DNA from: Deltaproteobacteria bacterium | GTDB taxonomy: Bacteria; Desulfobacterota; Deferrimicrobia; Deferrimicrobiales; Deferrimicrobiaceae | DNA: 64,000 nucleotides | Assembly (NCBI GenBank): GCA_016219515.1 | Contig: JACRMU010000140.1 | Location: 12,279 to 76,278 of the forward strand | Direction: 5' to 3' | In this document: positions 1-64,000 of the stretch, one piece after another | How positions within the stretch are numbered: the stretch's first letter is position 1 | Layout of the letters: the number at the start of each line of letters is the position of its first letter | The notes under the pieces: generated by a model | The model's database searches: none | What the model saw: only the letters and a program-made list of their open reading frames with translations | What the model was told of the DNA's origin: nothing | Position numbers and translations under genes: made by a program

Positions 1-276
1 CTCGCCTCCCGCCCGAAGCTGCTGATGCTCGACGAACCCACCGCGGGGATGTCCCGGTTCGAGAGCCGGGAGACCGTCGCCCTTCTCCAAAAGATCTCCC
101 GGGAGCAGGGGCTGACCCTCGTTTTCACCGAGCACGACATGGACATCGTCTTCGGAATCTCGGAAAAGATCACGGTCCTCCAGCAGGGCGCCGTCATTGC
201 CGACGGGACGCCCGCGGAGATCAAGGCGAACCCCGAAGTGCGCAAGGCGTACCTCGGGGAGGAAATCGCGGAGTGA
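1..276 (+). CDS. livG: Branched-chain amino acid ABC transporter ATP-binding protein (LivG-like), 3' partial; gene starts upstream of window
   Basis: Frame-1 translation gives ...LLMLDEPTAGMSRFE...LTLVFTEHDMDIVFG..., i.e. ABC signature/Walker B/H-loop region with the LivG-type C-terminal tail (ANPEVRKAYLG). Directly followed by a LivF-like gene. Confidence 0.6.
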   Translation, partial: LASRPKLLMLDEPTAGMSRFESRETVALLQKISREQGLTLVFTEHDMDIVFGISEKITVLQQGAVIADGTPAEIKANPEVRKAYLGEEIAE

Positions 277-283
277 CGGGCCC

Positions 284-991
284 ATGGCGTTCCTCGAACT
301 GAATTCCATCAACACCTACTACGGGCGAAGCCACATCCTGTTCGACGTTTCGCTTTCCATCGAAAAAGGGGAAGTGGTGAGTCTCATCGGCCGCAACGGC
401 GCCGGGAAGAGCACCACGTTCCGCTCCATCATCGGGCTCACCCCGCCGCAGGCGGGAGAGGTGCTTTTCCGGGGGGAGCGCATATCGGGGCTGCGGGCCT
501 TCCGGATCTGCCGGAAGGGGATCGGCTTCGTGCCCGAAGACCGGCGGTGTTTTCCGGACCTGACGGTCCGGGAGAACCTGGAGGTGGCTGCCAGGAGGGA
601 GAAGGAAACCGCCGTCCCCTGGACGGTCGAGCGGATCTACGCCCTCTTCCCCCGTCTGCAGGAACGGGAGAAGAACCTGGGATCCCAGCTCTCCGGGGGG
701 GAGCAGCAGATGCTCACCATCGCGCGGACGCTGATGACCAACCCCGAGGTGCTGCTCCTCGACGAGCCGTCGGAAGGGCTGGCGCCTCTCGTCGTGTCCC
801 TGCTCGCAGACATGATCCTGCGGATCCGCAAGGAGGGCGTGACGGTGCTCCTGGCCGAGCAGAACCTCCACTTCTGCGCCAAGGTGTCGGACCGCGGATA
901 CGTGATCGACAAGGGCTCCGTGAAATACGAGGGGACGATGTCCGACCTTCTATCCAACGAGGAGGTCAAGGAGAAGTACCTTGCCGTGTGA
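284..991 (+). CDS. livF: Branched-chain amino acid ABC transporter ATP-binding protein (LivF-like), 235 aa
   Basis: ATG at 284 (MAFLELNSINTYYG). Walker A GRNGAGKST, signature LSGGEQQM, Walker B LLLDEP. Size and C-terminus (SNEEVKEKYLAV) typical of LivF. GC3-rich coding frame. Confidence 0.65.
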   Translation: MAFLELNSINTYYGRSHILFDVSLSIEKGEVVSLIGRNGAGKSTTFRSIIGLTPPQAGEVLFRGERISGLRAFRICRKGIGFVPEDRRCFPDLTVRENLEVAARREKETAVPWTVERIYALFPRLQEREKNLGSQLSGGEQQMLTIARTLMTNPEVLLLDEPSEGLAPLVVSLLADMILRIRKEGVTVLLAEQNLHFCAKVSDRGYVIDKGSVKYEGTMSDLLSNEEVKEKYLAV

Positions 992-1033
992 TCCCGGCGG
1001 ATACCCGGCCGCGGCCTCCCCGGGTTCCACCCG

Positions 1034-2344
1034 GTGAGCGATTTCCGGGCGTTCGCGGAAGCGGCGTTTTCCCTGCCGGGGATCTCCGAAAAGCCGGAGG
1101 CGCTTTCGGGAATCCGCGTGATCGAGCTCGCCACCCGGATCTTCGGGCCCGCCACCACGGACTACCTGGGAGAGTTCGGCGCCGAAGTCGTCAAGGTGGA
1201 GCTGCCGCTGCGGGGCGACCTGATGCGGTACGTCGCGCCGCAGGGGTTCTTCTGGAAGGAGGCGTCGCCCGCCTTCCTCCCCCTGAACCGGAACAAGCGC
1301 CACGTGACGATCGACGTGCGCCTGCCGGAGGGGAAGGAGCTGTTCACCCGGCTTGCGGAAACGTCGGACGTCGTCGTGGAAAACCTGCGCGCGGGGACGA
1401 TGGACGAGTGGGGGATCGGCTACCGGCAGCTTGCGGTGCGCAATCCGCGGCTGGTCTACGCCGCCAACTCCGGGTTCGGGCAGTGGGGTCCGTATTCCCG
1501 GGGACGCGCCTCGTACGACGCCACCGCCCAGGCCGTGTCGGGATTTTCCGCCATCACGGGATTCCCCGACCAGCCGCCGATCAAGGCGGGGTTCTGGGTC
1601 GGAGACTACACGGGCGCGCTCTTTTCGGCCATTTCGATCCTTGCCGCGCTCTTCGCGAGGCGGCGGACCGGCGAAGGGCAGATGATCGACATCTCGCAGG
1701 CAGAGGCGATGATCCGCACGCTGGACTGGACGTGGCCCTACGCGGGGATCGCCGGGCGGGACCGGCGGCGGGAGGGGAACCGGGACGTTATGCTTCCTCC
1801 CTCGGGCATCTACCGGTGCGCCGACGGATTCACGGCCATCTCGGCGCGGGACGGCGAGGAGCGGGCCGCCCTTGCCCGGGTTCTTTCCGGCGGTCCGGAC
1901 GGGGACGGGAAGGCATTGACCCCGGACCGGGTCGCCGCTTTCGCGGCGGCAAGGACGCGCGAGGAGATTCTCCGGATTTCCGAGGAGGCGGGCTTCTCCG
2001 CCGCGCCGGTCGTGGGAGGGCGCGATCAGTACCACGATCCTCACCTGCGCGCCCGCGGGACGGTGTGGGAGCTCGACGATCCCTTGTACGGCCGGATCGA
2101 CGAGTTCGGGCCGTGCCCGAAGCTGTCGGAGAGCCCCGGCCGGATCAAGTGGACCGCGAAACCGGTCGGTTACCACAACGAGCAGGTGCTCGGAGGGATG
2201 CTTGGCCTCTCTCCGGAGGAGATGGAGGAGCTTTCGCGGAAAAAGGTCATCGGCACGTGGGCCGACGTCCCCGGGGCGAGGCCGCCCGGACCGGAGCGGG
2301 AGAAACCGGCGGCGAAGCCGGGTACCGGGACCGCCCCGCGATGA
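1034..2344 (+). CDS. CoA-transferase family III (CaiB/BaiF-type) protein, 436 aa
   Basis: GTG start. N-terminus LSGIRVIELATRIFGPATTDYLGEFGAEVVKVE is the classic family-III CoA-transferase Rossmann-like opening. Stop overlaps the next gene's ATG (ATGA). Confidence 0.7.
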   Translation: MSDFRAFAEAAFSLPGISEKPEALSGIRVIELATRIFGPATTDYLGEFGAEVVKVELPLRGDLMRYVAPQGFFWKEASPAFLPLNRNKRHVTIDVRLPEGKELFTRLAETSDVVVENLRAGTMDEWGIGYRQLAVRNPRLVYAANSGFGQWGPYSRGRASYDATAQAVSGFSAITGFPDQPPIKAGFWVGDYTGALFSAISILAALFARRRTGEGQMIDISQAEAMIRTLDWTWPYAGIAGRDRRREGNRDVMLPPSGIYRCADGFTAISARDGEERAALARVLSGGPDGDGKALTPDRVAAFAAARTREEILRISEEAGFSAAPVVGGRDQYHDPHLRARGTVWELDDPLYGRIDEFGPCPKLSESPGRIKWTAKPVGYHNEQVLGGMLGLSPEEMEELSRKKVIGTWADVPGARPPGPEREKPAAKPGTGTAPR

Positions 2345-3657
2345 GCGACTTCACCGGCTGGGCGAGGAATGCGACGGATCCGGCGCGGGCCGCTTCGAAG
2401 CCGGAAGCGCTCCCGGGCCTGCGGGTGCTGGAAGTCTGCCCGGGCCATTTCGGAGGGATGGTGGCGGCGTCGATGCTGGGGGAGTTCGGCGCCGAGGTGA
2501 TCAAGGTGGAGCCGCCCGGTGGAGACCCGGCGCGAACGTACGCCCCCGAGGGGATCTCCATCGGCGGGACCGGCCTTCCCTTCCTCTCCGAGGCGCGCAA
2601 CCGCAGGTTTGCAACCCTTTCGCTGGACAGCGAGGAGGGCAGGGGGATCTTCCGCGCGCTGGCGATGGCGGCGGACGTGATCGTGACTTCCGAAAGCGCC
2701 GCCGGAATGGAAACGATGGGGATCGGTTACACGGCGCTGTCGGCCGAAAACCCGGGACTGGTCTTCCTCTCCCTTTCCACGTACGGGTCGTTCGGTCCCG
2801 ACGCGAGCCGGCGGGTGAAAGACTCCGATATCCTCTGCCAGGCCCTTTCGGGGGCTCCCCACATCGTCGGCGAGCCCGAGGGGGCGGGCCCGCCCAAGCC
2901 GCACGAGGCGCCGACCCGGCTCGGGAACTGGCACGGATGGTTCGTCGAAGGGTTGTGGGGCGCTTTCGGCGTGCTCGCCGCCCTGAACTTCCGGGAGGCG
3001 ACGGGGAAAGGACAGTTCGTCGACGTTTCCGGCGCGGAAGCGCTGATGAAGTTCGCCGACTACAACATCACGTGGATGCACACCGCGGGGCGGGCGCGCG
3101 AAAGGGTCGGCAACTTCGACCCGGCGGTATTCCCCTACACCTATATCCGGTGCAGGGACGGCCACACGTTCATGGCGGCGTACAACGACGAGGCGTTCGA
3201 GTCGCTCATGACCATCATCGGGCGGCCGGAGCTGGTGAAGGATCCCCGGTTCGCAGCCCCTTCCCTCCGCGTCCGGATGGAGAACGAGAAGGCGCTCCTC
3301 TCCATCCTTGAGGAGTGGTCGGGGAACCTGACCGCCGACGAGATCCTGAAGGCGGTGGAGGACTATACGTCGAAGAAGAGCGGCCCGGGCGCCGCGGTGG
3401 TGACGGGACGGGTCAACCGCCCGCTGGAGACCCTCTCCGAGGCAAACTGGCGCGAGCGGGGCTGTTTCGCCAACGTCGCCGATCCCGTGTACGGCGACCT
3501 TCTCCTGGCCGCGCCCCCTTGGAAGATGACCGGCACTCCCGCCCGCATCAAGTCCGTCTGCCGCCCCGCGGGCGCGGACAACCGGGAGATCTATTGCGGG
3601 CTCCTCGGCTTGTCCCCCGCCGAGGTCGATTCCCTTTCGAAACGCGGGATCATATAA
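2341..3657 (+). CDS. CoA-transferase family III paralog, 438 aa
   Basis: ATG 2341 (MSDFTGWARN...LPGLRVLEVCPGHFGGMVAASMLGEFGAEVIKVEPPGGDP). Paralogous to the upstream gene and translationally coupled to it. Embedded in a long read-through ORF (547..3657) whose upstream part is non-coding by GC3. Confidence 0.7.
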   Translation: MSDFTGWARNATDPARAASKPEALPGLRVLEVCPGHFGGMVAASMLGEFGAEVIKVEPPGGDPARTYAPEGISIGGTGLPFLSEARNRRFATLSLDSEEGRGIFRALAMAADVIVTSESAAGMETMGIGYTALSAENPGLVFLSLSTYGSFGPDASRRVKDSDILCQALSGAPHIVGEPEGAGPPKPHEAPTRLGNWHGWFVEGLWGAFGVLAALNFREATGKGQFVDVSGAEALMKFADYNITWMHTAGRARERVGNFDPAVFPYTYIRCRDGHTFMAAYNDEAFESLMTIIGRPELVKDPRFAAPSLRVRMENEKALLSILEEWSGNLTADEILKAVEDYTSKKSGPGAAVVTGRVNRPLETLSEANWRERGCFANVADPVYGDLLLAAPPWKMTGTPARIKSVCRPAGADNREIYCGLLGLSPAEVDSLSKRGII

Positions 3658-3962
3658 CCGGAAGGCGCTGCGCCTCCGGCCGCTCTCCTCCGCGCCAATC
3701 GAAAATCCCCCGGGACGGAGGTGGGAGTCCCGGGGGATCTTCAGCCGCCCGCGAAATCATTGGAGGGGAGGTGCGGGCGGTTCCGCCTTCTCGGGGAGAG
3801 AAGGCCGCAAACTCTTGGCGTTCCCCTGCCTTATAATCTTTATCGTCCGTTTTTTCGAGAAACTTTACGAAAAAGAGGGGCGGCGTAAGGTGCGATTGGA
3901 GAAATTTCGCCGTCGCTGGTAGACTCTTTCCGCGTAGCCCATCGTCTACCGCGGAGGGATTC

Positions 3963-5960
3963 TTGGAGTTTCCCGCCATCCTGCGAGACCTGGCCGTCGT
4001 CATGGCGATCGCCACTGCGGTTGCGCTCCTCTTCAGCAAGCTTCGCCTCTCCGTGATCCCTGCGTTCCTCGTGGCCGGCGCGATCATGGGGCCGACCGGC
4101 GCGGGGCTGGTCGCCGAGAGGGGGATGGTCGAGGCGCTGGCCGAGATCGGCGTCGCGCTCTTCCTCTTCACGGTCGGTCTCGAGATCTCGGTATCCAGCC
4201 TGGGAAAGATGCGGCGGAGGGTGCTGTGGGCCGGCGGGGCGCAGGTGGGCGCGACGATCCTGCTTTCCCTCGTGGTAATGATGCTCTCGGGGATGCCGGT
4301 ACCGGAGGGAATCCTTGTCGGGTTCATCCTCTCCCTTTCCAGCACGGCGATCGTCCTGAAGGTGTACGCAGACCGGATGGAGAGCGACACCAGCCAGGGG
4401 CAGATCTCGTTCGGGATCCTCCTGTTCCAGGACATGGTGGCGATCCCGATGATGCTTTTGATCCCGACCCTGCACCAGTGGGAGGCGGCGTCGGCCTCCG
4501 CGGTATTCGTCACCTTGGCGAAGGCCGCGGCCGGCGTCACGGGTCTCCTATTGCTGGCGAGGTTCCTCATACCCCGGCTTCTCAAGGAAACCATCCGGAT
4601 GAACAGCCGGGAGATCCTGGCGATGACGGTTCTCCTCGTGGTCCTGGGGACCGCGTACCTCGCCCACAGGTTCGGGCTCTCTCTTGGAATGGGGGCTTTC
4701 CTGGCGGGGATGGTGATCTCGGAGTCGGACTACGTGCACGAGATCGCGGCGCAGATCCTCCCGTTCCGGGACGTTTTCAACGGGGTATCCTACATCTCCG
4801 TGGGGATGCTCCTGCACCTGCCGTTCCTCTTCCAGAACCTCCCGCTGGTGCTCGTCATGGTGGCCGGGGTCGCCCTCATCAAGGCGGTCTCCGCCGGGTG
4901 GACGATCCGCGTCTTGGGATACCCATGGAGAGTGGCCGTCGTCACCGGTATCGGGCTGATCCAGATCGGGGAGTTCTCCTTCCTCCTGCTCTCCCAGGGA
5001 TACCGGGAGCATCTCGTCGATCCGACCCAGTATCAGTTCCTTCTGGCCATCACCGTCCTGACGATGATGGCGACCCCCTTTCTGATGGGCGTGGCCCCGG
5101 CAATCGCGAAGCGATGGGAACAGCTGGTCGTGCGCGGCACCGAGTTCCCGGAAACGGGCGAGGAGGCCGCCATCCGGAAGACCGGGCTGGAAAACCACGT
5201 CATCGTCGCCGGGTACGGGATGAACGGGAAAAACCTCGCCCGCGTGCTCAAGGCGACGCGGCTGCCGTACGCGGTCGTGGACCTGAACGACGTCCAGGTG
5301 CGCGAGGGGAGAGCCGCCGGGGAGCCGATGTTCTACGGCGACGTCCACCGCCCGGAGATCCTCGACCGGCTGGGGATCGCGCACGCCCGGATCCTGGTGC
5401 TCGCCATCTCGGACCCGATGGCCACCCGCAGGGCGGTGGCGATCGCCCGGAGGAGCAATCCCGGCATCTTCATCCTGGTGCGGACGCGGCTGGTGGCGGA
5501 CGTGGACGACCTGATCGCCCTCGGGGCCAACGCCGTGATCCCGGAGGAGTTCGAGACCTCCGTGGAGATCTTCGCGCGGGTCCTTGGCGAATATCACGTT
5601 CCCGACCACGTGATCCGCCAGCAGGAGGGGCTGATCCGGAGCGGCACCTACCGGATCCTGCGCGAGCGGGGGACCGCCAGCAGCACCTCCGTGCTGACGG
5701 AGTTCGAGGAGTTCCTCCGCAGGAAGGTGATCGAGATCTACTTCGTCTCGCAGGGGGCCGGCTGGGTGGGGAAGACGGTGGGAGATCTCCCCGTGGGGAA
5801 AGACACGGGGATCGTCCTGCTGGCGATCCTGCGCGGGGAGCGGGCGCTCCTCCAGCCGGCGCCTTCGGAGCCGCTGGCGGCGGGGGACAAGATCGTCCTC
5901 TTCGGGGGGCATGCCCCGCTGGCGGCCGCCCTGTCGAGCCTGGCGCACCCTCCTCGCTGA
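3963..5960 (+). CDS. Monovalent cation:proton antiporter-2 (CPA2, KefB/KefC-like) with C-terminal RCK/TrkA-N and TrkA-C domains, 665 aa
   Basis: TTG start. About 12 predicted TM helices (MAIATAVALLFSKL..., GFILSLSSTAIVLKV...) followed by NAD-binding GYGMNG motif (VIVAGYGMNGKNLARVL) and TrkA-C-like tail. Confidence 0.7.
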   Translation: MEFPAILRDLAVVMAIATAVALLFSKLRLSVIPAFLVAGAIMGPTGAGLVAERGMVEALAEIGVALFLFTVGLEISVSSLGKMRRRVLWAGGAQVGATILLSLVVMMLSGMPVPEGILVGFILSLSSTAIVLKVYADRMESDTSQGQISFGILLFQDMVAIPMMLLIPTLHQWEAASASAVFVTLAKAAAGVTGLLLLARFLIPRLLKETIRMNSREILAMTVLLVVLGTAYLAHRFGLSLGMGAFLAGMVISESDYVHEIAAQILPFRDVFNGVSYISVGMLLHLPFLFQNLPLVLVMVAGVALIKAVSAGWTIRVLGYPWRVAVVTGIGLIQIGEFSFLLLSQGYREHLVDPTQYQFLLAITVLTMMATPFLMGVAPAIAKRWEQLVVRGTEFPETGEEAAIRKTGLENHVIVAGYGMNGKNLARVLKATRLPYAVVDLNDVQVREGRAAGEPMFYGDVHRPEILDRLGIAHARILVLAISDPMATRRAVAIARRSNPGIFILVRTRLVADVDDLIALGANAVIPEEFETSVEIFARVLGEYHVPDHVIRQQEGLIRSGTYRILRERGTASSTSVLTEFEEFLRRKVIEIYFVSQGAGWVGKTVGDLPVGKDTGIVLLAILRGERALLQPAPSEPLAAGDKIVLFGGHAPLAAALSSLAHPPR

Positions 5961-6045
5961 CCGCCGGCGGGAGTTCTGTTCGCTCCCGGCGATCAATGGT
6001 AAGATCGACAATAAATCTCGACATCCTGCCGGGGAGGATCTTCCG

Positions 6046-7081
6046 ATGAGTCCTGTCCAGGTCGATCTCGCAAGCTACGAGCGTGCGCTCCGCCGGTATT
6101 TCGGGATTTCCGCCGCCGAGCGGAAGACGAAGGACCGGGAGAAGATCCTCAAGGTCCTGGGGATCGAGAACCCCCAGGAGTTCCTGGGGATGCACATCCC
6201 CCTCTGGGAAGCGAAGATCGACGAGCTGCTCGATCCGACGAGCACGGACATGCTTCTGGGTCCGCGGGGCGATCCGGATGATGCCGGATTCCGCGCGCGT
6301 GAAGATCTTCAGCTCCAAGCTCAAGGCGACGGGCCTGAAGAAATCGATCCTGCTGCTCCTTTCCCGCATGGGCAGGAACGCGGCGCGCGATTTCGAGGTC
6401 GTCCACGTGGAGCTCGTGGAAAAGGTGCACAAGGACACGCTGTTCACCGTGAAGGACGGCGCAGGCCGGAAGCACCGGATCTACCTCTCCCGGTTCGGCT
6501 GCATCGGCGAGTACATCTACGCCGGGCTGCCCGGGCTGGTCGGCCTGCCCGCCCTGCCCGTGGTGTACCACCAGAGCCCCCAGGGGGAGGAGGTGCTCCT
6601 GAAGCCGAAGGAGGAAGGGATCAACATCTACCTGGACGAGGAAGTCCCCGCGTCCCTGATCCTCAAGGAAAGCGGCTGGTGGGTGGACGGGGCCGCGCGG
6701 CAGGATGCCCTGGGCGACTGCCTGGGGACGGCGCTGCGGTACGGCCACTACGTGGCCGCTCCCGGGAAACAGGTCGTGATGATCGACAACATCGAGCTGT
6801 TCCACCTGGAAGAGGAGGATGTCCGCATCTTCGAGCCGATCTACGAGTTCCTCCCGAAGAGGGCGTACCCGGAGGACGGCGCGAAGCGCACGGCGCTCCA
6901 GAACCGGATGCAGAAGGCGTACGACCAGGCCTACAAGGACCAGATGAAGATCATCGCCGGGGAGTGGGGGGAGATCGAGCGGTACCTGATCGAGATGCGG
7001 CGCCACGTCCGCACGTACACGGGGGAGGTCTTCGAGACCGTCCTGGCCAAGGTAAAGGCCCGGGTGTTCGGGCAGCGATGA
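6046..7081 (+). pseudogene. Hypothetical protein gene with an apparent +1 frameshift near 6255-6275 (GGGG run): frame 1 (6046..about 6270) continues in frame 2 (about 6272..7081)
   Basis: Strong SD (GGGAGG) then ATG 6046 (MSPVQVDLASYERALRRYFGISAAERKTKDREKILKVLGIENPQEFLGMHIPLWEAKIDELLDPTSTDMLLG). Frame 1 has no stop for 3.4 kb but loses GC3 bias after about 6290, while frame 2 gains it (RGAIRMMPDSARVKIFSSKLKATG...KARVFGQR*, stop 7079-7081). Deleting one G in cgcggggcgat joins the two frames cleanly. Confidence 0.4.
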
Positions 7082-9477
7082 CCCGGGGGACGACGGCGCC
7101 CCCGCCGCGCATTCGCGTGAAAGCGGCGGTGTTTCTCGCCGCCTCCGCGATGATTCTTTGCTCCTGCTCCTCGTTCTTCCAGGGAAGCGTTCCGCAGCGG
7201 GACGGCACGCTGGCCGTGCCGGGGCTTTCCTCCTCCGTGGAGATCGTCCGGGACCGGTACGGCATCCCCCATATCACGGCGCAGAACGACCACGACCTCT
7301 ACTTTGCGCAGGGATTCGCGCACGCGCAGGACCGGCTCTTCCAGATGGACACGGAGCGTCGCCTGGCCCGGGGCGAGCTGTCGGAAATCTTCGGAGAGAA
7401 AGCCCTTCCCGCCGACCGGCTCTTCCGTCATCTCGGGCTCGCCGCCCGGGCCCCCGCCCTGTTCGCCTCCTGGCCGAGGAAGACCCAGGAGATCGTTCGG
7501 GCGTATTGCGACGGGGTCAACGCCTCCATGGCCGCCCTGCGCGCCTGGCCCGTGGAGTTCCGCATCCTGGGGGTCGCCCCCCGCCGTTTCGCCCCCGAAG
7601 ACGTGGCCGCCGGGATCCTTCTCAAGTCGTTCGGGCTGGCGCAGTGGGCGGAGGAAGCCGCCTTGTACAAGATGTCGCTGCGCCTTCCCGCGGCCAAGTT
7701 CGAGGAGCTCGTTCCGAGGGTGCCCTCCGATGCGCCGGTGATACAGTCCGTTTGGGGACCTGCGGCGCTCCGCCCCGCGCCTCCTTCCGTCCTCCTGGAA
7801 GGGCTTGCTTCCCTCCGGCAGACGATGGGGGAGATCCCCCGCTCCGGCGGGTCGAACGCCTGGGCGGTCTCGGGGGGGAAAAGCGCCACCGGCCGGCCGA
7901 TCCTGGCGAGCGATCCCCACCTGATGCTCCCCTGTCCCTCGCTCTGGTACGAGGTGCACCTCACGGCTCCCGGCGTGGACGTCTACGGCGTCTCTTTCCC
8001 CGGCGCCCCCGGCGTGGTGATCGGCCACAACCCGAAGATCGCCTGGGGGTTCACCAACGCGATGCTGGACGACGCGGACTTCTTCGTGGAAAAGGTGGAC
8101 GGGGAGAGCGTGATGTCCCGGAAGAAGTGGGTCCCGCTGTCGCGCCGCGTGGAAACGATCCGGATCAAGGGAGGAAAGGAAGAGGCCCTCACGGTGCGGG
8201 AGACGCCGCACGGACCGATCCTCTCGCCGGTGCTCCCGGGAATTTCGTCCGCCCTGGCGTTCCACTGGGTGGGATACGACGGGGGAGATCCGGTGGGTGC
8301 CCTGTACGCCCTGAACCGCGCGCGGAACCGGGAGGAGTTCCTCGCGGCGGCTTCCTTGTTTCCCCACCCCGCGCAGAACGTCGTCTATGCCGACGTAGCG
8401 GGCAACATCGGCGTGGTGATGGCGGGCAGGATTCCCGTGCGCAAGGGGGGGGACCGGCTCTTCCCCGTTCCGGGCGACACGGGGGAGTGGGACTGGAAGG
8501 GGTTCGTCCCGTTTTCCGAAAATCCGAAGGCGTGGAACCCACCGGAAGGGCTCGTCGTCGCGGCCAACTTCCCCCCCGCGGGAAAGGGGTACCGGCATTA
8601 CCTCTCCCGGCTCTATGAGCCGCCCGACCGGGGGAAGCGGCTCCTCCGCCTTCTCCGGGAAAAGGAAAAGTTCACGGCGGAAGCGTTCGAGCGGATGCAG
8701 AACGACGTTCTCCTGCCGGAGGCGGCGGACGCGGTTTCGCTGGCGATCCAGGTGGCGAAGAAGCGGGAGGCGGAGTCCCCGGCGTTCCGCGAGGCGGGGA
8801 AAATCCTGGCGGGGTGGGACCTTTCCGCGGGGGCGGACAGCCAGGGGGCGCTCCTCTACGAAGTCTTCTACGAAAAGCTGATCGAAGGCCTGTTCCGGGA
8901 CGGCCTGGGAGACGATCTCTACGAGGATTTCACCCGCTCCTCGCGCCTGGCGTGGAACGCGATGGACCGCGCGATCGAGCGGGGGGACTCGGCGTTTCTT
9001 GAAAATGCGGCGACCGGGAGGAAGGATTCCCTCGAGGACGTCGTGGCGCGCGCCCTCCTTTCGGCGATGTCGTTTTTAAAGGAACGGCTGGGCGGCGTCG
9101 AATCGACCTGGACGTGGGGCCGCCTCCACCGGGTCACCTTCGAGCATCCGTTCGGGAAGTCCAGGTACCTCGAGCGGTGGTTCAACATCGGCCCCTACCC
9201 CATGCCGGGCGACGGAAGGACCGTCTTCAAGCAGGAGTTCCGCCGCGGGACGGACTTCTCGGTTGCGGTGGGGCCGTCGATGCGCCAGGTGGTCCCCCTG
9301 GGGTTCCGTTCGATGGCCCGCTCCGTGGTCACGACCGGGGCCTCGGGCCACTTCTTCGAACGCCACTACCGGGACCAGAACGCTCTCTGGCGGGAGGGGA
9401 AGACCCACCCCGCGTGGACGGACCGGGAAGACATCGGTGCGAACTCGGAGTCCCGCCTCACCCTCACGCCGAAATAA
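7078..9477 (+). CDS. Penicillin amidase / acyl-homoserine-lactone acylase family protein (Ntn hydrolase, peptidase S45), 799 aa, secreted or lipoprotein
   Basis: ATG 7078 overlapping the previous stop. Signal peptide with Cys-rich end (AAVFLAASAMILCSCSS). Motifs GIPHITAQNDHDLYFAQGFAHAQDRLFQMD and the autoprocessing site/nucleophile GGSNAWAVSG are typical of the penicillin acylase family. Confidence 0.75.
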   Translation: MTRGTTAPPPRIRVKAAVFLAASAMILCSCSSFFQGSVPQRDGTLAVPGLSSSVEIVRDRYGIPHITAQNDHDLYFAQGFAHAQDRLFQMDTERRLARGELSEIFGEKALPADRLFRHLGLAARAPALFASWPRKTQEIVRAYCDGVNASMAALRAWPVEFRILGVAPRRFAPEDVAAGILLKSFGLAQWAEEAALYKMSLRLPAAKFEELVPRVPSDAPVIQSVWGPAALRPAPPSVLLEGLASLRQTMGEIPRSGGSNAWAVSGGKSATGRPILASDPHLMLPCPSLWYEVHLTAPGVDVYGVSFPGAPGVVIGHNPKIAWGFTNAMLDDADFFVEKVDGESVMSRKKWVPLSRRVETIRIKGGKEEALTVRETPHGPILSPVLPGISSALAFHWVGYDGGDPVGALYALNRARNREEFLAAASLFPHPAQNVVYADVAGNIGVVMAGRIPVRKGGDRLFPVPGDTGEWDWKGFVPFSENPKAWNPPEGLVVAANFPPAGKGYRHYLSRLYEPPDRGKRLLRLLREKEKFTAEAFERMQNDVLLPEAADAVSLAIQVAKKREAESPAFREAGKILAGWDLSAGADSQGALLYEVFYEKLIEGLFRDGLGDDLYEDFTRSSRLAWNAMDRAIERGDSAFLENAATGRKDSLEDVVARALLSAMSFLKERLGGVESTWTWGRLHRVTFEHPFGKSRYLERWFNIGPYPMPGDGRTVFKQEFRRGTDFSVAVGPSMRQVVPLGFRSMARSVVTTGASGHFFERHYRDQNALWREGKTHPAWTDREDIGANSESRLTLTPK

Positions 9478-9505
9478 CCCGGCGACATCGGAACCGTGAC
9501 GTTAT

Positions 9506-9522
9506 CGCCCCGCGCCGGGGCG
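9506..9522. terminator. GC-rich hairpin (cgccccg-cgc-cggggcg) between the convergent acylase and narK genes; possible bidirectional terminator
   Basis: Perfect 7-bp inverted repeat in the 98-bp convergent intergenic region. No strong T-tract, so weak call. Confidence 0.25.
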
Positions 9523-9575
9523 CTCGATGCCAGGCATTCGTGTGCCTCGCGACAAACCCTGGCGAGAAAAGCGGG

Positions 9576-10961
9576 CTAGCAGGGGTTTTCGGCGTTCCGC
9601 CTCGAATAGAACCACCACGTTACGGCGATGCAGGTGACATAGAAAGCGAGAAAACCGTAAAGCGCCGGCTCCGGCCCCCCGGTGAGGCCGATGGCGCTGC
9701 CGAACGCTTTCGGAATGAAAAAGGCGCCGTAGGCGGCGAAGGCCGAGCTGAAGCCGATGACCGCGGCGGATTCCTTGGCCGCGTCCTTGAGCGCCTGCTC
9801 CTGCGCCGCCGCTCCCTTTCCTTCCGCGTCCCGCGTCCGCTCGTTCAGGAAAATCACCGGTATCATCCGGAACGTCGAACCGTTGCCGATCCCGGTGGTG
9901 ATGAACATAAGGATGAACATGCCCAGGAACCCGAAGAAGCTCCCGCCGGCGCCGTTGCGGGGGAGAAACGAAAGGATGCCGACCGCGCTTGCCGCCATGG
10001 CGATGAAATTCCAGAAAGTTACCTGCGCGCCGCCCAGCTTGTCGGCGATCCACCCGCCGACCGGGCGCATGAGAGCCCCGACCAACGGCCCGAGGAAGGC
10101 GTATTTCGTGGGATCCACTCCGGGGAAAAGGGATTTGATAAGGAGCGGCATCCCCGCCGAGTATCCGATGAAGGACCCGAAGGTGCCCAGGTAAAGCCAG
10201 CACATCAGCCAGTTGTTCTTCCGTCGGAAGATGATCGACTGTTCGCTGAACGACGCCCTCGCATCGGCGATGTCGTTCATGCCGAGCCACGACGCCACGG
10301 TCGCCGCGAGAATGAAAGGAACCCACAGGAACCCTGCGTTCTGCAGCCAGATCGATTTGGCCGTCCCTTTTACGACGGCCATCTGCGGCCCGCCGCCGAA
10401 CGCTCCGAACACGCCGGCGGTAACGGCGAGCGGCACCAGGAACTGCATCGCGCTGACGCCGAGGTTTCCCAGTCCCGCGTTCAGCCCCAGGGCGGTCCCT
10501 TTTTGGGCCTTGGGGAAGAAAAAGCTGATGTTGGACATGCTGGAGGCGAAGTTGCCGCCGCCGAAGCCGCAGAAGAGAGCGAGAACCAGAAGCGTCCCGT
10601 AGCTCGTTCCGGGGTCCTGCACCGCGAAGCCGATGCCGACCGCCGGGATCAGCAGGGAGGCGGTGCTGAGCGTGCTCCATTTCCGTCCTCCGAAGATCGG
10701 CACCACGAAGGAGTAGAAGATCCGGAGCGTCGCTCCGGACAGTCCCGGCAGCGCGGCGAGCCAGAACAGCCGGTTGGCGTCGAACCGGAATCCGATGGCC
10801 GGGAGGTTGATCACCACCACGCTCCACACCATCCAGACGGCGAAGGACAGGAAGAGGGAGGGGATGGATATCCAGAGGTTCCGGGCGGCGATGGCCTTGC
10901 CTTCCCGTTCCCAGAAATCCTTGTCTTCCGGGTTCCAGACCGTCAGCAGGCGAGACGCCAT
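9576..10961 (-). CDS. narK: Nitrate/nitrite transporter NarK (MFS), 461 aa
   Basis: 12-TM MFS protein with NarK-type glycine-rich motifs (GFGGGNFASSM, GLNAGLGNLGVS, GWIADKLGG). Last gene of the nar operon. Confidence 0.85.
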   Translation of the reverse strand: MASRLLTVWNPEDKDFWEREGKAIAARNLWISIPSLFLSFAVWMVWSVVVINLPAIGFRFDANRLFWLAALPGLSGATLRIFYSFVVPIFGGRKWSTLSTASLLIPAVGIGFAVQDPGTSYGTLLVLALFCGFGGGNFASSMSNISFFFPKAQKGTALGLNAGLGNLGVSAMQFLVPLAVTAGVFGAFGGGPQMAVVKGTAKSIWLQNAGFLWVPFILAATVASWLGMNDIADARASFSEQSIIFRRKNNWLMCWLYLGTFGSFIGYSAGMPLLIKSLFPGVDPTKYAFLGPLVGALMRPVGGWIADKLGGAQVTFWNFIAMAASAVGILSFLPRNGAGGSFFGFLGMFILMFITTGIGNGSTFRMIPVIFLNERTRDAEGKGAAAQEQALKDAAKESAAVIGFSSAFAAYGAFFIPKAFGSAIGLTGGPEPALYGFLAFYVTCIAVTWWFYSRRNAENPC

Positions 10962-11019
10962 CGGATCCCTCCCCGAGGGTATTTTCTTGCGCTATGCCGT
11001 CAACACGATAACGGGTTCC

Positions 11020-11697
11020 TCATCCCCCGGCCTTCGGGGACCGCCAGCGGTAGAGAATCGGCGGATCCTTGAGGAAGTCGAACGGGACATACAGAAGATG
11101 CACCAGCTTGGTGAACGGCAGCAGGGCGACGATCAGGAACGCGCCGGCGGCGTGCAGCTTGAAGACCATCGGTACATCGGACATGTATTCGGCCTGCGGA
11201 TGGAACAAAAGCAGCGAATGGAAATAGGGGACGGCCGTGTGGAGATACCATTGGGAGCCCCAGCGCAGGAACATGCCCATGTAAACTCCCGTGGCTGTTT
11301 GAAAGAGCAGAAGAGCGAGCAGTATCCAGTCGCCGGCGGTGGTCACGGGCCCCAGGAAGGGAGTGACAAGGCGGCGCACGATCAGCACCAGGCAGCCGAA
11401 GAGGGCGAACAGCCCGAGCCCCAGGCCGGCGCTCTCCAGGAGAATGAGGGCCTGCCGGTTCGCCAGGATCGACTGCATGGCGTCGGGGGCGAAGATCCCG
11501 AAGAAGTGCGCAACCACCACCGGGATGACGCCGTAGTGCCAGGAATTGCTCCCCCAGTAGAGCGTCTTCCGTTCCAGAAACTGCGTCGAGTAGGCCGACC
11601 AGGTGAGCCGGTTGGAGAAGTACCGGTACGGCGTCACGAAGGCGAACAGCGCCAGCGCCGCATACGGGAGAACGACGAAGAGAAAGGTGTTCAGCAT
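11020..11697 (-). CDS. narI: Respiratory nitrate reductase gamma subunit NarI (dihaem b membrane anchor), 225 aa
   Basis: MLNTFLFVVLPYAALALFAFVTPYRYFSNRLTWSAYSTQFLE... with conserved His positions. Start chosen at ATG 11697 (the listed ORF start 11736 adds 13 non-conserved residues). Overlaps narJ by 7 nt. Confidence 0.8.
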   Translation of the reverse strand: MLNTFLFVVLPYAALALFAFVTPYRYFSNRLTWSAYSTQFLERKTLYWGSNSWHYGVIPVVVAHFFGIFAPDAMQSILANRQALILLESAGLGLGLFALFGCLVLIVRRLVTPFLGPVTTAGDWILLALLLFQTATGVYMGMFLRWGSQWYLHTAVPYFHSLLLFHPQAEYMSDVPMVFKLHAAGAFLIVALLPFTKLVHLLYVPFDFLKDPPILYRWRSPKAGG

Positions 11698-12245
11698 GGC
11701 TTGCCCTCCTCGCGGTTCGAAGAGTCCGCGGAGCACAGGAGTCTTGCCGATTCGACCACCGGCATCCAGGGAGAGTTCTTTCGGGAGGAAAGATTAACGA
11801 CCAGCCGCTCCACCCCCGGCAGCACGCACTCGGCGATGAAGGACCGCCTCGCGCCGTCTTCCGCGTTCCGGGAAAGGAAGGCAAGGAAACCGAGCACCCG
11901 CGGCAGATGATCGGGCAGTTCGTTGCCGGAAGGGGCGAAACCGTGGCGGCCGAACTCCTGCTTGAGCCGGATCATGTACGCCCCCTTTTTCCGGTTTTCG
12001 CCGAAGAGGTGATGGCCCAGATACAGTGCGACCGCCGGATTGAAGTCGAAGGTCGCGACGTAATCCTCCTGGAGCCGCGAAAGAGACGAACTCTCCACGA
12101 ACCTGGCGAACGGTTCCAGCGGGGATTCGATGTTCCGTGCTTCCAGCATCCTGCCCGCCTTTTCGCAATCCGACAGGATCCCTTCCTTTCCGCCGGGATA
12201 ATCGAGTATGCGGGCGAGGGAGTCGTAGCAGTCCGCCATGCTCAT
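11691..12245 (-). CDS. narJ: Nitrate reductase molybdenum cofactor assembly chaperone NarJ, 184 aa
   Basis: NarJ/TorD-family sequence (DYVATFDFNPAVALYLGHHLFGE). Position between narH and narI. 4-nt overlap with narH. Confidence 0.8.
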   Translation of the reverse strand: MSMADCYDSLARILDYPGGKEGILSDCEKAGRMLEARNIESPLEPFARFVESSSLSRLQEDYVATFDFNPAVALYLGHHLFGENRKKGAYMIRLKQEFGRHGFAPSGNELPDHLPRVLGFLAFLSRNAEDGARRSFIAECVLPGVERLVVNLSSRKNSPWMPVVESARLLCSADSSNREEGKPC

Positions 12246-13693
12246 TTTCCCCTCCCGGTTTTTTTAAGGATTCCGAAGCCGCTCTCCCCGCTGCGGGCAT
12301 GGGGGTCCTGCTCCTCCCTCTGCTGCGCCGGGATGACGTTCCGCTCGTCGTATCCCCCGATCGTGAACAGGCGGTAGATTCGCAATGCCGCCGCCTCGTC
12401 CAGGCCGGCCTTCTTCAGAACTTCCGGGTCGATCGGCTGATGGAGATTTTTCGCCCGCAGGAAGGCGCGCAGGGCGATCAGCTTCCCCAGCACCTGCGCC
12501 ACCACTTCCCGGTTGCCGCCGGCAAGAAGGCTTGCCAGGAAGCTTAAAGGGGCCCGCAGGGTTTCCACGGACGGGAACACGCCGTGCTCCATCAACTCGT
12601 GGGAATCGCCAAGAGTGGCGAGGACCGGAGAAAGGGAGGGGATGTAATACGCCATCGGCAAGGTCCGGAATTCGGGATGGAGCGGAAGGGCGAGGCCGAA
12701 TTCCTTTACCAGGGCGTACACCGGCGACTGGACGGCGGCATCCAGCCACTGATCGGACACGCCGTTCTTCCTGGCCGCGTCGCGGACCGCCGGGTCGCCG
12801 GGATCGAGGATCACGTCGCGATGGGCTTCCACGAGTTGATCGTCCGGCCTGAGCAGCGCCCGCTCCACTCTTTCCGCGTCGTAGAGGAGGACGCCGACGT
12901 ACCGTATCCGCCCGACGCAGCTGTGGGCGCAGGCGTTGCATTGTCCGGTCTCGGTGCGCGGGAAGCAGAAGATGCATTTCTCCGCTTTCCCGCTGTCCCA
13001 GTTGAAATACACCTTCTTGTACGGACAGGCGCTGGTGCAGAAACGCCACCCCTTGCAGACGTTCTGGTCCACGAGGACGATGCCGTCCTCTCCCCGCTTG
13101 TAGATCGCCCGTGACGGGCACGAGGCGACGCACGCCGGATTCAGGCAGTGGTTGCAGATCCGGGGGACCCAATGCATGAACATCTTGCCGTAGTCTTCCA
13201 CGATCCCGCGCTGTTCCAGGTTGATATCGTTGGAGGCGTAGAGCTGCGAGCCGGAGAGGTCGTCGTCCCAGTTCGGCCCCCCCCGGATGACGTCGATCTT
13301 CCGCCCCGAGATCTGCGAGAACGCTTCGGCCACCGGCTGATCGTTCTCTTCCCGGGATCCGTAGAGGTTGCCGTAGTCGAAATCGAACGGCTCGTAGTAG
13401 TCCTCCAGCTTCGGCATGTTCGGCTGGAAGAACATGTTAAGGAGAGTCGGCCCTTTCCCCAGGGCCTTGAGCCGGAGGTCGTTTCCGTCGACGACCCACC
13501 CGCCCTTGAAGATCTCCTGGTCCTCCCACTTCTTCGGGTAGCCGACTCCGGGCTTGGTCTCCACGTTGTTCCACCACATGTATTCGGCGCCGCGCCGGTC
13601 GGTCCAGATGTTCTTGCAGGAGATGCTGCACGTGTGGCAGCCGAGGCACTTGTCGAGGTGGAACACCATCACCAGTTGCGCCCGTGCGTCCAT
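12242..13693 (-). CDS. narH: Respiratory nitrate reductase beta subunit NarH (4 Fe-S clusters), 483 aa
   Basis: N-terminus MVFHLDKCLGCHTCSISCKNIWTDRRGAEYMWWNNVETKPG plus further Cys clusters (CNHCLNPACVASCP, CKGWRFCTSACPYKK) are diagnostic for NarH. Confidence 0.9.
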   Translation of the reverse strand: MDARAQLVMVFHLDKCLGCHTCSISCKNIWTDRRGAEYMWWNNVETKPGVGYPKKWEDQEIFKGGWVVDGNDLRLKALGKGPTLLNMFFQPNMPKLEDYYEPFDFDYGNLYGSREENDQPVAEAFSQISGRKIDVIRGGPNWDDDLSGSQLYASNDINLEQRGIVEDYGKMFMHWVPRICNHCLNPACVASCPSRAIYKRGEDGIVLVDQNVCKGWRFCTSACPYKKVYFNWDSGKAEKCIFCFPRTETGQCNACAHSCVGRIRYVGVLLYDAERVERALLRPDDQLVEAHRDVILDPGDPAVRDAARKNGVSDQWLDAAVQSPVYALVKEFGLALPLHPEFRTLPMAYYIPSLSPVLATLGDSHELMEHGVFPSVETLRAPLSFLASLLAGGNREVVAQVLGKLIALRAFLRAKNLHQPIDPEVLKKAGLDEAAALRIYRLFTIGGYDERNVIPAQQREEQDPHARSGESGFGILKKTGRGK

Positions 13694-13697
13694 CGCT

Positions 13698-16600
13698 TCA
13701 CCTCCCCAGCTTTCTGACGACGACGTAGCAGTCGCGGTTCACCCCGGTCGGCCCCCAGTAGTTGAAGTAGTAGCTGAACTGGGCGTAGCCGCCGAGCATC
13801 AGCGTCGGCTTGAGGCGTATGCGGGAAAGGCTGTTGTGCACGCCGCCGCGCCGCCCGCTTTTCCTGGACTTCTTGACGTTCAAGGTCCGCTCGGGGGCGT
13901 GGTACATGACCGCCGCGCCCTTGGGGATGCGCGACGAGACGATCGCCCGGCAGACGACGACTCCGTTGGCGTTGAAGACCTCGATTTCGTCGTTGTCCCC
14001 GATGTCGGCCCCCGCCGCGTCCTCGTGGTTCAGCCAGACCACCTGCCCGCCGCGCGAAAGCGTGAGCATCCGGAGGTTGTCGCTGTACGTGGAGTGGATG
14101 CTCCATTTGCCGTGGGGAGTCAGGAAGTTGAGCACGAGCCCTGTTTCCCCTTCCGTCTCGTCCAGGAGCGCCGGAGGGAGCTTCCCCTTGAATGTGGGAA
14201 GCCCTTCATGGAACTCGCCGTAATAGGGATGGTCCAGGTAGAGGGACTGGCGGCCGGAAAGGGTGCGCCACGGGACCCCGTGTTCCACGTTGAGCGTATA
14301 GGGAGCGTATGGGCGCCCCTCGTTGACCAGCCCGCTCCAGACCGGCGTGCTGACGAACCGGCGGGGCTTTTTCGTGATCTCCTCCCAGGTGATGCGGAAA
14401 TTGCGGTCGCCGGCCGCGATCTGCGAAAGGGGCTTGCCGACCCGTTTTTCCAGGTTCCGATACGCGCGGTAGGCCAGCTCCCCGTTGGTCTCCGGGGCGA
14501 AGGCGAGGATCACATCGGCGACAACCCTCTCGTCCTCGAGGTCGACATGTTTCTTGCCGTTCCAGGTGCGCGTCGGCATCCTCTCGAGAAGATGTTCGTG
14601 CACGTCGCCCGCTTCCCAGTTGACCCCGTGCGCGCCCAGGCGGCCCATGGCCGGCCCCACCGACAGGAACCGGTTGTAGAGGTTCGCGTAGTCCCGCTCC
14701 ACGACGGCAAGGGCCGGCATCGTCTTGCCGGGGACCGCCTCGCACTCGCCCAGCTTCCAGTCCTTCACGGACCGCTGGGCGATTTCCCCGGGCGTGTCGT
14801 GCAGCAACGGGGCGGCGACGATGTCCTTCACCGGCGCCGGGAAATGCCTCGGCGACAGCTCGCTCACCTTCCCGGCGATCATGCCGAAGATCTTCCAGTC
14901 GGGCTTCGATTCCCACGACGGCGGCACGGCGGCATCAAGGCAGTTGACGAAGGAGTGCATGTCGGTCGTGTTCAGGTCGGATTTCTCGTACCAGGTGGCC
15001 GCCGGCAGGACGATGTCCGAGTAAAGGGCGGAGGTGTCCATGCGGAAATTGAGGTCCACCACGAGGTCCATCTTTCCTTCGGGGGCCTTCTCGTGCCAGA
15101 CGATGTCTTTCACCGCCCCCTTCGCGGCTTCCTTCGCGGTGCAGCTTGCGTTGGGAGCGCCGATGACATGCTTGAGGAAGAACTCATGGCCCTTGGCGCT
15201 GGAGGAAATCGCGTTGCCGCGCCAGATGAACCACACCTTGGGGGAATTTCCCTCCCCGTCCGGGTCTTCGACGGCGAAGCGCGTTTCGCCGCTTTTCAGG
15301 CGGGAAACGAGCCAGCCGCGGATCTCGTCGTCCGTTTTCGCCCCCTCCGCCGTCGCCGCCTCCGCCAACCGAAGGGGGTTGTCGTTGAAGTGGGGGGAAA
15401 AGGGGAGCCATCCCAGGCGCACGGCCTTTGCGTTCATGTCCGCGGCGTGCAAGGGCATGTTCTCCCCGGTCTCCGGCTTGAAGTAGTCGACGAAGTTTCG
15501 GTCGTACCTCCACTGGCCGGAATGGATGTACCAGAAGCTCGGAGTGTTCTGGAGGCGGGACGGCTTCACCCAGTCCTGCGCCATGGCGATGGAAGTCCAG
15601 GGGGCAAGGGGCACGACCTTCTCCTGCCCCACATAGTGGGCAAGCCCCGCCCCGTTGCGTCCGACGCTTCCCGTGAGGATGAGAGAGGTGATGGCTGCCC
15701 GGTAGATCAGGTCGTTGTGGTACCAGTGGTTGATCCCCGCGCCCACGATGATCATGTTCCTTCCGCCGCTCTTCTCCCCGTTCTCCGCCCACTCCCGGGC
15801 GATCTTGAGCAAGGACCCGGCCGCGATACCGGTGTGCTTCTCCTGCCACTTCGGGGTGAACGGCTTGTCGTCGTCGTAATCTTTCGGGTAGTCGCCGCCC
15901 AGCCCCCTGGAGACGCCGAACTGGGCCATGAGAAGGTCGAAGACGGTCGCGACCGTCACTTCGCCGTCCCTTGTCCTGACCCGCTTTACCGGGACTTCAC
16001 GGATCACGTCTCCGACCCCTTCGAAATGGAAGCGGACCCGTTCGGTCTCCCCGCCGAGGAAGGTCAGGCGGCAGTCGATTTCCGAGCCGTCGACCATGTC
16101 CTTCATATCCAGGTTCCATGTTCCTTCCGCCTTGCTCCAGCGGGAGCCGATGCTTCCGTGGGGGATCTTCACATCGCCTTTCCCGTCCGCCACGCAGAGA
16201 GTCCAGTCGGCGTGCTCGAGCCCCGCCGACCGGTCGAGCTCGATCGCCCGAAGGAACTCGCCCGGCAGCAAGGCCCCCTCCTTCCCGCCGAGTTTCACGA
16301 GGAACGGGAGGTCGGTGAACTTCCGCGCATACTCCTCGAAGAAGGGGACCTGCCGGTCGGCGTATTGCTCCTTGAGGATGACGTGGTTCACCGCCATCCA
16401 GAAAGCGCCGTCGTGCCCCTGCTCCACGGGGAGCCAGTTGTCGGCGAACTTGGACGCCATGCTGTAATCCGGGGACATGACCACCGCCTTGGCCCCCCGG
16501 TAGCGGGCTTCGGAGAGAAAGTGGGTGTCGGGCGTGCGCGTCATAGGTAGGTTCGAGCCGCAGATGACGATGTAGGAAGCGTTGTACCAGTCGGCCGACT

Positions 16601-17273
16601 CGTTCACGTCGGTCTGCTCGCCCCAGATCTGCGGCGATGCCGGAGGAAGGTCGCAGTACCAGTCGTAAAAGCTCATGGCCACGCCGCCGAAGAGCTGCAG
16701 GAAACGTGTGCCTGCGGCGTAGCTGATCATCGACATGGCGGGGATGGGAGTAAAGCCGATGACCCGGTCGGGTCCGTATTTTTTCGCCGTATAAATCGTC
16801 GAGGCGGCGATCAGCTCGACCGCGTCGTCCCAGGCCGCCCGCCGGAAGCCGCCCATGCCGCGCCGGGAGGTATAGGATTTCCGCGATTCGGGGTTTTCGA
16901 CGATGCTCCGCCAGGCGTCCACGGGGTCGTCGAACCGTTTCCGGGCCTCCCGCCACAGGTCGATGAGAGCTCCGCGCATGTACGGATATTTGACCCGCAT
17001 GGGGCTGTACATGTACCAGGAGAAGCTGATCCCCCGGGTGCAGCCGCGCGGCTCGTAGTTGGGAATGGTGTGGTCGAACTGGGGGTAGTCGTTGGCCTGC
17101 AGTTCCCAGGCGACGACCCCGTCTTTTACGTGCACCATCCAGCTGCACCCGCCGGTGCAGTTGACCCCGTGGGAGCTGCGCACGACCTTGTCGTATTGCC
17201 AGCGGTTCCGGTAGAACTCCTCCCAGCGCTGGTCCGCACCGGCGCGGTCGTCCTTGATCCGCCCGCTCGACAT
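13698..17273 (-). CDS. narG: Respiratory nitrate reductase alpha subunit NarG (Mo-bisMGD), 1191 aa, cytoplasmic type (no Tat motif)
   Basis: True start ATG 17273 (MSSGRIKDD...); the listed ORF start 17579 is read-through. FS0 His-Cys3 motif HGVNCTGGCSWMVHVKDG and long DMSO-reductase-family body. TAATG overlap with the upstream cytochrome gene. Confidence 0.9.
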   Translation of the reverse strand: MSSGRIKDDRAGADQRWEEFYRNRWQYDKVVRSSHGVNCTGGCSWMVHVKDGVVAWELQANDYPQFDHTIPNYEPRGCTRGISFSWYMYSPMRVKYPYMRGALIDLWREARKRFDDPVDAWRSIVENPESRKSYTSRRGMGGFRRAAWDDAVELIAASTIYTAKKYGPDRVIGFTPIPAMSMISYAAGTRFLQLFGGVAMSFYDWYCDLPPASPQIWGEQTDVNESADWYNASYIVICGSNLPMTRTPDTHFLSEARYRGAKAVVMSPDYSMASKFADNWLPVEQGHDGAFWMAVNHVILKEQYADRQVPFFEEYARKFTDLPFLVKLGGKEGALLPGEFLRAIELDRSAGLEHADWTLCVADGKGDVKIPHGSIGSRWSKAEGTWNLDMKDMVDGSEIDCRLTFLGGETERVRFHFEGVGDVIREVPVKRVRTRDGEVTVATVFDLLMAQFGVSRGLGGDYPKDYDDDKPFTPKWQEKHTGIAAGSLLKIAREWAENGEKSGGRNMIIVGAGINHWYHNDLIYRAAITSLILTGSVGRNGAGLAHYVGQEKVVPLAPWTSIAMAQDWVKPSRLQNTPSFWYIHSGQWRYDRNFVDYFKPETGENMPLHAADMNAKAVRLGWLPFSPHFNDNPLRLAEAATAEGAKTDDEIRGWLVSRLKSGETRFAVEDPDGEGNSPKVWFIWRGNAISSSAKGHEFFLKHVIGAPNASCTAKEAAKGAVKDIVWHEKAPEGKMDLVVDLNFRMDTSALYSDIVLPAATWYEKSDLNTTDMHSFVNCLDAAVPPSWESKPDWKIFGMIAGKVSELSPRHFPAPVKDIVAAPLLHDTPGEIAQRSVKDWKLGECEAVPGKTMPALAVVERDYANLYNRFLSVGPAMGRLGAHGVNWEAGDVHEHLLERMPTRTWNGKKHVDLEDERVVADVILAFAPETNGELAYRAYRNLEKRVGKPLSQIAAGDRNFRITWEEITKKPRRFVSTPVWSGLVNEGRPYAPYTLNVEHGVPWRTLSGRQSLYLDHPYYGEFHEGLPTFKGKLPPALLDETEGETGLVLNFLTPHGKWSIHSTYSDNLRMLTLSRGGQVVWLNHEDAAGADIGDNDEIEVFNANGVVVCRAIVSSRIPKGAAVMYHAPERTLNVKKSRKSGRRGGVHNSLSRIRLKPTLMLGGYAQFSYYFNYWGPTGVNRDCYVVVRKLGR

Positions 17274-18118
17274 TAACGGATCCTCCTTTTGTACAGCGTC
17301 AATCCGGCGATCAGGCAGGCGAACACGGCGACTCCCGTCGCCGGGTAATGATCGCAGGCGGCGGACGTTTTGCGCGCGACGGCATCCCTGGAAAATGCGA
17401 CCAGCGCGGCAGTCTCCTCCTCCGTCAGCGGCCGGGACGCGTAAATTTTTCTCATGATCGGGAAGTTGAGGCTCTTCAGCATCCCGCGGAATCCCTGCTC
17501 GCCGACGGCCTCGATCCTCTTGCTCAGGTCGACGGCCAGGGTCCCCCCCGTGATCCCCGAATAGGCGAAGCCGTGACATGCCGCGCAGGGAGCGCCTCCG
17601 TTCGCGAGGGGCTTGCTCCCGGTGAAGAGGGCTCTTCCCAGCGCGACGAGTTCGGGAGTTGCAACCGTTTCCGGGGGCTTCGTTTCCGGTGCGCCGGAGG
17701 AGACGGTTCCGGGCGCTGCGCCCGCCGTGGTTTTCGCTGCCGGAGTAGCGGGAGCGGGCGTTGCCGCCGGAGCGGGCGGAGAAAGGCTTTGCACATATGC
17801 GACGAACTTCCGGGCATCCTTTCGGCTCACGCCGAGGTTCGGCATCTCGCCTCCGTACTTCTTCACCAGCGCGAGCTGGACCGGGTCCTTATCGGCGGTC
17901 AGCCTGTCCGGCTCCACGATGATTCGCTCGAGCCACTCCGCCGGCCTCTTCCCTGCGATCCCCTTCAGATCGGGGCCGCCCGAATCGCCGCCGCCGACCG
18001 TGTGGCAGCCGGCGCACTCTTTTTCGAAGATCTCCTTGCCCGAATCCCCCCACGCCGGAACGGCAACCAGCAGCGGAAGGAGCAGCAGGAGGGAGAAATT
18101 CCACGGACGATCTCTCAT
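17273..18118 (-). CDS. Membrane-anchored dihaem c-type cytochrome (Thermus NarC-like), 281 aa, first gene of nar operon
   Basis: Signal peptide (LLLLLPLLVAVPAWG). Two CXXCH motifs (CAGCH, CAACH) separated by a Pro/Ala/Thr-rich linker. C-terminal hydrophobic anchor (GVAVFACLIAGLTLY). Stop overlaps the narG start. Confidence 0.75.
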   Translation of the reverse strand: MRDRPWNFSLLLLLPLLVAVPAWGDSGKEIFEKECAGCHTVGGGDSGGPDLKGIAGKRPAEWLERIIVEPDRLTADKDPVQLALVKKYGGEMPNLGVSRKDARKFVAYVQSLSPPAPAATPAPATPAAKTTAGAAPGTVSSGAPETKPPETVATPELVALGRALFTGSKPLANGGAPCAACHGFAYSGITGGTLAVDLSKRIEAVGEQGFRGMLKSLNFPIMRKIYASRPLTEEETAALVAFSRDAVARKTSAACDHYPATGVAVFACLIAGLTLYKRRIR

Positions 18119-18420
18119 GGATTCATCCTCCAGAGGGGTGGCGGGCTTCGCGGGGCAAGACGGACGGACGGTTCAGCGGGTGAAAGGGGTGCGCGGTAGA
18201 CTTCGGGCAGGAAAGGGTGCTTGCCATCGAACCTTCCAGGGGCCAGACTTCGACCGATATTTTCGCTTATGAAATAATAATCTCAGAAAATAACGAAGGT
18301 AGAAAGAATCATTATTGATATCCTCCTTTTCTGTTGTTTCGGAGGATAATCGATCCGGAAATATCCAGTAATGGAAAGCCGTGCTGTTAGATAGCAAAAA
18401 GTACCACGAGGTTTCTTTTT
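18119..18420 (-). promoter_or_regulatory. AT-rich island upstream of the nar operon; probable promoter and oxygen/nitrate-responsive regulatory region
   Basis: Local drop to about 35-40% GC in a 65%+ GC genome (...ttatgaaataataatctcagaaaataacgaaggtagaaagaatcattattgatatcc...) immediately 5' of the first nar gene. No exact FNR/NarL consensus could be confirmed by eye. Confidence 0.35.
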
Positions 18421-18484
18421 TTTGCCGTCCAACGGAGCGGGTGCGGAAAAGTTCGGAGGCGATGCCGGGTCTTTCCGGAGCGTT

Positions 18485-18715
18485 CTATCCCTTTTTGCGG
18501 CGGCCGGCGCGCGTCAAAAACAACCGCTCCACCAGGTAAAACGCGACCGGCAGGGCGACGATCACGCCGGCGACCTTCAAGGCAAGACGGACGGTGCGGG
18601 AGCCGATCCCCGCGATCCCGCCCACCATCTCGGGGATGGAGGCCCCGAGGAAGAGCGCGGCGGCGATTCCCAAGAGCAGGGAAGCGGCAAACAGCAGTCG
18701 CGATCTATCCCACAT
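18485..18715 (-). CDS. Small hypothetical membrane protein (76 aa, 2 predicted TM helices)
   Basis: GC3-rich ORF (MWDRSRLLFAASLLLGIAAALFLGASIPEMVGGIAGIGSRTVRLALKVAGVIVALPVAFYLVERLF...RRKKG) between the HD-GYP gene and the nar promoter region. Confidence 0.45.
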   Translation of the reverse strand: MWDRSRLLFAASLLLGIAAALFLGASIPEMVGGIAGIGSRTVRLALKVAGVIVALPVAFYLVERLFLTRAGRRKKG

Positions 18716-18805
18716 TTCTCACCAGCCTCCTGCTGCGGCGACGGCGTTTCGCCGGGGGGATGGGGAAGACCGCTCGTCGATTTTCCTGAGTGCCGGAGGG
18801 AAGGA

Positions 18806-20017
18806 TTATACCACTGCGGCCGGAGGCGACGAGGTTGCGGAAGCCGTATCGTTCTGCGCCGGGCCGAGGGAGTTTTCCGGCCCGTCGCCTTCGCTCTCCG
18901 CGAGCACAAGCGTTTCCATGAAGTTGTCGAAAAGCGCCGGCTCGAATTCCGTTCCCCTTCCGTCCTTCATGATCCCCATGGCCGTTTCGACGTCCAGGCT
19001 CCGCCGGTAGGGCCGGTTCGTGCGCAGGGCATCGTAGACATCGGCGATCTGCGTCATGTAGGAGGCGACGTTGAGGGGACCTCCGTACGAAACCTTCGGA
19101 TACCCCGTGGAATTGTATTTGATGTGGTGTTCGAAACAGACGATCATCGGGAGTTCCGAGCCGCAATCGATCTTCCTCAAGAGGGTGGCGCCGAAGATGG
19201 GGTGCTCGGTGATCCGCTGGAATTCCTCCGCGCTGATTTTGCCCGGTTTCTGGAGGATCTCCTGCGGGATCATTTCCTTCCCCACATCGTGAAGCATTGC
19301 CGCAAGGCCGATCTCGTGGACCGTCTTGTCGGGGACGCCCATGCGCATGGCCTGGGCCAACACCATTGCGCAGACGTTCAGGGAATGGGTCACGGTGTAG
19401 TCGTCGTGGGATTGAAGGCGCAGCAGCCGGGAGATGAGGAAATCGTCCTGGTGGAGCCCTTTCATCACGTTCGCCACGATGTCCCTTCCGTCCTGGACGG
19501 AAGTCCCTCCCTTGCCCTTGATGAGGGAGGACAGAACGTCCTTGAGGACGTTGGTCGCGCCGAACAGGATATGGTTCCGCGGCAGGGAATGTGCGAGGCC
19601 CGAAAGCTCCGCCGACCCTTCGAACGTCTGTATGGTTCCGTAGGAGATGCACTCCCATTTCAGATCCTGTGGCGGTTCCTTGCCGCCGGAGAGAAACAGG
19701 ATGAACTGCTTGAGCTCCCCGTAGGTCAACCCGTCCCGGATGGAGATCTTCTCGATCCCCCGGTCGTGGAGCTCGCGGAGGAGCTTCTTGGGGAACGCTT
19801 TGTCCATGTCGAGGTAGGGGGTGTCGTCGACGATGAATTGGTCTCCGATGATGCCGATATGGAGCGTTCCGAGGACCGCGGTCATACGGAGGATCCGGGC
19901 ATGCAGCCGCGACAGCGGGACCTGGAACCGCTTGTGGTGATCGGGATAGATTTGAGCGGCCTGAAGGCATTGCGCGAGATTCAGGATCACGCGGAAGAGG
20001 TAGTCCTGCTCGATCAT
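18806..20017 (-). CDS. HD-GYP domain c-di-GMP phosphodiesterase-family protein, 403 aa
   Basis: Real start ATG 20017 (MIEQDYLFRVILNL...); the listed ORF start 20371 is read-through. HD motif (MLHDVGKEM) and GYP motif (NSTGYPKV) present. N-terminal about 150-aa domain of unknown type. ATGA overlap with the upstream HEAT gene. Confidence 0.75.
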   Translation of the reverse strand: MIEQDYLFRVILNLAQCLQAAQIYPDHHKRFQVPLSRLHARILRMTAVLGTLHIGIIGDQFIVDDTPYLDMDKAFPKKLLRELHDRGIEKISIRDGLTYGELKQFILFLSGGKEPPQDLKWECISYGTIQTFEGSAELSGLAHSLPRNHILFGATNVLKDVLSSLIKGKGGTSVQDGRDIVANVMKGLHQDDFLISRLLRLQSHDDYTVTHSLNVCAMVLAQAMRMGVPDKTVHEIGLAAMLHDVGKEMIPQEILQKPGKISAEEFQRITEHPIFGATLLRKIDCGSELPMIVCFEHHIKYNSTGYPKVSYGGPLNVASYMTQIADVYDALRTNRPYRRSLDVETAMGIMKDGRGTEFEPALFDNFMETLVLAESEGDGPENSLGPAQNDTASATSSPPAAVV

Positions 20018-22044
20018 CCTGTCGCTCCCTGGCTGGACCGCAACTGCTTGCAGTACTCCCGGACGGGCACCCGGATGGAACGGCTCCCGCGGTGCAGGTA
20101 AGCGGAGGCCTCCGTTCCTCCGATCATGAAAAGCGCGTTGGCGGCCGCGATGCGGACGGAGTCGTCTTCCGCGGACGAAAACAGGTTTCCCTCCAGAAGG
20201 ATTTTCCCTATCGGCGGCACGACTTCGGGGATGCGCAGCTTGCCGAGAGCGACGATCGCCTCGCGCCGGACCCTGCGGTCGGCGTGGCGGGTGGCCCCCA
20301 GGAGTCCGGGCACGGCCTGCCGGTCGCGGATCTCTCCCATGATGTAGCAGATGTTGCGCACGAAGTACCATCTGGGATGAGCCAGCCGGTCCCTCAGGAA
20401 CGGCATGGCCGCCGGGCCGAGATGCACGGCCATCTTCAGCAGGATGCGGCGCCGGGACTGGCTGGTCTCGCTCAGAAGCCGGTCGAGAACGGGGAGCGTC
20501 GTCACCGCGGCGAACCGGGAAAGGAGGGACAGGATCGTGCCGGAAGTATCCGCCGCCGGATTTCCGGACAAATGGAAATCGATGAGATGGCCGAAATCCG
20601 TTTTCTGCAGGGCTTCCTGGATCGCCCGGCTCCGCTCCCGGGAAACCTTCTTCGATGCGTCGTCCATGCCGAAGAGGACTTCCTTGAGAAGGGGCAGTTC
20701 GTTCCTCGAGAGGAGGTTCGTCACGGTCAGGCGGATTTCCCCGAGGAGGTCGTAAAACACCTCCTCCTGGTCCGCCGAGCCGAGGATGTCCAGCAGGATG
20801 AGGACGGCTTTCCGGTAACGCTCCTCGGGAGCGAGCGTGGCGAGGAGGGGGGATTCGATCGGAACCGCAGGCGTCCCGGAACCGTTTCTGAATTCCTCCG
20901 AGGAGATGCGTTCGAGGAAACGCGCATGGTCCTTCGCCACGTATTTGTCGTCGGAGCGGGAGAGCAGCAGTTTTTCGACCGTCTCCCAGGTCTTGAGCGA
21001 ATAATAGTCCCGCGATTTTATGCTCTCCTTGACCCTTCCCGACAGCGAGGGCAGGAGCGAGTCGGACGCATCGCGCTTGACGGCGAGGGTCTCGAAGATT
21101 TTCCGGAAGCGCCCCGCGGTCTTCTCCTCCACGGAGAGGACCGTTCCCAGGAGGTTCAGGAATTCCTCGCCCGTGCAGTCGTCGGCGAGCGACTGGGCGA
21201 TGAAGAGGTCCAGGGGGGCTTCCTGGATCTTCGGCGCCTCTCCGGCGTTTTCGATCCCCGCTTCCAGGAACGCGAAGATATTCTTTCTCCGGTCCTCGGG
21301 GAGCCGCCCGAGTACTCCGCCAAGACGGTGAAACACCCTGCGAAGGACCTCCGGGGAGATGGTTTTATCCGCGTCCTCCCCCGCCGGATCCGTGGAGGGC
21401 CCCCCCACGCATTCGGAAGCATGGGCCCGCTGGATGACCACGGGAAGCAATTCCGGGAAATTTACGATCTCTTCGATGATTTTCCGTTCCGCTTCCTCGT
21501 CGTGGGTGAAATTCGACGTAAGAAGCGATTTCAGGAGGAAATCTTCCCGCCCGGGGGCCTTCACCTTGGCCCCGTCGCATTCGATGGTTTTTCGGGAGAG
21601 CAACTCCTTGTAATTATAAGCGTTTATCGAAATTCCGGTTACGCCGCCCCGGCGGAGATGCTCCTCGAACGGTTCGCATGGCTGCTCGCCGCTGTTCCGG
21701 TGGAGGAAATCGAAGAAGACCAACAGCTCGGGAAGGGGAACCTGCGGCCCGAAGGAGATCGTCGCCACTCCGAGCAGGTACAGGTGCTCGGTCAGGCTTC
21801 GGATCAATTTATTTCCTTTTCCGAAAAATTCATTGAGATGGAGAAACTTGTCCCGGACGACTCCAAGGAGCAGGCGATTTTCCGGTTCCGCCGCGAGCCA
21901 GGCGGACAGGACGGAATGGAACTCGCGGATCCGGCATGCGGTGGTGGGATGGGCCGTGCCGTAAAGCACCGCCCAGTACTTGGTCCTTGCCGCCGTCAGC
22001 AGCAGTTTTTCAATTGTCGGTTTGGTCTCTTCCCCGCCGGACAT
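20014..22044 (-). CDS. Hypothetical protein with C-terminal HEAT/PBS-lyase-type repeats, 676 aa
   Basis: ATG 22044. Largely alpha-helical and Leu-rich. C-terminal repeats (HPRWYFVRNICYIMGEIRD..., RRVRREAIVALGKLR..., DDSVRIAAANALFMIGGTEA) match HEAT-like repeats. Translationally coupled to the HD-GYP gene. Confidence 0.55.
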   Translation of the reverse strand: MSGGEETKPTIEKLLLTAARTKYWAVLYGTAHPTTACRIREFHSVLSAWLAAEPENRLLLGVVRDKFLHLNEFFGKGNKLIRSLTEHLYLLGVATISFGPQVPLPELLVFFDFLHRNSGEQPCEPFEEHLRRGGVTGISINAYNYKELLSRKTIECDGAKVKAPGREDFLLKSLLTSNFTHDEEAERKIIEEIVNFPELLPVVIQRAHASECVGGPSTDPAGEDADKTISPEVLRRVFHRLGGVLGRLPEDRRKNIFAFLEAGIENAGEAPKIQEAPLDLFIAQSLADDCTGEEFLNLLGTVLSVEEKTAGRFRKIFETLAVKRDASDSLLPSLSGRVKESIKSRDYYSLKTWETVEKLLLSRSDDKYVAKDHARFLERISSEEFRNGSGTPAVPIESPLLATLAPEERYRKAVLILLDILGSADQEEVFYDLLGEIRLTVTNLLSRNELPLLKEVLFGMDDASKKVSRERSRAIQEALQKTDFGHLIDFHLSGNPAADTSGTILSLLSRFAAVTTLPVLDRLLSETSQSRRRILLKMAVHLGPAAMPFLRDRLAHPRWYFVRNICYIMGEIRDRQAVPGLLGATRHADRRVRREAIVALGKLRIPEVVPPIGKILLEGNLFSSAEDDSVRIAAANALFMIGGTEASAYLHRGSRSIRVPVREYCKQLRSSQGATG

Positions 22045-22235
22045 TACCCCATATCTCCCGTAGCGGTACCTTCCCCCTGCCGAAGAGCTTTATCGGGTAT
22101 TTGCGGATATTTCTTTAGTTGGAACGCGCCGTTGGAATGTCCTTTTCCTCCCGTGCCGTGTTTTTTTGGCTAATAATGGCAAATAATATTAAATAATATC
22201 CGATATTCCTTTTAACTCCATTTGCAACGAAGGGC

Positions 22236-24737
22236 ATGCCGTTACGGAGATTGCGGGCGCCAAGGAGCTTTGTGAATAAAGAGCCGAACGGAAAGAAGAA
22301 CTTCCCATCGTTGATCCTGGAAAGTATCTCTCCGCGCCACTGGTTGGTTCTTATTGCCCTGGTCGTCTGCCTCATGGCGTTGGGGTACTGGTATCGCGCC
22401 GGCGCCGCCGGCGTCATCATCGTACTTTTCATCCTGCCCGTAGGCACGGTTGCGGCCTGTGCCTTCCGGACGCTCCGGGAATCGGAGCGCAGGGAGGCGG
22501 AAGAGAAGCTCCGGGGTTCCCGGTATCTCCTGCAAACCCTGGTGGAAGGGACATCGGACGCGATTTACGTAAAGGACCCGGAAGGACGGTACCTCCTCTT
22601 TAACACGGCTGCCTCGCGTTTCACGGGGAAGAGCCCCGAAGCAGTCATCGGAAAAGACGACACGTTCTTGTTCCCCACCGAGGAGGCAAATGCGGTGATG
22701 GAGGGTGACCGGGCCGTCATGGATTCCGGGGAAACGAGGACCTACGAGGAACACGTCACCACCGCGGGGGGGGAAAAGGCCACGTTCCTCTCGACGAAAG
22801 GTCCCCTTTTCGATGAACACGGCAACACTACAGGACTCTTCGGCATCGCCCGCGACATCACGGACCGCAAGCGGGCGGAGGAGAACTATCGAACGCTCTT
22901 CCGCGAGATGCTGGACGGGTTCGCCCAGCATGAGATCCTCTGCGATGAGCAGGGCAGGGCGGTCGACTACCGGTTCCTGTCCGTCAACCCGGCATTCGAA
23001 CGGCTGACCGGATTGAAAGGGGAGGAGATCGTCGGCAGGACCGTCCTGGAAGTGCTCCCCGGGATCGAGCCATCCTGGATCGAGACGTACGGTCGCGTGG
23101 CCCTGACCGGCGAGCCGGCGTTCTTCGAGAATTACTCCGGGAATCTGGACAGGCATTACGTGGTGACGGCTTTCCGCCCCGCCCCCCGCCAGTTCGCATG
23201 CATCTTTTCCGACATCACCGACCGGAAACGTGCGGAAGACCGCATCCGCAGTGAGACCTCCTTGCGCAACGTGCTGCTGGACAATATGCCTTGCATCGCG
23301 CTGGTCCTGAAAAAACAGACCCGCGAGATCGTCGCATGCAACGAAATCGCAAAAAGTTTCGGCGCGGTCGTCGGGAAGACCTGTCATGGTTCCATCCCTC
23401 GTCAAGACCCGCCCTGCCCGTTCTGCCGGGCTCCCGATCTATGGGATACGGGCACTAATCAGCAAATCGAAGTGGAGCACCTGGGAAAATTCTGGCAAGG
23501 GTTTTGGGTTCCGTTTTCCGACGACCTTTACGTGCATTACATTTTCGACGTCACCGACCGCAGGCGGGCGGAGGATGAGAAGGAGATACTGCGGGCCCAG
23601 CTGCAGCAGGCGATGAAGATGGAGGCGGTGGGACGGCTGGCGGGAGGCGTAGCCCACGACTTCAACAACCTGCTGACGGCCATCATCGGCAACGTTTCCC
23701 TGGCCTCGATGAAGGTTCCCCCATCCGATAAGGTGACGGACTTGCTCGCCGAGGCGAAAAAAGCCGCCGAAAGGGCTGCGAGACTGACCCAACAGCTGCT
23801 CGCCTTTTCCCGAAAGCAGATCATCGAGCCGAAGGTGCTGGACTTGAACGACCTGGTCGCCGACCTGGAGCCGATGCTCGCCCGCCTGATCGGGGAGAAT
23901 ATCGAATTGCACACCGTCCCCGGCGGCGGACTGGGACCGGTGAAAGTCGACCCCGGCCAGTTCGAGCAGATATTGGTCAATATGGCGGTGAACGCCCGCG
24001 ACGCGATGCCGGACGGCGGGAAGCTCCTGATCGAGACCGCGAACGTGGAACTGGACGACGGCTACTGCGCCCGTCATCCCGGCGCACAGCCCGGACGGTT
24101 CGTAATGCTTGCCGTGAGCGACACGGGGCACGGGATGAGCGAGGAGGTCAAGAAGCATATTTTCGAGCCGTTCTTCACCACGAAGCCCAAGGGAAGCGGA
24201 ACGGGGCTCGGCCTTTCGATGATTTACGGGACGGTGCTGCAGGCGGGCGGCTCCATCGAGGTGGATTCGGAGGAAGGAAGGGGGACGGCGTTCAAGATCC
24301 ACCTTCCGAGGGCGGAGGGAGAAGCGACGAGGCCCGCGAAGGACAACGGGCCGCCGGATCTGCCGGGAGGTTCCGAGGCGATATTGCTCGTGGAGGACGA
24401 GGATGTCGTGCGGGACTTGTGCGTCAAGCTTCTCGATCGGTTGGGATACCGGGTGATTCAGGCCTCCAGCGGAGAAGAAGCGGTTCTCCTCGCCGGCAAT
24501 TGTGGAGAGCGTGTCGACCTGCTGATGACGGACGTGGTTCTGCCGGGGATGAACGGACGGGAGCTGGCGGACCGGCTGGTCTCGCTCCATCCGGAGACGA
24601 AGGTGCTTTTCACGTCGGGATACACGGACGATGCGATCGTGCGTCACGGGGTATTGCACGACGACGTGGCCTTCATCGGCAAACCCTATTCTCTTCCCGT
24701 GTTGTCGAAGAAGATCCGGCAGGTTCTCGACCGGTAG
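22236..24737 (+). CDS. Hybrid sensor histidine kinase/response regulator: 2 TM, multiple PAS, HisKA, HATPase_c, C-terminal receiver; 833 aa
   Basis: TM segments ([22 protein letters not shown]..., [17 protein letters not shown]). PAS repeats with DITDRKRAE linkers. H-box [22 protein letters not shown]-boxes [14 protein letters not shown], receiver [12 protein letters not shown]...[13 protein letters not shown]. Confidence 0.8.
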
Positions 24738-24771
24738 AGGCCGGGGCCGGGAGGTTGTCTTCAGATTGCCT

Positions 24772-25311
24772 TCAAAACCCTCCGGCGATGGTCAAGAGGA
24801 GATCCTGCTGCCCGGGGTTATTCCGGTAGATTTTTGCGTTCGAGATGTGGGCGACCGAGACTCCGGCCTGCCACCGGTCGTCAAACCGGTAGGCGATCTC
24901 CAGGGATTCCCGGAACTCGAAGGGGCCGCCCAGGTCGAGACTGCCTCCCCGGTGGTACACGCCTGCGGCGAAGAGCGGCGTCAGGACGAATCTCTTGTAA
25001 CAGAAGTCGGCGTAGATCCCTGCGTAGCCGTAGCGGAACCCTTCGCCGTTTGCAAAGACGCCGAGAGCCGGTCCGACAAAGGCGAGCTTCTTCCCGAACC
25101 TCAGCTCGATCCGCTCGGCAATCGACCGCTTATCGGCCTTGTTGTAGAAGTTGAACAGGCCGGCCCCGGCGTCGAGGTAGTTCGGGCCGCTGCCGAGAAC
25201 GTCGAAGGGGCCGATCGTTGCATACACGGGTTTCCCTTCCGCCGCCCACGAATGGCACGCCGCTCCCAGAAGCAGCGCCGCCGCAAACGATGCAGACAAG
25301 AAGTTCCTCAT
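24772..25311 (-). CDS. Outer-membrane beta-barrel acyloxyacyl hydrolase family protein (lipid A 3-O-deacylase PagL-like), 179 aa
   Basis: Signal peptide (MRNFLSASFAAALLLGAACHSWA), small 8-strand-barrel size, alternating aromatic pattern and HISNA motif (His/Ser as in PagL). Assignment by motif only. Confidence 0.5.
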   Translation of the reverse strand: MRNFLSASFAAALLLGAACHSWAAEGKPVYATIGPFDVLGSGPNYLDAGAGLFNFYNKADKRSIAERIELRFGKKLAFVGPALGVFANGEGFRYGYAGIYADFCYKRFVLTPLFAAGVYHRGGSLDLGGPFEFRESLEIAYRFDDRWQAGVSVAHISNAKIYRNNPGQQDLLLTIAGGF

Positions 25312-25486
25312 GCAGTTCCCTCTCTTATCGGATGAAGATGAAACGTGCGGCGGTTCTTCGCAATCTACAGAACTTTCCCGGATGGTGGAAGGGAAAACCG
25401 AATGGACCGCAAACCCTGCGCAAACAGCTGCCTTTGCGGGGATGAGAGTGGGGTTTCGCGCCGATCGTCTGCCCCCGCAGATCGAG

Positions 25487-25515
25487 TTGACGGGGGAAAC
25501 CCCTTGCAGTAAGAT
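25487..25515 (+). promoter_or_regulatory. Sigma-70-type promoter for tRNA-Arg (TTGACG-N17-TAAGAT)
   Basis: -35 TTGACG (25487-25492) and -10 TAAGAT (25510-25515) with 17-nt spacer, ending 16 nt before the tRNA 5' end. Confidence 0.5.
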
Positions 25516-25531
25516 GACTTCCCTCTCGGAC

Positions 25532-25608
25532 GCGCCCTTAGCTCAGCTGGATAGAGCACTTGACTACGAATCAAGTGGCCAGAGGTTCGAATCCTCTAGG
25601 GCGCGCCA
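25532..25608 (+). tRNA. tRNA-Arg (anticodon ACG) with encoded CCA
   Basis: Cloverleaf: acceptor GCGCCCT/AGGGCGC, D-arm GCTCAGCTGGATAGAGC, anticodon stem CTTGA/TCAAG with loop CTACGAA (anticodon ACG), T-arm AGAGGTTCGAATCCTCT, discriminator G + CCA. Confidence 0.85.
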
Positions 25609-25634
25609 TGTTTATGCAGCCGAACCGGCGTTCA

Positions 25635-25678
25635 CCCCTCCCGGAAAAGCGGAGGGGTTTCAGGGCCCCGGTTTTTTT
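25635..25678 (+). terminator. Probable rho-independent terminator after tRNA-Arg: hairpin cccctcc-(9)-ggagggg, then GC-rich segment and T7 run
   Basis: Perfect 7-bp stem 25635-25641/25651-25657. Run of seven T at 25672-25678 directly before the PadR promoter. Confidence 0.4.
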
Positions 25679-25679
25679 C

Positions 25680-25726
25680 TTGACAAACATATATCGTAAC
25701 GATATATATCGTTCAAACATATATCG
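25680..25726 (+). promoter_or_regulatory. PadR promoter with overlapping operator: TTGACA -35, TATATA -10, and three copies (direct/inverted) of AACATATATCG
   Basis: TTGACA 25680-25685. Repeats at 25686-25697, 25700-25713 (inverted) and 25715-25726. -10-like TATATA at 25703-25708. Lies 12 nt upstream of the PadR start. Confidence 0.5.
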
Positions 25727-25738
25727 GAGCGTGAATCC

Positions 25739-26257
25739 ATGGACGCGCGATCCATCCTGTTGGGCTTCCTCATGAACCGCAGCATGACCGGATATGAACT
25801 GAAAAAAGCGTTTTCGATATCCTTCTCCTTCTTCTCGGGGTTGAGCTACGGCTCCATTTACCCCGCCCTCGGGAAAATGGAGAAGGAAGGCCTGATCCGC
25901 ATGCAGGCGGAAATGCGCAAGAGCGGGCCGAACCGGAAGATCTGCACGATCACCGCCGAAGGCAGAAAGGTCTTCCTGGAAACGCTCAAGGAGCCCTTTG
26001 CCTTCGAGGGAACGAAGAGCATTTTTCTGACCCGGCTCTTCTTCTTTGCCCATCTCGCGCCGGAAGAGCGTCGCTCCTCCGCGCACAGGTATTTCGAGTC
26101 GGTCCGGCAGGTGGAGAAAACGTTGCAGCGGGCGAGGCCGGAAATCGAGGCGAAGGCGGACCGCTTCCAGTTGCTGTGCTACCGGTTCGGCCTCCGTTTT
26201 TTCGAGGATCTCTCGCGGAATATCGCGCAGACCGTCAAGGCCCTCGAAAAGGAGTAG
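25739..26257 (+). CDS. PadR family transcriptional regulator, 172 aa
   Basis: Winged-helix N-terminus LLGFLMNRSMTGYELKKAF...GSIYPALGKMEKEGLI is the PadR signature. Confidence 0.8.
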   Translation: MDARSILLGFLMNRSMTGYELKKAFSISFSFFSGLSYGSIYPALGKMEKEGLIRMQAEMRKSGPNRKICTITAEGRKVFLETLKEPFAFEGTKSIFLTRLFFFAHLAPEERRSSAHRYFESVRQVEKTLQRARPEIEAKADRFQLLCYRFGLRFFEDLSRNIAQTVKALEKE

Positions 26258-26267
26258 TTCTTTCGCC

Positions 26268-26885
26268 ATGAAGAAACGGGTTCCCCTCCGGCAGCTGTTC
26301 CTCTTTGCCGCACCCTTTCCGCCCCTTGCGTTTTTCAAAATCTGGGCGGCGACGGGACACCCGCGGGAATCGCTTCTTGCCGCGGCGCTCTCGATGCTCG
26401 TTTACTGCATCGCCGTAATCTTCCTTGCCCGCCGGTGGGACCGGCCGACGTACTTCGACTGGACGGTCGGCGCCTACTTCGGCATCGTGACCGTTTCCCT
26501 GGTCCTCTTTCCCGGGTCCGCGGCCGCCTTCTTCGAACGGTTCGCCGTGACGGGCATCTACGCCTGCCTCTTCGGAGCGGCCTTCTTCCCCCCGCTCTTT
26601 CGGAAAGCGGCTTTTACCGAGCACTACGCCAGGAAATCCGCGCCGGAAGCCGTGTGGGGCAATCCGATCTTCCTCCGGATCAACCGGATCATGTCGTTTG
26701 CATGGGCGGCCGTTTTCGGCGTTTCCATGCTCCTCAGTCTCTATCCCTCCGTTCTGACGCGGGCGCTCCTTCCTCTTGCGCTGATTTTAGGGTTCGGGAT
26801 TCCGTTCAACCTTCGATTTCCCGATCGTTATCTCAAAAAACTCGGCCTGCCCTCCCTCGCCGAGCAGAAGAAGGCGGCGTCGTGA
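26268..26885 (+). CDS. Hypothetical integral membrane protein (about 6 TM), 205 aa
   Basis: ATG 26268 (MKKRVPLRQLFLFAAPFPPLAFFKIW...). Hydrophobic segments throughout. 10 nt after the PadR stop, likely the PadR-regulated partner. The listed ORF 26046.. is read-through. Confidence 0.55.
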   Translation: MKKRVPLRQLFLFAAPFPPLAFFKIWAATGHPRESLLAAALSMLVYCIAVIFLARRWDRPTYFDWTVGAYFGIVTVSLVLFPGSAAAFFERFAVTGIYACLFGAAFFPPLFRKAAFTEHYARKSAPEAVWGNPIFLRINRIMSFAWAAVFGVSMLLSLYPSVLTRALLPLALILGFGIPFNLRFPDRYLKKLGLPSLAEQKKAAS

Positions 26886-26905
26886 CGGTCCGAAAGGAGA
26901 AGGCC

Positions 26906-27979
26906 ATGAAGGTACTCGCACTGAATTCAAGCCCCCGAACGGGGAACAAGAGCAAGACCGAACTTCTGCTGAACCACCTGGTGCGGGGAATGCGCGAGGC
27001 CGGCGCGGATGTGGAGGAGGTGGAGCTTCGAAAGAAGAGCATCAGGAGCTGCATCGGCTGCTTCACTTGCTGGACGAAGACGCCGGGAGTTTGCATCCAC
27101 AAGGACGACATGACCCGGGAGCTGTTCCCCAAGTGGAAGGAGGCGGACCTCGTGGTGTATGCCACCCCCCTGTACCACTTCACGGCGAATGCCTCGATGA
27201 AGGCCTTCATCGAGCGCACGCTCCCCGCGCTTCAACCGTTCTTCAAGGAGCGGGATGGGAAAACCAGCCACCCGGCCAGGTTCCGGCATCCGAAGGTCGT
27301 CGTCCTCTCCGTCGCCGGCTTCCCGGAGATGTCGGTCTTCGACCAGTTGTCTTCATGGGCGAACTTCGTTTTCGGGCGATCCGGCGCGCTCGTCGCCGAG
27401 ATCTATCGGCCCATGGCGGAATCGATGACGACCCCGTTTCACCGGGCGAAGGCCGAAGAAGCCCTGCAGGCCACGGTACAGGCGGGGCGGGAGATCGTCG
27501 AGACGATGCGGGTCTCCGAGGAAACGCTGGCCCGTGTGACCCAGCCCCTTGTGAAGGACCCAAGGCCCTTTTTCGAAATCGCAAACCTCATGTGGAAGAC
27601 TTGCATCGCGGAAGGTGTGACCCCCGGAGAACTCGCGGAAAGGCGTCTGGTCCCCCGGCCGGACTCCCTCGAGTCCTTCATGGCGATCCTGTCGATGGGG
27701 TTCCGTCCGGAGGAAGCCGGCGACATGAGGGCCACCATTCAGTTCCGCTTCACCGGGGAGGTGGAAGGGGCCTGCCGCTTTCGAATCGAAAACAGCCGCA
27801 TCGAGGCAGCGGTGGGCGCGGAGGAGAGCCCCGATCTGGCCATCGAGGCCCCCTTCTCCCTGTGGATGGACATCCTTGCGGGGAAAGCGGACGGCCGGAG
27901 GATGTTCATGGAACAAAAGTACAAGGTCGCGGGCGACCTGTCCCTCCTTGCCGGGCTGAGCCGGCTTTTCGGAGGGTGA
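26906..27979 (+). CDS. Flavodoxin-like NAD(P)H-dependent FMN reductase / iron-sulfur flavoprotein (Isf)-like domain fused to C-terminal SCP2 sterol-carrier domain, 357 aa
   Basis: ATG 26906 (MKVLALNSSPRTGNKSKTE...). Compact Cys motif C-x2-C-x2-C-x7-C (SCIGCFTCWTKTPGVC) as in Isf-type flavoproteins. C-terminal ~100 aa (FSLWMDILAGKADGRRMFMEQKYKVAGDLSLLAGLSRLF) matches the SCP2 fold signature. Confidence 0.6.
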   Translation: MKVLALNSSPRTGNKSKTELLLNHLVRGMREAGADVEEVELRKKSIRSCIGCFTCWTKTPGVCIHKDDMTRELFPKWKEADLVVYATPLYHFTANASMKAFIERTLPALQPFFKERDGKTSHPARFRHPKVVVLSVAGFPEMSVFDQLSSWANFVFGRSGALVAEIYRPMAESMTTPFHRAKAEEALQATVQAGREIVETMRVSEETLARVTQPLVKDPRPFFEIANLMWKTCIAEGVTPGELAERRLVPRPDSLESFMAILSMGFRPEEAGDMRATIQFRFTGEVEGACRFRIENSRIEAAVGAEESPDLAIEAPFSLWMDILAGKADGRRMFMEQKYKVAGDLSLLAGLSRLFGG

Positions 27980-28009
27980 GCGATATTCCCGGGGTCGACC
28001 TGCCCCGCA

Positions 28010-28711
28010 TCACTTGACGGCGATGAGTTCCACTTCGAAGACGATCGTCTCGTTCGGCCCGATGTCGCGGCCGGTTCCCCGCTCTCCATAGGCGAGCTGG
28101 GGAGGAATGAAGATCTGCCACTTCGAGCCCGTGGCCATGAGCTTCAATGCTTCGGTCATGCCGGGGATGACCCCTCCCTTGACCTTGAAGGCCGCGGGCT
28201 GCCCGGCATCGGTGCCGTCGAACTCGGTCCCGTCGATGAGGGTCCCTCGATAGTAGACCTCCACCGTATCGGCGTCCGTCGGCTTCCTGCCGTCACCCGC
28301 CTTGAGGACCTTGTACTGGAGCCCGCTCGGCAGGGCCACCACGCCTTCCTTCTTCTTGTTCTCTTCCAGGAAGGCATCCCCCTTCTTCTTGTTCTCCACT
28401 GCAGCAACCCGGTAGGCCTGCATCAGTTTCTGCCTCAGTTCGGATTGGTAGTCCCGCATGCTTTTACGGAGGTCCTTTTCGTCCACCAGGAGCTTTTTCC
28501 CCGAATGATCGTCCTGGAAGCCCTTCACCAGGAGGTCCAGGTCGACCTCGATCCCCTGTTTCTTGAAATTTTTCGACATGTCGACCCCGATGCCGTAGCT
28601 CACGATCTCCTTCTGCGTCTTGAGGGCCGGCGCCTCACCGGCGCTTGCCTGGCCGCACAGGAGCAGAACCCCAAGGATCCCGATCCATTTCCATATCCTC
28701 TCCGTTTTCAT
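28010..28711 (-). CDS. fkpA: Periplasmic FKBP-type peptidyl-prolyl cis-trans isomerase (FkpA-like: FKBP_N dimerisation + FKBP_C), 233 aa
   Basis: Signal peptide MKTERIWKWIGILGVLLLCGQASA. FKBP_C motifs GLQYKVLKAGDGRKPTDADTVEVYYRGTLIDGTEFD...IPGMTEALKLM...WQIFIPPQLAYGERG. Confidence 0.8.
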   Translation of the reverse strand: MKTERIWKWIGILGVLLLCGQASAGEAPALKTQKEIVSYGIGVDMSKNFKKQGIEVDLDLLVKGFQDDHSGKKLLVDEKDLRKSMRDYQSELRQKLMQAYRVAAVENKKKGDAFLEENKKKEGVVALPSGLQYKVLKAGDGRKPTDADTVEVYYRGTLIDGTEFDGTDAGQPAAFKVKGGVIPGMTEALKLMATGSKWQIFIPPQLAYGERGTGRDIGPNETIVFEVELIAVK

Positions 28712-28769
28712 CGTCTCTCCCTTTCGCATGGAATCGATTTGCCCGGCATCGGCCGTTGCGCGCCCCGGA

Positions 28770-29489
28770 TCACTTGATGGAGAGGAGCTCCACTTCGAGG
28801 ATCAGCGTCTCGTTCGACCCGATCTTGCGGCCCCCTCCCTGCTCTCCGTAGGCAAGATGGGGGGGGATGAAGAGCTGCCACCTGGAGCCCGTGGGCATGA
28901 GCTTCAACGCTTCCCTCCAGCCGGGGATCACGCCCGCGACGCTCAGCGTCGCGGGTTTGCCCCTGGCATAGGAACTGTCGAACTCCTTGCCGTCGATGAG
29001 GGTTCCGCGGTAGTTGCACTCCACGACGTCGGTGTCCGTCGGCTTCCTGCCGTCCCCCGCTTTGAGGATCTTGTATTGGAGCCCGCTCGGCAGGGCCACG
29101 ACGCCTTCCTTCGTCTTGTTCCCGGCCAGGAAGGCCTCCCCGGCTTTTTTGCTCTCTTCCGCCGACTTCTGCGGGGCCGGGGACTGCTTCAGTTTCTGCG
29201 CGGCCTGCTTCCGAACCATCTCGCTTTGGGCCGCATTCCTGATGGCCATGAGTTCCTGTTCGGTCAGGAGAAGCTTCCCGCCGGACAGCCCGTCCTTCAA
29301 TCCCCTGAGCAGGACCTCGACATCGACCTCGATTTCCTGCTGCCTCAGGACCTTCCCCGTGTCCGCGCCGATGGCGTAGCTTAACTTTTCCTTCGGGGTT
29401 TTCAATGCCGGTGCCTCTTCGGCGCCCGCCTGGGTCGTGAGAAGCGCCATCCCCAGGGTTCCGAGAATGGCCATCCGTTTCAGGACCAT
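28770..29489 (-). CDS. fkpA: Second periplasmic FkpA-like FKBP-type PPIase (tandem paralog), 239 aa
   Basis: Start taken at MVLKRMAILGTLGMALLTTQAGA (signal peptide). GLQYKILKAGDGRKPTDTDVVECNYRGTLIDGKEFD...IPGWREALKLM...WQLFIPPHLAYGEQG. About 60% identical to the downstream copy by eye. Confidence 0.8.
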   Translation of the reverse strand: MVLKRMAILGTLGMALLTTQAGAEEAPALKTPKEKLSYAIGADTGKVLRQQEIEVDVEVLLRGLKDGLSGGKLLLTEQELMAIRNAAQSEMVRKQAAQKLKQSPAPQKSAEESKKAGEAFLAGNKTKEGVVALPSGLQYKILKAGDGRKPTDTDVVECNYRGTLIDGKEFDSSYARGKPATLSVAGVIPGWREALKLMPTGSRWQLFIPPHLAYGEQGGGRKIGSNETLILEVELLSIK

Positions 29490-29652
29490 GAGCTCTCCTT
29501 TCCGATCGAGGATGCAGTCGTTGATACGAAACCTCGGGGCGGCCTGGGGCCGCCCCGAGGATAAGGAATGCAACCACCGTTCAGTGTAACCGTGAGTTTC
29601 CGCCGGCGCCAGGGGCCGGCGCCAGGGGTTGCCTGGCGCCGGCGGCCACGAC

Positions 29653-32600
29653 TTACGGAGTGGTCACGAACCTGGTATTCGACCACCCGGAATTGCCGAC
29701 CGCGTTGGTCGCCCGCACGCGGTAGTAGAAGTTGAATGCGCGCGACACGTTCTGGCTGAACGTCGTCACGTTGGCGCCGACGTTGTACGTTGTCGGAGCC
29801 GAGAAGTTCGCGAAAAGGGACCGCTGGACCTGGAAGCCGGTCTCGTTGTTGGCGTTGTCCGTCCAGTTCAGCGTGACGCTGTCCTGGAACAGGTTGCCTG
29901 GGATCCTGACCGCCGATCCCGTCAGGCCGGTAGGCGTCGCAGGCACACGGAAGTTCACCGTGACCGTGTTCGAGGGGAGCGAAGCGCCCGCCGCGTTCAC
30001 GGCCGTCACGTAGTACGCGTACGTGTTCCCGGCAATCCTGCCGCCGTTCGTGAAGGTTGTGACGTTCGGGCCCACCGCGGCGATCTGTGCGAACGCACCG
30101 CCGTTGATGGAGCGCCACACCGCGAAGCCCGTCTCGTTGTTGGAAGCGTCGGTCCAGTTCAACCGGATCTGCGTCGAGGAAAGGATCGTCGCAGCCAGGT
30201 TGGTGGGAGCGGCCGGCGTGGGCGGTATCGTCGTTATGGATGCGATGTTGGAGAACCCGGAGTCGGCGGTCATGGTGGGGAAGCCGACCGAGGGAGCCGG
30301 GTACGTGGCGGTGTCGCCGACCAGGTTGGAGGCGAACACACGGTAGTAGTACGTCGTGTTCGGCGCGACCGCGGTATCGCTGTAGATTGTCACGTTCGCT
30401 CCGACCGTAAACGTGTTCAATCCCGTCGTGAAACCGGCATCCGCCGACCGCTGGATGGTGAAGCCGGTTTCGTTCAGGGAGCCGTCCGTCCAGGCCAGAT
30501 TGACTCTCAGCGGGCTGCCGAGCAAGGTGGCGCCCAGGCCGGAAGGCGCGCTCGGCGGAACCGCGAACGCCACCGAGTGCATCATGTCCATCTCTTCATG
30601 GGCCAGGATGTGGCAATGCCACACGTACTCCCAGCCGAAGTTGACTTCGTGGTTGAGGATTTCGGTGATCCGATTCCCCTGCGGGTCGAACCATCCCGCG
30701 GGCGGCGGCTCGACCAGCGGGACGCCCGGGGGCAACGTCGGATCGATCAGCCGGACGCTGTTGGGCACATCGAACGGAAGCTGGGCGGGGGTGGGAATGA
30801 TCGGCCGCAGCGCGATGACCGTGTGCTCCAGCGGGTTGATCCGGAAGGTGTCCTTCCAGCCGAGCTCGTTGTCGTCGGGCGGCAGCATTGCTCCGTCCCA
30901 GCCGATCCGGTTGATGAGTTGCGCATTGAACAAGTGGGTGTGGATCGTGTGGGTGTCCACGCCGTTGTGGGTGATCTTCCAGATCTGGGTGTTGTTGTCC
31001 GACAGCCCGAGCAGAGAGCCGGACACCGAGCCCTTGATGATTTCGACGGGCGGGCTGGCATAGCCGTAGGGGATGAACTGCCCAAGCCGGGAATTCGTAC
31101 CCTGAAGCTCGAGCCCGAGCATGCCGCTCATCCGTCCGAACTGGGTGTCGTACACGCCTCCCATCTCGTCGTGCAGCGCCTTCGGCTCGAGCGGGAGCGT
31201 GACGGCGGGGAGAAAATTCCCCGCAGGGTCGATCGGCAAGAATGTCTTTGAGAAATCGATTTGCTGCACGTAGGCGAGCCAGGCAACGTTATCGCCCGGG
31301 AAGTTCGTCACGTTGTATGCGGAGTTGTATGCGGCCTGCGGGAAGACGATCGGATCTTGAGACACTTCGAAGACCCCCCTCTTCGTGGCCGTCTTGGCGA
31401 ACACCGACCGGAGGTTCGCAAGAGTGACGTCGGGCGTCGGAGTCGTCACGGCCGTTCCCACCCGGATCTGCATGACGGTGCGGGTGTTGGGACCGTAGCC
31501 CGGCTGCGGCGTGGGGGCGCCGCCCGCGGGGGTCTGATCCGGCGCGCCCGTGAAGTAGTCGTAGGTCGGGATGCCCGCCGGGAAGGCCGCGGGAGCATCG
31601 TTGTAGAGAATGAGCGTTTTTCCGGCGAAGGCGGAGAAGTCAACGACGACATCCGCCCGCTCCGCCGTTCCCAGGAGAAGCGAGTGATCGACGACGTTCC
31701 CGTAATTGAAGGTCGTCGGGTTCAGGTTCCAGGTGACGGGCTGGGCGGGGATCACGGCAGGCACCGGCAGGAAACCGCCTTCGGTGCCGACCTGGATCCA
31801 GTCCGGTCCTTTCGTCAACGGATCGGGAATGCCGCTGGGCCAGTCCGCCGGAATGCCCGTAGTCCCGGCAGCGGAGACCATCTTGACTTCCGTGCAGTCG
31901 CCGAGCGCCACCGGGTTCGCGCCGTCGCACAGCACGGCGCCGGTGGTTCCGAGCGTGGTGGGAGAATTCTTGTCGGCGGCCACATAGAACTGGAGGTTGA
32001 AGAAACGGTCATCGGCGGCGTTCAGGATGCGGAACCGGTAGGCCTTCGGTTCCACTTCCAGGTACGGGTATACGGTGCCGTTGACGACGGGCGTATCCAT
32101 GAACGCCTCGCCCGCCATGGAGGGGTTCGGCGTCCCGGGATTCATCGGAGGTTCCCAGGGTGCGGTGCAGGGACCGCCGATGCCGCAGTCGAAGTAGGGA
32201 TTCGGTACCGGGCCCTGCGCGATGAAGGTCGTAGGCGGCCAGAACCAGGGGCCGTAATGCCACCTGCCGAAGGGGTTCATGCCCGTCATGTCGTACGGAT
32301 TCTGGGCCGGCATGTAGACATGGGGGTACCAGAGGTCGCCGGTGACAGCGGCCGTGATCTTTCCGGTAGCAGGATCTCTCGGCCCGGTTCCCCAGTTCCA
32401 CGTGGGGTCCTCGTTTGCGATCGTCGAGGCGTCGACGAACGTCCGGTCCTGGATGACCAGTGGGATCCCGATATCGGGGAGGACCTTCAGGTTGGTAGGG
32501 TTGACGCCGGAGACGTTGGTGCCGTTGATCATGTCCTGCTCTACCTGGTCGGTCAGCACGTAGCCCGCGGCTTCGCCTGCGTAGACGTTGAGACGCGTGA

Positions 32601-33780
32601 TCCCCATCGCATGGTCGTGGTAGAACATCAACCGGGCGCTCTGCGCGTTGGTGTAGTAAAAGGTCAACGCACCCGGACCGGGATCCGGCATATCGGGAAC
32701 GTTCCGAGCGCTGACGCCCTTCGGATAGGGAGTGGATTCTCCGGCGGGGGTGACCCACTGGTGCGTCGTCCCGTCGCTGATCCAGACGGTGTTGTTGCCG
32801 TGGAGATGGACGGTGGCTCGATTCTGTTTGTACGGTTCACAGGGCATGCCAGGCGTGGGCATCATGGGATCGCAGTCCATGCCCATGGCGTCTTTCGGGC
32901 CCGGCCCGGCCCCCATGACCGTGGGATCCACCGGCAGGAAGAGGTCTCCGCCCGCGCCGGTGGGAAGCAGGTTGTGGAACTTGAGGCGAACCGGCTTGCC
33001 CGGCTGGCCCGGCACGCTCCCCATCGCAACGATGGCGGGCCCCAGGAAATGGGGGTTGTCCACGGCGATGGCCTGCGTGCCATTCGGCATCAGGATCGGA
33101 GTGCCATCGATATTGAACAGGGGAACGTGTTTGCTCACGCCGAAGTTGGCAGGCGTTTCCAGCTGCACGTAGCCCCGATGCTTTGTCGGGGGCAGGTCCG
33201 AATGCATTCTTTCGTTGAATTCGACAAGCGCGATTTCATAGTAGTCGGACGCCGGCGGGTTCGGCCCCGGGAAGCTGACCTGATCCGGAACGGCGACCGG
33301 GATATACTGTCCAAGCAGGTTGGCGCCGGTCGGCCCCAGCCCTGCGACCTTGTCCACGAATTTCCGGATGCCGCCCGTGAGGGGGCCGCCGATCGTCGCT
33401 TCGGCGGTGGCGCCGGCGCCGGTCGCATCCGTGATGTTGACGACGGGCGCGCTATACCCGGTGCCTCCGTTCGTAAGCGTTATGGCGGTGATCGCACCGG
33501 TGGCCGGGTCCACCGTCACTGCGGCGGTTGCGCCGGATCCGCTGCCGTAGAGATCCGCGATGGCGACGACGGGAGCGCTGTACCCGGCGCCCCCGCCCGT
33601 CAGCGTGACGATCGCCACGGAGCCGGTGGGGAGCGGGCTGTAGGCCCAGTTTGGGTACGGTCCGAAGTAATGCGGAACGCCGCCGGGGTCGAGTTGGGCC
33701 CGTGCCGGGCCGACCCCCCAGAAAACGGCGGCGAGCACCAATGTCAAATAGATGAAAATCGAATAGTTCCGCCTGTACAT
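29653..33780 (-). CDS. Giant secreted multicopper oxidase (about 1375 aa) with N-terminal G-rich YSAPVV repeats and three C-terminal fibronectin type-III domains; Geobacter OmpB/OmpC-like
   Basis: Start ATG 33780 after strong SD (AAAGGAGGATGAT). Signal peptide MYRRNYSIFIYLTLVLAAVFWGVGPARA. Copper-ligand motifs HLHGNNTVW (HxH), FYHDHAMGITRLNVYAG (HxH), WHCHILAHEEMDMM (HCHxxxHxxxxM, T1/T3). Three FN3-like repeats each containing (L)xWTDxxxNETGFxxxRS. Confidence 0.8.
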   Translation of the reverse strand: MYRRNYSIFIYLTLVLAAVFWGVGPARAQLDPGGVPHYFGPYPNWAYSPLPTGSVAIVTLTGGGAGYSAPVVAIADLYGSGSGATAAVTVDPATGAITAITLTNGGTGYSAPVVNITDATGAGATAEATIGGPLTGGIRKFVDKVAGLGPTGANLLGQYIPVAVPDQVSFPGPNPPASDYYEIALVEFNERMHSDLPPTKHRGYVQLETPANFGVSKHVPLFNIDGTPILMPNGTQAIAVDNPHFLGPAIVAMGSVPGQPGKPVRLKFHNLLPTGAGGDLFLPVDPTVMGAGPGPKDAMGMDCDPMMPTPGMPCEPYKQNRATVHLHGNNTVWISDGTTHQWVTPAGESTPYPKGVSARNVPDMPDPGPGALTFYYTNAQSARLMFYHDHAMGITRLNVYAGEAAGYVLTDQVEQDMINGTNVSGVNPTNLKVLPDIGIPLVIQDRTFVDASTIANEDPTWNWGTGPRDPATGKITAAVTGDLWYPHVYMPAQNPYDMTGMNPFGRWHYGPWFWPPTTFIAQGPVPNPYFDCGIGGPCTAPWEPPMNPGTPNPSMAGEAFMDTPVVNGTVYPYLEVEPKAYRFRILNAADDRFFNLQFYVAADKNSPTTLGTTGAVLCDGANPVALGDCTEVKMVSAAGTTGIPADWPSGIPDPLTKGPDWIQVGTEGGFLPVPAVIPAQPVTWNLNPTTFNYGNVVDHSLLLGTAERADVVVDFSAFAGKTLILYNDAPAAFPAGIPTYDYFTGAPDQTPAGGAPTPQPGYGPNTRTVMQIRVGTAVTTPTPDVTLANLRSVFAKTATKRGVFEVSQDPIVFPQAAYNSAYNVTNFPGDNVAWLAYVQQIDFSKTFLPIDPAGNFLPAVTLPLEPKALHDEMGGVYDTQFGRMSGMLGLELQGTNSRLGQFIPYGYASPPVEIIKGSVSGSLLGLSDNNTQIWKITHNGVDTHTIHTHLFNAQLINRIGWDGAMLPPDDNELGWKDTFRINPLEHTVIALRPIIPTPAQLPFDVPNSVRLIDPTLPPGVPLVEPPPAGWFDPQGNRITEILNHEVNFGWEYVWHCHILAHEEMDMMHSVAFAVPPSAPSGLGATLLGSPLRVNLAWTDGSLNETGFTIQRSADAGFTTGLNTFTVGANVTIYSDTAVAPNTTYYYRVFASNLVGDTATYPAPSVGFPTMTADSGFSNIASITTIPPTPAAPTNLAATILSSTQIRLNWTDASNNETGFAVWRSINGGAFAQIAAVGPNVTTFTNGGRIAGNTYAYYVTAVNAAGASLPSNTVTVNFRVPATPTGLTGSAVRIPGNLFQDSVTLNWTDNANNETGFQVQRSLFANFSAPTTYNVGANVTTFSQNVSRAFNFYYRVRATNAVGNSGWSNTRFVTTP

Positions 33781-33956
33781 ATCATCCTCCTTTCGTGTGT
33801 GTCCGGTGCGATGTTCCTTTTGGAGTTCCTTCCGACAATCCGCCGTGGCGTTCTTTCCTCGAAATTGTGTCGGTGTCTCTCCATGCGCCCTGTTGTCCAA
33901 GGACACCTCCTTTCTCTCGTTCTTTTCATGGCCGAAGCGGCCCTGTTCTCTTGGGT

Positions 33957-34379
33957 TCATACGTCAGCCTTGGAAAGGCCGTTGTTAACTGCGTCCCCTC
34001 GATCGATCAATCGTTGCAGCGCACTCTCCAGTTCCTCCGCTGAAAACGGTTTCGGGATGAAAGCATCGATGCCTGCCCGCCTCATCTCCTCCGCAAGATC
34101 CGCTTTCGCATAGGCGGTGATCAGGATCGTGACAGGGTGTTTCGACGCCTTCCGGGCCCGTCGAAGGAGGGAGATCCCGTTCTCTCCGGGGAGAAGGTAG
34201 TCGCTGATCACCGCGTCGTAGTCGCCCAGGTTCCCGGTCCGGCAGGCATCCTCGGCGCTCTCGAACGCTTTCACCTGGCACCCTCTTGCCCGAAGGAAGA
34301 GGGCCAGCGATTCGCGCAGCAGCGTGTCGTCCTCGATGATCGCAATCCTTGCCCCTGTCAATGTGCGAGATAAATTCAT
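33957..34379 (-). CDS. Single-domain CheY-like response regulator (receiver only), 140 aa
   Basis: ARIAIIEDDTLLRESLALFLRARGCQVKAFESAEDA...AVISDYLLPGENGISLL...ILITAY (phospho-acceptor Asp and conserved K/T positions). Sits 176 bp upstream of the multicopper oxidase gene on the same strand. Confidence 0.75.
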   Translation of the reverse strand: MNLSRTLTGARIAIIEDDTLLRESLALFLRARGCQVKAFESAEDACRTGNLGDYDAVISDYLLPGENGISLLRRARKASKHPVTILITAYAKADLAEEMRRAGIDAFIPKPFSAEELESALQRLIDRGDAVNNGLSKADV

Positions 34380-34411
34380 CGCGCCCTTTTATGCGGTTTG
34401 CTTTTCCATAC

Positions 34412-34426
34412 GCACGGGACGTGCCA
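34412..34426 (-). promoter_or_regulatory. Sigma-54 (RpoN) -24/-12 promoter upstream of the CheY-like regulator / multicopper oxidase / FkpA gene string
   Basis: Minus-strand sequence TGGCACGTCCCGTGC (consensus TGGCACG-N4-TTGC; only the -13/-12 TT is G/T, GC at -12 conserved). About 34 nt upstream of the ATG at 34379, leaving room for SD AAAAGGG. Immediately downstream of a sigma-54-dependent NtrC-type regulator gene. Confidence 0.6.
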
Positions 34427-34562
34427 ACAGGAAGGACCGGCGAATTCCTCTTTTTTTACGGCAAGAAAGATCAGAGGGGATGCGATTGCCGGCGAAGGAG
34501 AAGAAGGGGTTCTCGAAGAATTTTCACCCGGATCTGGAAGATATTCTATTTTCCCGGGATGG

Positions 34563-35951
34563 TCAGAGGCCGAGTTTTTTCCTGCGGTAGCGGAAGGTGT
34601 GATAGTTGATGTTCAGGAACTGCGCCGCCCGGGTCTCGTTGCCGCCGGCCAGCCGGAGCGCTTCTCCGAAGTAGTGCTTTTCGATCGATTCCTGCACCGA
34701 GGCGAGATCGACCCCTCCCGCCGTCAGCGGAGGCGCCGCGATCCCTCCCGCAAGCCCCGCCGGCCGCGCTCCGGGGCCGGATGGCCCCAGCCGGAGGTCG
34801 GCGGCCACGATCTCCTGCCCCTTGCCCGTAAGGACCGCGCGCTCCACGACGTTGCGCAGCTCCCTCACGTTCCCTTCCCACCCGTGTTCGACCAGCGCCT
34901 TTTCTGCCTCCGGCGAGAAGCCGGCGACGGCCCGGCCGAACTTCCGCGAGAACTCCACGAGGAAGTGGCGGGCGATTGGGAGGATGTCCTCGCGGCGCTC
35001 GGAGAGGGCGGGCACGGCGACCCGCACGACGGCAAGCCGGTAATAGAGGTCCCCGCGGAACGATCCCTTCGCGACGAGGGCATCCAGATCCTTGTTCGTG
35101 GCGGAGACGACCCGCGCGGCGGCGCGGAGCCGCCGCGTCCCCCCGACGCGATAGAACTCCCCGTCCTCCAGGAAGCGGAGGAGCTTCGCCTGGGCCTCCG
35201 CGCCCAGGTCCCCGACCTCGTCGAGGAAGAGCGTCCCGCCGGAGGCCTCCTCCACCAGGCCCTTCTTCCCGGCCTGGCTCGCCCCGGTGAAGGCGCCCTT
35301 CTCGTACCCGAAAAGCTCGCTTTCGATGAGTTGCTTCGGAATGGCGGCGCAGTTGACGCTGACCAGGGGGCCGCGGAAGTTGGGGCTCCGGTAGTGGATT
35401 GCCGCGGCGACAAGCTCCTTCCCCGTTCCCGTCTGCCCGAGGATGAGGACCGGGGTGTCGGGGCTCTTCGCGGCGGATTCGACGAACTCCATGACGTCGC
35501 GGATCGCATGGCTCTCTCCGACGAACAGGGGGACGTTCTCCCGCAGGCACCGCTCCTGCAGCTCGCGCACCTCCTTCTGGAGCCGGATCGTCTCCAGCGC
35601 GTTGCCGATGGTGGTCTCCAGAGTCTCCGTGTGCAGCGGCTTCACCACGTAGTCGAACGCGCCGCCCTTCATCGCCGAGACGACCGTGGAGACATCCTCG
35701 TACGCCGTGATGACGATGGCCAGCACCTCGGGCCGGAGGTCCTTGACCGCCCGGATCCCTTCGATCCCGCTCATCCCCGGAAGCCCGATGTCCATAAGGA
35801 TGAGGTCCGGCGGATCTTTCCCGACGGCCTCCACGGCGGATTCGGCGTCCGCGAAGGTCTCTATCCGGTATCCCGGCTCGAGGGCGATCCGTATCCCTTC
35901 CCTCACGCTTTCCTCGTCGTCCACGATGAAGATCCTGTAGGCGCCTATGAC
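34563..35951 (-). CDS. Sigma-54-dependent Fis-family (NtrC-type) response regulator: receiver + AAA+ sigma-54 activator + HTH, about 462 aa
   Basis: Receiver (YRIFIVDDEESVREG...LILMDIGLPGMSGIEG). AAA+ with GESHAIRDVME, Walker A GQTGTGKE, GAFTGA motif (EKGAFTGASQ), Walker B LFLDEVGDL, R-finger region. C-terminal HTH (RAAQFLNINYHTFRYRRKK). Exact start unclear: no in-frame ATG/GTG near VIGAYRIF, possibly a rare start, and the 5' end overlaps the kinase stop. Confidence 0.8.
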   Translation of the reverse strand, partial: VIGAYRIFIVDDEESVREGIRIALEPGYRIETFADAESAVEAVGKDPPDLILMDIGLPGMSGIEGIRAVKDLRPEVLAIVITAYEDVSTVVSAMKGGAFDYVVKPLHTETLETTIGNALETIRLQKEVRELQERCLRENVPLFVGESHAIRDVMEFVESAAKSPDTPVLILGQTGTGKELVAAAIHYRSPNFRGPLVSVNCAAIPKQLIESELFGYEKGAFTGASQAGKKGLVEEASGGTLFLDEVGDLGAEAQAKLLRFLEDGEFYRVGGTRRLRAAARVVSATNKDLDALVAKGSFRGDLYYRLAVVRVAVPALSERREDILPIARHFLVEFSRKFGRAVAGFSPEAEKALVEHGWEGNVRELRNVVERAVLTGKGQEIVAADLRLGPSGPGARPAGLAGGIAAPPLTAGGVDLASVQESIEKHYFGEALRLAGGNETRAAQFLNINYHTFRYRRKKLGL

Positions 35952-38602
35952 GGACTCCCTTCTTCCTCCAGCGGAAGCTCCACGCGGAATTCCGCGCCGC
36001 CCACTTCCGAGGCCCCGACGGACAGGCGGCCGCCGTGCTCGGAAACGATGCGGTGGCAGAAGGAAAGGCCGATCCCGTGACCTTCTTTTTTTGTCGTGAA
36101 GAATGGATCGAAGATCTTCTCCCGGAGATGCTCGGGGACTCCGGGTCCCGTATCGGCGATCCGGAGGATGGCCTGGCTTCCCTCCCGGGCCGTGCTCACG
36201 GTGAGGCGTTTCCGGGACCCGGCGGTTTCCATCGCCTGGAGGGAGTTCATGACGAGGTTGAGAAGGACCTGTTCCAGGAGGGAGAGGTCCGCGCGGCAGA
36301 AGAGCGGTTCCGGGGAGAGAACCTCGCGGAACTCGACGCCCCGCTTCCGGTTGGTGATCTCCGACAGGGAGAGCGCATCCCGGACGACCCGGTTGACGTC
36401 GATCCGGTCCATCCGCGGGGGGACGGGCTTGGAGAACCTCATGATCCGGTTGATGACCGAGGAGATCTTCTCCGAGGCGGCTTTCGCCTGCGAGACGACC
36501 GCCCGGATCTTTTCCTTCTCTTGCAAATCCATTCCCTCCGCGCGCTCGCAGAGGATGTCCAGGGTGGAGACGTTGATGTTGATCCCGGAGAGGGGGTTGC
36601 GGATCTCGTGGGCGATCCCGGCGGCAAGCTGCCCGATCGAGGCGAGCTTTTCCCGGACCGCGACGATCTGCTCGAGGTCCTTCACGCGGGTGATGTCGAC
36701 CGAGTCGACCAGGTGGGACGCGCCCCCCCGGAAGTTGACCGGACTGGCCTGGCAATGGAGCCAGCGCATCGCTTTGCCCCCGCTCTCCCCATCGGGAAGG
36801 AAAAACCGGATATCCGCGTCCTTCCGGATCCTTTCGGGGCGATCCATCGCGTTGCAGAGTTCCTCGAATTTCCGGGCGTCTTCCGGGTGGACCGTGCCGA
36901 TCTCACGGAACGGGAGCCCGTTGCGGATCCCCCGAAAGAGCTGCTCCTGCCGGGGGTTCCAAAAGACGATCCGCCCTTCCTGGACGATCAGGATGCCGAC
37001 GGACGAATTTTCCACCAGCGACCGGAACCGGTCCTCGCTTTCCTGGAGCGCATCCTGCGCCAGCAGACGGGCAAGCATGACGCCGGCGTTTTCGGCAACC
37101 CGCTCGATCTGCTCCAGGATGTGCGGCTGAAACATCTCCTTGCGCCGGTCGTTCAGTTGAAGCAGTCCGAACGTCGTGTCTCCGAAGCGCAGGGGGACCA
37201 AAGCGATCGATTCGTACCCCTCCCGGATGCACCGGCCGCGGGTGGCGATGTTCCTGATGGGCTCGTTCGCGGCGAGAAGATCGGAGGCGCTGTTGGTCCA
37301 GAACGTTCCGCGGGAGGTGAAGAACGGCAGGGACGGATCGCAGCGTCCCGCGATCACCGCACCGCACGTGCACTCGCAGAGCGGTTCTCCGTTGCCGCCT
37401 CCTTCGCCAGGAGCGCCCCGTTCCGCGGGGCACAGGCTCATTTCGGCCTGTACGAACTCCTCCGAGAAACCCCGGGCCTCGAAATAGGGATAATCGGCGC
37501 CGCTGCGGTAACGGATCCCGACCGCCTCGCACCCGAAGCGTTCTTTCAGGAACGAGGCGAGGGAAGACAGGAACTCCCGGACGCCGCCGATCGGGCCGGT
37601 GCGTTGAAGGAGATCCAGGATCAGCTCGCGCATCTCGGCCGCCCGGCGCCGCTCGGCAAGCTCCTGCTCCAGCCGCGCGTTCGCGGCCTGGAGCTCGGCG
37701 GTCCGCTCGGCCACCCGCGATTCCAGGCCGTCCCGGGCGGCGCGGAGCTCCTCTTCGCTCTTCTTCAGGTTCCGGAACAGCAGATCGTAGGGACGGACAA
37801 GGCCGGTCGCGATGATCGCCTTGTAGACCAGGTAGAACGAGATGACCTTGAAGTAGTGCCCGATCACGCTGTTGTAGACGAAGGCGTCCATGTAGACGGC
37901 GGCCGACATCTCCGCGGCGACCGAGAAGAGCACGGACAGCACCAGCAGGCCCAGCACTTCCCGGTCGAACTGCCTGCGAACCAGCCAAAGGGTACCGATG
38001 GAGAGGAGCTGTATCCCGGAGACGAGGTAGTCGCTCACGCTCTTGGCATGCGTCAGCCCCACCCCGGGGATGTAGTAGTCCGGGAATATCCCGTAGAGCA
38101 CCGAACCGACCAGTGCAAGAGCGATGGCGGAAAAGCCGGCAAGGAAGAGCAAGGGGCGAACCTTGCGGGAAACGAACAAGGGGGCCGCGAGGAGAGCGAA
38201 ACTCTGCAGGTACCGCGCGGCGAACCAGAGCTCGATCGAGTCGCTGTGGTGTTCCTGGGAAAAAACGCCGGCGAAGGAAACGCTGTGCAGGAAATCGATA
38301 AGTCCGACGAACAGGTATGCGATGCCGAGAAAGATGAAGTAGTGGTTGTCGATGAAGTTCCTTGCGTTCCACGTCAGCATGAAAATGCCGCAGGCGACGA
38401 CGACGCTGAACATCTCCGCGATGTCGTGCGCAAGGACGGGGCTCCGCCAGTATGTCGCATAGAGGACGGCAGGGACAAAAAAGACCGCGAGAGCGAGGGG
38501 GAGCCATTTCTCCCGCGGTGGGAAGCCTCCTCCCGTAAAGGATCCGGTCACACTCACGGTATTTCGACCCCCGTTCCGCCGGATTGCGGCCCTGAGAACC
38601 AC
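35945..38602 (-). CDS. Sensor histidine kinase with N-terminal polytopic membrane domain (MASE-like), PAS and GAF domains, HisKA, HATPase_c; 885 aa
   Basis: About 8 TM helices in the first about 270 aa, coiled-coil linker, GAF-like and PAS regions. H-box LAAGIAHEIRNPLSGININ, ATP lid DTGPGVPEHLREKIFDPFFTTKKEGHGIGL. Forms an operon with the NtrC-type regulator (overlapping). Confidence 0.8.
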   Translation of the reverse strand: MVLRAAIRRNGGRNTVSVTGSFTGGGFPPREKWLPLALAVFFVPAVLYATYWRSPVLAHDIAEMFSVVVACGIFMLTWNARNFIDNHYFIFLGIAYLFVGLIDFLHSVSFAGVFSQEHHSDSIELWFAARYLQSFALLAAPLFVSRKVRPLLFLAGFSAIALALVGSVLYGIFPDYYIPGVGLTHAKSVSDYLVSGIQLLSIGTLWLVRRQFDREVLGLLVLSVLFSVAAEMSAAVYMDAFVYNSVIGHYFKVISFYLVYKAIIATGLVRPYDLLFRNLKKSEEELRAARDGLESRVAERTAELQAANARLEQELAERRRAAEMRELILDLLQRTGPIGGVREFLSSLASFLKERFGCEAVGIRYRSGADYPYFEARGFSEEFVQAEMSLCPAERGAPGEGGGNGEPLCECTCGAVIAGRCDPSLPFFTSRGTFWTNSASDLLAANEPIRNIATRGRCIREGYESIALVPLRFGDTTFGLLQLNDRRKEMFQPHILEQIERVAENAGVMLARLLAQDALQESEDRFRSLVENSSVGILIVQEGRIVFWNPRQEQLFRGIRNGLPFREIGTVHPEDARKFEELCNAMDRPERIRKDADIRFFLPDGESGGKAMRWLHCQASPVNFRGGASHLVDSVDITRVKDLEQIVAVREKLASIGQLAAGIAHEIRNPLSGININVSTLDILCERAEGMDLQEKEKIRAVVSQAKAASEKISSVINRIMRFSKPVPPRMDRIDVNRVVRDALSLSEITNRKRGVEFREVLSPEPLFCRADLSLLEQVLLNLVMNSLQAMETAGSRKRLTVSTAREGSQAILRIADTGPGVPEHLREKIFDPFFTTKKEGHGIGLSFCHRIVSEHGGRLSVGASEVGGAEFRVELPLEEEGSPS

Positions 38603-38791
38603 ATTGTACGCCGTTAGATTGCGGGTTTAAGGAATTCGTTGTAACTTCATATTCGATTCAGGCATGCACATCGGCCCCGGCGTCCCGGGAAACGGGGACG
38701 CGGAAGCGCCAAATAAAACGTTTTCCGTTATCCTTGATTTTTGCTATAAAATCCTGCAATTGCCGGGTAAATTGAATTATCTACCAAATTA

Positions 38792-40060
38792 ATGAAGTAT
38801 CATATCCTGAATTCCGAATGTATTAGTAGGTGGGCCGCGCGGTTACCGGCCCGCGCAGGGTTCGACGGGGGGAAGAGGGTGGCGCAGGATTCGGGAATTT
38901 TCCGGGATATCGCTGTCCTGCCGGAACGCTTGGCGGGAACTTCCCCCGGCCGCGTCAGGAGAAGAGGCGCCCGGGAGATACCGCTTTTTCTCGCCTTTAC
39001 CGTTCTGTCGATCCTCTGCATGGCTGTCCCCTCCCTGGCGGCGGAGATCCCCCAATCCGTGAGCCTGTCGATCTGCTGCAACCTGTCTTCTCCGACCGGG
39101 GTTGCGGTGGATGCCGGCGGGAACGTCTACGTGACGGAATCGAGCGGCAACCGGCTTCTTGTCTACAACAAGTTCGGCTCCTTCCAGAGAGAGCTGAAGG
39201 GGCTGAGCAAGCCGACCGGGGTGGCCGTGGATCCCTGGGGGAGGATCTACGTCAGCAACACCGGCGCGAAGACGGTGGACGTCTATGACGTCAATTTGTC
39301 CCCTCTTTTTTCGCTGGGGCGGGGAGCGGTTTCTTTTCTGTTTCCCACCGCGGTGGCCGTGGATTCCGCGGGGTATGCCTTCGTGGCCGACAGCAAGGAC
39401 AACCGGATCAAGGTGTTCGACAGCGCCGGGTCTTTTCTATATTCCTTCGGCGGCAAGGGGAGCGGGGACGGGTATCTGAACTTTCCGGTATCGGTGGCGG
39501 TCAGCGAGAGCGCGGGCGAGGTGATCGTATCGGACCTTACGCCGACCCTGACGGGTTACCGCGGCGCGGGCGTCCAGGTATTTGATCGGACCGGGACGTT
39601 CAAGCGGCGTTTCGGCGGCTACGGTGAAGGGCAGGGCTTGTTCCTCCGTCCGATGGGCGTGGCGGTGGACGGGACCGGCAGGATCTATGTGGCCGATTCG
39701 TACCAGAACGTCGTCCAGGTGTTCGGCTCGAACGGCGCCTTCCTCCAAGGGGTGTTCGATTCGGCGCACCCGGTGCGGACGCCCTTGGGAATCGCCTATT
39801 GCCTGAAGACGGACCGGCTGTTCGTCGCGTCGCTGAACACGTCGAAGGTGGAAGTGTACGGCAACGCACCCCAGGGGGGCTCGGGGGCGGGCGGGGAGAC
39901 GTCGATGACCTTTGGCGGGTCGGGCGGCGGTGGCGGCTGCTCGGTGGTGGGCAATTCCCGGGACGGCGGAGCATCCGTCGACGGATTGCTTCTCCTGGTC
40001 GCCGCTCTGTGGTTCCGGAGGGTCGGGAAAAGGATCAAGACCGCCCGGGCATTTCGATGA
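38792..40060 (+). CDS. NHL-repeat (six-bladed beta-propeller) protein with signal peptide and an unusual Gly/Cys-rich + hydrophobic + basic C-terminal tail, about 375-422 aa
   Basis: Repeated NHL units (GVAVDAGGNVYVTESSGNRLLVYN, GVAVDPWGRIYVSNTGAKTVDVYD, AVAVDSAGYAFVADSKDNRIKVFD, VAVSESAGEVIVSD, GVAVDGTGRIYVADSYQNVVQVF). True start may be the TTG near 38933 (MAGTSPGRVRRRGAREIPLFLAFTVLSILCMAVPSLAAE); the listed ATG 38792 adds a low-complexity leader. Tail GGSGGGGGCSVVGNSRDGGASVDGLLLLVAALWFRRVGKRIK. Confidence 0.65.
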   Translation: MKYHILNSECISRWAARLPARAGFDGGKRVAQDSGIFRDIAVLPERLAGTSPGRVRRRGAREIPLFLAFTVLSILCMAVPSLAAEIPQSVSLSICCNLSSPTGVAVDAGGNVYVTESSGNRLLVYNKFGSFQRELKGLSKPTGVAVDPWGRIYVSNTGAKTVDVYDVNLSPLFSLGRGAVSFLFPTAVAVDSAGYAFVADSKDNRIKVFDSAGSFLYSFGGKGSGDGYLNFPVSVAVSESAGEVIVSDLTPTLTGYRGAGVQVFDRTGTFKRRFGGYGEGQGLFLRPMGVAVDGTGRIYVADSYQNVVQVFGSNGAFLQGVFDSAHPVRTPLGIAYCLKTDRLFVASLNTSKVEVYGNAPQGGSGAGGETSMTFGGSGGGGGCSVVGNSRDGGASVDGLLLLVAALWFRRVGKRIKTARAFR

Positions 40061-40110
40061 ATCGGCGGCCACGGACATTCCGATGATGCGGCGGGCGGCG
40101 GAGAGCTGAC

Positions 40111-43100
40111 ATGTCCAGGTGCTCCCTGAAGATCGCGGTCCTTTTCCTGCTGATCGCGTGCCTGGCCGGTTCCCACGTCCATTCGGGCAACAAGCCGTGG
40201 GATCCCCTGATCTCTCCCTGGATCAAGTCCTATGCGCCCGGGATGAAGACTTCCACGCAAACCATGAAGATCTATCCCCACATCGAACTGAACGATACGG
40301 AGTGCGTGTCCTGCCACTTCGTGAACGACGAGAATCCGGCCCTTCTCCCGGACTGGGCGTACCAGACGCCGGTGGACAACGACGACACGCCGTACAACAA
40401 CCTCTGCCGGCATTGCCACAACGACATCGAGGCGCCTTTTGTGAGGACGCACTCCAGCATCTCCATCGACAACAGCTACGGCAACTGGTCGATGGAGTGC
40501 CGTACCTGCCACGACCCGCACCAACCCGGCCAGCTCATCGGCTACGGGAGCGATGCCTACCTGGATACCGGGATCGTGGGTTCCGTGTCCGACAACGTTC
40601 TGAACACGTCGGGGATGGGGTGGGCCGACAACGTGTACGCGGGGTACCTGGTGGTTCCCAACACCGGCGATGTCGACCACGTCTACAAGATCGGCAGCAA
40701 CTCGGCGAACACCCTGTACGTCGAAGGCCCCATGGACCTGACGAAGGTGGCGGCGGGGAATACGTTTGCGGTGATCCTGGGGAAGAACGTCAAGAGCGCC
40801 GTCACCATTCCCGCGGGTGGAAGCAGCGCGGTGCGGTTTTTCCGTCGGACGGGGGCGAAGTCCTTCGCGGACGGGGACGGCACGTACGACGGGATCTGCG
40901 AAGTCTGCCATACGCAGACGACGCATTTCCGGAACAACGGCGGGGGCTCCGACCCGCTGCACACGAACCAGGACAACGTGCCGGGATCGAGATGCACGAC
41001 GTGCCATTCCCACGTGTACGGGTTCCGCCACGGGGGAGGTGGGGGGGCGGGATGCGGCACAGGATCCACCTGCCACGGCCTGCGGGGGTCGCATCCGACG
41101 CACGTCGGCGGAAGCGGGATGCAGCTTGCCCTTGCCTGTTCCGACTGCCATAACGCATCGAGCATTCCCCTGTTTGCGGACAACCAGACTCTGGCGAACA
41201 CCACGGCGTGCAACACCTGCCACAGCCCGGGTGGCACCTACAACGGGGTGAGCGACCTGAATATCGGGGCGAAGAACAACTGGTCGGCGAGGGTGTACGG
41301 CGCCGACAATCTGCTGAAATCGGGCAAGGAGAAATGGTGCGCCTCCTGCCACGACGAAACGCCCTCGGTGATCGGGGGGGTTAGCGCGCCGAACGTCGTC
41401 GGCAGCGAAAGCGGCTCGTACCCTTACGGGACCGGCTGGGGGTATTACAAGACCGGGCACGGGCTGCCGGCGGACCAGGCCTATGCTTCCAAGGGGGGAT
41501 TATTCCCGCCGTTGCTTGTCGGCGGCTCGCCACCCCGGCCGCTGGGCTGCGACACCTGTCACGACTTCACCACCCGGCACATCGACAACGTTGCCAGGAC
41601 GTACGGGACGCAGGGGGTCGCGCAGGGCGCCTACCGGCAGGGCTACCGGCTGAAGCGGGTCAACGGCCTGGAACCTTTGGTGATTCCGAGGCTGGCGAGC
41701 CAGAACAACGACAACAGTTACCTCCTGTGTGTCCAGTGCCACTATTCGAATGTCTTCTACAACTCGACCGACACCAATACGAACATGAGGAACGGGGGAA
41801 CCAACTACCATAGATACCATTTGAATTACAACAATAACTCCGCCTGGAAATCCGACTGGAGGTCGACCGGGAACAGCGCCATAAGCTGCACGCAGTGCCA
41901 CAACGTCCACGGCAGCACCCGCATGGCGATGGTCAACGACGGGTCGCTCGCAGGGACGCCGCCGGGGATCGTCATGTATTATTACAACACCACTCTTTCC
42001 TTCAGGGACTCGGGCGATCTGACTGCGCCTCCCATCCCCTTGGGCCTCCCGCTCGCATTGAGGGACGGCACCACATTTTACGGGAACACCGTCTATAACG
42101 CCGGCTGCACGGCCTCCTGCCACACATCGGCGAACCGGCTCGACCGCGCCTATGCGACGATGACCGGCCAGGTGTTCAACGTGGCGCCGACGCTTGCCTG
42201 GACGGGGGAAACGGGATACACCGCGGACGGCGTCAGTCCCGATTCCGCCGCTTCGGGGAGCCGGTTCACCTTCCGGGTCAACTATTCGGACAACAACAAC
42301 AACCTCCCGAGTTCCATCCGGGTGCTCCTCGACACGAACAACGACGGGTCTTTCGAGGAAGCTTACGCCATGGCCGCGGCGGATAACGTCGCCGGGAACA
42401 CATACCACGGCAGGATCTACACGAAGACCTTGACGATCACCAACATCGGCAGCAGCACCATGCGGTACAAGTTCGACGCCGCGGACAACGCCGCTCTCGC
42501 CGCCACCGGCCCGCCGACGAGCGAGAACACGCTCACGCTTCTGAACAACGCCCCCGTCCTCTCCTGGACCGGCGAGGCGAATTACGTGACGGACGGCGTG
42601 AACCCGAACGTCGGCGGCAGCGGGGCGACCTTCACCTTCCGGGTCAAGTACACGGATGCCGACGGGGATTGCCCCGACGGGAACGGCGTCAGCGTGGTGA
42701 TCAGCGGGACGACGTACGCGCTCGATCCAGAAGCGGGAGCTTGCGGCACGGGCAGGATCTACTCGAAGGCCGTCCCGATCGTCGCGGCGGGGGACTATAC
42801 TTACCGGTTCACGGCGACGGATGCGGGCGGCAGCGCGGCGACGGGGGATCCCGTGTCGAACCATACCGTGACGGTGCTCTCCTCGGCGAACACCCCTCCC
42901 GTCCTCGACTGGGTGTCCGAAGGGTGCCGGACGGACGGGGTCAAGCCGGCGCTGGGCTTAACGAACGGCGATTTCGAGTTCAAGGTGAATTACACGGACA
43001 TCGGCAACCAGTGCCCGGCGTCGGGGAGCGCGAACATCCAGGTGTGGATCGACCTGGACGACAGCGGGACCTACGAGCCGGGAGAACGGTTCAACCTGAC

Positions 43101-44679
43101 GGAAGAAGCCGCGGGGGGATGCACCACCGGGAAGATCTACAAGGTCACGCGGCAGATTCCCTATGCCGGCAACGGCGTCCTCACCTACCGCTTCTACGCC
43201 TCGAACGGCACCGTGGACGCGATCGGCGATCCGGCGACCACGGATAAATCCCTGACCGTGGTCAGCTCGGCCACCACGACGGGCGTGCGCACGACCGGCG
43301 GGAGCGCCCCCTGGTACGCCACCATCCAGGCGGGGGTCGATGCGGCGCCGCAGAACGGGACCGTGCTGGTTTACCCCGGGACCTACACCGGAAGAATCTG
43401 GCTCAACAATACCGCGCCGATCGACACCGGCAAGACCGTCCGCTCGGTCTGCGGACCGGACCTGACGGTGACCACCAGCGGATCGGGCACACTCGATTCC
43501 GTGTACCTCCAGGCCGACGGTGTGACGATCGACGGCTTCGGCATCACCGGCGGCAGATATGGGGTCTACGCGAGCGGTTCCACATATTCTTATACGATCA
43601 AGAACTGCAAGATTTATAACTCCGCCGTCAATTACAATGGAATCTATTCGCAATCCTCGCAGACCGCGACGGTGGACAACACGGAGATTTTCTCGAATAC
43701 CGCCAACGCTCCGGGTGCGGGCCTTCGGGTTTCAAGCGCAACCAGCCTCGTTCTCAGCAATTCCTACATCCATAACAACACGTCAACCTCGGCCAGCGGC
43801 GACGGCGGCGGCCTGTACCTCGACATCGTGACCAATGCCTCGATTTCGAACACGGTGATATCGGGAAACACCACCGCGCGGGACGGCGGAGGGGTGGGGA
43901 TAATGACCAACAGCAACGTGGTATTCGATCGTGTGACGATCACCGGAAACACGGCCACGGCGAAGGGAGGCGGTATCAACGCGGTAAGCGGAAGCACCAT
44001 TACCATCAACAACAGCCTCATTGCGAACAACACCGCCGGTACGAACGGCGGCGCACTCTACCCCACGTTGAACCCTGTCGTGGTCAACAACTCCACCATC
44101 GCCTTCAACCGCGCGAGCTCAGGCGGCGGAATCTACTGGTCGGATATCCGCACCGTCACCGAATATATCCGGAACTCCATCCTGTGGGGGAACAGCGCCT
44201 CGGGAAACGGCCAGACGATGTATATCAATTTGGCCCCCGCATCCGGCGCCACCCTTCATATCTCCGATTCGATCATGCCCGACGACAACGACGGCTCGAA
44301 TTACAATTATCCGTATTTCAATTCTCCGAAGGGCGTCGACACCAGCGGCAACATGTCATACAACGATCCATTCTTCGTCTATCCCGAAGGCCGCGACTAT
44401 CACCTGCAGTCCGTGTCGCCGGCCATCGATCATGCCAACCCGGCCACAGCGACTTCCTACGACCTCGACAACGTGGCCAGGACGCAGGGGGCCGGTCCCG
44501 ATATCGGCGCCTATGAGTACCAGGCGGGCGGGTCGGGCCCCGCCCGTTCCCCTTCGCGTCGGAATGGGATCGCCGTCGGGACGACGCTGCAGAAAAGCGG
44601 TTCGATGACTCCGGAGGAGTACGACCGGAATTTCCTCTCGGATACCGCCTCGCCGATCACGGTGTATCCCGCACCCTGA
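40111..44679 (+). CDS. Giant secreted multihaem c-type cytochrome (11 canonical CXXCH plus 2 atypical Cys-His motifs) fused to three Ig-like about 110-aa repeats and a C-terminal right-handed parallel beta-helix (pectate-lyase-like) domain; 1522 aa
   Basis: Signal peptide MSRCSLKIAVLFLLIACLAGSHVHS. Haem motifs CVSCH, CRHCH, CRTCH, CEVCH, CTTCH, CSDCH, CNTCH, CASCH, CDTCH, CVQCH, CTQCH plus CGTGSTCH and CTASCH within the first about 690 aa. Three repeats W(T/V)GExxYxxDGVxP...FxFxVxYxD. Then beta-helix repeats (NNTSTSASGDGGGLYLD/ISGNTTARDGGGVGI/ITGNTATAKGGGINA...) ending with the DIGAYEY cap motif. Confidence 0.8.
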   Translation: MSRCSLKIAVLFLLIACLAGSHVHSGNKPWDPLISPWIKSYAPGMKTSTQTMKIYPHIELNDTECVSCHFVNDENPALLPDWAYQTPVDNDDTPYNNLCRHCHNDIEAPFVRTHSSISIDNSYGNWSMECRTCHDPHQPGQLIGYGSDAYLDTGIVGSVSDNVLNTSGMGWADNVYAGYLVVPNTGDVDHVYKIGSNSANTLYVEGPMDLTKVAAGNTFAVILGKNVKSAVTIPAGGSSAVRFFRRTGAKSFADGDGTYDGICEVCHTQTTHFRNNGGGSDPLHTNQDNVPGSRCTTCHSHVYGFRHGGGGGAGCGTGSTCHGLRGSHPTHVGGSGMQLALACSDCHNASSIPLFADNQTLANTTACNTCHSPGGTYNGVSDLNIGAKNNWSARVYGADNLLKSGKEKWCASCHDETPSVIGGVSAPNVVGSESGSYPYGTGWGYYKTGHGLPADQAYASKGGLFPPLLVGGSPPRPLGCDTCHDFTTRHIDNVARTYGTQGVAQGAYRQGYRLKRVNGLEPLVIPRLASQNNDNSYLLCVQCHYSNVFYNSTDTNTNMRNGGTNYHRYHLNYNNNSAWKSDWRSTGNSAISCTQCHNVHGSTRMAMVNDGSLAGTPPGIVMYYYNTTLSFRDSGDLTAPPIPLGLPLALRDGTTFYGNTVYNAGCTASCHTSANRLDRAYATMTGQVFNVAPTLAWTGETGYTADGVSPDSAASGSRFTFRVNYSDNNNNLPSSIRVLLDTNNDGSFEEAYAMAAADNVAGNTYHGRIYTKTLTITNIGSSTMRYKFDAADNAALAATGPPTSENTLTLLNNAPVLSWTGEANYVTDGVNPNVGGSGATFTFRVKYTDADGDCPDGNGVSVVISGTTYALDPEAGACGTGRIYSKAVPIVAAGDYTYRFTATDAGGSAATGDPVSNHTVTVLSSANTPPVLDWVSEGCRTDGVKPALGLTNGDFEFKVNYTDIGNQCPASGSANIQVWIDLDDSGTYEPGERFNLTEEAAGGCTTGKIYKVTRQIPYAGNGVLTYRFYASNGTVDAIGDPATTDKSLTVVSSATTTGVRTTGGSAPWYATIQAGVDAAPQNGTVLVYPGTYTGRIWLNNTAPIDTGKTVRSVCGPDLTVTTSGSGTLDSVYLQADGVTIDGFGITGGRYGVYASGSTYSYTIKNCKIYNSAVNYNGIYSQSSQTATVDNTEIFSNTANAPGAGLRVSSATSLVLSNSYIHNNTSTSASGDGGGLYLDIVTNASISNTVISGNTTARDGGGVGIMTNSNVVFDRVTITGNTATAKGGGINAVSGSTITINNSLIANNTAGTNGGALYPTLNPVVVNNSTIAFNRASSGGGIYWSDIRTVTEYIRNSILWGNSASGNGQTMYINLAPASGATLHISDSIMPDDNDGSNYNYPYFNSPKGVDTSGNMSYNDPFFVYPEGRDYHLQSVSPAIDHANPATATSYDLDNVARTQGAGPDIGAYEYQAGGSGPARSPSRRNGIAVGTTLQKSGSMTPEEYDRNFLSDTASPITVYPAP

Positions 44680-44714
44680 CCTTCCCCATCGCCGGGATCG
44701 TGTAGAATCGGGGA

Positions 44715-45236
44715 ATGGCCGATTCGATTCCGATCCTGGTCAGCGCCTGCCTGCTCGGGAAGAACGTCCGCTTCGACGGCGGGCACAAGCGGGATCCGTT
44801 TCTCCTGGAAACCTTTGGAACCTTCGTCCGGTGGATTCCCGTATGCCCGGAGGTCGGGTGCGGGCTTTCCACTCCCCGGGAGCCGATGTGCCTTGCCGGA
44901 GACCCGGACGCACCCCGCCTGGTCGGGGTGGGGAGCGGGACCGATCACACGGAACGGATGATGCGGTGGGCGAAGGTCCGGCTCCGGGAGTTGGAATCGA
45001 TCGGTCTGTGCGGCTACATCTGCAAGAAGAATTCGCCGAGCTGTTCGGGGATCGGGCGGATCGACGTCGTCGGCGATTCGGGAGCCGCGGCGGGTCCCGG
45101 CTCCGGAATATTCACGAAGGCGTTCGTGGAGCGTTTCCCCCACGTGCCGGTGGAGGAGGAGGGACGTCTCAGGGACCCGGTCGTGAGGGAAACGTTCCTG
45201 GAGAAGGTTTTCGCGTTATCGTCACGTTCAGCATGA
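44715..45236 (+). CDS. DUF523 family protein (putative Fe-S thiouracil-desulfidase-like), 173 aa
   Basis: N-terminus IPILVSACLLGKNVRFDGGHKRD and Cys-rich core (WIPVCPEVGCGL, CGYICKKNSPSCSG) characteristic of DUF523. The 3' end overlaps the convergent downstream gene, so the C-terminus is uncertain. Confidence 0.55.
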   Translation: MADSIPILVSACLLGKNVRFDGGHKRDPFLLETFGTFVRWIPVCPEVGCGLSTPREPMCLAGDPDAPRLVGVGSGTDHTERMMRWAKVRLRELESIGLCGYICKKNSPSCSGIGRIDVVGDSGAAAGPGSGIFTKAFVERFPHVPVEEEGRLRDPVVRETFLEKVFALSSRSA

Positions 45237-46179
45237 GGTCCGGCGTGAAGGCGGGCTTGATGTTTTCCGTAATGGAGAATTCGTAGATGTACCTGTCGGA
45301 AGCGTACCTGTAGCCGAGGGAGGCGAGCGCTGGCCTTTTCTTCAGGGAAGGAAAGGTCAATCCGTCTTGTGGAAGCGGGGAGTCCTGGATGAAATATTGC
45401 CCCACGACGCTGCTGCGCGCCGATAGCGCGGCCTCGAGGGCCAGCGCCCCGTAGCGGTAATCGTCGACCGGGAGCCGGACATAGCCGCGGATGTCTCCCG
45501 CGAAGACCTTGCCTATATTTGCGTGTACCCCGATCCTTTCGCCGAATTTCCCGTCGACCAGAAGCGCGATCCTCTTGTCCGGGCTCCCGTTCCCGTACCC
45601 CTTCCTTGCGCTGCCCGTGGGAAATTCCAGGTCCGCCGCCAGGGCCGCGGCGAATCCGCGGGCGGAGAAGAGGGACCGCTTCACGTGCCCCCTGACATCC
45701 CCCAACCCGATCCGGCCGCTCTCTCCCCGGAGGACCGTCTGTCCGTCTTTCTTCACCTCGAAGAGAAAACGGTTCGCCGACTCCCCGGCTTTCCCCGAAT
45801 CGATTCCGAACGCACGGTGGAACTTGTCGATCCCTTTATCGAGGAAGCCGCTGCCGAACGATCGAAAGGGGATGTCGACGCCCAGCTCGAAGATACCGGA
45901 TACGATTTTCCTGTATCTCAGTTCCAGCTCGGTCACTTCCGTGTCGATGCGGAAGTCGTACCCGTTGTCCGATTCGATGAAATCCACGCTCGAATGCGTC
46001 AGGCCGAGCGACAGGAAGTTCCGGTAGGTCGCGGGTTCCGGGGACGGGGCGTCGAGGACGGCCGCCAGCGGGAAGGAATTTTTCACGTGGAGCGGACCGT
46101 CCAAAGCATGCGAGACGGCTGCGGAGAAAAACCATGCCAGGCCGAAGACCGCCGCGACGGCCGCGCGACTGGTTTTCAT
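45169..46179 (-). CDS. Hypothetical secreted/outer-membrane protein (DUF3187-like?), about 336 aa
   Basis: Signal peptide MKTSRAAVAAVFGLAWFFSAAVSHA. Beta-rich composition with alternating aromatic/hydrophobic pattern. Last gene of the dctPQM-iorAB-paaK string. No recognisable catalytic motif. Confidence 0.45.
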   Translation of the reverse strand: MKTSRAAVAAVFGLAWFFSAAVSHALDGPLHVKNSFPLAAVLDAPSPEPATYRNFLSLGLTHSSVDFIESDNGYDFRIDTEVTELELRYRKIVSGIFELGVDIPFRSFGSGFLDKGIDKFHRAFGIDSGKAGESANRFLFEVKKDGQTVLRGESGRIGLGDVRGHVKRSLFSARGFAAALAADLEFPTGSARKGYGNGSPDKRIALLVDGKFGERIGVHANIGKVFAGDIRGYVRLPVDDYRYGALALEAALSARSSVVGQYFIQDSPLPQDGLTFPSLKKRPALASLGYRYASDRYIYEFSITENIKPAFTPDLMLNVTITRKPSPGTFPSRPGP

Positions 46180-46216
46180 CGGGATCCGATAACTTTTCAA
46201 CAATTAATTTCCGGCT

Positions 46217-47509
46217 TCAATAGCGACGGTTGTCGAAGATCCGCTTCGTCTTCCGTTCGGAACGCGGAAGGGACCCGTACGGGACGATTTCCACGGCGCA
46301 CGAAACCATGAGGTTGCGCTTCATCCCGCCGGCGATCGTGCGCGCGAGGACGGCGTCATACCCCTCGTTCAGCTGGTTGGCCCGCTCCACCTTGACGGTC
46401 ATGTAGTCCTTGCCGTCTTCCCCGTGCTCTATCAGGATCTGGTACTCGCTCCCGACGCCTTCCATTTTCGAAAGCACCTCGTCCGCCTGGCCGGGGTAGA
46501 TGTTGACCCCGCGGAACACGACCATGTCGTCGGACCGCCCCAGGATCTTGTCGTGGCGGGGGAGGATGCACCCGCAGGGGCAACTCCCTTCCACAAGACG
46601 GGTCAGGTCGCGCGAGCGGTACCGGATCAGCGGAACCGCTTCTTTACCCAGCGTGGTGTAGACCATCTCCCCGATCTCCCCCGGTGCGACCGGCGACAGG
46701 GATTCCGGGTCGAGAATCTCCAGGATGTAATAGTCGGCCCAGTAGTGGATCCCCGTCTCGTATCGGCAGGAAAGCCCCGTCCCCGGCCCGTACAGTTCCG
46801 TCAGGCCCGGGATGTCGTACACCTCCTCCACGCCCAGCAGCTCCTTGATCGTGGCGATCATCGCGTCGCTGGTGCGCTCCGCCCCCAGGATGACTTTCCG
46901 CAGATGGATCCTGTCCCGGATCCCGCGGGTGTGGACCTCCTCGGCCATCAGAAGCCCCATCGAGGCGGTGCAGCACAGGACGGTCGTCCGCAGGTCCTGG
47001 AGGAACGTGCACTGGAGGTCCAGGTTTCCCGGTCCCGCGGGGATCGTCATCGCGCCGAACCGCTCGGCTCCCCACTGGAATCCCGCGCCGGCCGTCCAGA
47101 GCCCGTACCCGACGCAGATCTGCACCCGGTCCTCCCGCGAAAGCCCCGCCATTTCGTAGCAGCGGGCGAACATGCAGAGCCAGTCGCCGATGTCCTTCTG
47201 CGTGTCGCACAGGATCTTCCGCTTCCCCGTCGTTCCGGAAGAGGGGTGGATCCGCACGATTTCCTTCGGCTCGACGGAGAGCAGGGGGAGGGGATAGTTG
47301 TCCCGCAGGTCCTCCGCGGCGGTGAAGGGGAGCCGGGAAAGGTCCGCAAGCGTACGGATGTCGCCCGGCGCAACCCCCGCCACATCGAGTCTCTTCCGGT
47401 AGAAAGGGGAATTCCGCCAGGCGTGGGAAACCGTCCACTGCAGCCCCTTGAGCTGGAAGGGCTCCAGCTCCTCCGGGTACGCGTATTTCGGCGGAAACCG
47501 TTTCAGCAT
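46217..47509 (-). CDS. Phenylacetate-CoA ligase family adenylate-forming enzyme (PaaK / coenzyme F390 synthetase-like), 430 aa
   Basis: AMP-binding motif IHPSSGTTGKRK plus PaaK-type C-terminal domain (YRSRDLTRL...CPCGC...). Size typical of PaaK. Confidence 0.75.
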   Translation of the reverse strand: MLKRFPPKYAYPEELEPFQLKGLQWTVSHAWRNSPFYRKRLDVAGVAPGDIRTLADLSRLPFTAAEDLRDNYPLPLLSVEPKEIVRIHPSSGTTGKRKILCDTQKDIGDWLCMFARCYEMAGLSREDRVQICVGYGLWTAGAGFQWGAERFGAMTIPAGPGNLDLQCTFLQDLRTTVLCCTASMGLLMAEEVHTRGIRDRIHLRKVILGAERTSDAMIATIKELLGVEEVYDIPGLTELYGPGTGLSCRYETGIHYWADYYILEILDPESLSPVAPGEIGEMVYTTLGKEAVPLIRYRSRDLTRLVEGSCPCGCILPRHDKILGRSDDMVVFRGVNIYPGQADEVLSKMEGVGSEYQILIEHGEDGKDYMTVKVERANQLNEGYDAVLARTIAGGMKRNLMVSCAVEIVPYGSLPRSERKTKRIFDNRRY

Positions 47510-47568
47510 GGTGCGCGGTACTCCTGCGGTTGTCGGGTGCGCCGTGAAGAAGGCGCCGGGAAAAGACT

Positions 47569-48135
47569 TTAACGCTTTCCGCGGAGGATGCCAAGGTGAA
47601 GAGCCGCGATCGACGCCCGAAGGGCGCTTTCCCTGTCCCCCATCCGTTGGGTCAGCGCGGCCTCGATGTCGTCGGGAGAGCAGAAGAGCCGCCCTCCCCG
47701 GTCCGCCGCTCCCAGGCGCGCGAGGGCGAAGCCCAGCAGAATCAGGTTGGCGGCCTGAAGATTCCCGCTTTCGTGCGCCCGCCCGTCGGCGTCCACCGCA
47801 TGGACGCCCCCGGTTCCCTCCGCCGCCCCGGGCCGTGGGGTGTTCAGCACGATCCAGCCGCCGGGTTTTATGAATTCGCGATGGAGCGGGAGGTTCTCCT
47901 CCTTCAGCACGATCAGCCCGTCGGCCTGCCCCGTCCGGACCAGCGGACCGGCGAAATCTCCCGCCTTCAGGTGGGAAACGACGACGCCTCCGCGCTGGGC
48001 CATCCCGTGGGTTTCCGACGTCAGGACGGATCCTCCCCGCCGGATCGCCGCGTCCGCGAGGAGGCGGGTCACGAACAATACCCCCTGACCGCCCACTCCG
48101 CTCACGACGATCTGCTGCCGAACCTGCCCGCTCAC
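47569..48135 (-). CDS. iorB: Indolepyruvate:ferredoxin oxidoreductase beta subunit IorB, 188 aa
   Basis: GTG start overlapping the iorA stop (GTGA). N-terminus QQIVVSGVGGQGVLFVTRLLADAAIRRGGSVLTSETHGMAQRGGVV is the gamma-domain signature of 2-oxoacid:ferredoxin oxidoreductases. Confidence 0.75.
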   Translation of the reverse strand: MSGQVRQQIVVSGVGGQGVLFVTRLLADAAIRRGGSVLTSETHGMAQRGGVVVSHLKAGDFAGPLVRTGQADGLIVLKEENLPLHREFIKPGGWIVLNTPRPGAAEGTGGVHAVDADGRAHESGNLQAANLILLGFALARLGAADRGGRLFCSPDDIEAALTQRMGDRESALRASIAALHLGILRGKR

Positions 48136-49964
48136 GGGTTCCCTCCTCCCGGATCCTCTTCCACGATCGCGCTCCGGGGACAGACGTGGAGGCAGACGCC
48201 GCATCCCGTGCACTGGAGCGTGTCGACGAATATCCTCTGTCCCCCTTCGTCGTACACGAGAGCGGGGCATTCGAACTGCTCCGTGCAGTGGCGGCAGCCG
48301 TTGCACTCCTCGTTGACGCGGACCTTCCTTCGCGGAGGAAGGCGGTTGGACTGACGCCGGTCCATCACGCAGGGCTCGCGGGCGATGACCACCGCCGGTC
48401 CGCGCTCGTGACTGAATGCGACCGCTTCCTTGAGAAGGCCCGTGAATTCCGGGAGGCGGCTCGGCGTTCCCACCTTGCAGAACCCGACCCCGCAGCCGCG
48501 CACCAGCGATTCCATGTCGACGGCGCCCGTGGGCTCGTTCGCCGCGCCGATGCCGGTGGCAGGAGTGGCCTGGAACCCGGTCATCGCCGTCGTGGAGTTG
48601 TCCAGGATCACGAGCACGAAGCGGGCGCCCTGGACGACGGCGTCGATCAAGGGGGGGACCCCGGCATGATAGAAGGTGGAGTCGCCGATGGTGGCGACGA
48701 TGTCGACCGGTTTTCCCGCCAGCCGGTATGCCTGGTAGAAGCCGGCGGCCTGGCTGACCGCGGCCCCCATGCAAAGGACCGTGTCGACGCCTCCCAGGTT
48801 CAGCCCCAGCGTGTAGCACCCGATGTCGCTCGGGTAGATCCCCTTCGGGGCCGCCTTCTTGATGGCGTAGAAGCTCGAGCGGTGAGGGCATCCTGCGCAC
48901 AGGGTGGGCCGACGCCCCCCGCCCTTCGCCGTCGCGGATTCCTCTTTCACGGGAAGTCCCGCGAACTCCGCGATCAGGCGCTCGACGATTTCCGGGAGGA
49001 GCTCTCCGGCCTCCGGGACCGTCCCGGTCATCCGGCCGCGCACGCGGCGCCGGTCCAGGAGCTGCATTTCGATCACGGCCGCCGTCTCCTCGAGCACCAG
49101 GATCTCCTCGTAGGCGGCGAAGAGATGGGCGATGAAGGCGGTGTGGAGCGGGAAGGGCTGGACCACCCGGTAGATCGGCAGGCGGTCCCACAGGCCGCTT
49201 TCCAGGAGAATTTCCCCCGCGTGCGCCGCGGCGACTCCGGAAGCCACCACCGCCCGCCGCCCCTCGGCATGGGGATTCAGGCGCGCCGGCGCGGTGCGCG
49301 GCCACGCTGCTATCGCGGCGAGTTTTTCCGCAAGCTCCCGGTGGAGTTCGAAGCGGAATGCGGGGGTGGCGGCCCAACGGGCCGGAGATTTCCGGAAGTC
49401 CGCCTCCCGGCGAAGCGGCCGGACCTCCCCGGGAAGGATGTCCTGGCACGCATGGCAGACCCTCGTGGTGGGGCGCAGCATCACGGGGATACGGAAAATT
49501 TCCGAGATCTCGTACCCGATTTCGACCAGTTCCCTGGCGTACGCGGGGGAGGACGGGTCGAGCACGGGGACCTTCGCCATCATCGCCATCAGGCGGCTGT
49601 CCTGCTCGGTCTGGGACGAATGGGGTCCGGGATCGTCGGCGCTGATGACGAGGAACCCGCCCATGACTCCCGTGTAGGCGGCGCTCATCAGGGGATCGGA
49701 GGCGACGTTCAGGCCCACCTGCTTCATGCTCACGGCGGAGCGCAGCCCGGTAAGGCTCGCCGTGTAGGCGATCTCCAGGGCGACCTTCTCGTTCACCGCC
49801 CACTGGATGTGCATCGGGACGCCGCACGCCTTCCTCCACTGGACGGCGGAGGAGAGGATCTCCGACGCCGGCGTCCCGGGATAGGAAGTGGCGACGGAGC
49901 AGCCGCTCTCGACCAGGCCCCGGGCGATCGCCTCGTTGCCCAGCATCAGGACGCGCTCGTTCAT
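48132..49964 (-). CDS. iorA: Indolepyruvate:ferredoxin oxidoreductase alpha subunit IorA (TPP- and 2x[4Fe-4S]-binding), 610 aa
   Basis: MNERVLMLGNEAIARGLVESGCSVATSYPGTPASEI N-terminus. TPP motif GDSTFYHAG. C-terminal ferredoxin-like CNGCRHCTEQFECP ... CTGCGVCLHVCP. Confidence 0.85.
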   Translation of the reverse strand: MNERVLMLGNEAIARGLVESGCSVATSYPGTPASEILSSAVQWRKACGVPMHIQWAVNEKVALEIAYTASLTGLRSAVSMKQVGLNVASDPLMSAAYTGVMGGFLVISADDPGPHSSQTEQDSRLMAMMAKVPVLDPSSPAYARELVEIGYEISEIFRIPVMLRPTTRVCHACQDILPGEVRPLRREADFRKSPARWAATPAFRFELHRELAEKLAAIAAWPRTAPARLNPHAEGRRAVVASGVAAAHAGEILLESGLWDRLPIYRVVQPFPLHTAFIAHLFAAYEEILVLEETAAVIEMQLLDRRRVRGRMTGTVPEAGELLPEIVERLIAEFAGLPVKEESATAKGGGRRPTLCAGCPHRSSFYAIKKAAPKGIYPSDIGCYTLGLNLGGVDTVLCMGAAVSQAAGFYQAYRLAGKPVDIVATIGDSTFYHAGVPPLIDAVVQGARFVLVILDNSTTAMTGFQATPATGIGAANEPTGAVDMESLVRGCGVGFCKVGTPSRLPEFTGLLKEAVAFSHERGPAVVIAREPCVMDRRQSNRLPPRRKVRVNEECNGCRHCTEQFECPALVYDEGGQRIFVDTLQCTGCGVCLHVCPRSAIVEEDPGGGNP

Positions 49965-49980
49965 GGGCTGCCCCGAACGG

Positions 49981-51285
49981 CTACTTCACGAGATCGGACA
50001 GCACCAGCACCGTCCAGTACGGGGAGATCATGAGAATGACGATGGAAATGATGTACGAAGGCATGTAGTAGAAGCTCCCCCGGAAAACGGTGGCCAATGG
50101 TATCCCCGACATCCCGGAGACGACGTAACAGCAGATGCCGATCGGCGGCATGATGGAGCCCATCGTCGTGATGATCGTGATCACCTGGCCGAACCAGATC
50201 GGGTCGTATCCGAGCTGGATGACCAGGGGGTAGAAGATCGGCAGCGAGACGAGCAGGAACGCCAGCGCGTCCATGACGCAGCCGCCGACGATGTAGCAGA
50301 GCAGGATCACCCAGAGCACCATCCACTTGGGCAGCGCCAGCGTCTGGATCCATTCGGCTGTTTCGAAGGGGAGGCGGGTGAGCGTCAGGAACCGGGCGAA
50401 GATCACCGCCCCGGCCACGATCATGAAGACCATGCAGGAGATGCGCAGCGTGTCGGTCATGGAGTCGAGGAACTTCTTCCACGTCAGCTTTCGGCGCGCG
50501 AGGCAGATGACGAATCCCAGGAAGCAGCTGACCGCCGCCGCCTCGGTGGCCGTGACGACCCCCGCGAACAGTGCGTACATGATGATCCCGAACAGCACAA
50601 GGATGTCGATCGCCTCGGGGAGCGCCTTCATCCGCTCCTTCCAGCCGAACCGGGGTCCCGCCGCCCCCCAGTCGGGGTGCATGCGGCAGATCCACACGAC
50701 CGTCCCGAGGATTGCAGCGGTGAGGATGGCGCTCGGGATGACGTTCCCGAAGAAGAGCTTGCCGATCGACTGGCCGGTGTAGAGGCCGTACACCACGAGC
50801 ACGATGGAAGGCGGGATGAGGACGCCGAGCGTGGCCCCCGCGGCGACGGAGCCCGCGTTCAGCATCGGGTGGTACTTGTACTCCTTCATCGCCGGGATGG
50901 CGACGGCGCTCATCGTCGCGGCCGTCGCCGTGTTGGACCCGGAGATCGCCGAGAAGGCCGCAGACGCCATGATCGTCGTCATCGCCAGCCCGCCGCGGTA
51001 GTGGCCGAACCACTTGTACGTCGCGTCGTAGAGGCTGAAATTGTAGCCGGCGTAGTGGACGATCTCGCCGACGAGGATGAACAGGGGAATCACGGTCAGC
51101 CCGTAGTTGGAGAAGATGTTCCACATCTCCGTGCCCACCATGGAGAAGGCTGCGTCGAGGGAGGTCACCAGGGCGATCCCCACGAATCCCACGAGGGCCA
51201 TGGTGAAGGCGGCGGGGATCCGCAGGAAGAACAGGATGAAGAACATGGCGGCGATGCCGTACACGCCGACGACGGGGCCGCTCAC
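49981..51285 (-). CDS. dctM: TRAP transporter large permease subunit (DctM family), 434 aa
   Basis: 12-13 TM protein with typical DctM blocks (GLTVIPLFILVGEIV, AAFSAISGSNTATAATM...). Confidence 0.85.
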   Translation of the reverse strand: MSGPVVGVYGIAAMFFILFFLRIPAAFTMALVGFVGIALVTSLDAAFSMVGTEMWNIFSNYGLTVIPLFILVGEIVHYAGYNFSLYDATYKWFGHYRGGLAMTTIMASAAFSAISGSNTATAATMSAVAIPAMKEYKYHPMLNAGSVAAGATLGVLIPPSIVLVVYGLYTGQSIGKLFFGNVIPSAILTAAILGTVVWICRMHPDWGAAGPRFGWKERMKALPEAIDILVLFGIIMYALFAGVVTATEAAAVSCFLGFVICLARRKLTWKKFLDSMTDTLRISCMVFMIVAGAVIFARFLTLTRLPFETAEWIQTLALPKWMVLWVILLCYIVGGCVMDALAFLLVSLPIFYPLVIQLGYDPIWFGQVITIITTMGSIMPPIGICCYVVSGMSGIPLATVFRGSFYYMPSYIISIVILMISPYWTVLVLSDLVK

Positions 51286-51770
51286 CGGGGGCCTTCCTTT
51301 TTGATCCAGAGGGTCTCGACCAGATCGAGAAACAGCGTCAGCGCGAGGGCGGCGAACCCCAGCGCGGTCAAAAACACGAAGGGGTGGTAGGCGATCTTCA
51401 GCGTCTCCGAGAGTTCGCCCGTCTGCAGCAGCCGTTTCCCGTACACGAAGGTCTGCCAGGAGACGATGGAGAACAGGACGAGCAGGATGGCGAAGCTGAC
51501 GGCGTCGAGGACGCGCTTGACGGGCGCGGGAAACTTCTCCGACAGGATGTCGACGACGATGTGGTCCTTCCGCTTCTGGGTGTAGCCCAGGGCCCCCGCG
51601 GTGACGATCGCCCCCAGGAAGGAAACGATCTCGTAGGTGCCGCTCACCGGGGCCTTGAAGATTCTCAGCGTCACGTTCAGCGTCGCCAGGAGTGTGAGCG
51701 CAAGCAGCGCCACGCCCCCGGCGATCATGAGAAACTTCCGCAGGAGCGCGGAAAGCCGTTCCAGGTCCAT
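51282..51770 (-). CDS. dctQ: TRAP transporter small permease subunit (DctQ family), 162 aa
   Basis: 4-TM 162-aa protein between dctP and dctM. 4-nt overlap with dctM. Confidence 0.8.
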   Translation of the reverse strand: MDLERLSALLRKFLMIAGGVALLALTLLATLNVTLRIFKAPVSGTYEIVSFLGAIVTAGALGYTQKRKDHIVVDILSEKFPAPVKRVLDAVSFAILLVLFSIVSWQTFVYGKRLLQTGELSETLKIAYHPFVFLTALGFAALALTLFLDLVETLWIKKEGPR

Positions 51771-51782
51771 GGAAACCTTACG

Positions 51783-52808
51783 CTACTTCTGCTTCTCGTT
51801 CTTCTTCTTCAGCGCCGTCACGTCGGCGACGATCTGTTTCCCGTTGAGGCCCTGGGCGGAAACGCGCTTCACGTAATCGTCCACCATCGGCTGGAGGAGG
51901 CTCTTCGCGCTTGCCGCGTCCGCCGCCGACAGGTGGAACAGCTGCAGGTTGTGGTTCTTCTTCGACCAATCCAGGGCTTCCGCGACATGGTTGTCCACGT
52001 AGTTCCCGGTCCACATCGCCTGCTCCCGCCGCAGGTCGTCCAGCACCTTCTTCACGTCCGGCGGCAGGGAGTTCCACTTTTCCTTGTTCATGACGACCGC
52101 GAAGGTGACGACGGAGAGGTTGGCGACGGTGGCGTTGGGAGTGTAGGCGGCGAATTTGAAGTCCTTCAGGATTTCCATGGACGACACCATCCCCTTGACG
52201 ACCCCCTTCTGGATCGCCTCCGGCGTTTCGGACTGGGGCATCGCGACCGGTATGCCGCCTAAGCGCTTCACGATCTCGGCGCTCGTCCCCGCCACGCGCA
52301 GTTCCATGCCTTTGAGGTCGGCGAGCGACTTGACCGGCGACTTCGTCATGAAATTCATCGGGGGGCAGGTGAAGAGCGTCAGGATCTTTACCTTCTCGAA
52401 CTCCTTCGGCTTGTACTTCTCGATGAGGTCGTAAAGCGTGAGACTTGCCGCCTTGGCGCTCGTGAAGCCGAGCGGCAGGTCCACCGCCTCGGAAACCGGA
52501 AAACGCCCCGGCTGGTAGCTCATGGCGAAATTTCCGATGTCGGCCAGGCCGGAGATCACCCCGTCGAAGATGTTTTTCGCCGGCAGCAGGGTCCCGCCGG
52601 GAAAGGTCTGCACCTTGACCTTGCCGCCGGTCCGCTTCTCCACTTCCTTCGCCCAATGCTCCATCTGCACGCAGGGGAAGGTCGGGGCGGGGGGGAAGTT
52701 GGCGTACGTGAGCTTGATCGGCTCCGCGGAAAGGGCGGGGGCCGGCGCCAGGATCATCCCGGCGAACAGCAGCGTCAGGGCGAGGGAAAGGATGTGCCTC
52801 GGTCGCAT
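51783..52808 (-). CDS. dctP: TRAP transporter substrate-binding protein (DctP family), 341 aa
   Basis: Signal peptide MRPRHILSLALTLLFAGMILAPAPALSA. DctP-family body (KLTYANFPPAPTFPCVQMEHWAKEVEKRTGGKVKVQTFPGGTL). Confidence 0.85.
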   Translation of the reverse strand: MRPRHILSLALTLLFAGMILAPAPALSAEPIKLTYANFPPAPTFPCVQMEHWAKEVEKRTGGKVKVQTFPGGTLLPAKNIFDGVISGLADIGNFAMSYQPGRFPVSEAVDLPLGFTSAKAASLTLYDLIEKYKPKEFEKVKILTLFTCPPMNFMTKSPVKSLADLKGMELRVAGTSAEIVKRLGGIPVAMPQSETPEAIQKGVVKGMVSSMEILKDFKFAAYTPNATVANLSVVTFAVVMNKEKWNSLPPDVKKVLDDLRREQAMWTGNYVDNHVAEALDWSKKNHNLQLFHLSAADAASAKSLLQPMVDDYVKRVSAQGLNGKQIVADVTALKKKNEKQK

Positions 52809-53100
52809 GGTAAAACCTCCTTATAAAATTTAAAAAATGCCCCTGCCCTGCAGGTCCCTCCCGGATGGCTCCGAACATCGGAGAATGTCCCTGGAGGGAG
52901 GAACGGGGACGCCTGGGAACATGGGGCGGCGCTTGTCGGATGCGCTGGGTTCGGAAATTATGGCCATTTTCTCCAAGGTTTGCAAGAAGGAAGGAATCTT
53001 CGAATTTTCCCTTCCGTCATTCAAACAATGTGCTAAAGATAAAGGAGGGTATTTTCGATAGGAAACATGGATTTGCGCAAGAGGGGGAATCTCCGAACCG

Positions 53101-53385
53101 TTGGAACACAAGGTGAAACCGCTTAGTTTCGATTGGGAAAAGATCTTTTTCTCCATGCCCGAGGCGGTCGCGGTCGTCGACCAGGAGTTCCGGTTTGCCT
53201 GGGTCAACGCCGCAATGGAATCCTTCCTCGGCCTCCCCAAAGAAAAGATCATCGGAGAATCCTGACATTTCCTCATCCATAAGACCAAGGACCCCATCGA
53301 GGGCTGTCTTTTCGAGCGTATAAAGAAAAGCCTGTCCCGGGAGTCGGTCGAGTTCGAGATCCCCGAGAAAAAGACGTGGCTGAAG
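53101..53385 (+). pseudogene. N-terminal PAS-domain segment of the downstream hybrid kinase, interrupted by an in-frame TGA at 53263-53265
   Basis: Frame-1 translation from TTG 53101/GTG 53113/ATG 53155: ...KPLSFDWEKIFFSMPEAVAVVDQEFRFAWVNAAMESFLGLPKEKIIGES*HFLIHKTKDPIEGCLFERIKKSLSRESVEFEIPEKKTWLKVTVDPVVDVDGRLAGAIHYLSDITRIKEA. A complete PAS fold spans the stop and continues in the same frame into the kinase ORF. Confidence 0.45.
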
Positions 53386-56292
53386 GTGACCGTCGATCCG
53401 GTGGTCGACGTGGACGGGCGCCTGGCAGGGGCGATTCATTACCTGTCGGATATCACCCGGATAAAGGAAGCGGTGAAGGAGACGGATCTCGAAATCCGGC
53501 GGCTGGGACTGCTGAACCGGCTCGGGACGCTCCTTCTCCGTGAGCCGGACCTCGACGCGGTGCTGAAGGAGGCGGTGCGGGACGTGTGCCAAACCGTAGG
53601 GCTTTCCCGCTGCGCGGTCAGGATCTTCGGCGATCCCGAACGGACGGCCGAGTTCTGTAAGCCGGACTTCCCGCCGGCAAGTCCCGATTTCTCCGTCTAC
53701 CGGAATTTCGCCGAAAGGGGGTGGAATCCCGCGGGGGAAAAGATCGTCGTCAACGACGTTCGCAGATACACCTTGCGGGGAGACCGCAGGGAGGAGGCGG
53801 AACGTTTCCGCGTGGGAGCGTTTCTCGGCATCCCCATCCATAGCCGGCAGGAGCATATCGGCATCCTCCTCCTGTGCAGGGAACGGCCGCATGTCTGGAC
53901 GGGTTCCGAGATCGCGACCGCCGAGGCCGTCGCCCGGGAGATTGCGATCGCCGCGCACCATTCGAAGGTTTTCCAAAGCCAGAGGGAATTGTCCGACCGC
54001 CTGGTCTCCCTGCTGAACAACCTCCCCGGCGTCGTCTACCGGGGGCTGCGGGACTGGTCCATCGTGTTCATCGGCGCCGACGTCCGGCGGATGACCGGCT
54101 ACCGGCCGGAGGAGCTCCTGAGCGGTTCCATGAGCTGGCGCAGCCTGATTCACCCCGACGACCTCGATCGCGTGAAACAGGTCTTCCGGGAAGCCGTGCG
54201 CGAGCGGCGCAGAGTCTTGCGGGTGGAATACCGCGCCCTGCACAAGGACGGGAGCATCCGCTGGGTCGCGGACCGGCGCCAGCTGGTCTACGACGAGGAT
54301 GGAAACTTCGCCTACGTGGACGGTTTGCTGCTGGACGTCACCGACCGGAAGGAGGCCGAGGAACAGCATCGCGAGAGCGAGCGCCGCTTCCAGGCGATCG
54401 CAGATACCGCCTCGGATGCGATGGTTTCCTCGGATTCCGCCGGGAGGATCGTGTTCTTCAACCAAAGCGCGGAGAAAATGTTCGGATACAGAAACTCGGA
54501 AATGGAGGGGAGGAGCCTTGTCCAGCTGATGCCCGAGCGGTACCGTTCCGCCCACGAGCGGGGGATGGCGAGGGTCCTGGAATCGGGCGTGACCCGCATC
54601 CTCGGTTCGACGGTCGAGCTGCACGGGTTGCGGAGGGACGGGACGGAATTTCCCATCGAACTGTCGCTGGCCTCGTGGAAAACGGGGGAAAACGTCTTTT
54701 TCACCGGGATCGTCCGGGACATCACGGCGAGGAAGAAAGCGGCGGAGGAGCTGCGGATCGCGTACGACAAGCTGCAGTCCCTGGTGGAAGCCTCGCCCGT
54801 CCCCGTCGTGGCGCTGACCAACGACGGGATCGTGACGATGTGGAACCCGGCCGCGGAGCGGGTCTTCGGCTGGGCCGGCGAGGAAGCGCTGGGCCGCCTC
54901 CTGCCGATCATTCCGGAGGAAAAACAGGAGGAGTTTCAAAAACTGCGGGAGCGGGTGATCCGCGAGAACGGTTTTTCCGGCGTGGAGGTGTGCCGGCAGA
55001 GAAAGGACGGTACCCTGGTCGACATCCGTCTTTCGACGGCGCCCATGCGGGACGCCCAGGGAAACGCCGTCGGGATGGTGGGGATTTTCGAGGACGTCAC
55101 CGAGAGCAGGCGGATGGAGAAGGCCCTCCGCGATAGCGAGGAGCAGCTTCGCCAGTCACAGAAGATCGAGGCCATCGGCCGGTTGGCGGGAGGGGTGGCG
55201 CACGACTTCAACAACCTCCTCACGGCGATCCGGGGATATTCCGACCTGCTGCTCCACCGGCTCGACGCCGGCTCCCCGCTGCGGCGGGATGTCGAAGAGA
55301 TCCAGAAGGCGGGGGAACGCGCCACGTCGCTCACGCGGCAACTGTTGGCCTTCAGCCGGAAACAGGTGCTGCAGCCGAAGGTGCTGGACCTCAACGCCAT
55401 CGTGGCCAACATGAACGGGATGCTGCGGCGGCTGATCGGCGAGGACATCGACCTGGTGACGGCCCTGCGGCCCGGCCTTTGGAGCGTGAAGGTGGACCCC
55501 GGGCAGATCGAGCAGGTCATCATGAACATCGTCGTCAACGCAAGGGACGCGATGCCGAAAGGCGGAAAACTCACCGTAGAAACCTCGAACACGGACCTGG
55601 GCGACATGTACGTGCAGCGGCATGCGATCGTCAAGGCCGGACCGTACGTGATGCTGGCCATCAGCGACACGGGCGAGGGGATGAGCGAAGCCGTGAAGAG
55701 CCGCCTGTTCGAGCCGTTCTTCACCACCAAGGAGAAGGGGAAGGGGACGGGGCTGGGGCTGTCCACCGTCTATGGAATCGTCAAGCAGAGCGGCGGCTAC
55801 ATCTGGGTCTACAGCGAGCCGGGGAAAGGCAGCACCTTCAAGGTGTATTTCCCCCGCGTCCGGGGCGCCGCCGATTCGAAGAAGGAACGTGAGAAGGATC
55901 CCTTGCCCTCCGGCAGGGAGAGCGTCCTCGTCGTGGAGGACGAGGAGGTCGTGCGGTCGCTGGTCCGGGACATCCTGAAGGAGAGCGGCTACACGGTGCT
56001 GACGGCGTCCGACGGCGACGAGGCCCTTAAAATCGGCAGGGAGCACAAGGGTCCCATTCACCTGATCGTTACGGACGTCGTGATGCCGAAGATGGGCGGC
56101 CGCCAAGCGGCGGAATCCCTCGCGCCGCACCTGCCCGGGGTCAAGGTCCTCTACATGTCGGGCTACACGGACGACGCCATCGTTCACCACGGGGTGCTCG
56201 ATCCCGGCATCCCCTTCCTCCAGAAACCCTTCACGCCCGAATCCCTGCTGCGCAAGATTCGCGAGGTGCTGGACAATTCATCGGCGGAGTGA
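53386..56292 (+). CDS. Hybrid sensor histidine kinase/response regulator: GAF, 3-4 PAS, HisKA, HATPase_c, C-terminal receiver; 968 aa as called (probably longer, see PAS fragment upstream)
   Basis: GAF (LKEAVRDVCQTVGLSRCAVRIFGD...). PAS repeats with DVTDRKEAE / DITARKKA / DVTESRRME linkers. H-box [25 protein letters not shown]-boxes DTGEGM/GKGTGLGL, receiver VLVVEDEEVVRS...LIVTDVVMPKMGG. Paralog of the kinase at 22236. Confidence 0.8.
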   Translation: MTVDPVVDVDGRLAGAIHYLSDITRIKEAVKETDLEIRRLGLLNRLGTLLLREPDLDAVLKEAVRDVCQTVGLSRCAVRIFGDPERTAEFCKPDFPPASPDFSVYRNFAERGWNPAGEKIVVNDVRRYTLRGDRREEAERFRVGAFLGIPIHSRQEHIGILLLCRERPHVWTGSEIATAEAVAREIAIAAHHSKVFQSQRELSDRLVSLLNNLPGVVYRGLRDWSIVFIGADVRRMTGYRPEELLSGSMSWRSLIHPDDLDRVKQVFREAVRERRRVLRVEYRALHKDGSIRWVADRRQLVYDEDGNFAYVDGLLLDVTDRKEAEEQHRESERRFQAIADTASDAMVSSDSAGRIVFFNQSAEKMFGYRNSEMEGRSLVQLMPERYRSAHERGMARVLESGVTRILGSTVELHGLRRDGTEFPIELSLASWKTGENVFFTGIVRDITARKKAAEELRIAYDKLQSLVEASPVPVVALTNDGIVTMWNPAAERVFGWAGEEALGRLLPIIPEEKQEEFQKLRERVIRENGFSGVEVCRQRKDGTLVDIRLSTAPMRDAQGNAVGMVGIFEDVTESRRMEKALRDSEEQLRQSQKIEAIGRLAGGVAHDFNNLLTAIRGYSDLLLHRLDAGSPLRRDVEEIQKAGERATSLTRQLLAFSRKQVLQPKVLDLNAIVANMNGMLRRLIGEDIDLVTALRPGLWSVKVDPGQIEQVIMNIVVNARDAMPKGGKLTVETSNTDLGDMYVQRHAIVKAGPYVMLAISDTGEGMSEAVKSRLFEPFFTTKEKGKGTGLGLSTVYGIVKQSGGYIWVYSEPGKGSTFKVYFPRVRGAADSKKEREKDPLPSGRESVLVVEDEEVVRSLVRDILKESGYTVLTASDGDEALKIGREHKGPIHLIVTDVVMPKMGGRQAAESLAPHLPGVKVLYMSGYTDDAIVHHGVLDPGIPFLQKPFTPESLLRKIREVLDNSSAE

Positions 56293-56301
56293 CCTGTCCG
56301 C

Positions 56302-56658
56302 GTGATCGCCTTCAACCGCACCCGGGGGGAATTCCTGGGAGACCGGATCGGGCTCGCGAGGAATTTTCTCGAAAGGGCGCGCGGGCTCCTGGGCCGAAGA
56401 CCGCCCGGGGAAGGGGGAGGGCTGTGGATCGCCCCTTGCCGCTGCGTCCACACGTTCGGAATGTCCTTTCCCATCGACGTCCTGTTCCTCGACGGGACCG
56501 GCCGGGTGGTCGGCCTCCATCCGAATCTCCCGCCGGGCCGGCTCACGCGGTATTACCCGGGGGCCGCCGGGGCGCTGGAACTGCCCGCCGGAGTCGTCCC
56601 GCGGACGAACACGGCGCGGGGCGATCTCGTTGAGTTCCGGGAAGAGCAGGCGTGTTGA
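56302..56658 (+). CDS. DUF192 domain protein (COG1430), 118 aa
   Basis: GLLGRRPPGEGGGLWIAPCRCVHTFGMSFPIDVLFLDGTGRVVGL matches the DUF192 core (H-T-F-G-M, IDV-F-D). Confidence 0.6.
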   Translation: MIAFNRTRGEFLGDRIGLARNFLERARGLLGRRPPGEGGGLWIAPCRCVHTFGMSFPIDVLFLDGTGRVVGLHPNLPPGRLTRYYPGAAGALELPAGVVPRTNTARGDLVEFREEQAC

Positions 56659-57574
56659 CGGGCATGCCGGGGTTTTTCCCGGCGGCCAGGGGGATTTGTT
56701 GAATCCGCGCGAACTCACGGAACGGGCGCAACGGCTCCTCGCCCGGCTCTCCTCGTGCGACATCTGCCCGAGAATGTGCCGGGTCGACCGGACGGCGGGG
56801 GAACCGGGGGTCTGCCGGACGGGGCGGTACGCAAGGATTGCCTCCTTCGGCCCGCACTTCGGAGAAGAGGCGCCCCTGACGGGGATCCGCGGCTCCGGAA
56901 CCGTCTTCTTCTCCCAATGCAACCTCCATTGCGCCTTCTGCCAGAACTACGACATCAGCCACTTCGAGGAAGGCGGGGAGGCGGACGCCGAATCTCTGGC
57001 GGGCGTCTTCCTCTCGCTCCAGAAAACGGGGTGCCACAACCTCAACCTGGTCACGCCGACGCACGTGACCCCGCAGATCGTGGAGGCGCTCGCCGTGGCC
57101 GCGAACCGCGGGCTGTCGGTGCCGGTGGTGTACAACTGCGGCGGCTACGAGAAGGTGGAGACGCTGCGGGAGCTCGAAGGAGCGGTCGACATTTACATGC
57201 CGGACGTGAAGTTCCAGGACGGGGCGCCGGCCTCGCGATACTGCGACGCTCCCGACTACCCGGATGTGGTCCGGGCTGCGGTGAAGGAGATGGCGCGGCA
57301 GGTAGGGCCTCTTCTCCTCGACCGGCACGGGATCGCGCAAAGAGGGCTCCTCGTCCGCCACCTGGTGATGCCGAACGAAGCTTCCACGACCCGGCAGGTG
57401 ATCGATTTCCTGGCCTCCGAGATCGGGACGGACACCTACCTCAACCTGATGGACCAGTACCGGCCGTGCGGCCGGGCGTTTTCCTTCCCCGAGATCGGGC
57501 GGCGGACCTCCCGCGAGGAGTGGGGCGAAGCCAGGGATTACGCGCTGCGGAAAGGGATGACACGGCTCGGATGA
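56630..57574 (+). CDS. Radical SAM protein of the PflX (pyruvate formate-lyase activating enzyme-like, COG1313) family, about 290-314 aa
   Basis: PflX-type N-terminal C-x2-C-x3-C (SSCDICPRMCRVDRTAGEPGVCRTGR) followed by radical-SAM CNLHCAFCQNYDIS. The listed ATG 56630 overlaps DUF192; TTG 56696 is an alternative start. Confidence 0.65.
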   Translation: MSSGKSRRVDGHAGVFPGGQGDLLNPRELTERAQRLLARLSSCDICPRMCRVDRTAGEPGVCRTGRYARIASFGPHFGEEAPLTGIRGSGTVFFSQCNLHCAFCQNYDISHFEEGGEADAESLAGVFLSLQKTGCHNLNLVTPTHVTPQIVEALAVAANRGLSVPVVYNCGGYEKVETLRELEGAVDIYMPDVKFQDGAPASRYCDAPDYPDVVRAAVKEMARQVGPLLLDRHGIAQRGLLVRHLVMPNEASTTRQVIDFLASEIGTDTYLNLMDQYRPCGRAFSFPEIGRRTSREEWGEARDYALRKGMTRLG

Positions 57575-58941
57575 ATGTCCCCGTGAAACGTTTTCTGGAG
57601 GAGGTGTTCCGGGCGGCGGTGGCCGCCGTCGACCCGGCGCGGCTGGTCCTTCGGGCCCTCTCGCGGTCTCCCGAAGGGATCGCCCTTTCCGCGGGCGAAG
57701 GTTCCGCCTTTGCGCGGTGGGACTCGATCCGGGACGTCTATCTCGTGGGAGGAGGGAAGGCCGGGAGGGCGATGGGCGAGGCGGCGGCGGGAATTTTCGA
57801 AGGGAAGGTGGCCGCCGGAGCGATTGCCGTGCCTTCCGGGAAGGGAGGGGCGGCAGGGCCCCTCCGGTTCATCGAAGCGGGCCATCCGTATCCCGACGAG
57901 GGGAGCCGGGAGGCGGCCGAGGAGATGCTCCGCATCCTTTCCGCGGCCGGGGAGGAAGATTTCGTCGTCGCGCTTCTCTCCGGCGGCGGCTCCGCAATGA
58001 TCTGCGCTCCCGCCGCCGGGATTTCCCTCGCGGAGAAGGGAGAGGCGACCCGCCTGCTGCTGCACGCGGGAGCCGGCATCGGGGAAATCAACGCGGTACG
58101 CAAGCACCTTTCGCGAGTCAAGGGGGGCGGGATGGCTCGTGCCGCGCATCCCGCGCGCGTCTTCGCGCTTCTTTTGTCCGACGTTCCCGGCGACGATCCT
58201 TCCGTCATCGCCTCGGGGCCGTTTTCGCCCGACCCGACCGCCTTTGAAGGCGTCGTGGAGACCCTCGTCCGGCGGGAGGCCCACACCCGCCTGCCGGAAT
58301 CCGTCCGCGCGCGCATCGAAGCCGGACTCGCCGGGACCGTACCGGAGACCCCGAAGCCGGGCGATCCGGCATTCGACCGGATCGCATGCGCCGTCGTCGG
58401 TTCGAATTCGACCGCACTGGAAGCGGCTTTTGCCGCCGCGAAGCGGGCGGGAATCGGAAGCGTCCGGATTCTTCCCGGGTTCCTGCGGGGGGAAGCGCGC
58501 GAGTGCGCCCGCGCTTTCGTGGCGGAGCTGCGGAAGGCATCCGCCTCCGCGCCCCCGGAAAGCCCGGCGGTCCTGATCGCGGGAGGGGAGGCGGCGGTGA
58601 CGGTGCGGGGCGGCGGCAACGGCGGGCGGTGCCAGGAGTTCGCCCTATCCGCGGCGATCGAAATCGACGGGGAGGAAGGAGTTGCGGTCCTGTGCGCGGG
58701 GACCGACGGGGTCGACGGGCCTACGGACGCCGCGGGGGCGTTCGCGGACGGCTCGACCTGTTCGCGCGCGGCTGTCCTCGGCCTTTCCCCCGGAGACCAC
58801 CTGGAGAATAACGATGCCTTCCCGCTTTTCCGGGCGCTGTCGGACCTGCTGGCCACCGGTCCGACGGGGACCAACGTCGCCGACATCGCCGTGGGATGGG
58901 CCCGTGCCGGGGCGCCCCTCCGCGCGGGGAGCCCTCCTTGA
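57571..58941 (+). CDS. Glycerate 2-kinase family protein (DUF4147 + MOFRL domains), 456 aa
   Basis: ATG 57571 overlapping previous stop (ATGA). GGGKAGRAMGEAA, LLSGGGSAMICAPA, HLSRVKGGG, AGTDGVDGPTDAAGA are characteristic MOFRL-family glycerate kinase blocks. Confidence 0.75.
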   Translation: MNVPVKRFLEEVFRAAVAAVDPARLVLRALSRSPEGIALSAGEGSAFARWDSIRDVYLVGGGKAGRAMGEAAAGIFEGKVAAGAIAVPSGKGGAAGPLRFIEAGHPYPDEGSREAAEEMLRILSAAGEEDFVVALLSGGGSAMICAPAAGISLAEKGEATRLLLHAGAGIGEINAVRKHLSRVKGGGMARAAHPARVFALLLSDVPGDDPSVIASGPFSPDPTAFEGVVETLVRREAHTRLPESVRARIEAGLAGTVPETPKPGDPAFDRIACAVVGSNSTALEAAFAAAKRAGIGSVRILPGFLRGEARECARAFVAELRKASASAPPESPAVLIAGGEAAVTVRGGGNGGRCQEFALSAAIEIDGEEGVAVLCAGTDGVDGPTDAAGAFADGSTCSRAAVLGLSPGDHLENNDAFPLFRALSDLLATGPTGTNVADIAVGWARAGAPLRAGSPP

Positions 58942-58971
58942 CACCCCGGTTTCCGCGCTGGTACATTGGGA

Positions 58972-58998
58972 TTAGCACTCGGAGCAGCGGAGTGCTAA
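58972..58998 (+). promoter_or_regulatory. CIRCE operator (TTAGCACTC-N9-GAGTGCTAA), HrcA binding site
   Basis: Perfect 9-bp inverted repeat ttagcactc ggagcagcg gagtgctaa 23 nt upstream of the hrcA start. Confidence 0.9.
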
Positions 58999-59020
58999 TC
59001 CGGACGGTCGGAAGGCGGCG

Positions 59021-60058
59021 GTGACCGGAGCGTTGGACGACCGCGGGGCGCAGGTGCTGCGCCACGTGGTGGAAGATTACATCGAGACGGCGGAGCCGGT
59101 CGGCTCGCGCACCATTTCCAAGAGGATGGAGCAGCATCTCTCTCCCGCCACGATCCGCAACATCATGGCGGATCTCGAGGAGATGGGCTACCTGGTCCAG
59201 CCCCACACCTCCGCCGGCCGTGTCCCCACCGGCGCGGGGTTCCGTTACTACGTCGACTATCTCCTGGCGCGGCGGCGGCTGGCGAGGCCGCAGCGAGACC
59301 AGTTCCAGAGGATGGCGGGGGAAGCGGGAGGGTCCGCCGACGAGCTGGTGCGGCAGGTGAGCCGCCTCGTTTCGACCCTCTCCCGGCAGGCGTGCGTGGT
59401 GGTCGTCGCCCGCCTTTCGAGCCAGCCGTTGCGCTCCCTGAACCTCCTGCGCGCGGGCGCCGACAAGGTCCTTCTGGTCATCGTCACCCAGGGAGGATGG
59501 GTCGAACACCGGCTCATCGAAGGCGAGACGGGCCTGTCGGGCGACGATATCGGAAAGATCAACGCATACCTCAACGAGCTCGCCGACGGCCTCTCCCTCC
59601 ACGAGCTGCGGGGAAAGATCCTCCGGGAGATGAAGCAGGAGAAGGCGCGGTACGACCGGCTGATGCAGCGGGCGCTGCAGCTCAGCGCGAGGGCGCTCGA
59701 GGAGAGCAGCCCCACGGAGGTGTACGTCGAGGGAAGGGCCAACATCCTGGAGCAGCCGGAGTTCGCGGAGGACGTCCAGAAGCTCAAACGGATCCTGCGG
59801 GCGTTCGAGGAGAAGAGCGTCATCGTCCGCCTGCTCGACCGGACGCTCGAGGGCGACGCCATCCAGGTTTCGATCGGGTCGGAAAATCCGGTCGAGGGCT
59901 TTCCCGACATTTCGGTGGTGTCCTCCGGGTATCGCCTGGGAGAGTCCGTAACGGGCAGCATCGGTCTGATCGGCCCCGTCCGCATGGATTACTCCCGGAT
60001 CATCCCCCTCGTGGAATATTCGGCAAGACTCTTAAGTTCCACCTTCGAGCATCGGTAA
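59021..60058 (+). CDS. hrcA: Heat-inducible transcription repressor HrcA, 345 aa
   Basis: GTG start. N-terminal wHTH (LDDRGAQVLRHVVEDYIETAEPVGSRTISK...SPATIRNIMADLEEMGYL) and HrcA C-terminal domain. Preceded by CIRCE. Confidence 0.9.
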   Translation: MTGALDDRGAQVLRHVVEDYIETAEPVGSRTISKRMEQHLSPATIRNIMADLEEMGYLVQPHTSAGRVPTGAGFRYYVDYLLARRRLARPQRDQFQRMAGEAGGSADELVRQVSRLVSTLSRQACVVVVARLSSQPLRSLNLLRAGADKVLLVIVTQGGWVEHRLIEGETGLSGDDIGKINAYLNELADGLSLHELRGKILREMKQEKARYDRLMQRALQLSARALEESSPTEVYVEGRANILEQPEFAEDVQKLKRILRAFEEKSVIVRLLDRTLEGDAIQVSIGSENPVEGFPDISVVSSGYRLGESVTGSIGLIGPVRMDYSRIIPLVEYSARLLSSTFEHR

Positions 60059-60119
60059 ACGAAAAAAACCGGTTTTTCCCGCGGGCGACTCTTGCGGTTC
60101 GACAGGAGAGGGAAGCGTC

Positions 60120-60725
60120 ATGAAGGATAAGGAAAAGGATCTTCCGGAGGAAACGCACCCCGGCGAGAACGGACCGGTCCCCGAAGAAGAGGGGCGGGAG
60201 GCGGCGGCCCCTCCGGGAGAACCCTCGGGGGAGCTGGAGGAGACGAAACGCCGCCTGGCCTACCTTGCCGCGGAGTTCGACAACTACCGGAAACGGACCG
60301 CGCGGGAAAGAGAGGCGCTCGTCGCTTTCGGGAACGAGCGTCTGCTCCGCGCCGTCCTGCCCTTTCTCGACAACCTGGAACGGGCGATGTCGCAGGCGGC
60401 CGGGGCGAAGGGGTCCGTCGAGAGGCTGCTGGCGGGAGTGCGCCTGACGTACGAACAGTTCCTTTCCGAGCTGCGGAAATTCGGGCTGGAGCGGATCTCC
60501 TCGGAAGGGGAGAGGTTCGACCCGAGCCTGCACGAAGCGATCGCGCAGATGGCGCAGGAAGGGAAACCGGAAGGGACGATCCTGTCCGAGGCCCGGAGGG
60601 GGTACCTTCTGAACGGCCGTTTGCTTCGGCCCTCTCAGGTGATCGTGGCGCAGGCGGAGCCGCCGCGGGCCCCCGGGCAGGGGGACGGCCCGGATTCCGA
60701 CGACCTCCCGGGCCGGGGCGACTGA
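60120..60725 (+). CDS. grpE: Nucleotide exchange factor GrpE, 201 aa
   Basis: Acidic N-terminus. GrpE core ([45 protein letters not shown]...[21 protein letters not shown]...FDPSLHEAI). Confidence 0.9.
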
Positions 60726-60726
60726 C

Positions 60727-61833
60727 GTGGCCAAGCGCGACTATTACGAGGTGCTGGGCGTTTCCCGCGACAGCGGACCCGACGAGCTCAAGAAGGCCTT
60801 CCGGCAGCTGGCCCTAAAGCACCATCCCGACCGGAATCCGGGCGATAAGGCCGCCGAGGATAAGTTCAAGGAGGTCAACGAGGCCTACTCCGTCCTTTCG
60901 GACCCGGCGAAGCGGCAGCAGTACGACACGTTCGGGCATACGGGCCCCGCGGGCCAGGGGTTCGGGGATGCCGGCGACTTCCATTTCGGCGGGGTGGAGG
61001 ACCTCCTCAACGAGTTCTTCGGCTTCGGGTCGATCTTCGGCGGCGGACGCCAGGGGGCGCGCCGCGGCGCGGACCTCCGTTACAACCTGGAGGTCGCGTT
61101 CGAGGAGGCGGCGTTCGGGACGGAGAAGGAGATCGTCATCCCCCGGACGACGGCCTGTCGCGAATGCTCGGGAAGCGGCGCGAAGAAGGGGACCCGTCCC
61201 GAGCGGTGCGCGGCGTGCAACGGGCGGGGGCAGGTTTCCGTCCAGCAGGGGTTCTTTTCGATGACCCGGACGTGCGGACGCTGCCGGGGGACCGGCCAGA
61301 TCGTCAAGGAGTATTGTCCCCGCTGCTCGGGCAGCGGAGCGGTGAAGGAAAGCCGGACGCTCAAGGTGAAGGTCCCCGCCGGCGTCGACAACGGCACGAG
61401 GCTGAAACTCCGGGGGGAGGGCGAGGCCGGGCCGGGCGGAGGTTCCCCGGGCGACCTGTACGTGGTGATATCGGTACGGGAGCACCCCATCTTCGTGCGC
61501 GAAGCGGAGCATCTGCTGTGCGAGGTGCCGATCACATTTTCCCAGGCCGCGCTCGGGGACGAGATCGAGGTCCCGACGCTCTCCGGGAAGAGGAAGCTTT
61601 CCATCCCGCAAGGGACGCAATCCGGCCAGCAGTTCGTCCTGAAGGGAGAAGGGGTCGCCGTCCTTTCCGGGCACCGGCGCGGCAACCTCGTGATCCGGGT
61701 CGTGATCGAGGTCCCGAAGAAGCTCTCCAAGCGGCAGAAAGAGCTGCTCGTCGAGTTCCAGCAGGTTTCGGGCGAATCCCCCGGGCCCATGTCCCGCAGC
61801 TTCTTCGAGAAGGTCAAGGAGATCTTCGGTTGA
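60727..61833 (+). CDS. dnaJ: Molecular chaperone DnaJ, 368 aa
   Basis: GTG start 1 nt after the grpE stop. J-domain ([36 protein letters not shown]), G/F region, four CxxCxGxG zinc-finger repeats ([32 protein letters not shown]). Confidence 0.9.
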
Positions 61834-63767
61834 AGCGCAGTTTCGCGGGTTTCCTGGGGTTCCTCCTCCTGGCCGCGTGGTGCGCCGCGGCGCGCGGAGA
61901 GGCCCTGCCCGCCGCTCCCGCTCCGGACACCGTTCCCGTTCCCCGGCCCGCATCCCTCGCCGCGTCCCGCTCCCTGCCGATCCTTTCCTTCTGGCGCGCG
62001 GAGAGGGAGTTTCAGGCAGGCCGGCCGGACGAGGCCCTTTCCCTCTTCCTCGACCTGGCCTACAACTACCCCGACGACGAGCGGAAGGGGTTCGTCTGGA
62101 TGCGCGTGGGGGAGGTGCTGCTCGCCAAGGGAGACCTCCAGCCGGCCCTCTCCGCGGCGGACAAGGCGATCCTCCTTTCCCGCGCCCGGTTTCTTTCGCT
62201 GTCCGCGATGGATCTGAAATTCCGCGTGTACCAGCGAATGCATTGGGGGGCCGAAGCGCGGCAGGTGGCCGCCTACCTCCTGGAGCAGAGGTACATCCAC
62301 GCCGATCCCCCGAAGCTCCTCGCGGTCATGGCCCGCGCCGACGCGGAAAGCGGCAGGATCGCCCAGGCCATGGGGCTGTTCCGCCGCGCGGCCTCGGCGG
62401 CGGGCACGCCGGAGGAGGCGGCGAAGATCCGCGCGGAGAGGGACGCCCTGATCGACGGGTTCACCGACATCCTTGCCCTGAGGGAGGCGGCGGAAGCGGA
62501 AGAGGAGGCGGCGGTGAAGGCCCGCCTCTTCCTGGCGCTGGGGAAAGCGGCCTCGAAAAAAGGATTCACCGGCATGGGGGCCTTCGCCCTGGAGAAGGCG
62601 GCGCGCGCGGGCGGCCCCAGCGGGCATGAGGCGGCGGAGCAGCTCTACCGGCTGGAGAAGATCGTCGCCTCGCGTCCGAAGATCGTCGGGCTCCTTCCCT
62701 TGAGCGGGAAACTCGGAGACCTCGGATTCGCCGTCCTCTCGGGGGCGGAGGTGGCCCTACGGCAGGCGCGTCCGAAGGGGCCGGAGGCGTCTCACCCGGT
62801 CCTCCGCTGGACGGACACCGGCGGCCAGCCGGACCGCGCGCGCAAGGAGTTTCTCGCGGCGGCCTCGGACCGCAGCGTCGTCGGGTTCCTGGGGCCCCTG
62901 ACGGGCGAGGAAGGGCGCTCCGTCGGAGTCGCCATCGGCCCGAAGTCTCCCCCGGTCCTCTATCTCGGCCAGAAGGGGATCCCCGAGAAGCCGTTTCTCT
63001 ACGGGTTCGGCCTCTCCCCGCTCCAGGAGGCCCGGGCGGTGCTCGCGCATCTGCAGAAGAACGGGCAGTCCAACCTGCTCCTCCTCTACCCGGAAAACGG
63101 CTACGGGAGGGGATTCGCGGAGGCGGTGGCCGCGGCGGCCAGGGAAACCGGGATCCGGACGAGCCGCAGCGTCTCCTATGCGCCCGACCTGAAGGACTTC
63201 ACGGAGGTGATCAAGAAGGCGGTGGGGGCCTCCGCCTTCGCGCGCGACGCGAAGACGAAGGAAAAAGGGAAGGGGATGAAGCTTCGGCAGGAAGCGGTCG
63301 TGGTGGCCGACCGGTGGGACCGGGTCTTCCTCCTCGCCTCGCAGCTCCGCTACTACAACGTCTACCTGCCGCTGGCCGGTTTTTCGGGGTGGAACGACGA
63401 AGATCTGATCCGGAAGGCCGGCGACGCCGTGGCGGGGTCGGTGTTTTCCGTGGATTACGCGGACGCGATCCCCGGCACGCAGGGAGAACGGTTCCGGGCC
63501 GATTACCAGGAGGCGCTGCGGAGCGCCCCCTCGCGCTTCGAAGCGATGGGGTACGACGGGGCGACGCTCCTTGCGGAAGCGTACCGCCTGGAAACCGGGA
63601 AGGAGGCCCGCTCCGCCGGGGAGGCATCCCGCGAGCGGATTCCCCGGCTGAAGATCTTCCGGGGGGTCACCGGCGCCTTCCAGTTCGGGCCGTCGGGAGA
63701 CATGCGCAGGAAAGTCTTCCTCCTGCGGGTGGAGCTGGGGAACTTCGTCCCGGTGCCGGAATCGTAG
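61830..63767 (+). CDS. Periplasmic protein with N-terminal TPR-like region and C-terminal type-I periplasmic-binding-protein fold (penicillin-binding-protein activator LpoA-like), about 645 aa
   Basis: TTG 61830 overlapping the dnaJ stop. Signal peptide [23 protein letters not shown]. Helical TPR-like first half. Second half ([15 protein letters not shown]...[12 protein letters not shown]...) resembles the LivK/LpoA-type PBP fold. Confidence 0.45.
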
Positions 63768-63784
63768 GCAGGTCCACACCCCCC

Positions 63785-64000
63785 ATGGCCACGGAGCTGG
63801 CGCAAAACGTGCGCTTGGCGTTTTCCCCGGGCGGGCCCCTGTCCCGGGCCGTCCGCGGGTTCGAGCCCAGGCCCGGGCAGTTGCGCCTTGCCGCCGCATG
63901 GTCGGACGCAATCTCCCGGGGGGAAGTCCTCGTGGCGGAAGCGGCCACCGGAATCGGGAAAACGCTGGCCTACCTCGTCCCCGTCGTGCTGTCCGGCCGC
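63785..64000 (+). CDS. DinG-family ATP-dependent DNA helicase (YoaA/DinG-like), 5' partial; continues beyond the window
   Basis: MATELAQNVRLAFSPGGPLSRAVRGFEPRPGQLRLAAAWSDAISRGEVLVAEAATGIGKTLAYLVP contains the Q-motif/Walker A arrangement (PRPGQ..., TGIGKTLAYL) typical of DinG/Rad3 helicases. Confidence 0.55.
   Translation, partial: MATELAQNVRLAFSPGGPLSRAVRGFEPRPGQLRLAAAWSDAISRGEVLVAEAATGIGKTLAYLVPVVLSGR

Follow-up and report, generated by a model that had tools for sequence, protein, structure and literature searches.

A conserved, probable sigma-54 cassette upstream of a giant multicopper oxidase carries varied cargo in other genomes

We read a six-gene locus in a 64-kb window (the whole stretch of DNA analysed here) as a cassette that expresses an extracytoplasmic copper oxidase under sigma-54 control, with a probability of about 0.7. 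All six genes of the original prediction were found on the minus strand and in the order first claimed, namely kinase, activator, receiver, oxidase and two FKBP genes, with the supported sigma-54 unit comprising the receiver and oxidase genes. Across genomes, the MASE3 kinase, NtrC-type activator, sigma-54 promoter and CheY-like receiver form a constant cassette and the genes downstream vary; the switch is not dedicated to the giant oxidase.

The -24/-12 element, TGGCACGTCCCGTGC (34412-34426, minus strand), has its GG at 34425-34424 and its GC at 34413-34412, with a predicted transcription start near 34400, 21 nt 5' of the receiver ATG. On either strand of the 31 kb from 17001 to 48000, no other GG-N10-GC matches 10 or more of the 12 consensus positions. 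Within the window alone, sigma-54 consensus matches with at most one mismatch were not significant (2 matches versus 2.36 expected), and the significance of the element comes instead from its position and conservation. GGCAY-N6-TGC occurs 5' of the receiver gene in 15/15 homologous loci that share the cassette (background, 0.0088 expected per 200 nt per strand). Neither GGCAY nor TGC changes among these loci, in contrast to the variable spacer and the diverged flanks. Although its -12 region is GTGC and not TTGC, which counts against a promoter, the element is very likely a real sigma-54 promoter, in agreement with the original prediction, and very probably turns on the receiver and giant oxidase genes.

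Further upstream, two imperfect GAA-N4/5-TTC palindromes read from the sequence (34515-34546, minus strand) may serve as activator sites. They lie 21.5 bp apart, about 120 and 141 nt 5' of the predicted start, and remain recognisable across loci with otherwise diverged intergenic sequence. An A-rich tract between these candidates and the promoter (34443-34460, minus strand) is possibly a bend or IHF region, and AT-rich tracts occupy the equivalent position in L083, L084, L103 and L124 (L-numbers label homologous loci in other genomes). The predicted first gene of the sigma-54 unit encodes a stand-alone CheY-like receiver of 140 aa (33957-34379, minus strand; Response_reg, E = 1.5e-22), in which the acidic pocket EDD, the acceptor Asp in VISDYLLPG, the Thr in LITAY and the Lys in IPKPF are intact; it is 43-87% identical, and lies directly 3' of the promoter, in all module loci. 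The 176-nt receiver-oxidase spacer contains a small GC hairpin without a T-run (GGCCGCTTCGGCC; 33930-33942, minus strand), which is kept in L081 with an altered loop and absent from L083. As a terminator, this hairpin failed the scan criteria on the coding strand.

The sensor histidine kinase (885 aa; 35945-38602, minus strand) carries MASE3 at residues 56-271, a partial GAF at 457-510 and PAS at 525-627, followed by HisKA and HATPase_c; its order is therefore MASE3-GAF-PAS and not MASE-PAS-GAF as first described. Pfam matches were to MASE3 (E = 7.5e-63), HATPase_c (8e-24), HisKA (5e-10), PAS_8 and GAF, the top NCBIfam match was MASE3_PAS_HK (under that model's cut-off), and orthologues form about 100 clusters at at least 50% identity. 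The NtrC-family sigma-54 enhancer-binding response regulator (about 461 aa; 34563-35948, minus strand) combines REC, Sigma54_activat (Pfam, E = 1e-63), AAA_lid_14 and HTH_8, and keeps the GAFTGA loop and the Walker A motif GQTGTGKE. Its start codon is uncertain: where orthologues have an ATG, this gene has a non-canonical ATA (35948-35946), which overlaps the kinase stop TAG (35947-35945), and the overlap of the two genes is operon-like. No rpoN gene was found within the 64-kb window.

The giant multicopper oxidase (29653-33780, minus strand; Cu-oxidase_2 and fn3) has 1375 aa from MYRRNY, begins at an ATG at 33780 preceded by the Shine-Dalgarno sequence AAGGAGG and is 100% identical to a deposited 1375-aa MAG protein. 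On the minus strand, it comprises a signal peptide (33697-33780), two phage-type repeats (33376-33627), the core (30565-33369) and three FN3-like domains (29656-30555) marked by W-T-D-x3-N-E-T-G-F at residues 1097, 1209 and 1306, bearing out the length and FN3 count first reported. All copper ligands are kept (H325/H327, H388/H390, H944/H947/H949 and H1055-C1056-H1057-H1061-M1066), and none of them changes across 159 family members. The n-region of the signal peptide is basic, but its twin arginine is not kept across homologues, which makes Sec more likely than Tat. The G-rich N-terminal repeats (GG.GY.AP.V at residues 63 and 105), previously called uncharacterised, are real and have no counterpart in Pfam or PDB, but the repeat is known from phage baseplate and tail-fibre proteins. 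Assignment to an OmpB-like oxidase holds at the family level: the protein is 46% identical to a Geobacter hydrogenophilus protein over residues 138-1367 (about 1230 residues), FN3 domains included, so far more than the cupredoxin fold is shared. Its nearest relatives (55-87% identical) belong to uncultured Deltaproteobacteria, Acidobacteriota, Bacillota and methanogens, the closest of them in other anaerobes, methanogens included. The location and substrate of the oxidase are inferred. Since no T2SS, SCO1 or MofC homologue lies within the 64-kb window, its proposed surface export is based on relatives only. An NHL protein and a 1522-aa multihaem cytochrome are encoded nearby in the window.

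Directly 3' of the oxidase stop, RNA folding revealed a first long GC-rich stem-loop (29600-29648, minus strand), and the fold of 29486-29660 reached -94.8 kcal/mol (z -5.8), with 0/200 shuffles folding as well. The junction with fkpA2 holds a strong terminator-like hairpin (29532-29560, minus strand; 13-bp stem with 12 GC pairs, loop of 3, then TTTCGT), and canonical intrinsic terminators occupy the oxidase-fkpA junction in L081 (stem, then ATTTTTT) and L084 (stem, then TGTGTTTTTCTC). These structures weaken the case for isomerase co-transcription, and with it the proposal that the promoter drives both fkpA genes; because the pair lies 3' of the hairpin, its expression would be at least partly uncoupled from the switch. 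Both genes encode FkpA/Mip-like periplasmic FKBP-type isomerases. Copy 2 (28770-29489, minus strand; FKBP_N 5e-25, FKBP_C 1e-26) has 239 aa from an ATG at 29489 with the Shine-Dalgarno sequence AAGGAG, a signal peptide ending AGA/EE and matches to the NCBIfam FkpA and FklB models under their cut-offs; a longer TTG-start ORF would cross the hairpin. Copy 1 (28010-28729, minus strand; FKBP_N 6e-27, FKBP_C 6e-27) probably starts at its second Met, 28711, and its orthologue in L081 is 92% identical (233 aa).

A comparison of cargo begun from the kinase in other genomes found the cassette followed by giant oxidases, type II secretion systems, small multicopper oxidases or an unrelated 1776-aa surface protein. 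The cassette precedes a type II secretion system without an oxidase in L164 and L165, and an unrelated surface protein of about 1700 aa with small multicopper oxidases in L167, L168 and L169; L167 is near-identical to the window (kinase 94%, activator 96.5%) yet has different cargo. Type II secretion clusters lie directly 3' of the oxidase or receiver in L083, L084, L124, L164 and L165. Among the 110 oxidase-family loci with enough upstream sequence, an NtrC-type gene was present upstream in 5 and a NarL-type regulator in 22. Contrary to the original proposal, the circuit is thus not hard-wired to this oxidase, and copper enzymes and their export are the one thread that all cargo variants share.

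The mechanism we propose joins the observed domain content, copper ligands, promoter conservation and synteny to conjectured phosphotransfer partners, activator sites and receiver role. The MASE3-GAF-PAS kinase would sense a membrane or cytoplasmic cue, the most plausible guesses being oxygen or redox state, or copper, and phosphorylate the NtrC-type activator. The activator would bind the candidate sites about 100-140 bp upstream of the promoter and, by ATP use, open the sigma-54 RNA polymerase complex at GG-N10-GC. The single-domain receiver, as first product of the transcript, is probably a competing phosphate acceptor for the same kinase, forming a feedback or branch point. The next product, a 1375-aa multicopper oxidase of the OmpB/MofA kind, would be exported unfolded via Sec, given four coppers outside the cytoplasm and probably placed at the cell surface, where its FN3 and phage-type repeat domains would display it. 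The two downstream FkpA-like isomerases are likely folding helpers resembling MofB, with the oxidase as their presumed client.

In the window, TGGCACGTCCCGTGC is also a perfect palindrome (GCACG-N3-CGTGC) and could be an operator for a dimeric repressor or activator in an operon read from a sigma-70 promoter. The perfect 5-bp inverted repeat, its spacer identical too, recurs in L081, L083, L103 and L167, and the non-significant window statistics agree with such a role, but the palindrome is broken in L124, L126, L153, L164-L166 and L168-L170, which argues against an operator. GG/GC at the exact 10-nt spacing, GGCAY and TGC persist even there, a GAFTGA enhancer-binding protein is encoded directly upstream in every locus and the 183-nt intergenic region 5' of the receiver gene has no sigma-70-like hexamer pair; an operator is highly improbable. 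The FkpA pair might be a housekeeping periplasmic chaperone locus merely beside the oxidase rather than a dedicated maturation factor, as the hairpins at the junction in the window, L081 and L084 would suggest. FkpA-type isomerases are general chaperones, 98 of the 112 family loci with downstream sequence lack FkpA within 8 kb and the close relative L167 has none in the 8 kb after cheY. However, the other 14 have an FkpA-like gene up to 8 kb downstream in the same orientation (directly adjacent in 8), and this pairing turns up in separate branches of the oxidase tree in differing arrangements (right after the oxidase, before T2SS, after CusBA). Precedents exist in mofA-mofB (PMC5566968, PMC8218464) and in the SurA-type gene of the P. 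putida mnxG operon (PMC8218464). We consider a purely housekeeping pair doubtful.

The function of the oxidase is open to other readings. The cassette could sense copper stress and the oxidase act in copper homeostasis, not metal-oxide respiration, as a periplasmic or surface cuprous oxidase, of which CueO, PcoA and CopA are examples. CusB-type efflux genes (10/112 loci) and CusA-type genes follow family members, often with an FkpA gene last (L029, L031, L126, L129), with L126 having the order NtrC-CheY-oxidase-oxidase2-CusB-CusA-FkpA; SCO1/SenC copper chaperones flank the cassette in L083, L168, L169 and L170, a small HMA protein is encoded just upstream of the kinase in L166 and the shared cargo theme fits. 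This role is nevertheless unlikely, as the window operon has no Cus, CopA-ATPase or chaperone gene, known copper-sensing kinases (CusS, CopS) sense through a domain in the periplasm whereas MASE3 lies mostly within the membrane, and FN3 domains, phage-type display domains and T2SS linkage suit a surface protein over a periplasmic detoxifier. Also tentative is an Mn(II)/Fe(II) oxidase or oxygen scavenger that uses up O2 with reduced metals in a mostly anaerobic host, rather than aiding metal-oxide reduction as proposed for OmpB. The oxygen-reducing trinuclear site and T1 copper are complete in all 159 homologues, those of methanogens and clostridia included, the family is homologous to MofA (PMC5566968), genes for a MofC-like cytochrome c/periplasmic-binding protein and SCO1 occur in related loci, and PAS and GAF would suit a redox or O2 signal. 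Sequence does not tell these substrates apart, however, and genetic work on the family is limited to OmpB and OmpC, which it ties to the reduction of Fe(III)/Mn(IV) oxides (PMC5566968, PMC3495685). The NHL protein and multihaem cytochrome encoded nearby fit extracellular electron transfer, though with electron flow in either direction.

The context had been thought undescribed, but both pairings, oxidase with FKBP isomerase and oxidase with sigma-54 regulator, are known. OmpB/OmpC of Geobacter sulfurreducens (GSU1394, GSU2657) are likewise giant (>1200 aa) multicopper proteins with FN3 domains and a signal peptide, the window oxidase being compared with them through family members (46% for G. 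hydrogenophilus, 42-46% for Geomonas proteins). A passage of PMC5566968, citing Mehta 2006, reports OmpB as secreted by an atypical type II system, and relatives of the window locus have the oxidase beside a T2SS cluster, MofC-like and SCO1 genes, which matches published accounts of the ompB region and secretion route (PMC5566968). The window oxidase differs in belonging to another subfamily with two phage-type N-terminal repeats, Geomonas oxidase loci lack NtrC, CheY and FkpA neighbours, and ompB has no entry in the published RpoN regulon of G. sulfurreducens. In mofA-mofB-mofC of Leptothrix discophora and its homologues in Fe/Mn oxidisers, the gene for a large secreted multicopper oxidase precedes one for an FKBP/Mip-type isomerase, its proposed folding factor (PMC5566968, PMC8218464), and MofC-like and SCO1 genes occur in cassette-related loci; the window, by contrast, has two isomerase genes behind a terminator-like hairpin, no mofC or SCO1, a likely anaerobic host and a sigma-54 two-component cassette directly upstream, which the mof description lacks. 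MnxS1/MnxS2/MnxR of Pseudomonas putida GB-1 exert two-component control over Mn-oxidising multicopper oxidases through a response regulator that, by prediction, acts with sigma-54 RNA polymerase (PMC13631088, PMC8218464), a likeness drawn from descriptions, and the mnxG operon also encodes an SCO-family protein beside its SurA-type chaperone (PMC8218464). Unlike the window kinase, Mnx kinases are described without PAS or HAMP and have no MASE3, the regulators are drawn as an operon apart from mnxG and the descriptions give no stand-alone receiver. The best solved relatives of the oxidase are three-domain proteins of the CotA, bilirubin oxidase and phenoxazinone synthase type (PDB; CotA, E = 6e-32), with the four copper motifs in the same order; similarity is limited to three short stretches, and the window oxidase is about 2.7 times longer, with large inserts between copper motifs in addition to its FN3 and repeat modules.

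From its sequence, the locus appears to put a mof/ompB-like multicopper oxidase under the control of a conserved two-component cassette of the sigma-54 kind, whose cargo can be exchanged; the proposed mechanism is standard for sigma-54 systems. The cassette consists of a MASE3 sensor kinase, an NtrC-type activator, a -24/-12 promoter and the gene for a stand-alone CheY-like receiver (cheY), and its cargo is the set of genes behind it. Open reading frames and Pfam domains agree with the six genes of the original prediction, all on the minus strand. The kinase (35945-38602) carries MASE3, partial GAF, PAS, HisKA and HATPase_c domains. The activator (34563-35948) has REC, a sigma-54 AAA+ domain (Sigma54_activat, E 1e-63) with its GAFTGA loop within YEKGAFTGAS, a lid and HTH_8, and its start overlaps the kinase stop (ATAG, within 35945-35951). 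The codon at the position of the orthologues' ATG is the non-canonical ATA, and a start at the next canonical codon would cost the receiver domain part of its first strand. The 140-aa stand-alone receiver (33957-34379; Response_reg at residues 12-121) is a single domain that retains the acidic pocket and the acceptor Asp as well as the Thr/Ser and the Lys. It is followed by the 1,375-aa oxidase (29653-33780), identical (100%) to a hypothetical protein of that length in a groundwater Deltaproteobacteria MAG, and by two FKBP_N+FKBP_C isomerases (28770-29489 and 28010-28729). Divergent from the kinase lie genes for an NHL-repeat beta-propeller protein (38792-40060) and a 1,522-aa multihaem cytochrome (40111-44679; 11 CXXCH and one CXXXCH), with a DUF3187 protein gene on the other strand (45169-46203); this group (38792-46203) looks like an extracellular electron-transfer cluster. 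The 64-kb window contains no rpoN.

The predicted -24/-12 element, TGGCACGTCCCGTGC at 34426-34412, stands 32 nt 5' of the receiver ATG with its GG and GC 10 nt apart in a TGGCAC / TTGC-like context. Within the window alone, matches to the sigma-54 consensus are not significant (2 against 2.36 expected), and TGGCACGTCCCGTGC is alone, in the 31 kb around the locus, in agreeing with 10 or more of the 12 consensus positions. The case for the promoter comes from comparison. A GGCAY-N6-TGC element sits in the short intergenic stretch ahead of the receiver gene in 15 of 15 loci with the kinase/activator/receiver arrangement (the window, L081/L082, L083, L084, L103, L124, L126, L153 and L164-L170), which were gathered from two sides, by the oxidase and by the kinase; across 5.2 Mb of scanned DNA the pattern has a background frequency, per strand, of 0.0088 per 200 nt. 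The GGCAY and TGC blocks are invariant, four to six bases separating them vary by locus, and the flanking intergenic DNA has diverged. The window's element is also a perfect palindrome and could be read as an operator; we dropped that reading because the symmetry is lost in many loci, which makes a sigma-54 promoter the better interpretation.

Upstream, two conserved blocks with GAA-N4/5-TTC symmetry (34546-34537 and 34525-34515, minus strand) are candidate activator sites, and an A-rich tract (34460-34443, minus strand) sits where a bend would be expected. A sensor, activator and promoter in front of such oxidases would offer a handle, at 34412-34546, on what turns them on. In the window, neither the region before the oxidase nor the 189-nt spacer between the kinase and NHL genes yielded a second sigma-54 promoter. 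Two relatives, and only these, have a second sigma-54-like element between receiver gene and oxidase (L124:7606-7621, GGGCATAAGCATTGCT; L126:8132-8147, GGGCTTGATCATTGCA).

How far transcription from this promoter would extend was judged from the spacers. Between receiver and oxidase there is no terminator, just a small hairpin that no T-run follows. The 163-nt spacer 3' of the oxidase stop has a predicted fold (-94.8 kcal/mol, z -5.8) with two long GC stems. The second of these, 13 bp followed by TTTCGT, is terminator-like, and the related loci L081 and L084 have textbook intrinsic terminators at the same junction. The sigma-54 unit supported by these features is therefore receiver plus oxidase. 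The expectation that the promoter would also drive both FkpA genes fares less well, with a terminator-like hairpin intervening; the isomerase genes probably depend on read-through or on some unrecognised promoter, and no conserved promoter element is recognisable after the hairpin, before the first isomerase gene (fkpA2), in the window, L081 or L084.

The two isomerase genes begin 163 nt and about 900 nt past the oxidase stop. Both products have hydrophobic N-terminal signal sequences and FKBP_N and FKBP_C domains (E about 1e-25 to 1e-27), and both score below the NCBIfam equivalog cut-offs (PRK10902, 149 and 157 bits against 215; PRK11570, 159 and 157 bits against 198). On these scores they are best called FkpA/Mip-like rather than FkpA proper. 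In Acidobacteriota and other loci (L029, L031, L126, L129, L163 and others), the order is family oxidase, CusB-like, CusA-like, FkpA-like; the CusB/CusA-like pair represents copper efflux, and its CusB-like member carries YHS and HMBD domains. The linkage is thus kept with efflux genes in between, so the isomerase travels with the oxidase.

A circuit dedicated to the oxidase, as originally envisaged, is not what relatives display: the cassette is constant and the cargo differs. Of the 110 oxidase-family loci for which 2.5 kb or more of upstream sequence was available, 5 have the NtrC/CheY pair and 22 a NarL-type regulator; in a neighbour-joining (NJ) tree of the oxidases, those linked to NtrC fall into three patches interspersed with the rest. 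Behind the cassette are the giant oxidase and two FkpA genes in the window and L081; oxidase, FkpA and a type II secretion system (T2SS) in L084; oxidase with a T2SS cluster directly 3' of it in L083 and L124; oxidase, second oxidase, CusBA and FkpA in L126; a T2SS alone in L164 and L165; and, in L167, L168 and L169, a surface protein of about 1,700 aa (SdrD_B/CarboxypepD_reg) with two or three small multicopper oxidases. L083 and L168-L170 also have genes for a MofC-like cytochrome and for SCO1 nearby. What these cargoes have in common is secreted copper oxidases, with their helpers (for copper and for folding) and a machine for secretion.

An instructive comparison is with the near-identical relative L167 (L167:10001-22658 against window 28010-46203), where kinase, activator and receiver are 94%, 96.5% and 87% identical to those of the window; on the divergent side the NHL protein stands at 94% and the multihaem cytochrome at 91%, and the promoter matches at 15 of 16 bases. 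The genes after cheY in L167 bear no relation to the window oxidase: a 1,776-aa SdrD_B/CarboxypepD_reg protein with two small multicopper oxidases takes the place of the giant oxidase and FkpA pair. Similarity stops inside the 3' end of cheY, which suggests that cargo was exchanged by recombination. The cassette follows def-fmt-rsmB-rpe and a TauE gene in L083, L165, L168, L169 and L170, where cargo differs; the window's copy has another neighbourhood.

We tentatively propose, with a probability of about 0.4, that the cassette is the master switch of an extracellular copper-oxidase system in an anaerobic lineage, with cargo swapped among close relatives by recombination at the receiver 3' end. 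If so, the cue sensed by the kinase (for example, traces of O2, or copper) would reveal what purpose O2-dependent enzymes serve in anaerobes, including methanogens. The variable cargo would group as one putative system genes that are otherwise unlinked: the giant oxidase, the small oxidases, the surface protein of about 1,700 aa, the T2SS, SCO1, the MofC-like protein and FkpA. The value of the analysis lies in a well-supported regulon prediction; it brings no new mechanism.

No T2SS genes lie within the window; the linkage that would point to type II secretion or a surface location of its oxidase comes from relatives (L083, L084, L124). A second family oxidase on another contig of the same MAG (P0005, HZB63_04075; 1,489 aa) is 76% identical over 91% of the query and differs in its N-terminal insert. 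The metagenomic L084 oxidase, 76% identical in its best segment, likewise has a longer N-terminal region and stands in the order NtrC-CheY-oxidase-FkpA-T2SS; from that order at similar identity, the organism's missing secretion genes may adjoin P0005. Where a T2SS ATPase gene follows the cassette (L083:14350-16053, L164:10144-11847), it comes directly after the CheY-like gene and encodes an MshEN domain, a c-di-GMP-binding module. This adjacency recalls CheY-like control of pilus ATPases.

Parts of this context are familiar from known systems. In the Leptothrix mofA-mofB-mofC operon, such an oxidase has as its partner an FKBP/Mip isomerase, the proposed folding factor for it, and the Geobacter ompB cluster holds MofC-like and SCO1 genes (PMC5566968, PMC8218464); OmpB is reportedly secreted by an atypical type II system (cited in PMC5566968). 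The window resembles mofABC in that the oxidase gene precedes FKBP/Mip-type isomerase genes, with a hairpin between, but lacks mofC (cytochrome c plus periplasmic binding domain). Unlike the ompB cluster, which has a MofC-like cytochrome and SCO1 (GSU1397, GSU1398), it contains neither, and tblastn with the L169 MofC-like and SCO1 proteins gave no matches in the window. The multicopper Mn oxidases of Pseudomonas putida GB-1 require MnxS1/MnxS2/MnxR, with MnxR predicted to act with sigma-54 (PMC13631088); the resemblance to the window cassette, drawn from descriptions (PMC13631088, PMC8218464), is in logic only. The published G. sulfurreducens RpoN regulon (text and seven supplements) does not name ompB. 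The claim that the context had not been described thus survives in part: oxidase/isomerase pairing (mof) and sigma-54-type control (Mnx) are known, and we found no description of the cassette, with its MASE3 kinase, NtrC-type activator, conserved sigma-54 promoter and leading receiver, directly before OmpB/MofA-type genes.

Metal-oxide reduction by Geobacter requires multicopper proteins of the OmpB type; those of the MofA type have been associated with manganese oxidation. At family level, the OmpB-like nature of the window oxidase is upheld by its Geobacteraceae relatives, here a Geobacter hydrogenophilus protein (P0222) and Geomonas proteins rather than GSU1394 (OmpB) and GSU2657 (OmpC) themselves: it is 46% identical to P0222 over residues 138-1367 (about 1,230 residues, FN3 domains included) and 42-46% to the Geomonas proteins (L061, L064, L070) at 99% coverage, and therefore belongs to the OmpB/OmpC/MofA kind. 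No G. sulfurreducens family protein appeared among the best 80 of 587 matches of the genome scan or in a search with the Geomonas homologue as query.

The NJ tree places the window oxidase in another subfamily than the Geomonas proteins, with members at 50-87% identity in uncultured Deltaproteobacteria, Acidobacteriota, Planctomycetota, Bacillota isolates and many methanogenic or other archaea. The family reaches methanogens, Bathyarchaeota and clostridia at 47-64% identity. Its archaeal loci (L014, L017, L021-L026, L028, L030, L041, L042, L044, L060, L069) include hosts in Methanosphaerula (complete genome), Methanothrix, Methanoregula and Methanoperedens, and Bacillota isolates are represented by L004 and L047. 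All copper ligands are intact in the 14 archaeal sequences checked (14/14), the O2-reducing site being conserved in strict anaerobes; in the literature searched, no relevant paper on the family in methanogens was found.

The window protein itself is predicted to be a copper-binding, three-domain CotA-like multicopper oxidase. Four copper motifs occur in the order HxH, HxH, HxxHxH and HCHxxxHxxxxM, the three-domain CotA-like pattern, and supply complete T1 and trinuclear sites (H325/H327, H388/H390, H944/H947/H949 and H1055-C1056-H1057-H1061-M1066). All 159 homologues share the His/Cys ligands, save for a single gap in the alignment at H325; at the axial position, 152 retain Met and 7 have Phe. 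Pfam Cu-oxidase_2 matches at 33.8 bits (cut-off 20.4), and the closest solved proteins are CotA-type laccases (E 6e-32; match confined to three short stretches), with bilirubin oxidase at 8e-18. An AlphaFold model of the core (residues 29-1085, 30-sequence alignment; pLDDT 56, pTM 0.58) was too poor for a fold search. The N-terminus carries RR, yet the twin arginine is not conserved across an alignment of 20 homologues (variants MKRHK, MSKIK, MKKRN), so a Sec signal peptide is more likely and Tat export was rejected.

As foreseen, the oxidase carries three FN3-like repeats and, at its N-terminus, two that are G-rich. The latter (GG.GY.AP.V; residues 52-135, window 33376-33627, minus strand) yield a confident all-beta model (pLDDT 88) with no match in the PDB, and their sequence has none in Pfam even at E 10. 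Their matches, at 30-38% identity, are to predicted phage proteins of the baseplate wedge, tail-fibre and tailspike types (PHROG, E 1e-8; BFVD, rmsd 1.3-2.5 Å), which makes them a probable display or adhesion module that phages have as well. The repeats are missing from many homologues, for example in Bacillota, and the paralogue type represented by P0005 and P0014 carries another insert at the same site.

Follow-up and report, generated by a model that had tools for sequence, protein, structure and literature searches.

A predicted 13-haem cytochrome fused to Ig-like repeats and a beta-helix, encoded next to an NHL propeller gene in a deltaproteobacterial genome

What is the role of a secreted 1522-aa protein that combines a chain of haems, Ig-like repeats and a beta-helix, and how is it related to the NHL propeller protein encoded next to it? 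This question is raised by two genes in the window, i.e., the whole 64,000-nt stretch of a Deltaproteobacteria bacterium contig that was analysed (Table 1). A preliminary description had given the coordinates of both ORFs and a 50-nt gap between them, and these are exact; both ORFs have a coding-type GC3 (0.80 for NHL and 0.84 for the cytochrome). The larger product is already present in NCBI as a hypothetical protein from a Deltaproteobacteria MAG.

Table 1. Features of the locus (positions in the window)
Feature	Position	Strand	Basis
Divergent regulatory cassette	33957..38602	-	Pfam
Single-domain response regulator	33957..34379	-	Pfam
NtrC-type sigma-54 activator	about 34566..35945	-	Pfam
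MASE3 histidine kinase	35945..38602	-	Pfam
Conserved leader, upstream of and overlapping annotated NHL start	38745..38950	+	DNA identity
NHL-repeat propeller ORF	38792..40060	+	422 aa as listed
NHL signal peptide (RRRGAREIPLFLAFTVLSILCMAVPSLAA / EIP)	38957..39043	+	translation; conserved in L001
NHL C-terminal tail: Gly-rich linker, GGGGGCS, hydrophobic helix LLLLVAALWF, basic cluster	39872..40057	+	translation
Cytochrome / Ig-like / beta-helix ORF	40111..44679	+	1522 aa, secreted
Type I signal peptide, ~aa 1-26, cleavage near HSG/N	40111..40188	+	translation
13-haem c-type cytochrome module, aa 57-671	40279..42123	+	motifs, conservation, Pfam
Haem-free beta domain between haem sites 3 and 4, ~aa 138-250	40522..40860	+	AlphaFold2, Pfam
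Ig-like beta-sandwich repeat 1, aa 690-811	42178..42543	+	AlphaFold2, repeat statistics, Foldseek
Ig-like beta-sandwich repeat 2, aa 812-926	42544..42888	+	AlphaFold2, repeat statistics
Ig-like beta-sandwich repeat 3, aa 927-1050	42889..43260	+	AlphaFold2, repeat statistics
Right-handed parallel beta-helix, ~aa 1060-1470	43288..44520	+	AlphaFold2, pLDDT mostly above 90
Choice-of-anchor Q motif capping beta-helix, includes DIGAYEY	44398..44523	+	NF041518
Disordered C-terminal tail, aa 1474-1522	44530..44676	+	AlphaFold2 pLDDT below 50

The NHL and cytochrome genes form a genuine two-gene unit or operon. Their co-transcription, suggested earlier, is borne out by an 85%-identical relative (L001), in which the genes overlap by 4 nt, and by the recurrence of the pair in four related contigs, in one of which the upstream context differs. 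The divergent MASE3 kinase, NtrC-type activator and response regulator are to be regarded as candidate regulators of the pair; the same kinase lies upstream of it in L001 and L078, but not in L079. Within the window, genes for a porin, a periplasmic multihaem cytochrome or type II secretion do not adjoin the pair, and PPIase, trihaem c7 and cupredoxin genes are likewise missing beside it.

The smaller gene encodes an NHL beta-propeller, as had been proposed (Pfam NHL, 1.5e-30, 104 bits vs. a cut-off of 20; six 'GVAVD..G.IYV.D' blade motifs, counted by eye), and its orthologue in L001, which also adjoins the cytochrome gene, is 87% identical. The leader is approx. 99% identical to that of L001 at the DNA level, compared with approx. 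88% for the downstream coding DNA, and L078 shares blocks of it, but differs by a 14-nt indel and lacks an ATG at the corresponding site. Judging from these alignments, the leader is probably non-coding, the initial 30-46 codons of the ORF probably belong to it rather than to the protein, and translation probably begins at one of the in-frame alternatives in the L001 DNA alignment, i.e., GTG 38879 or TTG 38930. An Rfam search with the leader returned nothing at E<=1, and its folding energy is not better than that of shuffles (z = 0.78). At the other end of the protein, the sorting-like tail reported earlier is indeed present (Gly run and Cys, hydrophobic helix, basic tail), and the pattern G-C-S-[VM]-AG ... 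helix ... R/K is retained in L001, L077 and L079. By its sequence, this tail looks like a signal for sorting or an anchor in a membrane; the MYXO-CTERM model gives it only 8.2 bits (cut-off 20).

In the larger protein, the signal peptide is followed by all of the haem motifs previously listed: 11 CXXCH (aa 65, 99, 130, 263, 295, 343, 367, 410, 480, 540 and 593) and two atypical ones, CGTGSTCH (CX5CH, aa 315) and CTASCH (CX3CH, aa 666), which all fall within aa 65-671. Each of the 13 sites is at least 90% conserved among 52 homologues. Because both atypical motifs align with plain CXXCH in most distant homologues, the module has 13 haem sites. By sequence, it is a cytochrome module that binds 13 haems rather than approx. 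12, as the earlier term 'dodecahaem-scale' had it. At least 13 His residues outside the motifs are also conserved, ten of which were flagged by the conservation analysis as distal (114, 137, 301, 328, 331, 450, 490, 567, 570 and 600), whereas the others were read off its consensus line; no CXXCK or other catalytic-type haem site occurs in the module. The haems would be mostly bis-His ligated.

As to the affiliation of this module, Pfam recognises MtrC/MtrF_II-IV, Cytochrome_C7, Cytochrom_c3_2 and Paired_CXXCH_1, while the curated thresholds for the MtrC/OmcA, DmsE and GSU2203 families are not reached (TIGR03508 scores 43.5 vs. 192.2, and GSU2203 scores 22.6 vs. 325), which argues against a known characterised decahaem family. 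The module matches no solved cytochrome structure, and its AlphaFold2 model is of low confidence (pLDDT 60.5); the sole confidently modelled part of the N-terminal model is the haem-free beta domain (pLDDT above 90), which has a weak Pfam fn3_5 match.

For the non-haem part, AlphaFold2 gives a model (pLDDT 87, pTM 0.84) in which three beta-sandwiches precede a right-handed beta-helix, in agreement with the tandem Ig-like repeats and beta-helix recognised earlier. The repeats are 33-45% identical to one another (z = 19-29 against shuffles), and Foldseek relates them to xanthanase 6fhj and to the tandem Ig arrays found in two adhesins, FdeC and SiiE. The beta-helix, whose coils bear an N-x-[AT]...GG[GA][LIV] pattern, resembles GH87 (6k0v) and GH28 (2uve) in Foldseek, and Rhombotarget A (9cdu, 1.4e-5) and pectinesterase in PDB profile searches; Pfam Beta_helix is matched in homologues. 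The DIGAYEY cap lies inside a match to NCBIfam NF041518 (choice-of-anchor Q; aa 1430-1471, 42.1 bits vs. a cut-off of 25). Almost all near-invariant positions of the beta-helix are Asn/Gly ladder residues, with a few Val, Thr and Pro and with Asp1464 in the cap motif; conservation among homologues reveals no acidic or basic cluster hinting at a catalytic site.

With regard to the ends of the protein, LIAC17 was considered as a lipobox and rejected. The signal peptides of the closest homologues end in LAGSGAHSG/DKPW and lack the Cys, so the cytochrome protein has an ordinary type I signal peptide. The disordered C-terminal tail, only partly conserved among close homologues, contains no recognisable sorting signal (no NCBIfam match). 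The lack of a lipobox and a recognisable C-terminal sorting signal, together with the lack of an adjoining porin, periplasmic multihaem cytochrome or secretion gene, counts against transport beyond the periplasm.

The haem module is widespread: its family has 429 cluster representatives (E<=1e-30) from more than 12 phyla, including archaea, and, as far as literature searches reach, none of the members has been experimentally characterised. The usual fusion partners of the module are beta-helix, Ig-like, Kelch, discoidin or Golvesin domains, and its combination with a beta-helix is shared by hundreds of homologues. The architecture is not unique, and the earlier term 'undescribed' was an overstatement; similar fusions and NHL partners are also already in the literature. 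Among homologues, which reach 2600-4200 aa, the beta-helix is swapped or extended with GEVED, Big_5, Kelch, RCC1, LamG, Calx-beta, pectinesterase (in P0104), F5/8 type C or Golvesin_C domains, the last two being found in archaeal relatives; other matches are to Chlam_PMP, POMP_repeat and, weakly, NosD. Such domain replacement points to the non-haem part being an exchangeable binding module. A same-strand NHL gene is found nearby in 16 of 69 loci and immediately adjacent in 10 (raw counts, uncorrected for background), and in four proteins (P0035, P0116, L042 and L043) NHL and the haem module are parts of one polypeptide. The NHL partners bear signal peptides, lipoboxes or C-terminal anchors. 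In the Calditrichaceae, the gene cluster of a distant relative (L013) contains two NHL genes, genes for tetrahaem and 15-haem cytochromes and for a PPIase-like protein, and a 655-aa ORF whose product, by eye, is outer-membrane-barrel-like.

The explanation that we favour, with a confidence somewhat better than even, is that the pair encodes an exported 13-haem electron-transfer protein, which has an adhesin-type beta-helix as its tether and works with a membrane-anchored NHL partner. The six-bladed propeller would be exported and held to a membrane by its C-terminal tail, where it might dock or stabilise the cytochrome; a link between the two proteins is supported by their adjacency, the overlap in L001, the pairing kept under a different upstream context and the NHL fusions. 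The Sec-exported haem module, which three Ig-like domains link to a non-catalytic beta-helix, would carry electrons between the envelope and a partner outside the cell. We infer both the direction of this flow and the target of the beta-helix, which, with the Ig stalk, may attach the haem chain to a surface; candidates are the polysaccharide of the cell itself or of a partner, extracellular matrix or a mineral. An extracellular location in this diderm is suggested by the homologues in monoderm bacteria and archaea, which, when exported, are necessarily at the cell surface, and a surface tether is consistent with the closest structural matches of the model, namely adhesin tandem Ig arrays and beta-helix proteins.

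Alternatively, the protein might be a periplasmic or inner-membrane-associated scaffold, docked on an inner-membrane-anchored NHL protein, with the Ig and beta-helix domains binding peptidoglycan or a periplasmic partner. The type I signal peptide as the only targeting feature, with no outer-membrane sorting feature or nearby secretion gene, the NHL tail, which would anchor its protein in the inner membrane if unprocessed, and the weak matches of homologues to NosD, a periplasmic beta-helix protein, speak for this possibility. However, we consider it unlikely, given the size of the protein and its even longer relatives, the adhesin-like stalk, the choice-of-anchor Q and Pmp-type repeats typical of surface proteins, and the archaeal and monoderm homologues, which have no outer-membrane-bounded periplasm.

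It is quite improbable that the protein is a redox enzyme whose beta-helix is catalytic (carbohydrate-active, or handling sulfur or metals), with the haem chain serving as the source or sink of electrons for this chemistry. Despite the resemblance to GH28, GH87 and pectinesterase structures, the pectinesterase domain of P0104 and the NosD-type matches, the beta-helix lacks conserved catalytic-looking residues, and non-enzymatic binding domains freely take the place of the non-haem part in homologues; moreover, lyases and hydrolases with a beta-helix fold are not known to require a redox cofactor. It is very improbable that the protein polymerises into a cytochrome filament (nanowire) that is decorated or anchored by the non-haem domains: the large linear multihaem module is of the type proposed for UetJ and long Desulfuromonadia cytochromes, but PDB searches do not relate its sequence to OmcS, OmcE or OmcZ, there is no sign of ligation between subunits, and the module carries a further 830 aa of bulky non-haem domains. 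Finally, the chance that an assembly chimera or pseudogene joins unrelated cytochrome and beta-helix genes is negligible, as nothing found supports it, composition shows no break, GC3 is uniformly high, and five full-length homologues (P0002-P0006; 74-85% identity) share the architecture throughout, the contigs retrieved for P0002-P0005 representing six independent assemblies (Logan SRR22388139, SRR16110276, SRR13723397 and SRR13723394; JGI 3300038439; NCBI GCA_016218975.1) and P0006 adding JGI 3300041014.

The favoured exported, surface-tethered protein can be compared with several known systems. Like MtrC, OmcA, UndA and MtrF of Shewanella, whose haem domains are interspersed with haem-free beta domains, it has a confident beta domain between haems 3 and 4 and a proposed surface role, and aa 57-137 partially match the Pfam MtrC/MtrF domain II/IV (46.4 bits). 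However, it has 13 rather than 10-11 haems, additional Ig and beta-helix domains, and neither a conserved lipobox nor mtrAB-type neighbours, and the MtrC/OmcA family model TIGR03507 finds nothing in it at E<=0.1. Its cap and profile match recall choice-of-anchor Q and Pmp-type surface proteins (Rhombotarget A, Chlamydia polymorphic membrane protein repeats), which lack a cytochrome module, whereas the window protein lacks an autotransporter barrel and GlyGly-CTERM.

NHL partners of outer-membrane cytochromes and cytochrome/pectin-lyase-fold fusions are already known. By gene context, NHL genes also occur among outer-surface multihaem cytochrome genes in Geobacter metallireducens (Gmet_0556) and Desulfovibrio ferrophilus IS5 (DFE_0448-0451 and DFE_0461-0465), where the propellers were proposed to stabilise the cytochrome complex (PMC5815863, PMC9769857); the IS5 clusters, however, contain several smaller cytochromes without a beta-helix fusion. 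Candidatus Tenderia electrophaga and some Gallionella have an undecahaem electron transfer (Uet) cluster, in which the NHL propellers UetH and UetI precede the extracellular undecahaem UetJ (bioRxiv 10.1101/2022.05.06.490989; PMC9900912). The likeness is one of annotation and gene order: the gene for an exported NHL propeller directly precedes that for a large cytochrome with at least 11 haems, annotated only as 'doubled CXXCH / cytochrome c3' types. The two-NHL cluster of L013 is also comparable. UetJ is reportedly without other domains, whereas the window protein adds approx. 830 aa of Ig-like and beta-helix domains and its pair lacks the porin, PPIase, trihaem c7 and cupredoxin neighbours. 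In ANME MHC type C, large archaeal multihaem cytochromes carry a pectin-lyase-type domain proposed to recognise the partner cell wall (Chadwick et al. 2022, PMC9012536). These proteins likewise unite many c-type haems and a pectin-lyase-fold beta-helix in one polypeptide, but the beta-helix is N-terminal in them and C-terminal, behind three Ig-like domains, in the window protein, and they are archaeal and have many more haems; the comparison is one of domain layout. It is reasonable to regard the protein as a putative surface electron conduit docking through its beta-helix, as the preliminary description suggested and essentially as proposed for ANME MHC-C.

The pair consists of an NHL-repeat gene and, 50 nt downstream on the same strand, the gene for the 1522-aa cytochrome; the ORF calls reproduce exactly the positions and the spacing of the preliminary description. 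Both ORFs resemble real genes because third-position GC is high (0.80 in the NHL ORF and 0.84 in the 1522-aa ORF) within a window of 60-68% GC. The possibility, raised earlier, that the long ORF is an assembly chimera is ruled out, since five homologues at 74-85% identity (P0002-P0006) have the same full-length architecture and come from independent assemblies (Logan SRR22388139, SRR16110276, SRR13723397, and SRR13723394; JGI 3300041014 and 3300038439; NCBI GCA_016218975.1), and the composition inside the gene is continuous, without a break. An identical protein is recorded at NCBI as 'MAG: hypothetical protein HZB63_09725 [Deltaproteobacteria bacterium]'.

Coordinates of the features discussed, in the window and in the loci of relatives
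Sequence	Position	Strand	Feature
Window	11020..17579; 9576..10961; 17273..18118	-	narG (1524 bits, above cut-off) and narH (619 bits) region
Window	28010..28729; 28770..29573	-	Tandem FKBP-type peptidyl-prolyl isomerase genes, signal peptides
Window	29653..33960	-	Multicopper oxidase, 1435 aa, with fibronectin type III (fn3) domain
Window	33957..38602	-	MASE3 histidine kinase, NtrC-type sigma-54 activator, single-domain response regulator
Window	34411..34426	-	Sigma-54-like site TGGCACGTCCCGTGCG
Window	38745..38950		Putative leader or operator
Window	38792..40060	+	NHL ORF, 422 aa as listed
Window	38879; 38930		Alternative in-frame NHL starts, GTG and TTG
Window	40111..44679	+	Cytochrome ORF, 1522 aa
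Window	45169..46203	-	DUF3187 protein, signal peptide
L001 (85%-identical relative)	3455..3660		Equivalent of the putative leader
L078 (pair-bearing contig)	about 4700..4990		Equivalent of the putative leader
L010 (Geobacteraceae MAG)	3521..18865	+	Three giant cytochrome genes in a row (1825, 1574, and 1554 aa; 19, 17, and 21 CXXCH)
L013 (Calditrichaceae MAG)	1488..12535	+	Cluster of NHL and multihaem cytochrome genes

The downstream gene encodes an exported protein in which 13 c-type haem sites are conserved and three Ig-like domains form a stalk. Eleven CXXCH motifs (aa 65, 99, 130, 263, 295, 343, 367, 410, 480, 540, and 593) and the two atypical motifs noticed earlier, CGTGSTCH (aa 315) and CTASCH (aa 666), were all located; together they span aa 65-671, and across 52 aligned homologues (35-86% identity) conservation is at least 90% at each of the 13 sites. 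The majority of the distant homologues have plain CXXCH at both atypical sites, giving 13 canonical motifs. In the clade of the window protein, these two sites are therefore normal apart from small insertions, and the module binds 13 haems. At least 13 conserved histidines outside the motifs (partly flagged, partly taken from the consensus line of the alignment) are possible distal ligands, enough for the predicted, mostly bis-His ligation, and a catalytic-type haem motif is absent from the module. Anchoring of the cytochrome as a lipoprotein was considered, as LIAC17 resembles a lipobox, and was dropped because none of the five homologues at 74-85% identity has this Cys; the N-termini of close homologues are type I signal peptides with LAGSGAHSG/DKPW-type ends.

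For the haem module, taken as aa 1-705, the AlphaFold2 model is poor (pLDDT 60.5), and haem geometry is not derivable from it. Its sole confident part is a haem-free beta domain (aa ~138-250) inserted after haem 3 and before haem 4, an insertion reminiscent of MtrC-type proteins, in which beta and haem domains alternate. A Foldseek search of the PDB with this model gave nothing significant, the matches being confined to the small beta domain, and a sequence-profile search of the PDB found no related solved cytochrome save weak local matches to NrfA. The window protein reaches the curated cut-off of no named cytochrome family searched. The DmsE/MtrA decahaem model (TIGR03508) matches partially (aa 477-610) with 43.5 bits against a cut-off of 192.2, the GSU2203 decahaem model (NF041028) scores 22.6 bits against 325, and the OmcA/MtrC decahaem model (TIGR03507) gives no match at E <= 0.1; Pfam PF22113 (MtrC/MtrF domains II/IV) matches only partially, with 46.4 bits over aa 57-137. 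Membership of a characterised decahaem family, the alternative named in the preliminary description, is thus not borne out. Proteins of the OmcA/MtrC family have a lipoprotein signal peptide, and their partners, an MtrA/MtrB-type periplasmic decahaem cytochrome and porin, are often encoded nearby. In contrast, the window cytochrome has no conserved lipobox; it is the only ORF of the 64-kb window with more than two CXXCH motifs, and no porin gene adjoining the pair was recognised.

The three tandem repeats and the beta-helix proposed for the remainder of the protein are well supported. The repeats (aa 690-811, 812-926, and 927-1050) are 33-45% identical in pairwise comparison, with z-scores of 19-29 against shuffles, and the AlphaFold2 model of aa 690-1522, built with 39 aligned sequences, is confident (pLDDT 87, pTM 0.84) and contains, in this order, three beta-sandwiches, a right-handed beta-helix, and a disordered 49-residue tail. 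In Foldseek searches of the PDB, the sandwiches match the tandem Ig arrays of the adhesins FdeC (4e9l) and SiiE (2yn3) and a xanthanase (6fhj), and the beta-helix part matches GH87 and GH28 beta-helices; a sequence-profile search of the PDB likewise retrieves 6fhj, Rhombotarget A, and pectinesterases. The DIGAYEY end, described earlier as a cap, is included in a match to choice-of-anchor Q (NF041518; 42.1 bits against a cut-off of 25; aa 1430-1471). The nearly invariant columns of the beta-helix are mostly ladder Asn and Gly, together with Asp1464 in the cap motif, a conservation pattern that would mostly reflect the ladder and not a catalytic cluster. The coils follow N-x-[AT]...GG[GA][LIV], the repeat pattern of Pmp-type adhesins, and POMP and Chlam_PMP matches occur in homologues. 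The C-terminal beta-barrel translocator of Pmp-like autotransporters is absent, the disordered tail alone following the beta-helix, and no C-terminal sorting signal was found on this tail or in the five homologues scanned.

The upstream product is indeed an NHL protein with a sorting-like tail: Pfam NHL (PF01436) matches four stretches with 104.2 bits (gathering cut-off 20), six blade motifs were counted by eye in the translation, and the protein has a signal peptide and a C-terminal end composed of a Gly-run-Cys, a hydrophobic helix, and a basic tail. The layout of this tail is similar to MYXO-CTERM by eye only, as TIGR03901 scores 8.2 bits (E = 3.3; cut-off 20). The two genes form a unit, in keeping with the linkage first suspected from their spacing. 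In L001, they share a 4-nt overlap, and the pair is present again on three other contigs (L077, L078, and L079). In L001 and L078, too, the MASE3 kinase is encoded upstream; in L079, Flp/TadE pilus genes take its place. Since the pair is kept there with changed upstream neighbours, it moves together.

Among the 69 of 80 loci in which the ORF caller recovered the haem-module ORF, 16 encode a same-strand NHL protein, immediately adjacent in 10 cases, and in two loci beyond these (L042 and L043) a single polypeptide contains both NHL and the haem module. The suggested co-occurrence of NHL, multihaem, and beta-helix domains is found within one 1860-aa homologue (P0035) that unites NHL, the haem module, a beta-helix, and choice-of-anchor Q; another homologue (P0116) is likewise an NHL fusion. 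Fusions of this kind strongly indicate that the parts are functionally linked. Across the loci, the NHL partners bear signal peptides, lipoboxes, or C-terminal anchors; the partner is conserved, predicted to be membrane-anchored, and sometimes fused. Desulfobulbaceae have a conserved gene order that begins with a hexahaem cytochrome and an NHL protein of 1150 aa and continues with a TPR protein, a cytochrome-beta-helix protein of 2600-2737 aa, and a PKD/BNR surface protein.

The annotated start of the NHL gene is overlapped by a segment whose DNA is ~99% identical to that of L001, compared with ~88% in the downstream coding DNA. In L078, the same blocks are kept, with a frame-breaking 14-nt indel, and the corresponding place lacks an ATG. 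The beginning of the NHL ORF is probably non-coding, and the segment resembles a conserved operator or 5' leader more than coding sequence; two alternative in-frame starts are available. An Rfam search of 38300-45400 (E <= 1) returned no RNA element, the folding energy of the leader is no better than that of shuffles, so that it is not unusually stable, and a leader pattern of 22 specified bases was unmatched in JGI metagenomes. A sigma-54 promoter, sought because an NtrC-type activator adjoins, was not matched upstream of the NHL gene, and scans for sigma-70 promoters and terminators gave results at chance level. A sigma-54-like site is located just upstream of the response regulator gene; matches as good as this one are no more frequent in the window than expected by chance.

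The kinase/regulator cassette is divergent from the NHL gene and is flanked on opposite sides by the pair and by the multicopper oxidase gene, directly downstream of which lie the two isomerase genes. The multicopper oxidase recalls Geobacter OmpB and OmpC, multicopper proteins linked to Fe(III) oxide reduction. The DUF3187 gene, downstream of the pair, is conserved in L001; together with a 2-thiouracil desulfurase gene, it was considered as a part of the module and rejected, since these genes are not kept at the equivalent position in L077, L078, and L079 (the DUF3187 gene is missing at that position in L077 and in the retrieved flanks of L078 and L079). The narGH region is followed by small ORFs at the places of narJ and narI and then by a candidate transporter gene, and a dihaem c-type cytochrome gene lies directly upstream of narG. 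Judging from this gene content, the organism probably respires nitrate besides making exported cytochromes.

When each GTDB species was represented by one genome, a profile scan for the haem module found 73 loci, all but two in MAGs. These belong to bacteria (Nitrospirota, Desulfobacterota, Gammaproteobacteria, Acidobacteriota, Calditrichota, Spirochaetota, Actinomycetota, Chloroflexota, Planctomycetota, Gemmatimonadota, and Bacteroidota) and archaea (Methanosarcinaceae, Syntrophoarchaeum, and Methanophagales). A phmmer search with aa 1-705 against 1.84 billion representatives returned 1170 proteins at E <= 1e-3, 872 at E <= 1e-10, and 429 at E <= 1e-30, many of them 1500-4200 aa long. Well over half of the best 120 full-length matches (counted from the table of matches) contain Pfam Beta_helix or NosD; GEVED, Big_5, Kelch, RCC1, LamG, Calx-beta, NHL, and pectinesterase domains also occur among these 120. 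In archaea, the relatives contain F5/8 type C in Syntrophoarchaeum and three Golvesin_C domains in Methanophagales, and an Actinomycetota relative has Chlam_PMP repeats. This variety of partners indicates that the haem module is a portable cassette combined with exchangeable surface-binding modules. Each of the three giant cytochromes encoded in L010 contains a region related to the window haem module.

It is reasonable to assume that electrons would pass via the haem chain between the envelope and an outside partner, that the Ig stalk and the beta-helix would tether this chain to a polysaccharide, matrix, partner cell, or mineral, and that the NHL propeller would serve as the membrane dock of the cytochrome. 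An extracellular location in a diderm host would find its best support in the occurrence of the family in monoderms and archaea and in the adhesin-like domains. It is possible, if rather doubtful, that the conserved 13-haem module defines an unnamed cross-phylum class of 'redox adhesins', in which a portable electron-transfer cassette has repeatedly been fused to one or another domain that binds glycans or surfaces (beta-helix, Ig-like, Kelch, discoidin, Golvesin, or NHL) and a membrane-anchored NHL propeller serves as the dock. Such a protein would provide both attachment and electrical wiring of the cell to a mineral, a matrix, or a partner cell. The module is held by Methanophagales (ANME-1), Syntrophoarchaeum, and Methanosarcinaceae, as well as by Desulfobulbaceae and Thermodesulfobacteriota MAGs, a distribution that would agree with participation in direct interspecies electron transfer.

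To our knowledge, the molecular detail of extracellular electron transfer is available for a few cytochromes only, such as Mtr and the OmcS/OmcE/OmcZ filaments. The haem-module family is large and unnamed, spans more than a dozen phyla, and comes almost exclusively from metagenome-assembled genomes, and its recurrent adhesin-type fusions and NHL partner suggest a general means to keep an electron conduit on its target surface. If true, this would explain how attachment and electron exchange are combined in uncultured organisms of sediments and groundwater, among them syntrophic consortia, and NHL propellers would gain a defined role in extracellular electron transfer.

Comparable arrangements have been described in other organisms. 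NHL propellers beside outer-membrane cytochromes are proposed to stabilise complexes in Desulfovibrio ferrophilus (PMC5815863; PMC9769857). In the uet cluster of Tenderiales, the NHL proteins UetH and UetI are encoded directly before the extracellular undecahaem UetJ (10.1101/2022.05.06.490989); the cluster, also found in Gallionella (PMC9900912), further comprises the porin UetC, the PPIase UetB, the trihaem c7 cytochromes UetDEG, and the cupredoxin UetF. In gene arrangement, the window pair is similar in that an NHL gene lies directly upstream of an exported cytochrome with at least 11 haems; UetJ itself (record fig|6666666.657277.peg.3443) is handled as a pseudogene by NCBI. However, UetC-, UetB-, UetDEG-, and UetF-like genes are not found beside the pair, and the two FKBP-type PPIases of the window lie ~9 kb away. 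In L013, genes for an NHL protein, a tetrahaem cytochrome, a PPIase-like protein (by eye), and a 15-haem cytochrome are followed by a 655-aa ORF resembling an outer-membrane barrel (by eye), another NHL gene, and a 17-haem relative of the window haem module; the close likeness in composition suggests that this type of cluster and Uet are related.

Among pectin-lyase-type fusions, the large cytochromes named ANME MHC-C by Chadwick et al. carry a pectin-lyase-type domain suggested to recognise partner cell walls (PMC9012536), and this was the only description that literature searches for beta-helix or pectin-lyase domains in multihaem cytochromes brought up. Both MHC-C and the window protein, with its 13 motifs and modelled beta-helix, combine multiple haems and a pectin-lyase fold in one polypeptide, and Pfam Beta_helix is found in the close homologues P0003 and P0004. 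However, MHC-C has a large N-terminal pectin-lyase region and belongs to ANME archaea, whereas the beta-helix of the window protein is C-terminal (aa 1060-1470) and its source is a bacterial MAG (Deltaproteobacteria). A survey of Desulfuromonadia cytochromes reports many uncharacterised cytochromes with novel beta-sheet domains; the window type is not described in it, and NHL, pectin, and propeller domains are unmentioned (PMC11492766). As far as our searches of the literature reach, the 13-haem family, its C-terminal Ig plus beta-helix form, and its breadth are unnamed and experimentally uncharacterised. The preliminary description was therefore right in its observation and partly supported in its interpretation as a surface electron conduit, but the architecture is not unprecedented. 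The locus is a well-documented candidate and a good experimental target, not a surprise, because both of its unusual features, the NHL partners and the surface-binding fusions, were already noted by comparative genomics in D. ferrophilus, Uet, and ANME MHC-C.
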